A stretch of 63,183 bases of DNA, counting the filler, from Licmophora abbreviata (lineage: Eukaryota), in the NCBI GenBank assembly GCA_900291995.1. It is 4 parts of 4 records of this genome, joined end to end, with 100 filler letters (N's around TTAATTAATTAA, not from the genome) between each part and the next. Parts side by side here need not be neighbours in the genome. Positions count along the whole stretch, not along the records: positions 1 to 16,885 come from OLMU01003052.1; 3 more parts are not named here. The stretch is one strand, 5' to 3'. The stretch's first letter is position 1, and every line of letters begins with the position of its first letter. A model generated the notes under the pieces. It was not told the DNA's origin and made no database searches. It saw only the letters and a program-made list of their open reading frames with translations. Shown here one piece after another: positions 1 to 63,183 of the stretch. The position numbers and the translations under genes were made by a program.

Positions 1-807
1 CGGCTCTCGCTCTCGTCCTGTTCCGCTCCTCCGCTGGTACATGGGCATTCCTGGTCCGTGCCGGCGGGAACTCGATGAGTCCTGCCGCAGTACGATCTAG
101 TAGTGCGCATCGTTGGAACGCCTCGCCGACTGCATCGGAACATACAGAAGATTTGCTCAAGCCGTCCTATGAGATTGAACCTATTCCCATTCGTATAGGA
201 CATGGGTTTGATATTCACCGAATGGCACCGATTGGAGAAGCCGGTCAGCCTGTTGTAATTGGTGGAGTCGAAATTTCCCACAAGGATCAAAAAGTAAGTG
301 AGGACGAATCTATATGAGTGAGGCGAACTCGTCTCTTAATTTTGAACCCTTCCTATTCTTTAGTGGGTCGATAAGGATGGCAAGTATGTAGAAAAGGGGG
401 GCATCTATGAAACACAGTTGGGCGTCGTGGCGCATTCCGATGGAGACGTAGTGTACCATTCCGTAGTGGATGCCATTTTCGGAGCCCTCACGCTCCCCGA
501 CATTGGTCAAGTCTTCCAAGACACCGATCCACGATGGAAGGGGTGCGATTCTTCCAAGTTTATGGAACACGCTTGTACCGTCATGAAGGAGTATGGCTAC
601 AAGATTGGAAACCTGGATGTCACGCTCATTCTGGAACGCCCCAAGGTCGCCAGTTTCAAGCCGGCCATGAAGGAAAATATTGTAGACTTGTTGGACACGA
701 CGCCTGGGCGCGTCAATATCAAGGCGCGAACGCACGAGGAAGTGGATAGCGTGGGAGAATTGAGAAGTTTGAGTTGTCATGTCGTCCTCACGTTGGAACG
801 TGCATAA
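1..807 (+). CDS. ispF: 2-C-methyl-D-erythritol 2,4-cyclodiphosphate synthase, plastid-targeted (5' truncated; intron 294-363)
   Basis: RIGHGFDIH, AHSDGDVVYHSVVDAIFGA, DIGQVF and NIKARTHE motifs; a GT-AG intron at 294-363 joins the ORFs in frame; upstream frame reads ALALVLFRSSAGTWA-FLV, a signal peptide with F at +1. Confidence 0.96.
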
Positions 808-904
808 ATGATGCTAGCGATGCAGAGCACTGCGGTACCTACAGCTCAAGTACTTTCTAAAAAGTAACATAGCGTTGCGTGTTTATTAGTCATCAGTACC
901 GCAA

Positions 905-2140
905 TTACTTTGGTGTACTTTCACTTGTCACTACTGGCTGCTTGGTCTCCCCGTCACTTACGTCCTGTGATTCCTGTGCACCGATGGCGGAAGGCTCCGG
1001 GTAAACGCGACTCCACAATTCATTCAACATGTGCATACATGCACTATTGTTGGCAACCCACACCAGGAATTTCGCGGCTTGCGTGGGTGTCAAGATACTG
1101 CGCACCGTGTTGAATTCCTGCTCCAAGTCTTCGCCGCACTGCGTCAGTCGGGTTCGCAAGTCAGCAAGTAATGCCAGCGACTTGACGAGACACTCGTCTA
1201 GTTCACGAGCCACCCAGCGACTGTCTTTTAAGGCGGCCCCCTGGTCTGCAGTCACTTCCAAGTAATTCACGAGGAACTGAAAGAGACCTTTGGGCTCCAG
1301 TGACGGATCGGGAGCTGGTGCGGCCAACACGACTGAGTTCGACTCGCTTGTTGTGTCGGTGGAATGCGCCGAAACTGGCGAAACAATGGGCTGAGTCTCT
1401 GAGTCGGCAGCTGAAGCGCCTGCGTCATCTTGTCCCCGAGTACCGCCGCTTGCTGCCATGCTCCCGCCGTGCAGCGCCCGCATGGCAATACTAGTGGTCT
1501 GGGTAGGCATCAGCAGTCGTTCAACGTTTCGAAGATGAAACTCTATGGCTGATCGTCGGTCCCTTCCGTAATCGGCAAACTTTTCTTTGAACTCTTCAAT
1601 CCTCGCAAACACCTCCGTTTCCGACCCACCGCTCTTCAATAAGGCACCGAGGTTCTCGGTCAGTTTAGCTTGTTCCTGGGTCATGGTATCTTCCGCCTCT
1701 TCTCCGATCTGTGAATTAGAGTAGACAGATAAGAATAAGAGATCGACGCGACTGATACCATCTCTTCTCGTGTTTCAAACAAACCCCAATGATAACCGTC
1801 TCTTATCAATACTCACCTGTAGCTGTAGTCGAAGTCTCAAATTTTCGCCCTCCAAGATATTGATTTCGCGCTCCAAATTCTCTGTCGCCTCTCGCTTGCG
1901 TCGACGACACTCGCGCGCCGACAATCGATTCTTTTCCAATCTTTGCAACTTCTTGTCACTCAAGGGCTTTCCATCCTTGGTCTCGGTCATAAGGGGGCGC
2001 TTGATACCAGCAGAGGCGGTCGATTGTTGCTGGGATGACAGAACTTCAGCAGCGGATGATGATGATGGCTTCGGCCCCTCTCCGGTTTCTCCGGTCTTTG
2101 CTTCCAATGGAAATTCTGAATGGGGATGTGAGGAGCTCAT
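905..2140 (-). CDS. bZIP transcription factor (intron 1709-1816)
   Basis: Basic region RLEKNRLSARECRRRKRE plus leucine heptads LEREINILEGENLRLRLQL; C-terminal SILTPTQAAKFLVWV motif; splice joins ORFs 1775-2155 and 905-1684; start codon uncertain. Confidence 0.88.
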
Positions 2141-2270
2141 GTTACTAGAAGTCACTTAAATGGAATAGAGAGGGTTTCATCGGCAATGGAAGAGAAATCA
2201 TGGACGGATGGCGACGAACGGGATCCAAATCCCATGGTCAATTTGCTGCGTGTTGACGAGAGTTTGCGAG

Positions 2271-2286
2271 TGAGTCGAATGAGTCA
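2271..2286. promoter_or_regulatory. Candidate cis-element TGAGTCGAATGAGTCA (contains AP-1/GCN4-type TGAGTCA)
   Basis: Lies in the divergent bZIP/arrestin intergenic region; identical 16-mer at 58125-58140. Confidence 0.35.
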
Positions 2287-2546
2287 GTCAGTCAATTTTA
2301 CGATGGGCGCGCTCTCATAACAGAGCGCGCTCCAATGCCTGAACCGCACGTCATACGGACGGTGGGACTCAGCTCATCTTTACGGGACTCAACAAACGCT
2401 CCAAATCGAAATCTGCACCATCACTTTTTTGACTTTGTTCGACTGAACCATGAGCAAGAGAGAAACAACGCCGTTGTTTGGAATTTTGTGAACCGTCAAT
2501 CTCTTTAGAAAATCTGAAAACAGACCCTCACACATATTTGATACTA

Positions 2547-4672
2547 ATGGGAAATAAAGTATCGGTGAAGCTCAAGATCGAGCTGGAGGACGATCCGCAA
2601 GATGCATCTGGGCGCTTGCGGGCGTTGACAGAGGGAAGCGGTACGTTTCACAGACTATGGGGGCCATTGTTGACCATTAGATTCTTGGCGATTCTCTAAA
2701 CCAGACATCTCTTTTGCGACCCAGACCTGGTCTTTCCCGCAGGGACGTCGTTGAGAGGAGAGATCGTCATGGATGTACAAGAAGGCAATCGGCTGTTTGG
2801 AGGAGGAGGCACCTTGATGCTGCATGCTGTCGGGTTCGAGCGAACGGCCTTTACATCAGGAAAGAAAGCAAACAGTCGCGTCAGGTACGTAGGGCGTATA
2901 CGACTGTGATCTTCTGATCGTGCTGCTTGTTTGACAAGACTTGGAGCCTCCAACCCTCATCCCGTTCGTCCTCTCTTGCTCTCGTCAATTTGCGACAGCC
3001 ACCGTGAACGCGCCTTTTTCCAGTCGTCCATCAAACTTTGCCGCTGGAGCGTCGGTCGACGGGCTGGAACCTATAACTTCCCATTTTCTATTACTTTACC
3101 ACAGACTCTGCCCTCGACATTTTCACATGGATCAGAGAAAATGGGTTGTCAAATTGAAGTATGTAATATCGCGATCTAGCACCGGAGCGATGCATCTTAT
3201 GGGACAAACTCTCACAGCAATGTGTTACTTGCTCTTTCCTACAGTACATGCTCCGAGCTGCCTTTCGCAAAGATGAAAGAAGTCGTCAAATTCGTGTTGT
3301 ATCAGCTCCCATGCCCGACACGACCGTCCCATGCTTTCTGGAACCACAGACCGAAACGGTCAAGTCCTTGGGTGTCCGACGCGTCGGCAGCATTACCTTT
3401 GGAGCGGGAGTGAGTGATGCGCATGTTGGCAAAGGCCATGATCTGGAGTTATCGTTAGCCTGTCGTAACAATTCTGCTGTCAACATTCGGCATGTCAATA
3501 TCAAGCTAGTACAACTCGTCACCTGGCGCGCCACCAACAGACAAGTGGAGCAGTCTAAGGAAGTTCTTGTGTCCACAGAGGATCTGTCCCTTCCTGGGCT
3601 CATGACGGACGCAAATGATAGGAATGGCAGTGGAAATCTTGCTGGTAGTCGCGACTACCAAGCTATCTACAACTCATTGCGGTCACGCGATAACTTGATT
3701 CGTGTCCATGTACCCTCGGTAAGCGTTGTTGTTTCGGGCAGAGAATGTCGTGTTTTATCGAGACCTCAGCCCCGTCCTATAATTGCTCCTGCGTTCGTAA
3801 CCCAGACTGCAGAAGATACATATGAAGGTCGAATCCTATCAATTTCGCACTACATCAAGGTCTATCTTAATACGACGCGGTTTGTCAAGAATATTTCAAC
3901 CAAGATACCGCTTCAGATTGGAAATGCTCCGATTGATGGGTCATCCACGCAGACTCGACCGCCGACAGAAATCCTGCCGTCCCGCTTCGAGCAAGGTGCC
4001 TCGCAGCCCTCTCCAGTTCATGACATAGATCGACCATATCCTACAGCTCCGGTGGAAGAAGAGTATTTTGTGTCGTCGCCGTGTGTTCCGCCTTCGGCAC
4101 CAGTGGAAGACGAATTGAACGAGTACATTCCTATTGTTACGGCTGTCTCAATACCTGTTGGGAGCACCATCCATGCGCCGATTGTGGAAGTTCATGCGGG
4201 AGGCGTTGGTTTCGGTGGCAACAGTGAAGACGACGTGGTGCGACTTGTTACCGTTCCTTCTCCCACTCAACCTTCGGTTCCGGTTCTGCTCGAGGAGATG
4301 TCGAGAATGACCAACCACTTCGACAACCTTTCAACAAAACTAGGCAGCCGTAATTGGCGGCGCGTCCTCGAATCACTGTCTTCATTTCAGTTTGGACAGG
4401 TTATTGCAGCAGTCAGCATGGAGTTTGACCAGGTCAGAGTGGCCCGGCTACTGGCGCCACGCATTGAGAACGAGGGGAACGGATTCGCATGTATCTACTG
4501 TGTAAAAGCGCTACAAAACACAGCGCGGTGGAATCGTGTAGCCGTTGTTCAGCAGCTCCTACCACTATGCCGTGACCTCGAAACCAACCAGCGCTTGATT
4601 CGTGATGAGCTGACCGATTGGGAGCTGACTGTGTGTGATCGTGACTTCGAGAGTGCTTCGCCTCGGCGGTGA
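2547..4672 (+). CDS. Arrestin-fold (alpha-arrestin-like) protein with C-terminal helical domain, multi-exon
   Basis: MGNKV start; spliced exons give GTYNFPFSITLPQTLPSTF, LACRNNSAVNI..V.IKLV and ISHYIKVY..ISTKIPLQIG; introns begin at 2641, 2885, ~3159 and ~3719. Confidence 0.8.
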
Positions 4673-4916
4673 CAGTCAGAGACATCATGCACCGTGGCCA
4701 ATATTGATTTTCTTGGACTGGCCTGACACGGTGTGATCCAACACGTTCGGGGTAGCGGGCGCCAAGATTGGTACAGTTCAGCAACAGGTTGTCCTTGAGC
4801 GTGATATATTTCGACAGCCCCTGATAGCGTGGGTGGGACGTGACTGCCACATAAAATGCTCTCACAAAATATTCTTGGTGCTGAGAAAACCCGACCATTA
4901 CTTTCGAAGATCAACA

Positions 4917-6548
4917 ATGAAGCTTCTTCTTGTGATATTGGCTATGTGCCCCCTCCTCCGTGTGGTCGCTTTGGGATCCGCTGGTGAGCCGTGCAGCTGC
5001 GCTTGCATTCCTTGCCCAACATTGATATCGCAATCTCTCACTGATACTGTGCTCTGTTAGCGAACGAGCTGGCAGACTTCCTTGATAGTGGACGCGAGGT
5101 GCCACTTCATCTCGCGGCCATGAAGGGAGATATCGTCACCTTGTCGTCCACTTGGACAGATGACACTGGGGCATATGGTGTTGTGGAACTCTTAAGAGTT
5201 CCAATTGAACTTCTAGATGAGACTGATCTGGAAGCGCTGGAGGGTGGAAAGTCCTTGACTGGCAAGATCGCGCCAAGCGAAACTTTGTTTTCCTTAACCG
5301 GCCAGCCGTTCTTTGTCGCTGGCACCGACGAAAGCTTGAATGTCTCTCCCGATGAAGTATCCAAGCGCCTCCTTGCTCCCGCCACCATGACACTTTGTGG
5401 CAACGTTCGCGCCCGTTCAATCGTCTCACTCACCATCAATGGCAAAACCAACCCCACTACCAAGTCCAGTTACTTTAGCTCGGACCATGCCGGAACAGAT
5501 GGCAGCAGTCGCTCGTTATGGACGTCGGCGAGAGAATTGGCGGATGTCTGTGATGACCATGATTTGCTCCTGGGTGGATGTGATTCTCCCGACATTTCTT
5601 GTGTAGTCACCAAGGAGCGTGCGAAGCGAGTTGAGTCGATTACCTGTCCTGTTGGGGGGAAGTGTGGTCCGCTGTACGCTCTTCTTGTCTTCTTCAAGTC
5701 TTCGACGGAGTATGAGTACCGCAACTTTGCCGGAGTGTGCAAGACCATCCCGTCCGTCTTTGCCGATCAGTGCGAATGTCGCCTCAGTGCTGCCGGAATG
5801 ACAGATTTCATCGGTTGGCGCGATGAGCCAGTTCCTGAAGAGCAGTGCGGAGAAGAGTGTGACGGCGATGGAGGAAACGGTGAGTGTAAATCTGACGTGT
5901 TGGTTTGACCCGAACCGATCTTATTCCTCACATATCCCATCCTGTGTGACCGCAGACCCTCACTTCAAGACTTGGGAAGGCACTCACTATTCATACAACG
6001 GAAAGTGTGACCTTGTCATGGCCCAGAGTGACGGATTTGGCAACGGAGCTGGGATGGATTTGCATATTCGCACCGCGATCAAAGATGACTACTCTTTCAT
6101 TTCGAATGCTGCCCTCAAAATTGCTGACGATGTTCTGGAAGTCGTGAACGATGGTTCCTACTACGTGAACAACAAGGCAAACGCGACACTTCCTGCATCG
6201 ATTGGCGGATACACCTTGACCGAGAAGTCGCACATTCACTGTGAGGGAGATGGAGCGGATGAAGTCTGCATTGCTGGAACCAAGCTTCATGTGGCCGTGG
6301 ATGAAACGGAGCACATCATCATTCGCGCTTTCAAGGGATTCCTCTATGTTAAGGTGTCGCCGGGCATAACCGACAGCGTTGGCCTACTCGGTACGTGGGG
6401 CAAGGAAGGCATGGTTGCTCGTGACGGCGAAACTGTGTTGACGGACCCGAATGAAATGGGAGCTGAATGGCAGGTCATGGACACGGACCCCAAACTCTTT
6501 CAGACGGCAAGTGCTCCCCAGTACCCGGAACCTTGCGAGCTTCCCTAG
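4917..6548 (+). CDS. Secreted protein with von Willebrand factor type D domain (introns ~4984-5060 and 5880-5955)
   Basis: Signal peptide MKLLLVILAMCPLLRVVALG; Cys-rich middle region; spliced GGNDPHFKTWEGTHYSYNGKCDLVM, GLLG and MGAEWQV..DPKLF..PQYP..C typical of diatom VWD proteins. Confidence 0.85.
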
Positions 6549-6709
6549 GAAGGCGAGGGTATGGATAGTCGAGTTGGATGTGAAACACGTATTTAGACAG
6601 AAATAGAGATAATGGACGAGAGAAACAGTTGAACGAATCGAACTTGCTCATTGATTTTATAACTCCCAAGAGTCGTTCCGTATTTTCAAAAAAAAACTAT
6701 GAACATCGT

Positions 6710-7465
6710 CTACTCCTTATCCGCTCGATTCCGGAACCGGCCGACCAAGTTGAGTTTGACACGTGCACTGACAGTGGCCTGCTTCTGCTGCGTTCCTTCC
6801 ATTGACGACTGGACAGTGTCCATCTGTCGCGATTGTTGTTCTGATTCTTCGTTCAATTTTTGGGCAAGAAGTCCAAGCCGATCCAAGGAATCTGCCGCTT
6901 CATCCAAAAGATCGTCAATTTCGTCGTCTGCAGCTTCCAAGCGATCCAGTCCCTCCTTGTCTTCGTCAGCCAGTGGCACGGAATCCGACGTATCGGCGGC
7001 CCCGTATTCGTCCGGGAGTAGTTCTACTTTGCGATACCTACTGCTCTTTTTCTTACCCTGACTTGCTGTCTGGTTCCATCCTTCCCTGTCATCTTGTTGA
7101 GTCGTTTGGGCCCCCGAAGGCGTTTCTTGCTGTCGCCGGCCGCTGCTTCGGTTCAAGGCTTTTGCTTCCACCTGCCCCTGTCGTTTCGCCTCACGCTTCT
7201 TCCCCCCTCCCCAATTCATAGCCCACCGATCAAACTTGTTCTGCAGTTTCTTCGTCTCACGGAGACCTTCTTTTACCCGTTCTTCTTCCGATTGGATGCT
7301 ACCAAGCTGCTGGCGCTGGTCCTGTAGACCTTGAAGTGTAAATTCACCGACTTCCTCCGTCTGCTCGGTTTGTCGCTGAATTCGTTTCAAACTCTCCCTC
7401 GTGGACCGCTGCATTCTTTCAGCATCCCTTATGGCGCGAGCATTGTTGTTGGAAGCGCTAGACAT
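6710..7465 (-). CDS. SNAP-25/Sec9-type Qbc SNARE
   Basis: Two SNARE coiled coils (STRESLKRI..TLQGLQDQRQQL; DDEIDDLLDE..LNEESEQQSRQMD) and no TM helix. Confidence 0.8.
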   Translation of the reverse strand: MSSASNNNARAIRDAERMQRSTRESLKRIQRQTEQTEEVGEFTLQGLQDQRQQLGSIQSEEERVKEGLRETKKLQNKFDRWAMNWGGGKKREAKRQGQVEAKALNRSSGRRQQETPSGAQTTQQDDREGWNQTASQGKKKSSRYRKVELLPDEYGAADTSDSVPLADEDKEGLDRLEAADDEIDDLLDEAADSLDRLGLLAQKLNEESEQQSRQMDTVQSSMEGTQQKQATVSARVKLNLVGRFRNRADKE

Positions 7466-7699
7466 TTGCAAATGGAGTCCAAGTCGACAAGTCAGTCAAA
7501 CAGTCCTCTCTCCCATCCCATCGTCGTCTGGTCTCGAAGTTCCGAAATTGAATTGAAGTTGATGGGGCAATGAATGTCGCATCCGACACACAATGCGACA
7601 AATATAGCGCGCGCCGGGAAAGGATGTTCGCGATGGGATCGCAACTCGCAACACATAAAAACAGAGGCCGCAACAGCATTGCATCGGTACTGCACCATC

Positions 7700-7876
7700 A
7701 TGGTCTGGCTATTGTGGCTGCTGACGAGCAGTTTGTTGCTCGCATGGTGTGTTACTATGGCGTGTCGCTCCGAGAAGGTGGCAGCATTTGCACGCGCGGC
7801 ATCAGATTTGGCCGATTCTTACAACGAGCAGTACATCCATCACGACAGCAATGACGAGGGTGGCAAAGACAACTGA
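7700..7876 (+). CDS. Putative small signal-anchor peptide (58 aa)
   Basis: ATG in ACCATCATGG context, hydrophobic N-terminus MVWLLWLLTSSLLLAWCV and acidic tail; divergent from the SNARE gene; no recognisable family. Confidence 0.35.
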   Translation: MVWLLWLLTSSLLLAWCVTMACRSEKVAAFARAASDLADSYNEQYIHHDSNDEGGKDN

Positions 7877-8216
7877 GGATTGTGACAACAAGGAGGAAAG
7901 GCGCACGCTTCATCACGCTGACTTTTAAAAGGCTTGTCGCAGCTCTAACGTGTAACACGCGATAGGCCAGCTATACGTTGCTAAACATATGGATGATGGC
8001 ATTCCTGAATCTGCAACCGATCTCGAAGCGATGGAGAGCTACTGACGCCCTGAGCTTTGATGATCTGTGGATTCAGACTGGACGACTCTAATGATACCTG
8101 GTACTTGTTTTAGGTCATACCGCTCGCAACGACTTGATCTCGTACCTAGCAATAGACATGGATATACAACACCGTGGTTCAGTCCGCGGCTATAGGCTAT
8201 AGGGTTTTCCTCTTAC

Positions 8217-8537
8217 TCATGAAGTCAGCAAGCTATTCCAGCAGCAACACGGACAGGCTTTATCCAGCGGACATTCCTTCTCCGGGATGGTATAGTTTTT
8301 AGTTCGACACTTTCGACATTTCCAAGAGTATGTGTTGGGCGCCAGTACGATTGCCTGTAGACAGTTCTCACAATGCCACTTCCCACTCCGCCCGGCAAAA
8401 TCTTCAGGTGGATTCTCCGGTGGGCTAGCAGTGCCTAGTCGCTGCGGCGGAGCGTCATCGGCACCACGAGGGGATGAGGAGTCACCATCACCCATCACCG
8501 CTGAGGGTGACGACGCGGATCCTTCTATTCTACCCAT
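8217..8537 (-). CDS. Small zinc-ribbon protein with Cys-rich C-terminus
   Basis: WHCENC...WKCRKC pair followed by CPLDKACPCCC; disordered N-terminus beginning MG. Confidence 0.55.
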   Translation of the reverse strand: MGRIEGSASSPSAVMGDGDSSSPRGADDAPPQRLGTASPPENPPEDFAGRSGKWHCENCLQAIVLAPNTYSWKCRKCRTKNYTIPEKECPLDKACPCCCWNSLLTS

Positions 8538-9114
8538 TGCAGTCGCGAATAATCTCTGAGTGATAAATGTGTCTCGGAATCCCTAATGATGGCGGTGGGG
8601 CTCTTCTCGCTTCATACTGACACCACCATGGTCAAACAGCATAGCTGATGCACCTATACACACTTCACAGAGACTGGTGCATACTCAAAGAGCGATCATC
8701 TCTCGCGTCGTTGTGTCGCGACAAAAAGATTCACTCAAAGATTCGGGGTCAGTCCGTCGCTACATCTTGATGCAATTTAGAGGCGATCTCGTCGCTAGCC
8801 ATCAGTAGACTGACGATCTATTCGACGCCTAAAGCCGATAACAGCTGTAAGCCCCTACAACTAACGATCATTTCGGAGTGTCACTCATGCCAGACTGTTT
8901 AGTACCTCTCGACCCGAAAGGCTTGAGTTACGTGGTACACAAACCCTCGTCAAACTGGGATCTATCGCGGTGCATAGACTATAGGTTTCAACTTTGTTTG
9001 CTGATGTTACATATGGCTGTGACTAAAATCAATTTGCGACTGCATAGTGTAGTTTTAGATATTTTTCATGTTACTTTGTTCTACTTATGTTCCAGGTGAG
9101 TGCTCGTCGTGCAG

Positions 9115-10986
9115 CTAATCACGAAGCTGATCTAGGAACTTCTGCCAGTGGAAGTGACCAAAATGCTGGCGAATACGAGTCGTCTGTGCCATGCTTCCTA
9201 CAAGTCCTTGCTCATGCTGATGTACATTGACTTGTTTCTGAGCCTCCTCAATCTCGTTATCCACAAGAGGAGCAGCCGTTGGGAGCTCCTTCAGAACTTG
9301 CCATCCCTCTGGAATCGATATCGCTTGAAGATCAGACGGAACCTCAGCATCACTCGGATTAATACGAATCATCTTGCCCAGCTCCTTGGCGTCCCGCGCA
9401 AAGGCTTCCACCGGAAATCTCGTCACCATGGGAGTGTTGAATCCGGCTCCAATCTCGATAACAACAACCTTTTTTCTAGAAGCAATCACTTGTTTCATCC
9501 ATTTCTGCAGAGCAACATTCTGTTCCTCAAATTTATTGTGGAGATACCATCCGCCGCCACGCACGTTTCCGAACACGGGACCACCACAATTCGGACACTT
9601 CGGCACGAGCTCTACAGGGATAAGACCATCCTTACTAATGTGAGGCAAAGCTTGGTCGAGGAAAGGGCGACTCTCAAACACTGAGTCTGGGCGGCATGGT
9701 TTCATGCACTGCAGGTACGTCCACTCTCCTTGGGGCGTGTAGATACGGTTGGCAGCGAAACTTCGCTCAAAGCACGCATCGACATTGGAGGTAAGGACGA
9801 AATGGTCCTTATGCTGCACCAGCTCCCGCAAGGACGTGTATCCCTCATTCGGTGGAAACTTCCAGCGCATGTTGTCCATGTGCTTGGCTTCAAATGCCCA
9901 CAGCGCCGTCTCAGGAACCGAGCGATCCCCAAGCAAACCCATAGCTTCGTACGCAGTCCGGTACCCCCACTTTGTAAACCATGGATAGTGTCGGGCGAAG
10001 TCGTCTGGGTTTGTGTAGACCATCTCACCCTCGTTCCCACTCATGCCCGCACCTGCACAAATTAACACAGCCTCAGCCTCATCAATCCATTGTTTGGCCA
10101 GACGGACAGTCGACGTTCGAGCATCGGTACGATTCCCTTCCTTATCAAGCTGCTTTCTATACAAGATTTCATCCTCTTCAGAGTATGTATCATACACAAT
10201 GGTATCAAACGGATATTCTGGATGCTGGTCTAACCATTCTTTCACGGCCTCAACAGCAATACGAGCCGCTCGTTCTTTGGGAAAACCGAACAGTCCGGTT
10301 GAGATCCCCGGAAAGGCAATGGAACGTACACCCCGGCTCGCCGCCGCATCGAGGGAGGACTGATAACAAAATGCGAGCTGCTTCTCTTGAGTGACTGTCG
10401 GCGTAGTACCCTGCTTTTCATCCATCTGAGGTCCGGTCACGTGTATCACATACCGACTGGGCAAATGAAAGCCATCCGTCAGAATAGGAGGAGTTCCGGC
10501 CCACAGAGGTGTCTCACGTTCCTGCATCGCCTGACGACACGAAATTCGAAGACGAGGTCCGGCCTGTCGGTGAATGACATTGTCCACGCACCTATGCCAC
10601 GGAACAAAGCAGCCGAGGCCTTGACTGTTGGCAGCGTTGACAATGGCATCCACCTTGAGAGTCGTAATATCACCACGCCACACAGTCAGGTTAGTCCCAC
10701 CATATGAGACTGTTGGCTTGAGCTGATTCAAGTGGACAACTTCTTTTTCTTCGTCGGCCCACACTTGATCGATAAGACGCAGGGTTTCGGCTTTCCAGTC
10801 CATGTTGGACTGAATCAAAGCATCACCGAGCAAGGAGCGCTGTTCATCCACAGTTTGGGGAAGCTGCTGTTGAGGATCACTCAGGAGAGAAGCTTCTTGT
10901 CGGAGGACTGCCAAGAGAGCTTCCTTGACGATGGATGTGTGCATGGTGGGCAGTCTCGTCGTCGTTGCCATCTTCATCATTGTCAA
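9115..10986 (-). CDS. Zn-dependent macrodomain / class M sirtuin (SirTM) fusion, Mfs1-like
   Basis: Macrodomain WRGDITTLKVDAIVNAAN, Zn loop GCFVPWHRCVDN, IAFPGISTGLFGFP; sirtuin GAGMS, TSNVD, TPQG (Q for catalytic H), CMKPC/CPNC, EIGAGFNTP; single exon. Confidence 0.93.
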   Translation of the reverse strand: MTMMKMATTTRLPTMHTSIVKEALLAVLRQEASLLSDPQQQLPQTVDEQRSLLGDALIQSNMDWKAETLRLIDQVWADEEKEVVHLNQLKPTVSYGGTNLTVWRGDITTLKVDAIVNAANSQGLGCFVPWHRCVDNVIHRQAGPRLRISCRQAMQERETPLWAGTPPILTDGFHLPSRYVIHVTGPQMDEKQGTTPTVTQEKQLAFCYQSSLDAAASRGVRSIAFPGISTGLFGFPKERAARIAVEAVKEWLDQHPEYPFDTIVYDTYSEEDEILYRKQLDKEGNRTDARTSTVRLAKQWIDEAEAVLICAGAGMSGNEGEMVYTNPDDFARHYPWFTKWGYRTAYEAMGLLGDRSVPETALWAFEAKHMDNMRWKFPPNEGYTSLRELVQHKDHFVLTSNVDACFERSFAANRIYTPQGEWTYLQCMKPCRPDSVFESRPFLDQALPHISKDGLIPVELVPKCPNCGGPVFGNVRGGGWYLHNKFEEQNVALQKWMKQVIASRKKVVVIEIGAGFNTPMVTRFPVEAFARDAKELGKMIRINPSDAEVPSDLQAISIPEGWQVLKELPTAAPLVDNEIEEAQKQVNVHQHEQGLVGSMAQTTRIRQHFGHFHWQKFLDQLRD

Positions 10987-11320
10987 TCACAAAATCGCGT
11001 TCCTTTATGTCGTGATGTCGTCGTGTGTTTGCAGTTTTGCTTTTGTGAGCCTTCCAAACTGCGCGCGAGCGTCGCGCGACGAAGCTCCGGGAACAGTGCT
11101 CTAGCGAATTCTTGAGTGCGTGTAGAATGCAACGTACGTTTTGTACCACGATGAAGAAACGACGGATGACAGACAGACAGAAGTTGGTGTGGCGCGCAAT
11201 ACAAGAATGGGTAATGGGCGAGCCTCCTGGATCCCGGCGGCGCGCCATGAAGAAAACGCAGGCGACGGCTCGACATCGCCGACCCTATCACAGTCTTTTT
11301 TCGTAGACTATCATACCGCG

Positions 11321-12574
11321 ATGTCTGCTATGATCGAGGAAGACTATCGCATTGCCTTGTACTACAGCTATGTGAAGATTTCGGATCTTCCCGAGCACAT
11401 CGCGTGGCACACGGAGCTGTGTCGTTCACTTGGTCTTTTCGGACGCGTCCGAGTCTCTCTCGAGGGCATCAATGGCGTGCTGAGTGGATTGCAAACTAGT
11501 TTGATCGAGTACGAGCAGAAGCTAAGTTTCTCGCTAGGATTTCAGTCGCCAGAGCAACTCGACGTCAAATACTGTAAGCTGCGGCCGGACCTGGCGGTCG
11601 AAGTGCAGCTGTTTGACACTCTGACAGTCAAGGCCACACCGGAAGTCATAAGTTTGTTCAATCCAAATGAGAATCAATCCCACATTACATCAAAGAGAAG
11701 GAGACGACGAAGAAAAGTAAAAGTGATGGACGATCAGGCAGATGGTGATTGTCCAGTCATGGATAAGGCCTCCCCACAAAGCATTGCGGCCATCAAGAAA
11801 CCACAAAATCTCGATTCCTATCCGGCTGCCCCTCATCTGACACCTCGCGAATGGCACGATCGACTTGCATCCTCATCCGACGACGTGGTTCTGATCGACG
11901 CGCGGAATGTTTACGAGAGCAACGTCGGTCGTTTCGAAGCCAAGGGTGCCACGACGCTCCTCACCAACACGCGCAAGTATGCCTCACTCCCCGACGTCCT
12001 CCAGCACTACAAGTCCGAGCTTTCCGACAAGCACGTCATGATGTACTGTACGGGAGGTATACGATGCGAGCGGGCGTCTGCGTACTTGCAACAAGTCGTG
12101 GAGTGCGACTGGGATCCGGAGGTCTTGCCTCCTCGAGGGATATATCAGCTGGAGGGTGGTATCCAGCGATATCTCGAGCAATACGGAACATCAGGGAACG
12201 ATGATTCTAGTAGCGGCGACATTGAGAATGACAGCCACAGTCGTTCGTCTTCTTCCATGTGTTTGTACAAAGGGAAGAATTTTGTCTTTGATCCGAGGCG
12301 GACCGATCCCATGCATGGCCGGGACGTGGCAGGTCGGTGCTTGTTGTGCGATACGCCCCATGACGACTATGACAATGGATATGCTCCCAACGAAAACAAG
12401 GAAGCACGCTGTAGTCGATGTCGGGTGCTGGTGCTGGTGTGTAACGAGTGTCGATCGAATGTACGAGCATGGGGAGAACACAAGGAGGACTCATTCCCGT
12501 CTCTATACTGTGGGAGGACAGAGTGTGTCGATCAAGGTAATTCATTGGATCAAGCAGTTTTGTTGCAGTCCTAG
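11321..12574 (+). CDS. Rhodanese-domain protein, TrhO/YceA (UPF0176)/TSTD2 family
   Basis: LYYSY, GRVRVSLEGINGVLSG, IDARNVYESNVGRF, MYCTGGIRCERAS, YQLEGGIQRY, GKNFVFDPR and C-terminal Cys cluster; start may be upstream (11141). Confidence 0.9.
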   Translation: MSAMIEEDYRIALYYSYVKISDLPEHIAWHTELCRSLGLFGRVRVSLEGINGVLSGLQTSLIEYEQKLSFSLGFQSPEQLDVKYCKLRPDLAVEVQLFDTLTVKATPEVISLFNPNENQSHITSKRRRRRRKVKVMDDQADGDCPVMDKASPQSIAAIKKPQNLDSYPAAPHLTPREWHDRLASSSDDVVLIDARNVYESNVGRFEAKGATTLLTNTRKYASLPDVLQHYKSELSDKHVMMYCTGGIRCERASAYLQQVVECDWDPEVLPPRGIYQLEGGIQRYLEQYGTSGNDDSSSGDIENDSHSRSSSSMCLYKGKNFVFDPRRTDPMHGRDVAGRCLLCDTPHDDYDNGYAPNENKEARCSRCRVLVLVCNECRSNVRAWGEHKEDSFPSLYCGRTECVDQGNSLDQAVLLQS

Positions 12575-12707
12575 AGGGACCAAGCAGCGGGATCGCGAGG
12601 GTTGGTTCTTTTGATCTACCTCCTATGAGTGCAAAGGTGCAAAGTGATCGGAACTGCATGACCATGTCAATTTGGTTGCTCGTGCCTTCTACTACGATGC
12701 GACTTTA

Positions 12708-12787
12708 CGTACGACGTAGTCAAGAGACTTCCAATCAAATTTTCAGGCGTACGACATTGTCAAGAGACTTCCAATCCAGTTTCTGAC
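12708..12787. repeat. Imperfect tandem duplication, 2 x 40 bp
   Basis: CGTACGACnnnGTCAAGAGACTTCCAATC repeated at 12708 and 12748 between convergent gene ends. Confidence 0.85.
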
Positions 12788-12848
12788 TCAAAAGGGTTTG
12801 TCTTCAATCATCAAGTGTCACACGTCGGCATTGCGCGGCTATCTAAGT

Positions 12849-15800
12849 CTATCTTTTAAGAGTGCGCTGCTTCTCAGCAGCCACTACCGTTCTGCTTGAA
12901 TCCACTAACAAGCCTTTTCGATCGCGAACTTTTCGTATGTACACGAGCGCGGTATTATCCAAACCAGTAGAGATATCACCGTTCACAATGATCTCACCGA
13001 AATCCTCGCGTTCCTCCAGCGACGTTGGAATCCAGAAAGGGTCCTCCTCCAGCCGTTCCCACTTCAGAAACGTTAGCTCAGGAACCGTCACTTCACCACT
13101 AGTCTTTGCCAACAGCTCTGGAGTCAGCCGAAACGACTCCGCCTGTGGGAGAGTCGCGGTGATGAGCAACAAGTCGGTGCCTTCCACCATGGAGTCTTCC
13201 AGGACTTTTCCACGTCGCCGAGATAGCACGCCATACAAAGATCCAAGACCTGCCAGTGACGAGTGAAGCGTCAGCTTCAAATGACTTTCCATCAGTCTGG
13301 CCGGTCTTGAAAGGAGTGCACAGCGGATTCCCTGCCGAAGAGCAGCAACTACCATCCCGCCACTCAACGGTTTGCTGCTCACAAGAGAATCGCCACGAGA
13401 CTGAAGAGCGACTTCGAAGCTTTCGAGAACGACAAGGACACCACGGATCGGCTCTTCACAGAGCGGGCCTGACCTCATCGCCATTTGAAATCCTGCAACA
13501 GCTGATCCACGCATTTTTGATGCCCATAAGTCCCCAGCGACAGCAGTTGGCTCGTCAAGAGGATTCGTGTGGTAATCGACTGGGCCAAGGAGTCCTCCAT
13601 TTTGTATGCGATCAAGAACTTCTTCATACTGTTCCTTTCCAGTAGTGGGGGCCTCAATTTGGTTGCTAGCTTCTTTGGACGGCAAATAAACTTCGTCCCC
13701 AAGAACGCTTGCCACACAGGATCCATTCGCAAGTCCTTTCGTTTCTAGAATTGCGTTTCCACCATTGTCCAAGTAGCAGAGTGTTTCCAAGAGTGTGTCC
13801 AAGACCTCTTTTGCTGTCTGCAACTTTCCAGAGCAACCCAGCGCCTCACCGAGACGCATAATCTCGCCCTCGCTTCCCTCGACTATATTGCGGTCCTTCA
13901 GGCTCAGGTGAACACATTCTACCAATGGAACGACCCGAAGTCCAACTGCGGCAAGCCGACCAGAAATAATCGCTCGCATTCTACCACGGTGGGCAAAGCG
14001 AACACCTTCTTCCTCACAGTAGGGCGGAATCATCGTCTGTCGAAGAGGCGACGCACTACGATCAGCAGAGAAGCCGGCATAGTCAGAAATCTCTGTTTCA
14101 AACCAGTCCGTCGTCTCGCCGAACTCCACAATTGGATCCGAGATTCGCAGCTCCATCTCTTTGCCGCAATAAATATTTTGGAGGTCGAGAATTGATTGTT
14201 CCAGATGAATCTCACCCAGACATGCCAGTATACGCTCGCCTTTGGCAGTGGCCGTCACCTCGACAGCCGCGTCTGCTAAACTAAGCTTGATCAGACCCCG
14301 CTCGAGGGCATCTGTGTCGGAGGCATTGATCGGCTCGACATTGACTTTTACCAATGGTCGAATCCCCCGGTCGAAACCTTGCAGTGGCATCCCTTCCGGA
14401 CTTTCGCACAATGTCACAGTCTTAAGTTGCAACTCTTCCAAGCCGTACACAGCACATAGATGACCCGCCGGTACTTCGTCAACACGGACAAACGATGACC
14501 CCATGAGAAGGTATAGTCTTATCTTTCGCGTCGATTCGGAGGATCTAAACGTGTGTTTTGGACCCATCCAGAAGTAAGAGTCGTCGGTTCGTAGTGTCCC
14601 ACATAGTACGCGCGCTACCCCCAGAATCAGGTGCGTCTGCTCTTTTGGATCCATCAACAGTTCTGAATCACGAATACAACTGGGGTCGGTCGATACAAAC
14701 TTTCCAACGTGCGCCACCGCGGACCCCGATGGATCGCACGCTTTACAGCCGATTGGATCACACGAAAACCATCCGTCGCTGATGCCACCTCTGGCTCTCG
14801 CAGGGCCAAAGCTCGTGTGCGTACCTTTCCCACGGCGACGTCCGGCGAAGGCCCATGCTCGCACACAGCATCCAAAACACAACTGCTGAGCGGTCGATAT
14901 CTCCGTAACAGTGACCGCAGTACCGCTACTTCTGTCGACGAACCAGTGTTGTTCAAAATCTCCTGAAGCGCATCAAGTGATGCAGGAATATTATTTTTGG
15001 ATCCGGTGCCTCCCACTTGCATGGCTGTCAACACATTTTCCATCCCAGGAGCACTGCTGTTCAGTTTCGCCTCCTTTGGGGAGTCCGTTGTGCCACCATT
15101 CGTGTCGTGATTGCCGTACTGACTGGTTGTACCATACGACGCTCTTCCGTCTGCAAAGAGCTCCGATCCCACTCCCGTCGCTACTGCCGCGGATGCCACA
15201 CCTTCGTACATGTCCCAGATCGGCCGGAGTGCATACATGGCAAACAACGGCAACTCGTCGTCGTTCTGCTTCCACTTCAAAAGTTTGCCCTCTCTGTACT
15301 TAAAATCACCAAAGAAGTACTGCTTCAGCACCAATGGCTTGATCGCAATGACTTTGGAACGAAATAAGGTTCTGGCGAGAGAAGGTACCGTAAACCCCCA
15401 ACCATGGTAGGCAGAAGCAAACACTACATTTCCTTGGGATGGATCAAACGTCCATCGCTTCTCCTGTTCTGTGGGAGCAGTTTCATCCGGATCATCGTCA
15501 CCCGCACTAGATCCATCGAAGGCTTTATCGTGTTGCCTTTCGTGTTCATCATCGGCACTTTTGGATACCAACATGGCTGCCGTCGCTGCGTTGACCGATT
15601 CCACCAAGTTTCGTAACCGCCCATAGGCTTCTATTGGAGTCAAGCACAAATCTGTACACAGTCGATCGACCTTGTTCAATACGAGGATAGGCACCAGCTC
15701 GTGTACATAGGCCTCGCGTAAAACTTGATGTGTTCGTGCACACATGCCCTCGACGACATCAATGACCAACAAGGTAGCATCACAGCAGAGCAAGGCGGAA

Positions 15801-16111
15801 CTAACTTCCGGGGCAAAATCAGTATGTCCCGGAGAATCCAAGAGGTGCAGTACCATGGACTGTTGCGGTGCCTTTGCACTGGCTTGATAACTATGTCGTA
15901 GTCCAATAGCAGAAGTTCGCATGGTAATACCTCGGCGCTGTTCTTCCTCCATGCTGTCGAGATACCGTAACGTTCCCGCCAGACGTTCGGAGATGATGCC
16001 ATTGGCTTCAATCAGATTGTCCGCCAGGGACGTCTTTCCGTGGTCCACTTGAGCAATGATGGTCACCAGCCTTGCTTGAGGAGGAGGTGGAAAGATGGAC
16101 GAAGATGACAT
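12849..16111 (-). CDS. EFL1: Elongation factor-like GTPase 1 (Ria1); 1-nt frame break at ~14743
   Basis: AQVDHGKT, RYLDS.EEEQRRGITM, DSPGHTDF, NKVD, GEIHLE, GPLCEEP, DPFWIPTSLEEREDFG and the EFL1-type ending AEKQRTLKR; the two ORFs join if one A is added (VK-ACDP). Confidence 0.93.
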
Positions 16112-16443
16112 GTTGGTGGCTGATTTTATTTGAACTTGATTCGTGCCAAACAAAATCCCATGGTGCCGGTACTAAACGATCGCTGCATTTCCAACAATTG
16201 AAATTGGTGGCCGTCCAAAGGCACGATTCAGATGGCTGCGGGCCCGATTGACATTTTCAGGTGCGCACTGAGGAGCGCCAAACCTGTGAGCGGCGTTGCC
16301 CGCGCGCAGCCAACGTCATTCGACCAAATTCAATACTATGAACCATGACGATACGAAGATGCATGGAATGTGTTAGACGACTAGATACATGCCTATACTC
16401 CTCGCCCAAACTGTGATAAAAGCATCGATTGCATCACCCAACT

Positions 16444-16885
16444 ATGCAGGACGCTCGAACCGACGACATTCCAGTGGCCGCCAAGAATGCAGTGCCCGTA
16501 AAAGGGGAAAATGAGCCTGTCGCGTCTTCCTCATCGTGCAACATCACTCCGCCTTCAAGTCGAAACACGCAAAGCAGCAGCGTAGTAGCGCTCGACCTGG
16601 ATGGAACGTTGTTGAACAGCAACCATGTCGTTTCGAGTGCCACCAAAGCGTACTTGCACAAGCTGCATACGCAAAACAACACGACCGTAATGATCGCCAC
16701 GGGTCGAGCCGCTCCCAGTGTCTACTCGACGATTGTTGCTCTGAACCTGCCGACTCCCATGCCGGTGATTTGCTCGAACGGATCTAGAGGATTCTTGTGC
16801 CAACCAGATGCAACGTGCGAGACTACAGGAGTGCGGATTGTAAAATAACTCTTTTCCGTCCCCGTTCCGAAATCCATCACGGAAC
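16444..16885 (+). CDS. Cof-type HAD hydrolase (3' truncated by spacer; in-frame TAA at 16846)
   Basis: VVALDLDGTLLN, IATGRA and ICSNG motifs; frame continues LFSVPVPKSITE after the TAA. Confidence 0.8.
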
Positions 16886-16985
16886 NNNNNNNNNNNNNNN
16901 NNNNNNNNNNNNNNNNNNNNNNNNNNNNNTTAATTAATTAANNNNNNNNNNNNNNNNNNNNNNNNNNNNNNNNNNNNNNNNNNNN
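16886..16985. other. Artificial contig spacer
   Basis: N-run flanking TTAATTAATTAA (stops in all six frames), 100 nt. Confidence 0.97.
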
Positions 16986-17052
16986 TCGCATTTTCATCCA
17001 CTCTCTCGACATTATCATCGCGACAGCGCTTTGTGTTCGCTCTACAAACACC

Positions 17053-19778
17053 ATGGTGGAATTTGGACTCAAATTAGAAGACAACAAGGTATCGGAATGG
17101 TCTGACAAGTATATAGATTACGAAAAACTGAAGTCTTTATTGACCAAGGCCAAGAGCGCGTCGAACAAGTACAATGATTTGAGCAAGCGCAAGCCGGATC
17201 TCGCAAAGGATATTCGAGCCGCCTACAAGGCTGGGAAAGGACCCTTGAACGAAGTCACACCAAGATCCTCCCGAGTCTCTCTCACGGCACTGGTGGAAGA
17301 GGAAAATGAAAATGATGCTACTGCTAGTAGTAATAATCAAGAACAATTGGTAGATCATGTCCCCTCTCCCCAAGCCGAACGCGAAGTCCTGCTGCAACGA
17401 AACAAGGAAAAGTACGGCAGTCAAGAGTCCCTGTATGGAGATCCGCCGTCCGACTCCATGCGGAGTGGTGGTAGAGGAGGAGAAGAGGCGTCTCTTTCGA
17501 GTACCTTGCGTCGAGCCATGACGGGCGTCTCAACCTACTTTTCCAACAGCAAGTACGAACACCGCATTCGAGAATCTCTAGCGGAAATTGACGAGTGTCA
17601 CGTGCGATTTGGAGAGTGTCTAGTGAAAGAGGTGAGTCCAGGTGGCGTTTGGGAATTTCTGGGAGGCTCCAATGAATCTTGAGTAATGTGTCTCATCTCG
17701 TCGTCGTGTTGCCGCGCTACAGTTTGCCAAAGTCAATGGATTCTATCAGGAGAAGCACGATGAGCTTGAGAAACGGCTTCACGTGCTTGTAGAGAGTGTC
17801 ATGGAATCCTCTCAGTCATCGTCGCATTCCCTAGAGCAGTCCCCGCTTCATTCGCCGAGACGACTCATTGGTAGTGGGGTCGGAAAAGTCTTGCGATCGA
17901 GCATTCGGGGCATGGTCATGAAAGATAGCAGCATGTCCTGGGGCACTTTAGATCCGTACGATGAGGAAGAGATAGAAGGGCACGAGGGAATCTATCGCGA
18001 ATCTGATTCCATTCAGCGAGCCATTACCGATCTGTACCGAACATCGAAACTGCTGCACAATTTTGTAATTATGAACTACACGGGATTCGTCAAGATCATC
18101 AAAAAACATGACAAGACGTTCTCCGATTACAAGGGTGACTTTGCCACCATGACGAAAGAGTCAGAAGTGTGTCACGGAGGCGACAGCATCGAAATACTAT
18201 CATCCCGGATGGAACGCCTGTTTGCGGACTGGTTTTGCGACCGAAACCTCTTGCAGGCTCGTGCTCAGTTGCTCCCCAAACGAGGCGACGGCTTGCAGAT
18301 GGACTGGTCGCAGCTCCGACTTGGATACCGAATGGGCATGTGCGCCATTCTTGGTCTTTGGGTCTGTTGGGACTGTATCTGGGGACTGTATAAGAAAGGA
18401 GAGTCAACCATAGGCGGACGAACGGCGTTTCCGGTGTTCCGTGGATTGGGTGGCCTTTTGCTTCTACATTGGTGCTGGGGCTTTAGCGTGTACACCTGGA
18501 CTCGCTTTCGGATCAACTACATTTATCTGTTTGACTTCAATCCGAGGACTGTCGCAAGTCCCATTGCAATCTTTAACGATGCCGTCGATGAAACATTTGT
18601 ATTTCTCGTGTGCATGCTCCTGTACTACAAGGTAAACAAGAGGATTCTGATGGACTGGATGCGTCTGCTGATCCGGGCCAACGAACCTGTTCTCATTATC
18701 ATTCTGCATTTTCCTACAGTCTGGTGCACACGACGTACCGCAGTTTGTGCCAGCAGGCGTATATCCATTCTTGCTTGTCCTCTTTACCATTCGAAATCTT
18801 ATCTTTCCCTTGAGGACAAGGGCCCCGCTCTGGCAGACAATACGTGAGGTCGTCACAACTCCCTTGTCTTCACCTCAATTTTTTGCAACCTATGTTGCTG
18901 ATGTCTTCACTAGTATGGTAAAAGTGTTTCAGGATATCGCATGGACGATTGGATTTGTTGTTTCTGGCGATTTTTTTCTCTCGGAGGACGACCTGGATTC
19001 TTCGTCAGCTCATGAATGGGAGCGTTCGATATGGTACAAGAACGTACTGATCCCACTCATCTGTCTCCTGCCCCTGTGGTTCCGATTCAACCAATGTCTC
19101 CGTCGCTACCTTGACACTGGCAAGCGTTCACCCAACTTGCCCAACGCTTTCAAGTACGCCATGTCTCAGACCGTGACTCTATTTGGCGCCTTTCATCCTC
19201 TCTATCTTGTGTACGCAGAAGGACACATACGGAGCGACGACTATTTTCATTTCTTCTGGATGGCCCTATTTGTAGCCTCCTCACTTTACAGCTTTACTTG
19301 GGACGTGGTGATGGATTGGGGACTCGGAAGACCCAGTTTTGGCTTTCTTGGTCCTCGTCTCATGTTTCCCTACCGCTCTTCGTACTACGCAGTCATCGCA
19401 GTCGACCTAGTCCTTCGTTTCATGTGGGTGCTTACGTTGATTCCACCTCAATCCGGCGCACAGTTTGAGTTACCTCAGTACCTGACGGCAGTCAGCATGT
19501 CTCTTGAGATTGTTCGAAGAACGATATGGGGTTTTCTACGCCTGGAGAATGAACACCGTACCAACACGGGACAATACCGACGGGTCGACTTTGTTCCATT
19601 GCACTTCAACACGGGGCATTCGCACAAATACAAGGGAGAGCGCGAGCATGTTGGATGGTCGGTCTTGGGCGAAGTCGCAGGAGTGAGCTTGTTGGTGGTG
19701 ACGGTCAGTGTGTTTAGTGTAGTTGCTGCGCAACGGTCCGCACAGAGCATGTTGACAGGCGGTGGTCGTGATCTGTAA
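17053..19778 (+). CDS. SPX-EXS phosphate exporter, XPR1/SYG1/PHO1 family (introns 17632-17720 and 18632-18718)
   Basis: MVEFG..W.DKYIDYEKLK, NYTGFVKIIKKHDK, INYIYLFDF, ADVFTSMVKVFQD, RFNQCLRRY, WDVVMDWGL, RRTIWGFLRLENEH. Confidence 0.94.
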
Positions 19779-20005
19779 TTGGAATAGCTACTTTGTCGCA
19801 TCCTTTATCGGATAGGCATATGCTTGTTATTGAGTTACATTGAATAGATTGCTACTACGTTGTTATGAATAGGCGGAAGTTTTACAAGAGAGGATCGAAC
19901 ATAACTTCAAATATGGGAATCGGGAATGTCACATGAACCGCCTACACTACGACCCACACACAGGCGAAAGTCGCACAGTGGCGACCATGGGATGCCTTGA
20001 TGCGT

Positions 20006-20722
20006 CTACGCCGCAGCGGATTCTCCATTGTCGTTGTCGGTACATGATCCACTCTCCACTGTGGCAAAGGAATTGAGTTTTGCAGTACGACGGAGTCTCT
20101 TGTCCACCCAGGTTGTCGCGTCGAAAGCCGTCTGCTCGATGACGTCCCGTATGTTCTGAAGCTGCGGGGAGTGATACTGGATGTAGCTCGCAATGGGCCG
20201 AGGGTAGCGATCGAAGATTATCGGCAGTTCACGCTCATGCTGGGCGTGTATAGCGTGTAACGCCATGCTATGTTGGGCTCTCATAGTAAGAATAAGATAC
20301 GTGTTGAGACAGTTCCAAAAAAGCACGGCAAAGAGCAAGATGACAAGGCCAACGCCGGACCGCTGCTCCTCCATCTTTTGCACCAAGCTCCCGCCGACCT
20401 GTCGACATTCAACCGCAATGGACTGTAATGTGGTCAGCGTAACTGACGCTGCCGTCGTGATGGTCTGCATCGTGGGACGCTCTGGCCGTGCCTTGGTAGA
20501 GACAGCGGGGGCTGTCTGACGATTGTCTCGATTGTCGCCGACGGCGGTGCTGGCCTTGCCCAATGCCCTACCATCGCCTGAAGGGGGGAGAGAGTCGTCA
20601 TCGGATATAGACAGGTGAGAGTTTTCCATGCTTCGACCGATATCCTCAAAGCTACAGATGCTGTGCTCGTTGGAAGCACCGAGCGGAGATGTCCCGGTGA
20701 AATCTCCTGTACTGTCTTCCAT
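20006..20722 (-). CDS. Hypothetical single-pass membrane protein
   Basis: 238-aa ORF with one hydrophobic segment GVGLVILLFAVLFWNCLNTYLIL; no recognised family. Confidence 0.55.
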   Translation of the reverse strand: MEDSTGDFTGTSPLGASNEHSICSFEDIGRSMENSHLSISDDDSLPPSGDGRALGKASTAVGDNRDNRQTAPAVSTKARPERPTMQTITTAASVTLTTLQSIAVECRQVGGSLVQKMEEQRSGVGLVILLFAVLFWNCLNTYLILTMRAQHSMALHAIHAQHERELPIIFDRYPRPIASYIQYHSPQLQNIRDVIEQTAFDATTWVDKRLRRTAKLNSFATVESGSCTDNDNGESAAA

Positions 20723-21191
20723 GTGGACGTCGGAGGCTCAATACGGACTCCGCGATGTGCCTGGCGAAGAATGAGACTTGTTTTAGCTTGTTTCTTGCCT
20801 GTGATGAGGAGTGGAGCTGGAAGACTCCGTGTTCTTGCAGAAGTACTGCATGACTGCGTCGGCGTGTGAATCGCTCAGCAACAATCAACCGACCATGTGT
20901 ATCGTTTGGGATACATATGATGCACGTGAGAACATCACGCATGCGACGCGGACATGACGCTGGAACGAGATGAACGGACTTCAGTGTGAATATCGAATTA
21001 TCAAGCGCGCAACGCTCAGACTCATAAACACCGGTACGGGAAAGTCTGAGTTTTCTGTGAATTTTTGTTCCTTTGGTAAGGCGTCGACTCCATCAAAGAT
21101 CACAGTGATGGAACAACTCTGCTTCACCCTTATTTCACTTTTTTTGAGATCCTCGGTTTGCTCTGACTGTGTAGCGTTTTGATTGAAGAAG

Positions 21192-22799
21192 ATGAGCACT
21201 GGCGAGAAGCGCAAGTCGCATGAACTTCAAACGATCGCTCATCTCAACGGCGTTGCGAAGCATGACGATCATGCAGTGTCAGGAAAACGCCATCGAACTG
21301 AGACCAACTTTCTTTTTGCCCATTGCACCAAGGAAGCATCTCCATCGTGTGCAGCAACCGAGCAATCCCCTAGGAGGGGCACAACCTATGCCTTCTCCAC
21401 GTCATCCTTGTTTGTGAAGTTTAACCAGTCGGTTAAGGACATTGTTGGCGAGCACAACACCGTTTGCGAGCTTTGCGGAGACGAGGGACACTTGGTACTG
21501 TGCTCAACGTGCACGCTTAGTTTCCATCTCAACTGTCTCCCAAAAACTACCATTAAGCCCGAATGTAAGTGACGAAGCTGTGTGTAGAAGGTCGTGTACA
21601 GTATTGACGTTCACGTAATCGAGATGCGGTTCTGTATGTTTCAATCGCCAGATGGCAAAGAATGGCGCTGTGCCTACTGCCTTAGCCTAGGCATTTGTCG
21701 TTCCAACTGCACACAGGAACAGCGTGCAGCGTTATCGGTCGCACTTGATTTTGATCGGATCAAACTCGAAAATAAGGTCCAGTCTCTCACTTCACGCATG
21801 GTCCATGGTGCCGAGAACATGAGCGACAAAATTCTGCACGCGTCCTCTTCTCCGCGACGCTCGAATACCAAGAGTGCAACTCCGGCGGACAAGACTCCCA
21901 TTGTCGAAGATACGTTGCAGTCTAACCCTTCTGGGAATGGTCCCATTACCAAGAACGAGAGCAAGAAAATGCAAGACGTCCCGCCTTCGCCACCTGGAAG
22001 CTCGGATACCAAGAGCATGACGCAGGCAGACAAGACGCCACCTGTCAAAGTTGTGGTTCACCCTCTGATTTCTTTTCACTCCCGGCCTTTTACCGACAAC
22101 GAGTCTATGGATAGTTTCCGTAACGACAATGATGATTGTCCCGACAACGAGGAACATGAACCCGTTGACAAGAAGCATCTATTGACTGGTTTGATCACCT
22201 GCTTTGCCATCTGTTGCGCAGGCAACATCCTCGTGGCCTCGAATGACATAGTGAGTACTGTGAACAAGTTTTTTCTAACACCGTTACTCGAAATCTCACC
22301 CCTGAGATCAATCGTCCGATTCTATATGCAGCTCAACGGACCGAAACAGTTCGACACGTATCGGGTACTCCTGGCAGCTACAGTTGGCGCACTCCACGTC
22401 CCGCTTGGCTACTCATTCTACCTACTTCTCGATGCTTTTTTACAAGCGAATTGGATGGCCAATATCAAACTCCCCGTAGCGCAATTTTTGCTGTACCCAG
22501 TGTTACTTGCTGTACGCATTATTATGATGGGCAACTTTGCGCAACACGGCGAACCCCAAGCCTCGGTCGCGTCCTTTCCTTTATTGTGGACGTGTCTCGA
22601 GCAGGGAGTTGCTACCGCTGCTTGTGTTTCGATCCCGATGTCTGGCTTCTCCTTTGTTCTGGCCAGTGTTGTCCGGAGCCGAGGTCTCACAGTTCCGGCG
22701 CCCCTCGTGGCGTTCGTCAACAGCACGGAGTTCAGCCTCTTTTCCATTTATGCCACCGAGGTTTGCGTCGCCTGTTTGTTTGGTGAACGCGCCTCGTGA
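21192..22799 (+). CDS. PHD finger fused to divergent Mpv17/PMP22-like membrane domain (intron 21565-21651)
   Basis: Spliced C4HC3 finger CELC..LVLCSTC..FHLNC..WRCAYC; C-terminal hydrophobic region HLLTGLITCFAICCAGNIL...FDTYRVLLAATVGALHVPLGYSFYLLLD. Confidence 0.65.
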
Positions 22800-23060
22800 T
22801 AGCTCAGCATATTGTTGGAAGATATTTTAGTAGCATGCATGTCAGTTGATCTTCTCTGCTAATGTACCAGTTCTTTTGCCTACTTTCCTCTCTCACACGC
22901 TCCGTCAACGAAACCGAATTTGAAACCTTGGACATGGGTTTTCTGCCCTCGTAGCTCGCATGTGTGAGTCAAGAAGGGAATCTGGAATGCTCAAACACAG
23001 TTTCCTTCGTGTGCGATCCTTTTCGCATGTCACTTTTACGCCGTACGAACACGATCGACC

Positions 23061-25803
23061 ATGGTGGCCCGCAAGTACCTTTGCTCCGCTCCGCACCCCG
23101 ATGCATGGGAGGAACGGGCAGAGAGTCTATTGAAGAGTATTCGAGGAGGCTACAAGAAGCGAGATGCAGTGTTGCGACAAACCATTGAGGCGCTAGAGGC
23201 GAGACTGTGAGTGCATTGTGTTTTGTTGCAGAAGACATGTACGGACCGGTACCACAACCTTCTTTTCTGACAATGCAAATTGCTGCTCTCTTCAGTGATA
23301 TTCCTCAGCGGATAGGTCCTGGTCGTAAGACGAATGCTGAGCGCGCGATCAACTTTTATCATTATGTTCTGGAGCAGAATAATGCAACAGAAGGCGACAG
23401 TGTAGAGGAAGGCGAAGATGTGCCCACTTCACCGAACAAGCGAATGGCTCGAGTAAAGGGAGGAAAGCGTGCGGCAACCAGAGAAGAGGAAGACGAAGAG
23501 ACTGAATCGTTAGACTCGCAGGAATTTCTGGACCAACACAATGATGAATGCGAAATCTGCGATGAAGCCGGAGAGCTGCTGTGCTGCAGAACTTGCAATT
23601 TGGTGTTTCATCTCAAGTGCACGCGGCCTCTTCTTCGAAATCTTCCTTCGGACAACTGGAGTTGCGCGTATTGCATTATGTCGGGTGTCACTGGGCTCAA
23701 GCGGGACGCAAAGCGACGACGAAGAGCTGCGTCGGCAGTTCGAGCCATGGAAAACCTAAAAGCCGAACTTGCACAACAGACGGCGGAAGGGGCGGTGGAC
23801 GATGGTGAAAAGCCGGAGAAAACGAGCGAGAAGGACGGAATCCCTATAACCAAATGTGAGAAAAAGGAGGAGGAGAAGAAGATGATCCAGAAAGATAAAG
23901 AGAATCCAGAAATCGCGGGAGTCGAAGTAAACATTCCGTCTGAGCAGCCTGTTGGTGGAGGCACACCAACTGAATCGGAAGCGAACAAAGCGGAAGTAGA
24001 CAATGAGAAGCAAACCGAATCGGCCAAGACCGAAATATTGACTGACAAGCAAGTCGAAAAGAAAAACAAACGCAAACTCATGTTAAAGAAGCTTGCGGAT
24101 GCGTGGTCCACTGGAGAAGTCACTGATGATACACAAGAGGGTCGACGCCGCCGCCGCGACCGTCGCCAACCGAGCCTATACCAGCCGCAACTCTGTGCTG
24201 CCAAGCATTGGCAGTCTGATGCGCAATCTTCCCACGAAGATAGTGTAAAGGAGGAGGAGGAGGCCAGCAGTGATGATGAAGAAGGCGGTGTTGATGACGG
24301 GTCGACCTCATCGGGACATTCGATCGTGTGCAATTTCTGCCAGGATGATCCTTCTATCCCAGTTTGCTGTTTTTGCGCCTGTCGTATTTGCTTCGGAAAG
24401 CACAATTATGTAAGGCTTGAGCACTTTGCTATGGTTATGAGTTGTCATCCTACTTTTCTCACAGCTGACGTCTGTCGCTCTTCGCTCCAGGAAAAGCTCC
24501 TTCTCTGTGACGAGTGCGACGATGAATACCATACATTTTGTTTGCGTCCACCCCTAGCGTCGGTTCCTATGAAGAAGTGGTTTTGCCCAAAATGTGAAGA
24601 CTCGAATAACGGGGATAGGGTGGTAGGGACCAGTGCTACGGGGAGAAAGAAGTCGCCCGCAAGTCTGGGATCGAGATCGTCCAAGCGCAGTCCAAAGGAC
24701 GGCGATGAGTATGCTCCTCCCGCTAAACGAGCGCGTGGTCGCCTTTCAAACCCAGGGTCTGGTCAGGTGGGGAAATCGCGTGGTCGATCACCCAAGAACC
24801 GACGTGCTTCACCAGCTTCCAGCGATTCACAGCGAGGACGAATGAGGAAGCCGGACACAAGTGCACCGTGTACGAAGTTGCAGCGCGGCGAGTCGACTAC
24901 CCCAAGTCCGAGGAACAGTGGAGATTTGGAAGACCCCGATGTATCCACTGCAACGCCCCTCATGCGCAGTCGAAGTGGTCGGGCAGTAAAACGCCAACGC
25001 TTCCACGATGAGATCCCACAGGGAGCACAGTTGATGAGGACGCCAGCCAGATCACCACCGTCTTCAGGAGCGACAGTGCCTGATCAGAGAGCCGCACATT
25101 CAGTTGCATCTCAGAGTAACCAGCCTCCACAGACCTCCATCGCGCTCCCAGACATGCATCCCCCCTCAGCGACGGACACGAAGAAGCCGGCTGCCAGCCC
25201 TATCACTTCAATTCCAGGCGTGCAGAAGATGCCACAAGGGACCACCATGGGAATACCATATCTCCCACCTGGATTCTCTCCTTATGCTATCCCAACAGCG
25301 AAGGCAGCGATACCACTGACGCGAGTACCAACTCCAACCATATCCGGCGTGATGGCACCCTCGCCCGCAGCGTCGGCGGCTGCTGCCGCTGCTGCGGTGA
25401 CATCGATCGAAAAAAATTCACCTCCCGCGAAGGTTCCACGTCGAAAACCAGGGGCGCGTGAGTGTATGCAGATATCCCGACGTTGGGGTGTACAGGTGAT
25501 ACCTCAAGATTACATGGACATTCTATTGGTGAGCTTCTTGTAGCTTGGTGCGCAAAAATCTGAATTCTTGACGTTTCTCATCTTTTTCTATTCCTCATTC
25601 GCTTACCTTATCAGGACTATTGCACACGAGGAAAGGTCGAGCACTTGATTCGCATGCGGGAGCGCCTAGACGATCACTCGAGAATGTTGGAGGCGCAGCT
25701 TGCTGGATTAGAAGCACTCGTGAAGGAAAAGGGTGAACTTGACCTCAAGGTACCTCCTGCACCCGTTCCCAACAGAGCAACATCGCCACCTCCTGGGTCG
25801 TAA
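23061..25803 (+). CDS. Double PHD-finger chromatin protein (introns 23207-23295, ~24409-24490, 25529-25614)
   Basis: [24 protein letters not shown] and [25 protein letters not shown]; first exon [12 protein letters not shown] and last exon [18 protein letters not shown] recovered by splicing. Confidence 0.88.
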
Positions 25804-25964
25804 TGGAGTAGTTCTACTTTAACTTTGACCGCCACCACCGTTCGATCGTATTGTCCAAACAACCACTCGTCCAACGAGTCGAGGTCTCGAGCTCCCACAT
25901 TGTGATGGCCGAAAAATATGTGATGCAAGAATCAATCACATCTTCGTCCTTTTTGCTGTCGACC

Positions 25965-26552
25965 ATGCTTCTATCCTCCCTTTGTCGCTCGAACCTGGGA
26001 ATCCTGACACAAAAGATAGGTCTTATTGAAGCTCTTGAGTCTCGATATGGCCTCGAAAAGGCCAAGGAGTTGTACAAATCAGTCGATCCTGTCGTCGGTG
26101 CGTCGATAGGACAGCATATTCGACACTCTGTGGATCACGTCGAACTTGCCGCGTTGGTTGCCGCCACGGATCCGTTGCCCGACGATCCAGTCGAAATTCA
26201 TTATGACTTACGAGTGCGTGGGGGCACGACGGAAGGAGATATGGAAGAAGCCAGCAAGCGAATTGCCCAGGTCGCGGACGTGCTGAGAAATCTTTCCGAT
26301 ACCACCGCGCACCCAGAGAAACTCGTCGCGAGAACCGTTAGTGCCAACTTTATGTTGTCGGGGGACGAAAGCGACGAGTTTGGATTGAAGAGCACGATTG
26401 GAAGAGAATTGGGATTTGCCGCTCATCACGCGATTCATCATATGGCCATGATCAAGCTGATTGCCGTTGGACATACTGGCCTCGAGCAGAGCGATCTCCC
26501 GTCAGATTTTGGACGAGCGCCAAGCACTGTGCAACATGACCGGCAGACATGA
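25965..26552 (+). CDS. DinB/YfiT-like four-helix metal-binding protein
   Basis: SIGQHIRHSVDH, HYDLRVRG, GRELGFAAHHAIHHMAMI and FGRAPST; single exon; start may be 25905. Confidence 0.8.
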   Translation: MLLSSLCRSNLGILTQKIGLIEALESRYGLEKAKELYKSVDPVVGASIGQHIRHSVDHVELAALVAATDPLPDDPVEIHYDLRVRGGTTEGDMEEASKRIAQVADVLRNLSDTTAHPEKLVARTVSANFMLSGDESDEFGLKSTIGRELGFAAHHAIHHMAMIKLIAVGHTGLEQSDLPSDFGRAPSTVQHDRQT

Positions 26553-26704
26553 ACGGGTGCGCCGAGTTCATTACTATTAATATAGTGTAGGTCATTAAAA
26601 GATATGATAGATACTTTAAACTGTACGCTTGAACATGAGATCATGCAGTGATGTGTTGACACGGAGAGGTTTCCCTGCCGAACCGATGGCAAACAATACT
26701 ACAA

Positions 26705-28210
26705 CTATTGGATCGAACAATCACGGCGTAGCCTTGACCGGGTCCGCCTACCACGGTGGCGGCTTGCACTCGCTTCGACGGGTGGAGAGACTGGAGTACC
26801 GTTAGCAACCACTTGTGTGCATTCAGGCACATCCACTGGGAGCGTTGCAGAATTGCTCACGAACTCCACGTTGACATCAATTTCCTCAGTCTGAAGCTCA
26901 TCATCATTCCATGATGAAACATCGTCGTCGTCAAAGCTCGAACTGTCTGGGGCTACCACAGCGTCAGCAAATGGCACCGAAATATCGTCCTGTTCGACCA
27001 CAATGGGCATGGCGGGAACAACCTGTGCATCTCCATCACTAGTGTCACTTCCTCCATCTCTTGCCGCACTCACATGCAAGGGAATCTTGACCGACACATT
27101 ATTCACAGTCCTTGCTTCGGTGCGAAAGTACATCTTCAAGTAGTGCGATATTGTGACATTGGTACCTGAATGGGACTCGCGGGCATGGGAAGGGATGCGA
27201 AGCTCGATTGTATTCTGCGGATTCTCGAGTCCGATGGCAATCTCATTTCGGTTCGCAGCATTCAGGTCGACGTTGTCCCGCAGATTCTGTTTCACTTGCA
27301 ACGCTGATAACTTGTCTCGTTGCAGCCCCGGCAAGGCAAAGGTCATATTTCGATGTTTGGCTAGTGTTCGTTTCCCACGCGACTTCTCATTGAAGGCTGT
27401 CCATTGGAAATGCTCGACAAGTTTCCAGTCGACGCATTCAATGTTGGTCGAGGAATTGTTGCGGCAGGCGAGGGTGATCTCCACTACATCTCCCTTTGTC
27501 ACATACGAGTTGGTACATTTGACTCCGTAGGAGATGCTGCCAATCTGTTTGAGTCCAAGGCTCTTGATGCGTACAGTGTGAGGTTCGAGTATAACTGGAT
27601 GGATGGGTCGTGGTAAGGGTGCCGCATGGACTCGAAAATACCGAAAGAGACGTTGATTTCCTAGTGTGCAATAGATCAAGTACTGCACCAGACATCCATT
27701 CGGCAGTTTGCCGTAGAAGACGGACGAAGGAAGCGCGACGGGCAATCTCACAGAAAATGGAAAGACGTGCATCCCCTTGTCGAGGGAGGACACCGACGAG
27801 TCTTCGGTGGTGTCCTGCAGTAGTATTCTTTCCTTTCGAAAGAACACTTGACATTCTCGTAGAATCCGGTTGGTGCTGATCGGAACGGAAGTTTGCTCTT
27901 GGCCGACAATTGTGAGAGTAAGGTCCGAGTGATGAACGACACGACGAACATCCACCAACACGCTTCCCTTCATTTCGGTACCGGCGGTAAAGTCCAAGTT
28001 TCCTAAAGAAACAAGAAGGAAGACGATATGGTCAGCAAGGGAGTTAGTAAAATTCTTTCCTATTGTTATGAGGGCAAGAACGCAGGCGCGTCGCACACTG
28101 CAGTGACGATGATGTGTTCTCCCATTATGAATTCGAAACTCACCTAGACGGCACGAAGGTCTTTCTCTCTCATGATCCAGCTCGATACCGAGCCTCACTT
28201 GATTCAGCAT
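26705..28210 (-). CDS. Arrestin-fold protein, paralogue 2 (in-frame intron ~28003-28143)
   Basis: GMHVFPFSVRLPVALPSS, LACRNNSSTNI, ISHYLKMY..VSVKIPLHV; similar to 2547-4672 but lacks the C-terminal helical domain. Confidence 0.8.
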   Translation of the reverse strand: MLNQVRLGIELDHERERPSCRLGEFRIHNGRTHHRHCSVRRACVLALITIGKNFTNSLADHIVFLLVSLGNLDFTAGTEMKGSVLVDVRRVVHHSDLTLTIVGQEQTSVPISTNRILRECQVFFRKERILLQDTTEDSSVSSLDKGMHVFPFSVRLPVALPSSVFYGKLPNGCLVQYLIYCTLGNQRLFRYFRVHAAPLPRPIHPVILEPHTVRIKSLGLKQIGSISYGVKCTNSYVTKGDVVEITLACRNNSSTNIECVDWKLVEHFQWTAFNEKSRGKRTLAKHRNMTFALPGLQRDKLSALQVKQNLRDNVDLNAANRNEIAIGLENPQNTIELRIPSHARESHSGTNVTISHYLKMYFRTEARTVNNVSVKIPLHVSAARDGGSDTSDGDAQVVPAMPIVVEQDDISVPFADAVVAPDSSSFDDDDVSSWNDDELQTEEIDVNVEFVSNSATLPVDVPECTQVVANGTPVSPPVEASASRHRGRRTRSRLRRDCSIQ

Positions 28211-28608
28211 GGAGAAATGGGATGAAATTGGAGTTCTAATGAGCTGGGATAGACTTCGTTCGCAATTTGCTATCAACAACAGTGTAAGGAATGCAAAGCT
28301 GTGTTGTACGATACTCCGAGTATGCTGTATTGTCGATGTGATGGAATGCAAAAGATGAGAATCTCATCTCGCGTCACGCTGGAAGAATCGAGTCGAACGA
28401 TTCGAAATGACTCCGCGCAGATCTTCGCGCGATCGATGGAAGTCTGAATTACATCCGGGTCTGCATCCGCACTTTTTTCGTCTTCTGCGAAACGGTGAAG
28501 TTGCACCAACTTTGGATCTTTCGAGATGGAGATGCTCCTCCTATCGCGATCACAAGGCACTTTTTCATCGCAGACGAAGGAATCAAGCGTAGATCGTTCG
28601 GCTGAGAC

Positions 28609-30153
28609 ATGCCCGACTTGGAGAAGTCACCGATAGCGGTACCGCCGAACGAACAGTCGTACTATGGCACCCTGCCAGGCGGCGTCGACGAACATGACGA
28701 CGACGAAGACGACATGGGCGAATCCATGTTTCGACGACTCTCGTCGGCGTACATTTCCTTTTCGGAGCCTGCCAATCGCACTAATACTGCCGAGGTTTCA
28801 TTGTTTACGTCCGTGAGACATACTGTCAGGTACTCCGTCAGTGACACGGTAATCAAGACGTTGCGGTTTACGGATGCAGGTGAAAACTGCAGTGTGCGCG
28901 ATATGGGCGGTACGGCGACTATTCCGAACGAAATTCTGAATTTAGTCAAGAACATTGTCGGAGCAGGAGCTCTGGCGTTGCCGAGTGGTGTGGCAGCCTT
29001 TGGTAATGCCCCCTCTGTCTTATTCCCTGCTGCCTGCTGGCTGCTTATCATGGGAGCTATATTTGCGTATTTCTTCCTGCTCCTCGGGAGAACTTGTAAA
29101 GTGACAAGGACCGCTACGTACGCAGAAGCCTGGGAGCGCACCATGGGTCAATCAGGGTCAGGATTGGTTGCTTTCGCGGTGGCGCTCAAGGCAGGCATGG
29201 GAAACTTGGAGTGCAGTATGATTCTGGCCGACAGCTTTCGCGATTTGTTCACGACAGCAGGGCTGAACGTGGGACGAAGTCTTTCGTTGATTATAGTCAC
29301 GGTTGTCGCGTTGTTGCCACTCTGCTTATTGAAGAATCTTGCTGTCCTTGCTCCTTTTAGTATGCTGGGACTGGCTGCCATGCTGTTTACCGGTTTTGCG
29401 ATTGCATGGCGTTATCACGACGGAAGTTACGACGTTGCCAGCGACGGAGTGTACCTGGCCGATATTGCCGACGATATGAAACCAAGGTTCGGAACAGTTG
29501 GTGCAATGGGAGCGTTTCATTTGAATGTGCTCGTTCTTCTGTGTATGGTGTCGGAAGCCTACATTGCACACTACAATGCCCCTCGATTCTGGGTGGAACT
29601 GAAAAACCGGACGGTCCCCCGCTTCGGTGCCGTCGTTAGCTCTTCGTTTGGGATATCGGCGATATACTATGTTTTGGTTACCAGTTTTGGCTTTCTTACG
29701 TTTGGCGCAAACTCATCTGGATTCATTCTTGACAACTACTCTACCAACGACGTGCTCGCGTCGATCTCGCGAGCCTGCGTGGGGTTTTCTCTCATTTTTA
29801 CATACCCCATTATCTTTATTGGCTTTCGCGACGGCATGATTGACGCTCTCATGGTCCCCCAAGACCTCCAGACCGCACGGAATCTCAACGTTCTGACCCT
29901 TCTTCTACTTGTTATCATCACTATTCTGGCCATGTTCCTACAAGATCTCGGTATGGTCACAGCGGTCGGTGGAGGAACACTCGGGACGCTGGTTGTCTTT
30001 ATCGTCCCGACATTGATGTTTGTACGAGCTGTCGACCTACTGGGCGAAAAGGCCACACTAGGTCAGAAGCGAGAGGTCTATCTTGCAAACGTGCTTATGT
30101 TGATGGGGATTTTTATCGGCGTCGTTGGCGTGTGGCTTGCCATGACGAACTAG
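28609..30153 (+). CDS. Amino acid transporter, AAAP/Aa_trans (SLC38-like) family
   Basis: NLVKNIVGAGALALP, LLPLCLLKNL..LAPFS, AYIAHYNAP, GFLTFG..ILDNY; many TM segments. Confidence 0.92.
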   Translation: MPDLEKSPIAVPPNEQSYYGTLPGGVDEHDDDEDDMGESMFRRLSSAYISFSEPANRTNTAEVSLFTSVRHTVRYSVSDTVIKTLRFTDAGENCSVRDMGGTATIPNEILNLVKNIVGAGALALPSGVAAFGNAPSVLFPAACWLLIMGAIFAYFFLLLGRTCKVTRTATYAEAWERTMGQSGSGLVAFAVALKAGMGNLECSMILADSFRDLFTTAGLNVGRSLSLIIVTVVALLPLCLLKNLAVLAPFSMLGLAAMLFTGFAIAWRYHDGSYDVASDGVYLADIADDMKPRFGTVGAMGAFHLNVLVLLCMVSEAYIAHYNAPRFWVELKNRTVPRFGAVVSSSFGISAIYYVLVTSFGFLTFGANSSGFILDNYSTNDVLASISRACVGFSLIFTYPIIFIGFRDGMIDALMVPQDLQTARNLNVLTLLLLVIITILAMFLQDLGMVTAVGGGTLGTLVVFIVPTLMFVRAVDLLGEKATLGQKREVYLANVLMLMGIFIGVVGVWLAMTN

Positions 30154-30516
30154 CTAGCCTACTGCACGTTCTGTGGCTTCTTACTAACACCTCGCATGTA
30201 GCTTAACACATATGATTGCAATCTCCCCTGGAGCACTGAACATTTCTGAGAGCTGTCAAGATATGCTATCGCTATTGGCGTTGGTTCAGTCTAGCAGTAG
30301 GCTACGGTGGGCCCGGGGGTTCCCAGACACATCTCTATTCGCCGTGAGAAACCTCGCCCGCGCGTGCCTCGCGCTACCAGGTAATACGAGCCGCGGCTGT
30401 GACCGGATGATGCTGATGCGTGTTCAACGCGTCGTTTGGCTTATGTATCATCCACAACAAGCTAAACCACGAGAGACACGCCTACCGCTGTGCCCAGGAC
30501 TTAGCAACGCCTTAGG

Positions 30517-31440
30517 ATGTCAACGTTGCAAGAAGAATCGGGTCTGAAGACAATCCGTCAGGGAAGAACTGTTCAGGTTCGAAAGCTGAGATGCAATTCG
30601 AACACGCCAACATATGCTCGTCGTCACCGTCTGGACGCAAATCTGGTGTTTCTGCACGGCGTCTGTGCCGCTTCTGCTCAGTTTGATCGCGTTTTGGAGG
30701 TTTTGGAAGGACTATCGAAGGATGGCACATCCAAGATAAGTCTGAGGTGCTATCTGTACGATGCCATTTCCTGTGGGAAGTCGCCCAAGGTGGATCCAAC
30801 GAGTGACTGGGATGCGTACCATACGGACGAGGCAGTCGAGGATCTGAAACGCATTCTCGAGACACAAGTAGACGATCCAAAGCTTCCCACGGTACTTATT
30901 GGACATTCTTATGGGGCTACAGTTGCTATCCGCTATCTCAGTCGGTATTCTGCTCCGTCGAGAGACTGCAACATCGCAGGCTGCATATTTCTCGGCTCTG
31001 CCCTCCAAGGCGGACCCGTGCCCTTGGACGACGGAGGACACATTATCTTTTGTCTACCGGTCTTCCTCTTGCGGTGTTTGCAGCCTCACATGACAAGAGA
31101 GTTCATGAAGATGGCCTACTACAACCACACCGAGCCCGATTTCATACAAACAGCACTTGAACACAACAATTCGAACGACATTGCCTACTGCAGACCGCAC
31201 CATCGTCATTTTCAATGGGCAGACGTTTCCGAGGCTCAGAGTATCGGAGATGAGGGACTCGCTGTGCTCGTCATTCACGGAAAGTACGATGGGATTCTGC
31301 CTATCGAAGGGGGGCAACATCTGGCCGATGTCGTCAAGGCGAAGGAGTTTCTCGTGGTTGATGAGGCCGCCCATCAAGTCATGGAGGAGCAGCCCAGAGC
31401 CGTGGCAAGCGCATTGATGCGATTTCTGCAAAACCTGTAG
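30517..31440 (+). CDS. Alpha/beta hydrolase
   Basis: VFLHG, nucleophile elbow GHSYG, acid in IHGKYD, His in AAHQVMEEQP. Confidence 0.9.
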   Translation: MSTLQEESGLKTIRQGRTVQVRKLRCNSNTPTYARRHRLDANLVFLHGVCAASAQFDRVLEVLEGLSKDGTSKISLRCYLYDAISCGKSPKVDPTSDWDAYHTDEAVEDLKRILETQVDDPKLPTVLIGHSYGATVAIRYLSRYSAPSRDCNIAGCIFLGSALQGGPVPLDDGGHIIFCLPVFLLRCLQPHMTREFMKMAYYNHTEPDFIQTALEHNNSNDIAYCRPHHRHFQWADVSEAQSIGDEGLAVLVIHGKYDGILPIEGGQHLADVVKAKEFLVVDEAAHQVMEEQPRAVASALMRFLQNL

Positions 31441-31527
31441 ACACCGCTCGATATTCTGCCAGCGTAAGTCAGTTGCTAAAAGATATGTCAGCTGCATCCT
31501 ATATAGCCTGTATCTACCTGTCGGCGT

Positions 31528-34431
31528 TCACGAGTCTTCTTCAGAAATACGGAGAAGTTCGTTGACTTTGCGAGCCTCGAATTCCACTCGCAAACTCAAG
31601 AAAGCCTTGGCGTCTTCCAGCTTGAGGTCCCAGTTGCCCTTGCGTCGAGATGACGAGATCAAATCAACGATGTCCTCCAAGTCGTCCACGTTTAGAAGTT
31701 TCGCGATCTGCAGGAGGCGGGCCAGTGGGACGCACGCTCGGTACAGTGACATGGTGGACTTGAGCTCAGGGGAGTCGAGATTATCCTTGGTGTAGCTGAG
31801 CAGGTCGCGCATGTCCGAATCAAGGCTCAGGGCACCAAGAGCCGTGAATTGACACTATGGGACGATACAAAAAGGTTGTCAGTCTACGCTCGTACCATTC
31901 ACATATAAAACCGCTTCCCCGGACTTACTCTACGCAGGGCGCTCTCGAGTCGTTTCGCGGCATTTCCAATCACTCCTAGAACAAGCGCATCCGACAAACG
32001 TGGGGCGAGGTGCAGCCTCAGAGGATAGATGAGTTCATCCACAGTCGAGCAGCTGAGCGGAAACGGGGGAGAAATTAGATGTTTCCGTAGACAGTGTTAT
32101 TCGTGAATTCAATAGCATCAACTTACAGTCTTGCCATGTATCCTTCGCCCAACTGCAGTAACTTATACGCTGCGTCGTCGAGGTCGTAGTTCATCCGAAC
32201 GGATGCACGCTCTGTTCCCTTTGCTCCCATGACTGAAGTACTCATAAATGAGGCAGAAGCACTGCTTTCGGATCCAGCAGCATCGCCCACAATGGCGCGG
32301 ACACGAGGCGTCAAGATCAACACCAACGACTCCATCGTAGATTCCGATGCCGATCGGAAGGATTCAGTCACTGGTGAGATAGATTTAACGCACATGCGCA
32401 ACTGTTCCGTATCGTGAGTGTTGGGCGGGAAACCTTTGTCAATGGAGTCATGCAACAGTTTTTCCAACTGCTGAGAGTGGTGTACGGCAACCTCCAAGTC
32501 GTTCAGAGTCGCACAAGCTCGGCCAACTCCCTGTTGCATTTTCTGGCGCCGAGTCGCCTCATCCACGTCTCCGCCTCCACGCACCGCGCTGCCGACGGCC
32601 ACATTCCCCTGACGCAATAAGTTGGATGCACCTGTAAAGAGATTTGACGATCCCTCCAACAAACCCTCACCAGGTTTAAGCGGTGCCACACCCGTCTCTT
32701 GGGCACGTCGCGTCATAACTTCCAGCAAAACGCCCCCGAGACAGTCGCTAGAAAAGTTGGCCATTGCCGACGCAGTTCCAGTGTGACCCGTCGCAAACGC
32801 ACGCTGCGCGCCATGTCGCGCTGCGTACAAGCAAGTTTCCACCAAGGAAGTCTTGAGTGCTCGCGATCCCACGGTACCTCCATGAGCCGAGGCACCGAGG
32901 GGACTGTAGTGGCTGAGGTCCAGCACGGTCGTTGCTTGAAAGGCTCGTTGCATCGACGCCAGCAACAGACAACGTTCAATACCCGAATAGTACCCGCCGA
33001 CTTCGGCCACGACTTCCTGCAGCTGAGTGTACGACGGTAGAATCTGCAAGGCCTTGTACGGCACGTCGTCTTGGTTTTCTGCGACAACGCCCGTCGTCCA
33101 CTCTTGGCGTTCGCGCTCTGCTTTCTTTGATTCTTGTTCTTGCTCAAAACGAAGCTGACGCGCCTTGTTGATTTCTTCGACCGTATGATGAAGAAAACGT
33201 GTAAACGACTCGGCGTGCTGCAAACACAAAGCAGCCTCTTCCAATGCCCCATCAACGTCCGCTAGACTTCCAACTTCGACGGAGAATCCACAGTCGTCCA
33301 TGTCCTTGGTCAGAGACACAGACGCGTCCTCTTCTAGTGCTGCGGCGTGACTTCCGGCATACTTCTCTTCCAATAGCGTATAGATACGCTGCGCATTCCT
33401 CGATACCACCGTCAGCTGGCGATCGCTCACATACAAGTGAAAGAGCGGCAAGACCAACTGTTCCACTTGTGCATGCACCAACTGAACAATCGCCGCATCA
33501 CCATCGGCCGTATAGAGGTAGTGCGAAATCATTGGCAAGTGATGCCGTAGCGTCGTAACGGCACAATTGTATATTCGTGCCATTTGAATATACGGCGGCG
33601 GCGGCGGAGCCGCCGCTTGACGCGCCTCTTCGCGGCGTTTCGAGGCACGAGACTGCGGGCCCTGCGTCTGCGCCGCCGGTTGCTCGAGCGGCTCTTGGCA
33701 GCCTCTTTCCATTCCGTCGACATAATAGTCTGCAAGTAGTGCAAGTAGGACTTGACCGCCTCGCGTTCCAGCTGCACTTGATGCAGTAAGGGAGTCAGAT
33801 CGCTCAGCACCTTGAGATTCAGCTCTTGTGCGGCCGCCTGATAGCGGTCCATCAACGTCGTCTTTAGGACACGAACCGTCGTCTCCATCTGGTCCACAGT
33901 GTAGTCACCCGCATACTGCAGTGCCCGACGGGTATGACGCCCTTGTTCTCTCTGACGCATATATTCCTGAACAGCCCGACTCGCAGCCGGGTATGTCTGT
34001 GCACTCAATGCCTCTGCAGCTGCATCGGAATTGTGCCGAATGCTGAGTGCCGTCTCGACATCCAAGGCATGCTGTTCGAGCTCTCGCTTCTCACTTTCCA
34101 ATGTCCGAATCTCCTGAGAAGCCTGCGTTCCTCCCGACGAAATTTTTGTCAGAGAGTGTAGAATACTGTCGGCACTGGCCAATGAAGAGTCGAGTTCAAG
34201 CTTGGACGCCTCCTCCTCCTTGCTCTCGTCAGTCTTTTGGTCGCCGGCTGCGACCAAGGTGAGCTCTTGGAGCTCTTGGGCGAGATTGAACGCAAGCTCT
34301 TGCGCCTTTTTCGAAGAGCATTGAGACAGAGAGATCAACGCTGCTTCAGGGGAATCATAGTCCAAGGCCTCCGCCATGGTCTTTGGCGGAGAAACATCGG
34401 AAACCGAGACGGCGGTCGTCATCATGGTCAT
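31528..34431 (-). CDS. COG4: Conserved oligomeric Golgi complex subunit 4 (two 3' introns; 1-nt frame break at ~33695)
   Basis: N-terminal coiled coil; C-terminal FTALGALSLDSDMRDLL...ARLLQIAKLLNVDDLEDIVD..WDL...AKAFLSLRVEF matches the COG4 pattern. Confidence 0.8.
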
Positions 34432-34742
34432 TGCGCATCGATTTTGTGGCACAAATTTTTCGAGATCGCGGGCGAACTACCGGGTTCCAAAACGGCTGGC
34501 CCGCTCGCATTTTTCTCTCATGGGGTCTGTCAGTCTTCCAAAAAGTGCGCGCCGCTCTCACCGCGTCCTCCGCCACGCAACCACTCTCTCGTCCCACGTA
34601 TCGCCGCACGCGTCGCCTTATTGTATTGCCTTTCATTCACAGCTTCACTTCCGTCGTTGGCAGTAGTGCGATTGCTTTGGCGTTTAATTTATCCTTGCCG
34701 TTAACAGCGAGTCGTAACTTTAAGTCTTACAAAGTCGGTAGT

Positions 34743-35426
34743 ATGAATACCTCAGGAGACCGCGAATTCGAAGGCGATGCCGGAGCCCCGCTGCCCGATT
34801 TCTCGTCGGCTCGCGGCATTCAGCTGCAGACGGTCGCACCGGCTCTTGGTGTGCCCAGGCAACAACAACCAGACTACCTAGACTATGACACAAAAGGACG
34901 TGGGGTGGTGGTCACCATGTTTGCCAATGCAGGAATGGCCTATCTGATGGGGATCGCCGGGGGAGGCGCCTATGGATTCCGTGAAGGCCTTACCCACACA
35001 CCGTCTACCCGATTCAAGGTCAAGCTAAATTCTGTATTGAATCACTGCGGAAGGCACGGATCTCTCTGGGGAAACCGATTAGGAACGGTTTCCATCTTGT
35101 ATTCTCTCTGGGAAGGAGCTGCTGATCATGTGAGTAGAAGCGACAAAGTGTGTTTAGCAGCACAACTAGCATTTTTGTGGCACTGTTTGCTCACGATCTC
35201 TTCTTCTACTACTCTTCAGTTTGAACTGGATGAGTATACGGGTCCAGTACAGCCAGCGTCGCCCGTGTTTGCAGCATTCATGACGGGAGCAACCTTTTAC
35301 GCACCGGCCGGACCTCGAGCAGCAGCGCTGGCGGGTGGAATCGGCATGGGCGCGGTTGGTGCTACCTATGCTGCCTATACCCTGGTGGGATGGCCTTATG
35401 GAGGGAGTGGATTTCTTTTCTTTTAG
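34743..35426 (+). CDS. TIM23: Mitochondrial inner membrane translocase subunit Tim23 (in-frame intron 35130-35219)
   Basis: AYLMGIAGGGAYGFREGL, KVKLNSVLNHCGRHGSLWGNRLG and GPRAAALAGGIG, Tim17/22/23 family with Tim23-type acidic N-terminus. Confidence 0.88.
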   Translation: MNTSGDREFEGDAGAPLPDFSSARGIQLQTVAPALGVPRQQQPDYLDYDTKGRGVVVTMFANAGMAYLMGIAGGGAYGFREGLTHTPSTRFKVKLNSVLNHCGRHGSLWGNRLGTVSILYSLWEGAADHVSRSDKVCLAAQLAFLWHCLLTISSSTTLQFELDEYTGPVQPASPVFAAFMTGATFYAPAGPRAAALAGGIGMGAVGATYAAYTLVGWPYGGSGFLFF

Positions 35427-35501
35427 ACAGTAACACTTTGTATAGAATGCAACTTTCTAGAAATATGACGATACTAGTGTTATCGTAGTACGAGTGAGTT
35501 C

Positions 35502-36304
35502 TTAGTAGAACGCCGCGAATGTTGCATCGCTAAACTCTCCAAAGTTCATGCCCTCCTTCCATCGCGACTCCAGCGTCCGAACCGTCTTGGGCAAATGACT
35601 CGTATGTCGCTGTACATCTAAGACTGTTTTATTGGGAGGAAGCGCCATGTCACCATCGTGTTGTGGCTCCATGAATACCGCAAACGATTCCCGCGTGGTG
35701 GTGTTGTCTCCACGACACCCTCTCACAGCATGAGGCGTGGCTTGCAAGATGCCACCCGTGTGGATTTGAGACGTCTCGCCAATTTGAAACGCCAGCGTAG
35801 TGGCTTTCACGTGCACCAGGTCACCACGGCGCGATCGAATGTACAGACCGGCGGTATGGTCAGGACAGACAGTGTCATTGCCGTCGGCGTCAAAGTACAT
35901 TGCGGGAACTAACCCAGTTAGTGAGCCCTACAGAAGTGATGAAATAAGATTCACAATTGGTGCAAAGACTGAGATGATGAAACACATATCCGCCATCTTA
36001 ATAAAACGCCCTAAAACGCGACCCGATACCATACTTACATGATCATTGTGCCAGCCGCACCAATCGCTAAATCCCGAATCACCATCGCCGGCGGAAGCTT
36101 CCTTCGGTTCCATGGCAAAGTAGTGCAGCAGACGCGCCTTGCAATACATCGATTCTGTAAGGACCTGCTCCAATTTGTGCTCTGGGTAGTCGGGACACTT
36201 GCAGATCGAGTGCGCAAGAACTGTGTGAGGGTGGGAGGGCCGCTAGCACCATCAACAGAAGCGTTCGGCGTCCTACATACCTTACGCTTGACATAGGCAT
36301 CGCA
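35502..36304 (-). CDS. 2-oxoglutarate/Fe(II) dioxygenase, IPNS-like (5' truncated by spacer; intron ~35929-36039)
   Basis: KARLLHYF, WCGWHNDH|GSLTGL, FQIGETSQIHTGG.LQATPHAV, RESFAVFMEP. Confidence 0.88.
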
Positions 36305-36404
36305 NNNNNNNNNNNNNNNNNNNNNNNNNNNNNNNNNNNNNNNNNNNNTTAATTAATTAANNNNNNNNNNNNNNNNNNNNNNNNNNNNNNNNNNNNNNNN
36401 NNNN
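36305..36404. other. Artificial contig spacer
   Basis: N-run flanking TTAATTAATTAA, 100 nt. Confidence 0.97.
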
Positions 36405-38190
36405 CAGTCACCGTTCTCTCCCACTCACTAAGCTCCGCATGAATCAAACCAAAAGACACAGACAAGTCTCGACAGAATGGTAGCAGACGTTCCACCATGG
36501 CAGAACGATTCCAATCAGCCGTATTCTTCAATGCAGCCACACAAAAATGGCAAGTAAAATTGTCTCTACCATTGAGGAGTGGAGCCAACAGGACTGCAAC
36601 TCGGGGCTGATCGTGGTCCATGTTCACATGCCCAATAACACTTCCGAACTGTTGTGGTGTTAAACTTTCAAACACGAGTCGCCACGCAGGGTGTTGCATC
36701 TTTGAAGCGATGATTTCGCAGTCATTGATTGACGCCACCATTTCTTCTAGTAGACTAGCGAAAGAAGGGATGGTGGGAGGTGGCACTGGAACAATGTTGA
36801 CTAGCTGAGCACTTGGTTGTGGCGCGGCCGAGTCGTCCATCTCCCTCCCTCCAATAACAGTTGCTTCGCTTAGCGGAAGTAGAACAGACACGCCAGATAG
36901 ATCAATTCCCTCTGTATCGTCAGGGGCTGGTACCGCCGCAATCATTGGGACGTCCTGCGAGATTCGAAGCGCTGGTGCCGAGGCCCCCGTCGACGGGAGA
37001 CGTGGCAGGAAGGGCGTCGCAGTCTGCGACAATAACACTGGTGGAGTGCCGATTCGAAGTGGAATCTTCGTAGACAGATTATCCGTCATTTTCTTCGTGT
37101 TGAGATAGATCTTTAAGTAGTGCGTAATTGAGAGTACTGTGCCGACGTAGGTATCTCGAGCCCCCTGTGTTGTTGTTATGGGCAAAGTATGTTCGTGAGT
37201 GGCAATGACGACAATCATCAATATCTACAGAGGACGACCCACGACTTACTTCTGGAATCCTGAACCGAATCCTGTTGTTTGGGGATCGTAATGCATTATA
37301 AATTGGGAGGTAGTTAGCATTGTGGACTTCCGCAATCGACTCCTGTGATCTTGGTATGGATGACCTTGGCATTCCATCCGTTAGTAGTCCCGGAAGATTC
37401 ACATTTTGCTGTTGGAACAGTTCTCGCTTATTGCTTGCTCCCCTTCCCCGAGCAGTCCATTCGCAGAGCTCAACAAGCTTGATGTCTACATTCTGAATGT
37501 CTACAGAAGCGTTGTTGAGACAGGCCAGTGACACTTCGATCCATGATCCCTTGCCCACGTGGGTATCTGTGACTCCAGCGGCAAATGTTACGGCACCTTC
37601 TCCCTTTCCAAACGTTTTAATCTCCGTCGTTCGAGGCTCGAGAAAGCACGGAACTTGAACGTTTGGCAAAGGCGCTGACTTGATTTTCACTGCAGTCCTT
37701 GGCCCGTGCACGCTCCCTATACTGGCTTGGGCCTTGTAACGTACCGTGCAATGGCTCCCCCCAATCTCCACGTATGACGAGGCCGGCAAGGAGTCTGGTA
37801 AGTTTACGGAAAACGGAAAGTAATGGGTCCCCGGGTCAATGTATTGATTGCTCAGATCTTGCAAGACCAGCTGCGTCTGGAAGAACTGTCGAGAGCCCCA
37901 GAAGCCGTCTTTGCCTCGCTTCACGAAGCTTTTTTCCTTGCCATGGAGCACGACAACTATCGGGGCTCCTGCCACTCGCTTTTTCACGACTGCCGTCACA
38001 CGCCCTCTCAGTGGATATCCTGCACGCCGGACTGTACGTGATCGAGAAGTTAGGCAATGTGTCAGCGCCACTGCGAAGCGAAAGTATTTATTGCTTCCGA
38101 AAGTCGTTCATCATCGCGCAAAATATCATTCGTACCATCCAGACCATCGTCTCGCTCAAACGTGACAGACAGAGCCACTGCATTCCCCAT
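36405..38190 (-). CDS. Arrestin-fold protein with C-terminal helical domain, paralogue 3 (two introns; 3' truncated)
   Basis: MGNAV start, GTHYFPFSVNLPDSLPAS, VPCFLEP, DTHVGKG, LACLNNASV, ITHYLKIYLNT; C-terminus closely matches 2547-4672 (DQPRVAVLLAP, WNRSAMVERLLPFCRDL, ELSEWE). Confidence 0.82.
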
Positions 38191-38618
38191 GGTGATCTAT
38201 GCAGGGAGACTGTTGTAGGGCATGCACATCAAGTAAGGGAAACAACACATCAAATCCGCTGCTGTGATGCCAAAGCCACATCATCGTGATGGCCAGATCG
38301 CGTCGCCGCGGCTTCGCATCACGGCGACAAAAAGACAAAACATAATCAGCACCCGCGACTGGAACTCGTGACTCCACCGTGACTCAGATTGAAGATCTCT
38401 CGTGACTAGATCGACTCAGTCGACTCTCATTCGGTTTTGGCGGGCGGCGGACAGGCAGTTGACGATAGGGCCATCCATCCCGCGCGGCGAAATTGAACAG
38501 AATAAATAGACCACTCGAAGACATCAACAGCCATGAGCCATCAGCAACCTGCACACTTATTCACCACTGACAACGCTCATTTTCTTTTGTGTCTGCTTGA
38601 ACTCATCCCAAGTAGGAA

Positions 38619-40397
38619 ATGAGAAAGCTGGACTGTCAATTCATGGCGTTTCTTCTTGTATGGACGTCTTCCCGCTCGAGAATAACATCATCGGCTCCCA
38701 TGATGCTCTTCTGTGCCGACGCCTTCGTATCGCGTTCGTCGTCCGTACGAAACAATCGTAAGATGGGGCTGAATCGACGATATGTTGCTTCTTCATCAGA
38801 ATCTGTCGCATCGGGGGAAGAATCCTCGAAACTGATCAATTTGCACACCATCCCGAAAGAGGAGCTCGAGACGATTATTGAATCCTGGAACTACCCCAAG
38901 TATCGTGCACAGCAGATCCATACTCATATTCGCCAAGGCATCACGTCCGTGGACGACATGAGCAATCTTCCCGAGCAGCTTCGCCAAGAACTGAAGCAGT
39001 TTTCGTGCATTGGCAGTCTGACTCTAGATACGGAACTCATTAGTGCAAAGGATGGAACCAAGAAACGCGCCTATCGATTGCACGATGGACAGCTCATTGA
39101 AAGTGTCTTGATGCCCTACAAAGACGGTCGTTACACGGCGTGTATCAGTTCCCAAGCAGGCTGTGCCATGGGGTGTCAGTTTTGCGCCACTGGACAAATG
39201 GGCTTTGCTCGTCAGCTATCCTCGGATGAGATTTTTGAACAGGTCTCGAGGTTTGCGGCGGAACTGCGAGCGGACAATCAGAAGCGACTCTCCAATGTCG
39301 TCTTCATGGGCATGGGCGAGCCACTTGCGAACTATAGGAATGTTATCAAGGCGGTGAATCGCATAACGAGCGAGTTGGGGATTGGGGCACGAAAAATTAC
39401 AATTAGTACCGTCGGCGTCGTTCCCAACATTCGCAAGCTCATTCATGACCCCAACGTCCCGCAAGTACGATTGGCGGTGTCCTTGCATTGCGCATCCGAC
39501 GAGGAGCGATCTGCCTTGTTGCCGGCCAATGCGAGATATGGAGGGTTGCACGAACTCATGACGACACTGCAGGAGTACATTACAACGTCAGGGCGTCGAT
39601 TGACGTTCGAATGGGCGCTTATTGAAGGACAAAACGATCATCCCGTGAATGCGCACCAATTGGGCAAACTCCTGACGCGCGACTACCAACTTCGCCGTGA
39701 TATGATGCACATTAACGTCATTCCGTTGAACCCAACGGGTGGGTATGCAGGGAGTCCGAGTGGACGTTCGCGTGTGAACCAATTCATTCAAATACTGGAA
39801 AAAGACTACAGTATTTCGACTACACCACGTGTTCGACGGGGTATTGATATTGCCGCTGGATGTGGGCAGTTAACTTCCAGCATTGAGAAGAAGAACCAAG
39901 AAAAAGACTCATCAGTCAAGAAAGAGTTACAGTCTTTCATCGAGAGTGCAGTACCTCCCGTGGTGGATGTCTACGACAAAGACGATCGTGTTGACGAGTC
40001 GTCACAATCGTCTAATAGTAGCCCGAGCTCAAGAGAAGTCGTCGACTTCTCCGTTGACACTGCCGCAGTGGACTTTGAAAGTGAGGAGTGGCAGGACCCT
40101 GAGTTTGACTCGGAATGGGAACAGCAAGAGGCGGCTCGCCTCATTTCGCTTGTACAGGACTCTGTCATACCAACATCGTCGTTAGATTCTAAGAAGACGA
40201 CTTCCATAACGAACAATGATGCACTTGTCGACGCCAAACGACGACGGAGAAAGATACTGAAGAATCTCAAGGCCATTCAGAAACTACGAGAAAGGTCAGC
40301 GTCTGGGTGGACGTTAAACGAAGAGCAGCTTACCAAGATTGCAAGAGAAGACGAATGGAAATCGGAACTTGAAAGTGTCCAGCACAATCTCCAGTAG
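38619..40397 (+). CDS. rlmN: Radical SAM RNA methyltransferase, RlmN/Cfr family, probably plastid-targeted
   Basis: CISSQAGCAMGCQFCATG (CxxxCxxC), VFMGMGEPL, VSLH, INVIPLNP, RRGIDIAAGCGQL; N-terminal CADA-FV cleavage motif then Ser/Arg-rich transit. Confidence 0.9.
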   Translation: MRKLDCQFMAFLLVWTSSRSRITSSAPMMLFCADAFVSRSSSVRNNRKMGLNRRYVASSSESVASGEESSKLINLHTIPKEELETIIESWNYPKYRAQQIHTHIRQGITSVDDMSNLPEQLRQELKQFSCIGSLTLDTELISAKDGTKKRAYRLHDGQLIESVLMPYKDGRYTACISSQAGCAMGCQFCATGQMGFARQLSSDEIFEQVSRFAAELRADNQKRLSNVVFMGMGEPLANYRNVIKAVNRITSELGIGARKITISTVGVVPNIRKLIHDPNVPQVRLAVSLHCASDEERSALLPANARYGGLHELMTTLQEYITTSGRRLTFEWALIEGQNDHPVNAHQLGKLLTRDYQLRRDMMHINVIPLNPTGGYAGSPSGRSRVNQFIQILEKDYSISTTPRVRRGIDIAAGCGQLTSSIEKKNQEKDSSVKKELQSFIESAVPPVVDVYDKDDRVDESSQSSNSSPSSREVVDFSVDTAAVDFESEEWQDPEFDSEWEQQEAARLISLVQDSVIPTSSLDSKKTTSITNNDALVDAKRRRRKILKNLKAIQKLRERSASGWTLNEEQLTKIAREDEWKSELESVQHNLQ

Positions 40398-40435
40398 TAG
40401 GAGGCTCTATTTTACCATTTCCAGTCTTTTGTAGT

Positions 40436-41211
40436 CTACAAGTCATCCAGCTCCATCGTTCCGCCGCATTCCGCTCTTTCGGATCGATCGTATCCCTGAT
40501 CAAAGCGATTCAGAGGAAAGTGTGGCGTCACCCCTTGCTGATTCCTCGTGACGTTCTCCGCGTCGTTCATCGGATCCGTCGACCCTCCACTCCCATACTC
40601 ATTCATCTGATGCTGCTCACACTGAGGCAAGGCGTGAATTAGAAAGTGCAGCAGATCTCCAAGCTGCTGAGTAGGTGTCCACTGCGCATACACCAGTGCA
40701 TCGAAGGGCGCCTGCAAGTGCGCATGCTCCGACAAAGCCACATGGATGCTGTGAATGGTCGGGTGCACTACTCGCGACACGGCAGGGGGCTAGGCACAAT
40801 ATAAGAACGAGGAGGCACAAGAGCGAGGTGAGCTTCGCTTGTCATCTGCAAAACTTTCGAGTTCATAAGACTACTCTTGCATCGACATACCGAATGGGGA
40901 TACAGGCGCGGTAGCTGAATCCAGACTTGATACTGTTGCGGGAACGTAAGGAGCATCCGCAGCGGGTCGTTCGTTTTTTCCATAAGGACACTCCCAGGTC
41001 GCCACATCCATCGCCGCTCATTCACCGACGTCCATCCATAGTGAGACAGCTGGTCGAGGTCAGTCGCCAACCGCAGTTCGCCTGGCGTCGTCGCCTGTCG
41101 TATACGCTTGTTGCTATGGCCGCCGTGTACAGGATGGTCGTAGTCGAAGGCTTCGTCCTGGAGCATAATGTCTTGAGAAGAGGACGGCGACGCCCTCCAC
41201 ATTCGTTTCAT
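40436..41211 (-). CDS. Hypothetical protein with possible UBC/RWD-like fold (intron 40790-40890)
   Basis: TPGELRLATDLDQL helix; spliced VWIQLPRLYPHSPPAV; WTPTQQLGDLLHFLI resembles the E2 W-x-P motif; no catalytic HPN..C seen. Confidence 0.55.
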
Positions 41212-41586
41212 GGTCAAGACTCAAAGGGGAACTCGAAATGGCGAGAGGGGTACGATCGCAAGTGATTCAGATAGAGAAACAATGGTCGCGGTGCCGCTGC
41301 AATGTCCATGGTGGACATACGTCTCGACCAGGTTTTCATGTGCTTCTGGTCTCGACGCACCACGCACACACACAACGCGCCGACGATGACGAAGCAGACG
41401 GCGGAGGATGGACAGACTGGATGAATCGAATCATCGCCATGATAGCAATCTTTGGAAAGAGGGAGATAGGACGAAAGCGTTGTCATTCGTTCTATGTTAA
41501 CCAAGGCTGACACATCTATAGGATGAAGTCGAGGCACTGTATGTCATGCGCATAGATCAATAGATACGAGATAACATTACAAAGAA

Positions 41587-44500
41587 TTAATCGGTTGGTT
41601 CGCAGTCGCTGCAGCATGCGCATGCAAACCGGTCGCAGTCGACAAGCACTTCTTCCAACAAGTGCGTCTCCACGAGCTCACAAACTTCATCGGGCATGAC
41701 TCCTCCCAATAAATTGTCTTCCAGATCGAGAGAGATGAGATTGAGTAGTTGGCCGAACTCAGTGGGGATAGTTCCTCGGAGGTCGTTGTCGATCATCCAC
41801 AGCAGCTCTAGATTGACTAGCTGACCAAGTTCAGTGGGAAGCGTCCCATCGATAGAATTGATTGATAAGTCCAGCGCCAAGAGGTTTCCTAGATTTCCAA
41901 GCTCCGTGGCAAGGCTTCCTGTGAGCGTGTTGTTCGCTAGCCACAGCCCTTCTAGTTGCGTAAGGAGTCCAAACTCGCTAGGAACAGTTCCGAATAATGA
42001 GTTTCCTTCCAGCGTCAACTCAAGCAGTAGCCTCAGGTTACCCCACTGGGCCGGGATTGTACTAGATATCCTTGCGTTATCGAGAAACAAGATCTCGAGA
42101 TTCGTAAGGAGACCATACTCGCTCGGCAACTGTCCATTCACGAGAGTGAAGTCTAGATCGAGTTGGCTCAGTGACGAAAGTGTCGAGAACTCTATGGGGA
42201 GCGTTCCACTCAAGCCGGTCTTGAAGCCGCTAAGAATCTCCAAGTTACCCAGGAGCCCAATCTCTGATGGCAGCTGGCCGGAAATATCCGATTCTCCCAA
42301 ATAGATTTCGACGAGCGCAGACATGTCACCAATCTGAGTTGGGACCGCGCCAGTGAACAAGTTTCCTTCCAGAACAAAAGATTGCAGTTTCGTCAAATTC
42401 GAAACAGAGGGCGGAATAGCTCCCGACATCGAATTATTCCACAAGGACAAGGTTCTCAGTCCGACAAGATCACCAATCCATGAGGGGATAGCGCCCAGGA
42501 CCCTGTTGCCAGTGACATCAAACACTTGTAACGCGGAAAGTAGATATAAGTCCGTAGTTTCGAGACTCCCGTCCAAGCCGTTGCCGCTCAGATCCAAGCT
42601 CAACAACTCATCTTTGACGCACACCGCAGTGTCCAAAGGTACATTGAACCACTCGCACTCGTTGGTATCGGAAAGCCATCCGTCTGAAGAGATCCAGACT
42701 TCGTCGCCGCGCGTCGCATAGTACAGAGTCGCAAGTGCGTAGCGCTGCAATCGACGCGAACTCGAGTATGTATCCAACATAGCGGACATCTCCAACCACC
42801 GAAATGCTTTTGCCTGCGGCGAGTCTGGGTCGTCCAGCAAGGCCTGCAACGATTCTGGTTTCAGTCGAGCTCTCAGAAGTGCTTCTACGGAGTCAAACTC
42901 AGTGCTGGACGAATTCGTGCCTGTACAGCCAGTACAGCATTCACACTGAACTGAATCACAGTCGACAAGAATTTCTTCCAGAAGATCCGTTACCGTCAAC
43001 GCGCACACTTCATCTGGCATATTCCCGCCCAGATTAGTGTCTTCAATGTCAAACTCCTCGAGACTCGTGAGCCTGCCAAACTCAGTAGGCACTGTTCCTT
43101 GAAGGGGATTGTTGTAGAGCCACATGAACCGCAAAAAGGCAAGATTTCCAAGCTCTGTCGGCAGCGTTCCGTTAAGAGAATTCAATCCCATGTATAAGAA
43201 GGTAAGATCATCCATGCTTCCGAATTCCGTGGGTACGGTTCCCGTTAGATTGTTTGTCGCTAGCGCAATATCCTCCAGAGATCTACAAAGTGCAAGCTCG
43301 GTTGGAATAGTTCCGTACAGCTGGTTACGTTCCATAGTCAAATCGCGTAACGATATCATGTTCCCCCACTCGCTCGGAATTGTGCTGACTAGTCCTGCAG
43401 CATCGATGTAGAGTGTTTCAAGGTTCTGTAGCAGTCCAAGCTCTGTCGGCAGTTCTCCTTTCACAACAGTTTCGTCCAAGTTAAGAACAATCAGAGACGA
43501 CAAATTCGAAAATTCCACGGGGATTGTGCCGCTCACATCGCTCGCTAGTACGTCGAATACCTCCAAGTTTGTCAAGAGACCAAGCTCGGACGGGAGCTGG
43601 CCCTCTAGATTCGTCTCGCCAAAGTAAAGATCTAGCAAACTCGACAGACTACCGAGTTGAGAAGGAACTCCACCAACAAAGAAGTTCGCTTGCAGGTCCA
43701 AAAATTTGAGGCTTTCCAGCCTCAGGAGAGACATTGGGATCAGCCCAGACATAAGATTTTTCCAAACAATGAGATTCTGGAGTTGTGAGAGATCACCGAT
43801 CCATGAGGGAATGAAGCCAGTCACAGCATTGCTGGTAATGTCTATCACTTGCAAGGACGACAACAGATACAAGTCCGCATTTTCGAGTCTTCCTTCCAAT
43901 CGGTTGCTGACAAGCTCCAAGTTCGTGTATGTTCCATTAGAGCATGCTTCGCCGTCCGCTGTCGTGTACCATTCACATTCATCAGTGTCCGACATCCAAC
44001 CGTCAGACGAAACCCAAACATCTGCGTCGCCACGAGTTTCAAAGTAAAACGTTGCTAGCGCGTACCGCTGTAGGCGACGTCCTTCCGAGTAGCTCTTCAA
44101 ATCAGGCGAGTCTCGTAACCATCGAAAAGCTTTCCTTTGTGACGACCCTTGATTACTTATCAATGATTGCCTTGACTGTTGATTCAGCTTGGATAATAGC
44201 AGTGTCCCCAGAGGACCATCCAGTTCATCACCAGGGCGCTCTCCCCCACCTCCTCCTCCGGGGGGCATGGTTCTCTCAGGCCCTGGATCTGACGATTCCT
44301 CTTCTTCATCACCGCCACCGCCTCCCGACAATCCAACGACCAGCCCCACGATGGTCCCAATGAGTACAATTGCGACGATTGCAAGAACAATTCGAACTGA
44401 CCGGTGTTTGAGGAGTTGGCGTACCGAGTGCATAGCCGACATGTCCTCCATTGGCGTTGCCTCAATAATTTTGGAGGATTCTCTCGATACTACGGGAGCT

Positions 44501-45240
44501 TCTCGCTGCCGTGAAACACTGTTGTCCACCAGCTCCGCATTGACGACATGCGGGGAGGTGCTCTCACCAGTCAGGTTGCTGTTGGAGTCTTCAGGTGCAG
44601 CATCATCGGGTAATTGAGACGCACTTGTCGCCGTGGGCCCCCTGACTTGAAACGCCCCTGGGGAGGAAACGCCACCGCCACCGCCCCGCTCCAAGCGCGG
44701 TGGGAAGGAAGCCAATATTTCTGTCTGACTTCGGATCAAAGGGTGTGCATCTGGAGCTTCAGCTCCTTCCTCGACTTTCTCTTCGTCTATCACGGCACTT
44801 TGCTTTTTGCTTTCCCCTACTGTTTCGTCGGAAATCACTTTTTTCAGGTCTCCATCGACAAGTTCAGTAAGAGAAACTCCAGCGGCCGCCGCTTTTTCAA
44901 ACTCTTCCGTAGCTTCTTGTCTGCCAGAGCTCACTTTCTTTATCCCTCCGTCAACCTGCATTTCACCCGATCTGTCAGTTTTGCAATTTTCTTTCTTAGC
45001 ACTGTCTTCCTTCTCAGCGTCGAGTACGTACGACACTGCCTGATGACGCAATGCAAGGGTCTCCGCTGACGGTCTTCGGTCATCACTTCGTCTAGTCGTG
45101 TCCTCCGATACCGAATCTCCTTCTTCAGCGCTCTCCTGGATTTCATCAGGTGCACTTGGCTCGTTAGGTGCACTGGGCTCGTCAGGATCAGGCGCTTCTT
45201 CCTCTTCAGGCGACTTTTCGCTGCCGTTCCTGTTCTCCAT
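41587..45240 (-). CDS. Type II membrane LRR receptor-like protein with two tandem LRR ectodomain modules
   Basis: Disordered N-terminus, TM IVLAIVAIVLIGTIVGLVVGL, two QRYALAT..GW.SD..ECEW caps, 24-aa plant-type LRRs (N.L.GTIP.ELG.L) and CxxxxCxCCxxC end caps; no kinase domain. Confidence 0.92.
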   Translation of the reverse strand: MENRNGSEKSPEEEEAPDPDEPSAPNEPSAPDEIQESAEEGDSVSEDTTRRSDDRRPSAETLALRHQAVSYVLDAEKEDSAKKENCKTDRSGEMQVDGGIKKVSSGRQEATEEFEKAAAAGVSLTELVDGDLKKVISDETVGESKKQSAVIDEEKVEEGAEAPDAHPLIRSQTEILASFPPRLERGGGGGVSSPGAFQVRGPTATSASQLPDDAAPEDSNSNLTGESTSPHVVNAELVDNSVSRQREAPVVSRESSKIIEATPMEDMSAMHSVRQLLKHRSVRIVLAIVAIVLIGTIVGLVVGLSGGGGGDEEEESSDPGPERTMPPGGGGGGERPGDELDGPLGTLLLSKLNQQSRQSLISNQGSSQRKAFRWLRDSPDLKSYSEGRRLQRYALATFYFETRGDADVWVSSDGWMSDTDECEWYTTADGEACSNGTYTNLELVSNRLEGRLENADLYLLSSLQVIDITSNAVTGFIPSWIGDLSQLQNLIVWKNLMSGLIPMSLLRLESLKFLDLQANFFVGGVPSQLGSLSSLLDLYFGETNLEGQLPSELGLLTNLEVFDVLASDVSGTIPVEFSNLSSLIVLNLDETVVKGELPTELGLLQNLETLYIDAAGLVSTIPSEWGNMISLRDLTMERNQLYGTIPTELALCRSLEDIALATNNLTGTVPTEFGSMDDLTFLYMGLNSLNGTLPTELGNLAFLRFMWLYNNPLQGTVPTEFGRLTSLEEFDIEDTNLGGNMPDEVCALTVTDLLEEILVDCDSVQCECCTGCTGTNSSSTEFDSVEALLRARLKPESLQALLDDPDSPQAKAFRWLEMSAMLDTYSSSRRLQRYALATLYYATRGDEVWISSDGWLSDTNECEWFNVPLDTAVCVKDELLSLDLSGNGLDGSLETTDLYLLSALQVFDVTGNRVLGAIPSWIGDLVGLRTLSLWNNSMSGAIPPSVSNLTKLQSFVLEGNLFTGAVPTQIGDMSALVEIYLGESDISGQLPSEIGLLGNLEILSGFKTGLSGTLPIEFSTLSSLSQLDLDFTLVNGQLPSEYGLLTNLEILFLDNARISSTIPAQWGNLRLLLELTLEGNSLFGTVPSEFGLLTQLEGLWLANNTLTGSLATELGNLGNLLALDLSINSIDGTLPTELGQLVNLELLWMIDNDLRGTIPTEFGQLLNLISLDLEDNLLGGVMPDEVCELVETHLLEEVLVDCDRFACACCSDCEPTD

Positions 45241-45613
45241 CTTCAATCTCTTTTTGGTAAGATTGAAAAAGTCAAAAGTGTCCACACCACAGTGGATGCC
45301 GCTTCCTCAAACTCCGCGCCGTTGAGAGCACGCCGGCGCAGTAAACTCTTTGCGAGCCCGTCAGGCCGTAGCACCTGTCCGATGCCGGTCTGTCGCTCAA
45401 TCAGGCCTCTCTCTGTCCTCCGTGTGACGATGCCCTCGCCGCGTGACCCCTAGGAATACACAGCTATACTTAGCTAATGGAGGGTTGGATCGAGCCCGAA
45501 GGCAAAGTCGTTTTCTAGTAACAAATGCCCGAAGCTCTTTCCAGCTGCAAGAAGAGCTTCTAGCTATCGCGGTGCCTGTCTCGACCAGCCTCCAATACTA
45601 AAGGTTCTGAAAT

Positions 45614-46447
45614 CTAGTCCTTGAGGCCCGGTGCGCCATACTTGATCCGTACAACCCCCTTCTTGTTTTTGATTCCTGTTATTCCCCATCCGCGTTCCTT
45701 CAATTCGGCAGTACTCTTCACGTGCGTCCCCCCGCAGGGGCATGCCCAACCGGCGACCGTGACGATTCGAATATCCGCGTCTCCTGTTCCGGCCATGTCC
45801 ACATTGGCAGGGAACTTGTCACAGAGTCGTTCCGCATCGTCCTTTGGGAGTGATTGAATCTCTGTGAGAATATCTTCTTCGACCAGTTCCGCAAACGCCA
45901 CTTTTAACTTGGCCAACAGCGTCGCACGTTCTTCGACAGGAATGTTGCCCTTGTACTCGACGTAGGGCCCGTCGAGAAAATGATAGCCTTTCGTAGGAGG
46001 CAAGATTCGATCGCACCGTGCCATAGCTGAGTCTACCACGTGACCTGCTGTATGACACTCTGAAAGAATGCGGCGTCTAGTAGCATCCACCGAAACATGT
46101 ACCGTAGATCCCTCGCTCAAGATCGTCATTGGTTCACTCGTCATCGTCGCCGCCATTGTGCCCGTGTGATAGACAACTCCTGTTTCTCGATCCACCATCA
46201 CTTTGGAAACATTCATGACTTCCGTCCCTTCCAGGGTGATTGTTCCAATATCTGTGGGCTGGCCACCGCCCTGCGGATGCATCGTGGTGCGATCCAAACT
46301 CACTTGGACAGTCGGCGACGAGTCGTTTCCATTCTCAATTACTTGACAACACAACACGTTGGCACTACAGTCCAACTGAAAATTCCCTTCGTACGAAAGG
46401 TGAATCAGCTCTGTGGGGGGCGGAGGAGGAGTCGATTCGGCCGTCAT
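45614..46447 (-). CDS. Free-standing alanyl-tRNA editing protein (AlaX family)
   Basis: LDRTTMHPQGGGQPTDIG, HTAGH and CGGTH Zn-binding motifs. Confidence 0.9.
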   Translation of the reverse strand: MTAESTPPPPPTELIHLSYEGNFQLDCSANVLCCQVIENGNDSSPTVQVSLDRTTMHPQGGGQPTDIGTITLEGTEVMNVSKVMVDRETGVVYHTGTMAATMTSEPMTILSEGSTVHVSVDATRRRILSECHTAGHVVDSAMARCDRILPPTKGYHFLDGPYVEYKGNIPVEERATLLAKLKVAFAELVEEDILTEIQSLPKDDAERLCDKFPANVDMAGTGDADIRIVTVAGWACPCGGTHVKSTAELKERGWGITGIKNKKGVVRIKYGAPGLKD

Positions 46448-46733
46448 TGTCGTATCGCCGCTTCGCTGTGACGTCCTCGTCAGATGATGTGTGTTCGCCG
46501 CCGCTCATCGCGTCGCGCTGTTCTGTTTTGTTCGAGTGCGCGCGCTCATCGCGATGTTGCTTTCCCGTTCTGGGTGTTTTGTTGTGTGTTTGGTGTTCAA
46601 GAGGTCACTGCATATCGGAATGTTCTCAGCTCTGGGGTGGGTGATGCCACACGACTCCTGCAACCAGCCAGATTGAAGCTACATTTATTAGAGGCCAAAG
46701 CAACACTGTGAACTATTTGCCCGTATGTATGAT

Positions 46734-46833
46734 NNNNNNNNNNNNNNNNNNNNNNNNNNNNNNNNNNNNNNNNNNNNTTAATTAATTAANNNNNNNNNNN
46801 NNNNNNNNNNNNNNNNNNNNNNNNNNNNNNNNN
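46734..46833. other. Artificial contig spacer
   Basis: N-run flanking TTAATTAATTAA, 100 nt. Confidence 0.97.
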
Positions 46834-47119
46834 TACAAGTTTAAAGTTGAACGACATCGAGGCCTCGATTTGGCTATTCTTTCTGGTACATATCACACGT
46901 AGACTTGTACAGCAGGGACGAGTTCCAAACATAATCCCATCGCGACGCGCGACGACCACAAAACTCGTCATGGCAAAAAAAGAAAGATCGTCGAAGTAGA
47001 CGCAACTCTAGTCCAATCTCTCCGCTTCACCTATGCAGTTGTTGTCTTGTTGGACGTGCTGCTTACATCTCTGCAATTAGCTCTAAGCAGAAGTCTTGTT
47101 TCTGTCAATCGACGAAGCG

Positions 47120-50100
47120 ATGATGTCTGAAAAGGACTCGGCCCGTCGTCAGGATGATCCATCACCATCGTCATCACTCACGCCGCTGCACCCACAGGCC
47201 ATTGAAAAGATGGCGTATCCATCCTTGCAAGACCGCAAAGAAGCCGTGACAGCTCGTTTGGCTGTCATTGGTGGGAGCAGCGGTGCAGTCAAGAAAAAGA
47301 CTGGCGGCGACACGAGTTCGGCTGCCCTCCATAAGTCTAGTCGCGACGGGAGCGCCACCCGGCAGCAGCAATCAAAAGATACCACCGCGACTGCATTATC
47401 GGCATCCTTGCTATTGCAGGTGCCCTTTACCCCCAAGACGGATACGCAGTGGGACTATGTTTGCAAGGAAATGATGTGGCTCGCAGCGGACTTTCAGACG
47501 GAACGCAAGCGTCAAATGTCGCTCGGAAAGAAGGTGGCTTCATCCGTCAAGCAGTTTCACAAGACCAAGGAAACGAGGCGCGTGCGGGAACTGGCCGAAG
47601 CCGAGCTCAAACGTCGACGGTTGGCAGGACGGATCGGACGGGAGCTCAAGGGAAATTTTTGGACCAAAATTGAACGCGTGATTGCCTACAAGCAAAAGTT
47701 GCATGCCAATGTGGAACGGCGCCAGGCGATGAACAAACAGCTCGTGGCGCTTGTCAAACAGACGGAGCGGTATGGAGAGACTTTGGCCAGGCAGCAGCAG
47801 TATCAGATGGATGAGTGGTCAGACGATGAAAGTGACTACGTGGAGACGCATCAAGATGGGATCGTGACCGCCGCGAAGGAGCGTCGACATCGAATGACGA
47901 TTGAAGAAGCACTTCAGCAGGGTGAGGCAGAACCCATGAGGCGAATCAAGAGCGTCTTGACAGACTACTCTAGAGTGGACCTCAGTGAATACAATGATAG
48001 CTTTTACGGCGAGTCCACAACTTCCGAGTCAGGGTCTGACGGTTCCTTTGTCTTGGATAGTGAGTCAGACGACGATGAGACTACGTTGCTTGAAGCCGAA
48101 ACCTCCGAGTTGAGGGAACGAATGGGCATGCGGGACTCGGGCTCGGACGACGATGATGAGGCTAGATCGTACGTTGGCGATCCGGTCGAACTGCGAAAGC
48201 TACAAGAAGAGGCTGAAATGGACGTTGACCTAGTCCTTCAGAGATTCCGAGAAGAGGCGAATGACACATCGGCAGAGAATAATGACGAGATGGAGCAGGA
48301 TACGTCCGAACATCACACCACCAAGCGAGTGTCGTTTGCCAAGCAAGTCGAAACAGCTGTAGTCTCCATTCCATCGAAAGCAGAAGCTACTGCGCAAAAG
48401 CCTTCCTCAAAGACTGTCGCCCTCGCTCCTCGAACGACAAGACGAACGACCAGGGTGGATCCAGGAAACGACGCGGATGACGACGCTGACGCGAGTGACG
48501 TGGAAGATTTTGTGTTAGAGACTGAGGATGATCGCATGATGTCTGACGGATCTGATGAGTTCGAGGTAGACGTGAATGAAAAGGACGACGAAACCACCAT
48601 CGAGATGGAAGAAAAGCTTGGACGAGAGATGAGCGCCGAGGACGAAATAAATTTGCTCAATCGTGAAAGTGAAATGTCCATTGATGAATTACGACAAATG
48701 TATGCGTCAATGGAAGAGCAAGTGGACTCGAACGTGACACAAGAAGGTGAAAGTCTTGATAGCGACATGTTTGACGGCAGGCGCAGATCGTCGAGGAAGC
48801 GGCCAGCGGACCAGATCTGGGAAGAAGACGACGCAAAGGACGAAGATGAGTTCACTCCTCCAGAATTCATGGAGATCGACGACGAGACCACGATTGAAGC
48901 CGAGGAAAGACTTGAACAAGGGATGTCCCATGCGCAAGAGATTTCTTTACTCGAGCAAGAGAGTGAGATCCCGATCGAACAGCTCCGCGCTATGTACGCT
49001 TCAGCATCTGTACCTCCCTCACGGGTTGATAGCGAGTCATCAAGTGCCGATCATGACACCGAACCCTCCTCTGCAGAGGCGACGTCTTTGCTGCACCTTG
49101 ATTTGGCTGAGAACGATAATGAGGATATCGACGAGATCCGACCTGGAAACGAAGATATTCTGGTCGACGACGAGACGACGATAGAAGCCGAAGAGCGATT
49201 GGGTCGCGACATGTCTTTCGAAGAAGAACTCGACCTACTACAACGAGAGAGCGAAATGTCAGTAGACGATCTGCGGCGCATGTACGCCTCTATGGACGAG
49301 CCCGAGGGTGAACAGGAATTGAAGGGGTCTCCATTTGATGCTTCCGCGTTCGAAGCAGATGATTGCCGTGAGGAGGACGAGTTCCACCCCGATAGTAACG
49401 CTGTAGACGATGAGACAACAATCGCAGAAGAGGAACGTCGGGACCGTGAAATGAGCGTCGATGAAGAGATTGAGTTGTTAAAACGTGAGAGCGAAACTCC
49501 CGTTGAAGAGCTCAGGAGGCTGTACGGGCTTTCCAAGAAGAGTGTCAATTCGTCAGATGAAGATGAGAGGAGCGATGATACATCCCCAGCGGACAACAAA
49601 CGAAGGAGGATTGACGATAATGAACCCAACAGTGAGCAGGACGAAGGTCTAGCTGCTCTTCGTGCGCTCAGTGCCTCTGAGGAACTCGCTCGGTCGACAG
49701 TCGCGTCCAGACCGTTCCTGTTGTCGAATTGGGTTAATCTTCGTGAGTACCAGCAAATCGGTTTGAACTGGCTCGTCTCCATTCAGAGTCGGCGTCTCAA
49801 CGGAATCCTAGCTGATGAGATGGTAAGCTGCAGCAGCAAAAATGAATCTGAATGTTGCATGATTGCGGTGCACTCATGACAATTACGGTGACCTGTGCGC
49901 GTAGGGCCTCGGGAAAACTTTGCAGACGATTGCACTCTTAGGCTACCTCGCTGCGTATAAGGGAATTTGGGGTCCTCATCTCATTGTGGTCCCTACATCC
50001 TGTATCGTAAACTGGGAGACTGAGTTCAAACGGTTCTGCCCTGGTCTGAAAGTCCTGTGCTACTACGGGTCGGCGAAACGACGGAAAGAACTTCGTCAGG

Positions 50101-53100
50101 GCTGGACGAAGGTACATTCGTTGAAGCATACGCTAGTCTGCATCGAATGAGTCGCTCACCTTCCATTTGTTTGTCACAGGCAAACTGGCACCACGTTATT
50201 GTGACATCATATCAGTTGGTGGTACAAGACTCGTTCGCATTTAAGCGGAAGAAATGGTACTACTTAATTCTTGACGAAGCCCACAACATCAAGAACTTTG
50301 AGTCTCAGCGATGGCAGGTAAGTTCGCTTTTGTTTGAGGTCGTCTGTAATTGTGAAAGTTCTCGAGCTCATTCTGCCTTGCGCTCAGACTCTCATCAACT
50401 TTAATACGCAGCGCAGGCTTCTTCTGACCGGAACCCCTCTTCAGGTAAGTTCTTACGTGCAAGATGACAAACCCCATCTCGCTTAGACTGACACGCAAAC
50501 GTTTATTGGCTTTGTCCCTAGAACAACCTGATGGAGCTCTGGTCTCTCCTTCACTTTCTTATGCCTCATGTCTTTCGATCGCGACAACAGTTTTCCTACT
50601 GGTTTTCAAACCCCATGAACAGCATTATTGACGGCAGCGCCAATCGTAGCGACGACTTGATCACGCGACTGCACGGCATAATTCGTCCCTTTGTACTCCG
50701 TAGATTGAAGAAGGAGGTGGAGAAACAACTTCCCGGAAAGTACGAGCACATCTTAAAGTGTCCGCTTTCTCGGCGTCAGGTAGGCGACACCATATGTGTG
50801 ACATTAGTGTCTCGGAGATTTGTTTCCTCACAAAATCCTTTCATATGGCAGATGTTCCTTTATGAGGAATTCATTGCTCGTTCCTCCACACGCCAGGCCC
50901 TCAAGAAAGGTGGAAACTTCATGGGGATGATGAACGTTCTTATGCAATTGAGGAAAGTTTGCAATCACCCGGACCTTTTCGAACCTAGGTCGATCGTCAC
51001 TCCGTTTGTCATAGAGCCATTACATTGGAGCACGGCCGGCTGTGTACTAAATATTGTCAACAGGCGCAACGTCCTCGAGTGTCTTAGCGGTGGCTTTCTT
51101 TCGGCTCTCTGGATGGGCGCTTCAGGAGAGATCTCACCCGAGCGATCGCTTGACTTTGATAGCGTAAAGGCAGAGCAGTTGCAGCGTCTGAGAACTCCTG
51201 ACAATCTTTTTGATGAGAGATTTGAGGCAATTGACGTTGGCGAGCCGCTCCAGAAGGACGGAAGACCCAGCAGCCTAAGTCCACTGCTCAAAACTGTCTG
51301 GGAGAGAGTTCGGAAAGAGAAAGAAGACCAAATCGCATTTCAGCGAAACATCAATTCGCACCGCTGCCTGGCACCAGCGTGTTCCTATTCTTCACGCCTT
51401 CTGGAAGCTGTCGAGATTGACGATGCTCCTCTCGACCGTTTCGATTGCGAGATTGTCTCAAATGGGCAGGTTGTTTCCTCTCCAGCTGCTCTTCTTGCTT
51501 TGAAGAGATCTCAACAAGACCGAGCCGACGAGAACGACGAGACCATGAAGAAATTTATTTTCTGTGTCCCGACAGCGGGCGCCCAGCAAATTCGACTGAA
51601 TACATCTTGTGCAAACTCAGTTGAGGACAATATGATATCTGACTTGGATACAATGCTGAAAGAGCCCTTCGATGAGTATTGTCGGCCATTCCGGAAGGCC
51701 CAGGCGCGTCTGTCTTCATTTTTTCCCGACAAGAAACTCGTCCAGTTTGACTCAGGGAAACTACAAACTTTGGCACCGCTGCTTCATGATCTGAAGAGCG
51801 GTGGTCATCGAGCCCTAATCTTCACGCAAATGAGCAAGATGCTTGACGTACTGGAAGCATTTCTAAATCTCAATGGGCATACGTACCTTCGACTGGACGG
51901 GGCAACAGGAGTAGAACGTCGACAACGCTTGATGGATCGGTTCAACAACGATTCCAAGGTCTTCTGTTTCATTTTGAGCACTCGAAGTGGAGGATTGGGA
52001 ATCAACCTCACCGGGGCCGACACCGTCGTAAGTTTGCACTTTACTGGCACCAACATGTCAAACATATCCAGCGTCGGGGAGCTCATCGTTTCCTTTTTCC
52101 CTCGTTTCGCAGATTTTCTATGACAGCGACTGGAATCCCGCCATGGATGCACAGGTAAGAATTCACATCTCGCGTGACATAATTTCTCCCTGCACGACGA
52201 GATTCTCAAAGAAATTCCCAACGTACATAGGCACAAGACAGAGCCCACCGGATAGGCCAGTCACGAGACGTACACATCTACCGACTCATCACAGAGCATT
52301 CAATCGAAGAGAACATTCTGTTGAAGGCTCAGCAGAAACGGAATCTTGACCTGCTTGTCATGGACGAGGGAAAGTTCGATGCTTCGAATCGAGCTCCAGA
52401 GAAAACCGACGACGTCGGTGATGTATACACGAAAGACGGACTGCGCTCTATTCTCGGTGCTGATGGAACGGATGAGAACACTGAAGCTAGTGGGGCTGCG
52501 GAAACGACATCGAAAGAGCAAATGGAGAAGGCGATGGCGTCGCTAGAAGACGAAGATGACGTGAGGGCCATGCGAGGCGCTCAAAAGGAAGCATCGGAGG
52601 AGCTCCAGGAGTTCGATGAATCAATAGAAATCAAGAATGATGACGAAGGTGTCGAAGGGCGGGAAGAGACCACCGCCGTCGCTGGGCCTTCCAAAAAGAA
52701 GGTTCCGGTAAGGACGGCTTCTGAATCGGGAGAAACTGGCGAACAGGACGAGACTTCACCCGAAAAAGTTGAGGAACAGGCAATGGAGAAGGAATTCGCC
52801 TCATGGCAGAGCAAGGTGGGCTTAGACGCATCTGCGATCGAAGCATCTCTTGCGCCAACGGAGCGGTATGCTCTGAAATTTCGTGAAGAAATCGACCCAT
52901 TCTATTCTATTTTCGCAATCATGGAATACAAACGCAAACTTGCGGCACAGGAGATTGACGACGGAGAGATTGACATAGACGAGCTTGAGCGACTCAAAGC
53001 CGCTGAGGAGAGACGTGCGTTTCTACGACGGTGATCTTCTTGGCACGAATCCCCGCCCCGAAGAACTGTTGCGGCAACGTCATTTGTACACCCGAGAGAA

Positions 53101-54357
53101 GGCACGACTCCAGTCGAACAAGAAGCGGAGGATGCTCACAGGTGAGAATTGGGAACGGAGAATCGACGGAATGACGAAGAATCCATTTTGGTACAATATC
53201 GATACCGGAGAAGCATTGTGGGACAAGCCGCGAGTACTTCTTGATCTCGAAGCCTATGCACTCGCTCGTGAGCATCTTTGGAATGCTCTGCCCGTCAAGC
53301 CACTTGTTTCCATCATGGAATTTCTCGTGCCCTTTCCAGACAGAATGCGCTGTGCATCTGTGTGTCGACAATGGCGAAGCGCGGCGACTGACAACTCTTT
53401 TGTAAGGCACGTCCTTCCCGCCGAGATGGGTGACTTGCAACGGAGGGCCGCGCTCTGGAACATAATCACTATCGAACGATCGAAGAGGCACTTGCAATAT
53501 GTCTGCCGGGCGACACCATTGGTATGTACCGTAATTGCTCCCCCTCGTTGAAGTCGCTTGCTGCTGCCACGCTCTCATACCTCCGTCTGTTCGCTTTTAT
53601 TGTAGAGCTGGGCGACGGCAAGTATTGGGTGAACGAACCTGGTCTAAATATTGACTTTCCACTGAGAATCGTTGGCGACGAGCACGACCCCTCACACGTA
53701 ATTGTCGAGCTAAGCGGCTCCATCACATGGAAGGGAAAAAGTGGCTGGATCGAGGGAGTTACATTCCGACGGCCACGGATATCAACCGGCGAACAAAGAA
53801 CCGAAGCGATACTTCAACTTAAGCCAGGTGGCAGGTTGGACATGACGCAGTGCGTTATGGACAACGCTGGGAACCCAGATAATGTAGCTCGGGTCACAGG
53901 CCCGAACGCGAAAGGCGCGTGGCACCTTGCTGAGATAAGAGGAAGCGGTGCTGGCTCCGGACTTTTGATAGAAGGCTCTGCACACATCGAACTATCGAAG
54001 GTACGTCATCTACATTGGAGGGTCAAGTCTCAATACGGCCAATCTCACACTTAGCTCGTTCAGTGCACACTGTCGAATAACAGACAGTGGGGATTGATGA
54101 GCAAGGAGGCGTCTACATTCAAACTTTCGCAATGCCGTTTCGAAGAGAATCTTGGGGGTGGCTTGCTCTTGCGCGGAAATAGTCGTGGTCAGTCTCTCAA
54201 AAGCCGATATGCACGCAATGGCGGGTTGCTGGTCGATAAGGAGCAGGGATCGACTTGCACACCGTGCAGTGGCAACACCTGGATCCTTCCATCCAACGAT
54301 TCATCCCAAAAAGCCCCTCTTGGTTTTCGCATAGTTTTTGAGAACGAAGAAAGCTAG
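47120..54357 (+). CDS. SWR1: SWR1/SRCAP/PIE1-type SNF2 chromatin remodeller with apparent WW, F-box and beta-helix C-terminal extension (multi-exon; frame breaks ~53021, ~53436)
   Basis: HSA ([20 protein letters not shown]), [26 protein letters not shown], split ATPase with insertion, [36 protein letters not shown]; the 3' end past 53034 relies on frameshift correction. Confidence 0.9.
48070..49530 (+). repeat. Five acidic protein-level repeats within SWR1 (DDETTI..EE...MS...EI.LL..ESE....LR.MY)
   Basis: DDETT occurs five times; four copies are followed by the complete helix motif, the first is divergent. Confidence 0.85.
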
Positions 54358-54403
54358 GAATCATAAAGTTTACAGAAAGATAAAGTGCAAACAACAAGAG
54401 AAA

Positions 54404-55536
54404 CTACATTTCATTCGCTCGATTCGGTACCACTATGCACTCGTCGTCATCAGATTCTTCCTCTTCCGACTCTGCAACACAAAAGAACTCTCCCGCGACG
54501 ATACTGCGAGTCGAAACAACCGCACTCGTCCCATCTTCAAACCCGACGACCTCACAGTTCGCATTCGTCGAAGACCGATAGAGCTCACATTCGGGCATGT
54601 CTTCTTCGGTAAAGAGCAGCGTCCCCTCCTCTATGTCGTTCGCCGCGTACAAGCCGTCAACGTTACTCATCGAAGGGGGATCCGCATGATCTTCTTCATC
54701 AGCAGCACTTGAATGCATGTAAAAGTCTCGAGCATAGGACACCGAAGGCGTTGCTTGCGCGGGGATCACAGTTCGATGCCACCAAAGTCTTGTGTTCACG
54801 ACCAGCACGTCTCCCTGTTGACACTCTACACAGAATGTGGAGGCCCTTGACAGTTCTGCCTCCGGAATCGACTCTAGCAGTTCCTTTGTAGGACGGAGAT
54901 ACCAGCGCTTGGTGCCCGACAGCTGATAGTGCCATGTGCCGTCGTGCGATACGGAATCTGTATGATCGGGTCGGCCCTGCAAGTCGCCGCCATCATTCGT
55001 GCGACCGAAAAAGAACCACAGACAAGGACCGTACGTGCAATCCACACCGGGTAGCTCGCTCAAGGGAAGTCTCGAGAGCGTTTCACTAAGCTGCGCAGTA
55101 TCGTTTTGTAAAAGAAAGCTGCAGTATCCGCGGGTCGATGATAGTAGCATCACTTTGTCCGTATCCAAAAACTCCTCAGGAGACAGGGCGACCTCATCGT
55201 CGTGACCACCATTCTCGACGCACCATGAGTCTCGATCGTCAGCAGCAAGACCGCGAAAGAGATTATTTATATCCTTAGCCGAGAAGTGCTTCTTCTTCGG
55301 GTCAGTCCAGCGAGAATGTTGGGAAGATGCGCTACTTTGTACACGCTGTAGGTATCGAGGAACTTGTCGACATTCGGATCTTGCGTGGGATCGCTGTTGT
55401 TTCCTTTGAAATGAATCACTGGGACAACACCGACATCATCATGACATGCATCTGTCCGCCGTCGTTTTCTTGCTGACTGAGGCATACCACCTTCCGAAGA
55501 TGGCTGCGTAGCTTCCGTCGCCATGATACCAGGCAA
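54404..55536 (-). CDS. JmjC/cupin-like 2OG oxygenase with C-terminal SET-like segment (frame break ~55300)
   Basis: RPDHTDSVSHDGTWHYQLSGTKRWYLRP...GDVLVVNTRLWWHRT (HxD...H); adding one C joins ORF 55267-55536 to 54404-55168. Confidence 0.8.
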
Positions 55537-55804
55537 TGGTAATCGCCGCCACTTTGCGATCCGATGATGATGTCGTCGCGCGAGAACTCTGACGCCGCAA
55601 CACGCGCGAGCTTTGGTGCTGTTTCAAACGCGTTATCCCGCCATTCATTTTAGCATCATCACACACGGTTACGCCATTCTATGCTCTCTATAGACTCATC
55701 CTCTCGCGTAGTCACAAATCGCTCGTGAATTGATAGATAGTAGACCGAAACAATCATTATGGACCAAAGCTAGCTAGATCTACACACTACCGCTGAAATA
55801 ACCA

Positions 55805-57913
55805 TCAACTGTACCGCACATCGCTGTCCCGCCTCGTCGCGTATTCGTCCGACACAGAAGGTGCGACCTCCAGAAAGAAGTGAATGGCGGCGTCATACAG
55901 TAGCCTGAGTCGCTGTCGAGTCTGTTTCCGTTTGGGGTCCTGCCGTTTCATTTCCGACTTTTCTACGGCAATGCATGCATCGAAGAACCCTTTCATGGCA
56001 TCAAGGTGTGCCGGTGACTTGCCACTCCCTTTAGACACATAGGTAGAACGGAGTACCACATCACAGACTTTTCGGGTAGTTTTCAAATCGTTGCTGTCAA
56101 TCGAGTACATGACACATCGCAAGCAAGCCACAGCGACCGACGGAATGCCAAACACGCATGAGTCCGGTTCTGCCACGTCTCGACCTCCTGACAGTAGCAA
56201 AATTCGCTGAAACGGATCCAAAAAATCGTTTCTTAGGTATTCCTCCTCTGCTCTAGTATCATCCGTAATCTCTTTCTCCACTGACAAAAGAAGGAGTCCG
56301 AGGAGCTCCAATAAGAATGTCATATGCGCCTTGTCTTGCATGGGGATACGATTCAACCCTTTTCGCAGGATGTGCTCCGCTGTTGGTACTGCCATTGATT
56401 CGTGTGAAATGCGAACCCACTCAAGCCACACGGCAAGATCAATTTTCTCGTTACCCTGAGCGTAGTTTTTTAACACTGCAAGAGCCTCAGCCGATTTTCC
56501 TTGTTCTGAGAGGTAGTCCGATTGCTCCAGAACAAGTTCCGGTGAAGTCACCTCGTCCTGCTCAAGTAGGCGTCCAAGAAGTTGTGTCGCTGCGGCGTGC
56601 TTTTCAGTGTCGCCTTCTTCCGTAAGCTGCAGAAGATACGAGGATCGCAAGAATCGAATCGCCAGGAGGTACATGTCATTGGACGGGAGTTTCTCCACAG
56701 CTCTGGACAAGACAGATAGGACGGGATCCTTGAACGATACCTCCAGACGCTGCCGCTTGCGAGAGACTTCCGCATCATCTTGCTGCTCCTCGCCATTGTC
56801 TTCATCCTCTAGTGCTATTGAAATAAATCCAACAGCTTTGGTAGCGCCTCTGTCGCTGTTGGCCGCAAACGCTGCTCGGGCAATCCATGCCTCTGCCTGA
56901 TCTTCAAAGTCCCGTGCAACTGACTCGACAATATGGGCCTCCAACTTTTCCGTTTCAGGAAAACCGTTGCAAAGATCCAAAAAGTTCAATCGAAAGGTGA
57001 CATCATCCGATACGGCCTTTATTGCATTGTTGAAGACCACCATTGGAATCATGGCGTCGTGAAAGATAGATGAGGTCGTCTCCTCTATTTCTTCCGCATT
57101 GATTTTGTCATCCACCAGCTGCAATATTTCTCGCCGTCCGCGCAGTTTTTGCAAGTGATGCAGCTCCATGCAAAAGTACTGAAGCCACAACTCTCGTGCC
57201 GTTGCGTTGATTCGCAGGCCCCGCTGCAGCAAGACTCGCGCCGGCTGCACAGCACCACCACCGACCGTCTCCGTGCCATCCCTTGGGATACCAAAGAACT
57301 CCAACGACGACGCTTCAATCCACAATCCCACATTCCGAGGGTGCACTTGCAATGCTTCCGCATAGATACGGGATAATCGCGTGTAAGACTTGGCTCGTTT
57401 GCAAAACTCGGCATGTTGCAAGTACAATGAGACATCACTCCGATACTTGCGAATGACGCGAGTAAACAAAAAGTGAATGTGCTGGACAATGTGCGTGTCT
57501 CCCAGATGTTGCTTCTTGCTGTCGGATTTCTCCTCCTGTTTGCTGTCATTGGTCTTTTTCCTTTCTTCTTTTTGTCTCAGTAGTACCTGTTTGGTTCTCA
57601 ATTCTCTGAGTTTCTCTAGATTCATTTCAGCCTCAATGTACCGCAAGAAATCAGCCTTTCGAGCGGTGCGGCGTCTCAATAGATACTCGGAATCACGACG
57701 TCTTGCAACAATCATTCGAATCTCAGTCTACAGATGCAAGTAATCGGAGAGAGGGAAGAAATGTGAGAAATATCACTGGAGTTTCGACACTCTCTCATTG
57801 TCAGTTTGTTGAATGCTGTGGCGGTCGCGTACCTCGGAAAAAATATGCCGATCCATCAGGTCACGTAGCGGCGCGACCATTTGGTCCAGGACGGCCTGGA
57901 CTTGTTCCGCCAT
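55805..57913 (-). CDS. UTP6: U3 snoRNA-associated protein 6 (one 5' intron)
   Basis: MAEQVQAVLDQMVAPLRDL..IFSE|TEIRMIVARRRDSEYLLRRR..KADFLRYIEAEMNLEKLR; HAT repeats (HPRNVGLWIEA, ARVLLQRGLRIN, LWLQYFCMEL). Confidence 0.9.
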
Positions 57914-58124
57914 GGTGAATCAGTTCACTTTATGATGGTTTCCAAAGTAGAAGAGAGGAAGGATGCCGACGGTGTGATCATCAACATGGCGTGCCTACGC
58001 TGTGTGCCAAAGAACAAGAGTTTCGAACTTTGAGGACGAGAAATTTTCGTGGCTGTCGGCGCGCGGCACTTCCGAATCCTGCTTTGATTGGCGGCCAGAC
58101 GCCCAGATGGAATCTTCTTAGAAT

Positions 58125-58140
58125 TGAGTCGAATGAGTCA
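58125..58140. promoter_or_regulatory. Candidate cis-element TGAGTCGAATGAGTCA
   Basis: In the divergent UTP6/PqiA-protein intergenic region; identical to 2271-2286. Confidence 0.35.
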
Positions 58141-58253
58141 ACAATACTCTTGCAGCATCAGAATTTGGAAGAAGTCACCAAGTTCAAAGTTCACAATGGC
58201 ATCAACGCAATGATGGCGACTTATTGAGAGCCGGTTCACGCCCTTGACACAAA

Positions 58254-61200
58254 ATGAAGCTTAATACAAGCGTGGTGCTCTTTTGGATCTTTCTATGTAC
58301 AGTGTTGGACCGTTCCGAACAGGCATGGGCCGTATTGCACGACGATGCCACCATCGTCAGCAGAAGTTCTCCGCAGTGCGATCGAACTGACAATTCTAGC
58401 CATCACCGATACGATCCTTTGGCTTGCTGGCTTTGGAGTCTCAAGGCGGCGATTCCAGATCAGAAATTTAAAAAGAGTGTCTTTACAATTGTAAGTGCGA
58501 CTTTTCTTAAAACATGTCGCCGTCTCGAAGAATCTCACACGATCAACTGGTACACAGAGCATTCACGACATGACATGCACCAATTTCACCATGGATGACA
58601 TTGGGTCTCAATATATTCCATCGGAGGCGACAGGAAGCAAAGACCCGAGCATTTCCGTTTCGATTCAAGGCTTGTCCGCTACTTGTGTTGGAAAGTACAA
58701 GTCGACGGGCATGTCGGGGACAGTAAGAGCGTCGGTTGTGTCCGTGGGGGGTGACGACAAGTGGATGCTTCCGGAAATCACGGACGACAATGCAAATAAT
58801 GTCGCACTCGGACTCAATGTGACCTTTGTGTCGATACTGTATCAGGATCGCATACGAATGGCCAAATCGGTGAATACCAGTGACTGCAAAGCTCAACTCG
58901 TTGTTCCAAAGCATGACGGTCTCAAGTTTTCGGGGAGCATGTCGGCCAAGTTCATCAACTTGTTCTCGTCTACCATCGCCAGCTATGTGTCATCGGCTTT
59001 ATCTTCCCAACTGTGTCCAGCATTACAGCCTATCTTGGAGAAGGACTTGACGAGTATTCTACAACAGGTAGATATGTACTTGATGGATAAGATACTTCCG
59101 AACCGAACAATGGAAAGTCATATGGTGGGAGCGGGTGTGGTGATGCATCAACGATGGTTGCCATCACACGTAGGTTTGGATGATTCGGAGTCGTACGTTG
59201 ACTGGAAGCGGGACACCCCGTTGTTACGTACTGCGCTGGAATTCACGAACCGTTTCTTGGATCGATATCTTCAACAAGGTTTCTTGGTGGATCTGCTTGG
59301 ACGATTTGGATTCGGTTCTAATCCCCTCGAGGATTGTGGCTGCTTCTTCCGCGGCGTGAATGGCCTCGTCAAGTCCCTGACGAGAGGGACGGGGAGCGTG
59401 CAGTTTGGCATTCCCAATGTGCTGTCACGACTCGGTAACATCTCGTTTGTGTTGCCCAAATATGCTGCAGTACGCGTCTTGACGCACAATATCAGTATTG
59501 ACGGGGTCGACAAGCTTTCGCGGCTCAATCTACTGCGTCCGGACAACATGGAGCAGGTCTTCAAGTCGATACTTCGATCCACGGATGGTTTCAATGTCAC
59601 CATCAACATGGAAGTACAGGTGCATTCTATCGAGGGCGGCATGTTTCAGGGTGATCCTCTTGTTGAGTCTTTCTATGTGGTACTGAATACGTCTGACGTT
59701 GTCCTCCATAGCGATGTATCCATCGACTACGATTCGAAGGGTTTCGCAAGCATTACCATGGGGGACGTGATATCGACGATTGACACAGCATTGAAGAACA
59801 TTACCATTGGGGTCCCGTGCCTGGTTTCACCCCTTCGTAGTGTACAATTTCCAACTCTTGCTGGCGGCTTGCATATTTCGGCAGCGTCCTTTTTTCCAGA
59901 TGGAACTGTCGAGGCGGGTCAACTCGAGAGCGATCTTGATCGCATGCTTAACACTTTCCTAATTCTCTTCTTGGGGGAGTACGAAACGCTTGTCGCTGAA
60001 TCTGTGGCCGGTCTGATAAAGGGACCGGGGAAGTACGCGCTCAACGCGTACTTGGGGGACACTATTCCAACGCTTGTACCGGCGCGCCAATCGGACGAAT
60101 GTCAGGAATGGGACGAGGAGAAATCGGATCTCTTCGATTTCAGCAAGCATCGATTATTTCACAAGATGAACGAGTTTTTAAGCAAACCTTCTACGGTTGG
60201 TGACATAAATGACTATGCCCGATGTGTTTCTGGCGTTTTCAATAGAGACATTGGTCTGAATGAACACTCGTTGCAAGTTGAGGGGCTTGATCTTCGGTTG
60301 CAGAGATTCACTCTTGAAAATCTGAGCACGCTTAGCGAGATCGGTGAGTGGATGTCTGATGGAAGCCAACGACTGCTGCGTTGGTTTCCTCACCTTACCG
60401 TTCTTTTCTTATTCAAAGAGATCTTATCTCCCGCCAACGACGGCGTTCACGTTCGAAACAGTGCATCGTTTGGTACTGGCGATCTCAATGCATCGTTATC
60501 AACCCAGAACGGTCCTACACTGTCCTTGTCGCTAGATGCTTCTGCAGAGTTGTTCAATTTTTCTGGTCAATTGAACTTGACTACTGCATTATCGAATGTC
60601 ATCTTCGACTCCATGACACTCGTGCGTTACAATATAAACCAGCTTCTGCCGGTCAAGTTGTCGAGTATACTTGCGAACGTCTTTTGTGCACTTTTTCCGG
60701 TCGACGCCCTGATCACGGACAGTCATGCTTGGGACATTGGTGATACCAGCACGAATCTGAGCTTACTACTATCCAGCTCAGTGTTCAACAATACTCATGT
60801 TTCAATGGACGAAGATACGCTCTCCATGTTCTCCAGTCTGGTGCGATCAGTATTGCTGTGGATGGGCTTGTCTATTACAGATTCAACAAACGCTTACTTT
60901 TCAAATCTCTTGCCGAGATCGGAATCAATGTGCTATGGGACCGCTCCCGAACGTGAGGTAGAAGAGACTGTAGATGAAAGCTGGCACCTTGCTACTCTGG
61001 GAATTATTGGATCCTTAGTGGTCGTGGCGCACGTCGTGTTTCTGTTTCTCCGTCTGAATTCCAGTGCCCATACGTGAGTTTGCGTTTCTTCGTGCAGAGA
61101 CCCTTCTTGGCCCACTTTTCCAGCACGCGATAACACGTGAGTGACTTCCTTTCTGTCTCTTACAGCGCCGAGTTTGGAGAAGAATTGACAAGTCCTTTGC

Positions 61201-62750
61201 TGGAGGCTTCCCAACTTACGCCCGACTCTCATGCTAAGGATACGCCCCAGTCTGAAGAAATCCGAGCTGCACGGGCAACATCGCTAATGCACAACACCCG
61301 TGTTCCAAGGAGAGCCCGCCACGCGTTTCCTATCATGGTTATCTCTACCATGGCTCTGTTGGCTTCCAGCAATGTGAGCACTGGTGCATCCGTTGATGTG
61401 ATTTTGACGTTCAACGATTACCCCGCGGTGGAATTCCCTTCTGTCTTCGCTTTCAGCCTGGGCAACACGATCCGCGAAATGTACTCGGCCGGAGTCTATC
61501 CATTGCTTGCTCTCGTTGTCGTATTTAGCGGCATCTGGCCTTACATGAAACTGCTTCTCATGATGTTTGCATGGCTGGCCCAAGCGTCAGAGATGAGCTA
61601 CCATAAACGAGGCCGCCTGCTTTTCTTTCTAGACGCGCTAAGCAAGTTTTCACTTGTTGACACATTTGTATTGGTCCTGATGATGGTTTCTTTCCGGTTT
61701 CACTTGGGACTTCAGGACATGCCGGTGTTGGATGTATATGTCGACCCCGGTTTTGGGTTTTATGGCTTCCTCCTCGCAACGACACTGTCGCTTCTCGGGG
61801 GCCATGTTGCGCTATTTTTCCACCGCCGTGCGCGGATGACGTCGGGGTCTTCTATCACAACTGCTGAGCCATTGTTTCGACACGAGTTCGAGGATGTTAC
61901 GACAAATTCTCGGTGGCGTATGTCATCAAGGCTCCAACCAATCTTCATCTTTCTGCTGGGCCTTACATTCGCTTTCATAACGATTGGTGCCACCAAGAAC
62001 AGTTTTGTGTTTGAGTTCGACGGGCTAGCTGGCGAACTGATCGGCGTCCAGCGACACCGGGTTTACTCTCTTGTGACGTTGGGATCGTCTCTTCCGCAAA
62101 GCGTGCAGGATTCGTCCAATAGCGGGATTTTTCTCCTGCAGGGTGCTTACTTCTTCTATGCGCTCGTCATGCCACTAGCCTGCTTGGTGTCACTGGCGGT
62201 GGTATTCTTCCTGCCCCTGACACCCCAAGCGCAAGAATGGGCTCTGGCGGTCGCCGAAGTCTTCAATGCATGGAGTGCTATTGAGGTCTTCCTGCTTTCC
62301 ATTCTCGCATCCTTGTTTCAGATCTCTAATTTTGCTCGCTTTATGATTGGAGACAGGTGCGACTGGATAAATTCGGTATTACAGAACAGTTTCAACGACG
62401 CTCTACAGGGTGACGATACATGCTATATGGTCAAATCATCGGTTGAGTCGAATGTCTGGTACTTGGCACTGGGTGTTGTCTTGTATTCAGTGATCGTGTC
62501 GACACTTCTCCGATTCGCCCATTGCGCCATGGAAGAACGGCATTTGCGAGACGCTACCTGCAAGAAGTCGAACCAAGGTGATCTGCTGGCACATCACGAC
62601 GACCAGGATTTGACATTTGTACACATGCTATTGCAATCGGGTCTTGTTCGGCTGCTTTTCTTTGTGAATTGTGACGGCGAGCAACACCCACTTTCACCGT
62701 GTGACAGCCAGTTCTGGGTAGAGTGGCGAAGAGTCTGCTCCTTTACATAG
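58254..62750 (+). CDS. Large membrane protein: signal peptide, beta-rich ectodomain and two PqiA-like multi-TM repeats (introns ~58491-58557, ~60344-60418, ~61074-61165)
   Basis: FSLGNTIREMY..GVYPLLALVVVFSGIWPYMKL...LDALSKFSLVDTFVLVLM and second repeat AEVFNAWSAIEVFLLSILASL resemble PqiA motifs (KWSMxDVF). Confidence 0.72.
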
Positions 62751-63183
62751 ACAGCAACCACTTGCTTCTCCAGGGCCATCGGGCTTACAAAACAGTGGTG
62801 CCGAAACAAAGATTGACCATTCGACGATCAGTTTACACAGTTATGTTTACTGCAACTAGAGTCGCATCTTTCTCACGTCTTCTAATCTACTGAAGCCGGT
62901 ACTCAACGTGGTTCAATACCGGTACCTGGTGCCGTGACCGACCATACAGTTCATAACAGGGCAGTACCGGTATGTATCATACCTGGTACATATCACCTGG
63001 TAGGTATGCCGTACTGAGGGTTCTGATAGATATCGTTATATAGACATTCATGTATGATTTGCAATAATTCAAGCATAGGTCTAAACGTGGAATTGGAAAT
63101 CAGTATACAATGGTGAAGTGCTGGGCGCCGGCAATGTACACACCCACGTGGAGTTGTGCACCTCAATTAAAAATTTACTTCAT

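Follow-up and report, generated by a model that had tools for sequence, protein, structure and literature searches.

In the extended operons of Streptococcus pyogenes and Staphylococcus aureus (structures 5A3A, 8RSM and 5KIV/8RSL), a class M sirtuin (SirTM) and a zinc macrodomain (Zn-Macro) are encoded by separate genes, and the system acts on lipoylated GcvH-L. To our knowledge, this bacterial protein is the only known substrate of a SirTM/Zn-Macro system. In the parts of Rack 2015 (PMC4518038) drawn on here, mutation of Asn118, Gln137 or Arg192 in SpySirTM "dramatically decreased" activity, SirTMs had no appreciable deacylase activity, and the Q137H exchange abolished activity. The fused form, Mfs1, was named in the same source, which already listed Phytophthora and Entamoeba.

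Zn-Macros are characterized by a NAAN motif, a Cx(4)HxC loop replacing the glycine-rich catalytic loop, a Dx3H motif and a three-helix bundle, and the Zn-loop of SauMacro is stabilized by Arg42 and Asn46 (Ariza 2024, PMC11490716, in the sections used throughout this text). According to the same sections, Foc1Mfs1 of Fusarium crystallized without macrodomain zinc and had a zinc content ~75% below that of SauMacro; Mfs1-type macrodomains failed to remove the modification from GcvH-L, and the fungal ones hydrolyzed PARP1 E988Q-ADP-ribose in a zinc-dependent manner. For Mfs1, the literature sections considered report a phenotype for the Candida deletion mutant and hydrolase assays on macrodomains, transferase activity having been shown for bacterial SirTMs, and those of PMC11490716 and PMC13720257 describe the substrates of the fused forms as unknown.

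We analyzed a window of 63,183 nucleotides (four records of the Licmophora abbreviata assembly GCA_900291995.1, joined end to end), in which a preliminary description had noted a macrodomain-sirtuin fusion. Such a fusion is not new in itself, being known from fungi and other microbes; judged by its sequence, the protein is a distinct algal branch of this known family. We consider it probable (about 85%) that the gene encodes a diatom Mfs1-family protein with two enzymes, an ADP-ribose writer and an eraser, inherited within ochrophytes.

An uninterrupted gene among diatom neighbours

The open frame at 9115..10986 on the minus strand runs uninterrupted for 623 codons, with stops flanking both ends. 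Its first codon is TTG, an in-frame TGA lies immediately upstream and the earliest ATG is codon 3, so the coding sequence likely begins there (Table 1). Full-length homologues align to the continuous frame without breaks, and thus no intron is needed, in agreement with the intronless structure originally proposed. The gene is single-copy in the window (every other tblastn match had E >= 1.7), and the GC fraction is 0.50-0.52 across positions 8001-12000 versus 0.48-0.55 over the whole window.

The flanks hold eukaryotic genes spread over several frames, for example SPX-EXS and an EFL1-like GTPase. All 17 organism-named matches of the latter are diatoms, as is every organism-named match of the neighbouring genes. 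By these matches the host, earlier called a probable diatom, is a diatom. Bacterial contamination of the assembly was considered and dropped, given the eukaryotic flanks, the uniform GC and nearest relatives that are eukaryotic fusions. None of the 124 window ORFs scanned contained a GCV_H or lipoate-ligase domain, so the reported lack of such genes nearby holds, and no LplA2, OYE or LLM gene was found near the diatom gene.

Table 1. Features of the Mfs1-type gene and one neighbour, with positions along the window.
Feature	Residues	Position	Strand	Evidence or detail
Mfs1-type protein, likely CDS	621 aa	9115..10980	-	ATG 10978-10980, stop TAG 9115-9117
N-terminal three-helix bundle	17-78	10753..10938	-	AF2 helices 17-31, 46-59, 66-78
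MacroD-type macrodomain core	93-283	10138..10710	-	Pfam Macro 116-244, E 9.7e-30
NAAN motif	Asn117-Asn120	10627..10638	-	sequence and alignment
Zn-loop Cx4HxC (CFVPWHRC)	126-133: Cys126, His131, Cys133	10588..10611	-	
Dx3H motif	Asp135...His139	10570..10584	-	sequence and alignment
Interdomain linker	~281-296	10099..10146	-	pLDDT dip, block 281-290 = 68
Class-M sirtuin (SirTM) domain	297-574	9265..10098	-	5a3a E 1.1e-18, 8rsn E 4.1e-38
NAD-binding GAGMS	Gly312-Ser316	10039..10053	-	alignment
SNVD motif	Asn401 (SpySirTM Asn118)	9778..9789	-	phmmer alignment to 5a3a
TPQG, catalytic His replaced	417-420, Gln419 (SpySirTM Gln137)	9727..9738	-	
Four-cysteine structural zinc site, sirtuin small domain	Cys427, Cys431, Cys464, Cys467	9586..9708	-	
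NVR motif	Arg476 (SpySirTM Arg192)	9559..9567	-	phmmer alignment to 5a3a
Clade-specific C-terminal extension	575-623 (~50 residues)	9118..9264	-	ends in ...GHFHWQKFLDQLRD
IspF, neighbouring gene in window		3-804		

The macrodomain and sirtuin halves

From sequence and predicted model, the single polypeptide has the Mfs1 architecture, with the Zn-macrodomain N-terminal and the SirTM C-terminal, and the matches for both domains are well clear of chance level. Homology to Foc1Mfs1 (PDB 8RSN) spans residues 95-550 (E 3.1e-92), and bundle, Zn-macrodomain, linker and SirTM follow each other in the same order as in Foc1Mfs1 and CaMfs1. The Cx4HxC, Dx3H, QG, Asn/Arg and Cys4 residues are common to both, at ~29-36% identity, with the diatom protein falling in a separate, well-supported clade. 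Both enzyme families are likewise shared with the extended operons, from which the diatom gene differs in encoding a single chain and in a SirTM identity of only ~23%; the Asn118/Gln137/Arg192 set of SpySirTM and the zinc-loop motif have direct counterparts, and the folds match the operon enzymes at Z 27.8-33.8.

By the same combination of alignment and model, the N-terminal domain carries the full set of Zn-Macro features: zinc loop, NAAN, Dx3H and helical bundle. The CFVPWHRC loop was confirmed where it had first been read, and among 61 aligned fusions Cys126, His131, Cys133 and His139 are invariant, Asp135 is kept in at least 90% and NAAN (Asn117-Ala118-Ala119-Asn120) shows little or no variation. 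The NCBIfam model NF003163, "protein-ADP-ribose hydrolase", matched residues 22-283 (E 6.2e-71, profile 9-263 of 265) with 238.9 bits, below the curated equivalog cut-off of 272, as would be expected of a distant eukaryotic fused form. The bundle and macro half of the model (14..282) superposes on the whole of MorMacro (8RSI), the solved example of a prokaryotic "minimal" pair, with Z 34.2 and rmsd 1.8 over 256 residues.

The bundle departs from described relatives at the positions that support the Zn-loop. It carries a clade-specific LLGDxLI motif whose Gly54 and Ile58 occupy the alignment columns of SauMacro Arg42 and Asn46, an Arg/Asn pair that bacterial Zn-macros keep but that is not conserved here (the column is anchored by Cys61 of the Fusarium protein, the counterpart of Ile58; most others have Arg in place of Gly54). 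This substitution is present throughout clade A, by which we mean the fusions of diatoms, Phaeomonas, Chrysophaeum and relatives, and zinc occupancy may therefore be weak. Together with the low zinc content of the fungal Cys61 variant and the loss of SauMacro zinc binding upon bundle deletion (PMC11490716, sections as above), it could mean that the algal macrodomain has lost stable zinc binding and serves as an ADP-ribose reader or intramolecular regulator, with no true writer/eraser pair. We regard this as unlikely: the zinc-loop residues are invariant as given above, the near-invariance of NAAN points to selection on catalysis, and fungal Mfs1 macrodomains hydrolyze their PARP1 substrate zinc-dependently.

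For the SirTM part alone, 8rsn and 5a3a were the sole matches at E <= 1 among 177,635 PDB sequences, with no canonical sirtuin among them, and Pfam SIR2 gave no match at E <= 1 to the window protein. The full protein is matched by SpySirTM 5a3a at E 2.6e-18 (chain numbering in 5a3a is the residue number plus 10, verified via the N-A-D triplet). By these PDB and Pfam searches the sirtuin half is closer to SirTMs than to classes I-IV or U, the SirTM tree described below having been built without classes I-IV; a grouping with the deacetylase classes, named at the outset as a possible refutation, was thus not what the searches returned. The SirTM half of the model (288..574) superposes on SpySirTM with Z 27.8 and rmsd 2.5 over 274 residues. 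The four zinc-site cysteines are invariant in the 61 fusions, and GAGMS is followed by a clade-specific one-residue insertion (GNEGEMVY) that is an extra residue relative to fungal Mfs1.

The His-to-Gln change in TPQG, a central point of the preliminary description, is real and conserved: Gln419 aligns with SpySirTM Gln137 and is invariant in 61 of 61 aligned fusions, and QG also occurs in 10 of 10 rows alongside prokaryotic SirTMs. Some profile matches would suit another reading, in which lysine deacylation by the sirtuin half would yield O-acetyl-ADP-ribose for the macrodomain to clear, a metabolic coupling with no protein ADP-ribosylation switch. They comprise NCBIfam O-acetyl-ADP-ribose deacetylase models (E 2.3e-41, far below their cut-offs) and a weak deacylase-model match (E 2.3e-7; 30 bits, the cut-off being 243), and MacroD-type domains are known as O-acetyl-ADP-ribose deacetylases from the names of PDB matches. 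With Gln419 in place of the general-base His in every aligned fusion, the reported SirTM behaviour (no appreciable deacylase activity, Q137H inactive; PMC4518038, parts as above) and no canonical PDB sirtuin matching at E <= 1, we find this reading very improbable.

The AF2 model of the full protein had a pLDDT of 93.4 and a pTM of 0.66. Its superposition on 8rsn as a whole chain was poor (rmsd ~15, TM 0.42-0.48), and with this pTM the predicted domain arrangement is uncertain. The C-terminal extension forms three helices in the model (576-592, 599-609 and 614-622, pLDDT > 90) and is conserved across the diatom/ochrophyte clade, with an almost invariant final Trp. It is absent from 8rsn and from the prokaryotic pairs and lies beyond the aligned solved relatives, 8rsn reaching model residue 570 and 5a3a residue 574. 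At the N-terminus, the bundle helix begins at residue 17, several orthologues start at the bundle itself, and hydropathy over 15-residue stretches peaks at 1.13 within the first 75 positions. Ahead of the bundle, the sequence shows neither a signal peptide nor a presequence, which suggests that the protein is probably cytosolic.

Distribution and origin of the fusion

Among the matches listed, proteins with both domains occur in Seminavis, Nitzschia, Stauroneis and other ochrophytes, in chytrids and ascomycetes, and in Capsaspora, amoebozoans, Rhizaria and Acrasis, so that the fusion spans at least five eukaryotic supergroups. Of the initial view of it as fungal Mfs1, the kinship stands, as the 8rsn match indicates, and the confinement to fungi does not. 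In the best 120 of 330 matches, the named diatoms are Seminavis, Nitzschia sp. Nitz4, Stauroneis, Fragilaria and Pseudictyota; the same 120 include no row for Thalassiosira, Skeletonema, Cyclotella, Pseudo-nitzschia, Cylindrotheca or Fistulifera and no Phytophthora, Entamoeba or Candida label. The six diatom genera missing from the fusion rows are named for the neighbouring GTPase. We found no literature linking SirTM with stramenopiles (the supplementary taxon tables of Rack 2015 and Ariza 2024 may name algae), and the portions consulted on diatom sirtuins and macro domains gave no account of the fusion.

In the SirTM, macro and concatenated trees alike, the window protein falls inside a 14-row clade whose named members are all diatoms (SH-aLRT 96 for the SirTM and 99 for the concatenated tree). 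This clade is nested in one of 31-32 rows with Phaeomonas and Chrysophaeum, supported at 100 (SirTM), 96 (macro) and 99 (concatenated). Both domains thus group with diatom and ochrophyte fusions when analyzed separately, which argues against recent transfer into the diatom, as had been floated, and for inheritance of the gene within ochrophyte algae. What could still speak for a recent bacterial or fungal donor is the single exon next to neighbours that appear intron-bearing and the patchiness of named diatom homologues in the best 120 of 330 matches. Gene loss explains the patchiness equally, each domain has its nearest relatives among the fusions of diatoms and other ochrophytes, the fused gene occurs in 0 of 76 prokaryotic loci, the GC equals that of the surroundings, and the derived signatures are clade-wide, implying long residence in the group. 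Recent transfer is thereby largely refuted.

A separate origin of the algal fusion was considered as well. In 76 of 80 prokaryotic loci, a Zn-macro homologue is encoded on the same strand as the SirTM, and in 57 of these 76 it lies directly upstream. In such pairs (for example Clostridium, Competibacter, Streptomyces, Ruegeria, Synechococcus, Asgard archaea) the gene order equals the domain order of the diatom protein, with identities of 38-42% for the SirTM and 38-49% for the macrodomain. As in the diatom window, the "minimal" pairs have no GcvH-L or LplA nearby, whereas the tandem SnoaL-like gene of 49 of the 80 loci has no counterpart there. Because gene order and domain order coincide, repeated fusion would be easy, and clade A might have arisen apart from the fungal and amoebozoan Mfs1 (clade B) through a separate acquisition, and perhaps a separate fusion, of a prokaryotic pair. 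Clades A and B are each well supported (100/99 in the SirTM tree, 99/97 in the concatenated tree) and do not pair as sisters in either the best SirTM or the best concatenated tree, where prokaryotic pairs lie between them on an unresolved backbone and a single eukaryotic clade is not recovered. The window SirTM is also closer to prokaryotic stand-alone SirTMs, at the identity given above, than to ascomycete rows (31-36%), and clade A has signatures of its own in LLGDxLI, the GEMVY insertion and the C-terminal extension.

Against this, the AU test did not reject a single eukaryotic clade for the SirTM (p 0.383, lnL difference 5.7), the starred branches in all three trees permit a single origin, and the macro tree needs only 2 changes for the eukaryotes. 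The trees were moreover "quick" searches using 33 of the 76 prokaryotic loci, without Staphylococcus, Streptococcus, Methanobrevibacter, oomycete, Entamoeba or Candida rows. We therefore hold a separate origin to be possible, with the odds against it. The question bears solely on origin, and the biochemistry could be the same either way.

Proposed activity and its meaning

With the identity of the domains, their fold, their placement in the trees and the conservation of catalytic and metal-binding residues as observed above, an activity can be proposed by homology for the two-enzyme Mfs1-family protein. The C-terminal SirTM would bind NAD+ and attach ADP-ribose to an acidic residue in its protein target; transfer rather than deacylation is expected because Gln419 replaces the general-base His of deacylating sirtuins. 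By analogy with the bacterial system, the transfer may need an adjacent acylated lysine. The macrodomain, using a zinc ion held by Cys126, His131 and Cys133, would hydrolyze the Asp/Glu-ADP-ribose ester, so that writer and eraser would be combined in one chain whose order mirrors that of the prokaryotic Zn-macro and SirTM genes. A role in redox stress may be carried over from Candida and Staphylococcus.

The parallel to GcvH-L drawn in the preliminary description is weak, since Mfs1-type macrodomains did not demodify that protein in the sections of PMC11490716 cited above. The rebuilt interface between bundle and Zn-loop (Gly54/Ile58), the NAD-loop insertion and the C-terminal extension would speak for a target and a mode of regulation unlike those of the GcvH-L system, and a cytosolic protein with another lysine acylation might be what is modified. 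That the diatom/pelagophyte/pinguiophyte lineage both formed independently of fungal Mfs1 and departs from the lipoyl-GcvH-L paradigm in target and regulation is a speculative proposal that we rate as doubtful. Should this be true, algae would have an ADP-ribosylation switch, linked to redox or other stress, that is so far unstudied. SirTM/Zn-Macro signalling has so far been studied as a pathogen trait; inheritance of the fusion across free-living marine algae and its occurrence in at least five supergroups weaken this framing, non-pathogenic and ecologically important organisms become options for substrate discovery, and the algal-clade signatures are concrete targets for mutants. The gain is incremental, because the family, the fold and the likely chemistry have already been described.

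Public sequence collections were also searched. Four sequencing runs (of nine, shares <= 0.15) gave 2-4 contigs each, of 151-262 nt and none spanning the gene; these short-contig runs contained no joints and have no bearing either way on expression or habitat. Matches in the ESM Atlas were confined to ascomycete Macro clusters and bacterial "deacetylase" clusters and brought no further information. A metagenome scan with the protein as query returned one contig of 1,084 bp (L081), without flanks, which is 58% identical to residues 234-581 in an unbroken alignment.

Gene and domain identity

The window protein belongs to the known Mfs1 family (macrodomain-fused SirTM 1), to which it adds a new member from an alga, and represents no new kind of system; the novelty lies in how widely this family occurs among free-living eukaryotes and in the derived features of its ochrophyte clade. 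The frame and its Zn-loop lie exactly where the preliminary description had placed them, with identical limits in the ORF and stop-to-stop listings (see Table). At the upstream end, which reads TGA TTG ACA ATG ATG AAG ATG, the frame is closed by the TGA just before the TTG (codon 1 in our numbering), and the first ATG comes at codon 3; the coding sequence is likely 9115..10980, encoding 621 aa and ending in TAG. The gene is single-copy within the window (remaining tblastn matches all at E ≥ 1.7) and unremarkable in GC content (0.50-0.52 versus 0.48-0.55 over the window).

Table. Coordinates of the fusion gene and other features in the window
Feature	Position	Strand	Remark
Fusion frame	9115..10986	(-)	623 codons
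CFVPWHRC Zn-loop	10588-10611	(-)	residues 126-133
TPQG	9727-9738	(-)	residues 417-420
IspF/YgbB (MEP-pathway enzyme)	3-804	(+)	split over two frames
Arrestin-domain stretch	2910-3176	(+)	
Arrestin-domain gene	3167-4672	(+)	
Small ORF	8217-8537	(-)	106 aa, just downstream of the Mfs1 gene
UPF0176/rhodanese (TrhO-like) gene	11141-12574	(+)	divergent from the Mfs1 gene
EFL1/ribosome-assembly GTPase	14654-16171		neighbour of the fusion gene
Arrestin-domain gene	26705-28363	(-)	
Arrestin-domain gene	37079-38107	(-)	
Leucine-rich-repeat protein	41587-45306	(-)	one open frame, 1,239 codons
ORF with PqiA stretches	61134-62750	(+)	two stretches

Pfam recognized the Macro domain alone (residues 116-244, E 9.7e-30), and SIR2 was not found in the fusion at E ≤ 1. 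The top NCBIfam model, NF003163 'protein-ADP-ribose hydrolase' (zinc-macrodomain type), matched residues 22-283 end to end (E 6.2e-71; profile 9-263 of 265), yet its 238.9 bits do not reach the equivalog cut-off of 272; an NCBIfam deacylase model matched the sirtuin half weakly (E 2.3e-7, 30 bits versus a cut-off of 243). The best PDB matches were Fusarium oxysporum Mfs1 (8rsn, E 3.1e-92, residues 95-550), SpyMacro (8rsm, E 1.1e-48, residues 67-285), MorMacro (8rsi, E 1.3e-44, residues 41-280), SauMacro (5kiv, E 9.1e-40, residues 67-283) and SpySirTM (5a3a, E 2.6e-18, residues 296-527). When the sirtuin part was searched alone, 8rsn and 5a3a were the sole matches at E ≤ 1 among 177,635 distinct PDB sequences, with no sirtuin of the deacetylase classes I-IV among them.

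The first reading as a Zn-macrodomain joined to a class M sirtuin was correct: the marks of Zn-Macro given by Ariza et al. 2024 (PMC11490716), namely NAAN, the Cx(4)HxC Zn-loop, Dx3H and an N-terminal three-helix bundle, are all found in the window protein. The glutamine of TPQG, described earlier as standing in place of the catalytic His, is Gln419 and aligns with SpySirTM Gln137, while Asn401 and Arg476 align with Asn118 and Arg192 (chain numbering offset by 10, verified on the N-A-D triplet). Mutation of each of these SpySirTM residues cuts activity strongly, and Q137H abolishes it (Rack et al. 2015, PMC4518038).

With an alignment of 61 fusions as input, AlphaFold2 gave a model with a mean pLDDT of 93.4 and a pTM of 0.66. 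Its predicted residues 14-282, bundle included, fit MorMacro (Z 34.2, rmsd 1.8 over 256 residues), and residues 288-574 fit SpySirTM (Z 27.8, rmsd 2.5 over 274 residues). Foldseek ranked 8rsn first with a poor whole-chain fit (TM 0.42-0.48, rmsd about 15), so the placement of the macro half relative to the sirtuin half in the model is uncertain.

Host, spread and inheritance of the fusion

The proposed diatom host is supported by genes other than the fusion. In a search with the GTPase against longer proteins, all 17 organism-named rows among the 120 matches listed were diatoms, the closest of these 17 being Nitzschia sp. Nitz4 (62%) and Seminavis (61%); the best of all rows listed reached 66%. 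The IspF gene fits a plastid-bearing host, and its frame split is consistent with an intron. The flanking genes are eukaryotic (arrestin-like, SPX-EXS, COG4, PHD, Tim17, SNF2/HSA, U3-associated protein 6); several are broken across two or three reading frames, which we take to mean introns.

The full-length query retrieved 330 proteins at E ≤ 1e-10, and among the best 120, which were listed, the closest relative was a metagenomic protein with 63% identity. Two-domain proteins among these matches included those from the diatoms Seminavis robusta (annotated 'Protein-ADP-ribose hydrolase') and Nitzschia sp. Nitz4, from the other ochrophytes Phaeomonas, Chrysophaeum and Discosporangium, and from Acrasis, Capsaspora, three chytrids and several ascomycetes; look-ups added Stauroneis, a Pseudictyota-like protein, Salpingoeca urceolata, Soliformovum, Leptophrys and Dermamoeba. 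The name Mfs1 for the fusion goes back to Rack et al. 2015, who included Phytophthora and Entamoeba; Ariza et al. 2024 cloned the fusions of these two and solved 8RSN. The match to fungal Mfs1 made at first stands, but the family is wider, taking in ochrophytes, Capsaspora, amoebozoans, Acrasis and, as those papers have it, Phytophthora. Literature linking SirTM or Mfs1 to diatoms was not found in a search that covered texts other than supplementary taxon tables.

Named diatom sources of the fusion among the matches listed were only Seminavis, Nitzschia sp. Nitz4, Stauroneis, Fragilaria and Pseudictyota; the 120 listed held no row for Thalassiosira, Skeletonema, Cyclotella, Pseudo-nitzschia, Cylindrotheca or Fistulifera. 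The GTPase matches listed include all six genera as well as Cyclostephanos and Epithemia. In a database where only about a quarter of the proteins carry names, this patchiness is a weak hint that diatoms have lost Mfs1 more than once.

Trees were inferred by quick IQ-TREE searches (LG+C20+F+G4) from 48 eukaryotic fusions (46 from the best 120 of 330 rows; also the window protein and two cluster members) and 33 of 76 prokaryotic loci, one per genus and arrangement, with four more prokaryotic proteins in the SirTM tree. The SirTM tree had 85 rows and 268 columns, the macro tree 81 and 271, and the concatenated tree 81 and 537. The nearest neighbour of the window protein in the SirTM tree was P0002, a row of the homologue list, and both fell inside a 14-row clade (support 96) whose named members are all diatoms. 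This clade was nested in a larger one of 32 rows (support 100), which also includes Phaeomonas, Chrysophaeum and Salpingoeca urceolata. The large ochrophyte-type clade was also recovered in the macro tree (31 rows, support 96) and the concatenated tree (99, with the diatom clade likewise at 99). Fungi, Capsaspora, amoebozoans, Acrasis and Leptophrys formed a separate clade, with supports of 99 (SirTM) and 97 (concatenated); Discosporangium was a long branch of no firm place.

Horizontal acquisition had been considered possible, but a recent transfer into the diatom is not supported, the protein being nested in the ochrophyte clade in both domain trees. We conclude from these topologies that the two halves have travelled together and that the gene is inherited within ochrophyte algae. 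The backbone is unresolved and forcing the eukaryotes together costs 5.7 lnL (AU p 0.383); the data are equally compatible with a single ancient origin of the eukaryotic fusion and with two. In each of the three trees, a fusion labelled as choanoflagellate (P0043, Salpingoeca urceolata transcriptome) was placed within the ochrophyte-alga clade, which could reflect transfer, or prey or contaminant sequence.

The algal clade carries R-x-LLGD-x-LI in the helical bundle, where prokaryotic pairs have R-x-LLRALL[T/N][V/I]R and ascomycetes ...LLC-x-R. With the column fixed via Fusarium Cys61, equated with SauMacro Asn46 by Ariza et al. 2024, Gly54 stands at the Arg42 position and Ile58 at that of Asn46. 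SauMacro Arg42 and Asn46 stabilise the Zn-loop; according to the same paper, crystals of the fungal Cys variant lacked macrodomain zinc, and its zinc content was about 75% lower. In the sirtuin, the clade has a one-residue insertion in the NAD loop after GAGMS (G-N-E-G-E-M-V-Y versus A-A-A-G-x-D-Y), PQGEW instead of PQGDY and VTRFP instead of V[IV]RWP. A C-terminal extension (residues 575-623) ends in GHF[D/H]W-x-x-FL-x-QL, where Trp614, Leu618 and Leu621 are each conserved in 90% or more of the 12 clade members aligned. AlphaFold2 modelled it as three helices (pLDDT above 90), and the solved relatives stop short of it, 8rsn aligning to model residue 570 and 5a3a to 574.

Prokaryotic relatives and a SnoaL-like gene

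Stand-alone SirTM-like proteins (Cohnella, Lokiarchaeota/Promethearchaeota, Photobacterium, Streptomyces and others) are 38-42% identical to the window SirTM and share with it GAGxS, SNVD, TPQG, the four Cys, NVR and GAGFNTP. From a species-representative genome scan yielding 533 relatives, 80 loci were kept. A Zn-macro homologue lay within 4 kb in 76, always on the SirTM strand: directly upstream of SirTM in 57, downstream in 16 and more than 1 kb upstream in three. None of these pairs was fused; the eukaryotic domain order is the common prokaryotic gene order.

Pfam found neither GCV_H nor lipoate ligase in 64 neighbouring ORFs of 20 loci, where a SnoaL-like/NTF2-like gene recurred. An HMM built from seven such neighbours detected a SnoaL-like ORF in 49 of the 80 loci (for example L046:2110-3048, L041:2140-2982, L066:1907-3046, L075:2154-3065 and L003:5798-6622, the L-number denoting the locus), 46 of them on the SirTM strand and 44 of the tandem two-domain type at E < 1e-60. 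The usual order was SnoaL2, Zn-macro, SirTM, with SirTM, SnoaL2, Zn-macro in some Streptomyces. The nearest Atlas clusters of the SnoaL-like gene are all bacterial, and the HMM had no match among 924 window ORFs. The words 'SnoaL' and 'NTF2' are absent from the main texts of Rack 2015 and Ariza 2024. The gene is a candidate partner or substrate of 'minimal' Zn-macro/SirTM operons lacking GcvH-L.

Putative function and neighbouring genes

By homology, the sirtuin half would use NAD+ to mono-ADP-ribosylate an acidic residue, and the macro half would remove the resulting ADP-ribosyl ester by zinc-based hydrolysis. The need for an acylated lysine, known from GcvH-L, may or may not extend to the algal fusion. 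Only about 14 residues precede the first bundle helix, orthologues begin at the bundle, and no hydrophobic stretch was found at the N-terminus, from which we infer a cytosolic protein. Eukaryotic lipoylated proteins are organellar, which together with this inference argues against a lipoyl-protein target. As first stated, no GcvH-L or lipoate ligase gene is nearby: no lipoyl-carrier or ligase domain was found in 124 window ORFs, comprising 35 of at least 200 aa windowwide and 89 of 117 of 75-199 aa starting before 24 kb (the other 28 being 10 that overlap the fusion gene in different frames and 18 past 21.6 kb). In a eukaryote such genes would not be expected to cluster. According to Ariza et al. 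2024, Mfs1 macrodomains do not act on GcvH-L and do act on Glu/Asp-modified PARP1 E988Q. By analogy with Candida mfs1 and the bacterial operon, the fusion may have a role in redox stress.

The open frames of the TrhO-like and Mfs1 genes are no more than about 160 bp apart, and the two possibly share a promoter region. The small ORF on the other side shows cysteine pairs of the form CxxC...CxxC and matches nothing in Pfam. Elsewhere in the window, three separate arrestin-domain genes lie inside 35 kb, a leucine-rich-repeat protein occupies one long open frame, and an ORF in this diatom nuclear context carries two stretches of PqiA (paraquat-inducible protein A), which is a membrane protein family of bacterial type.
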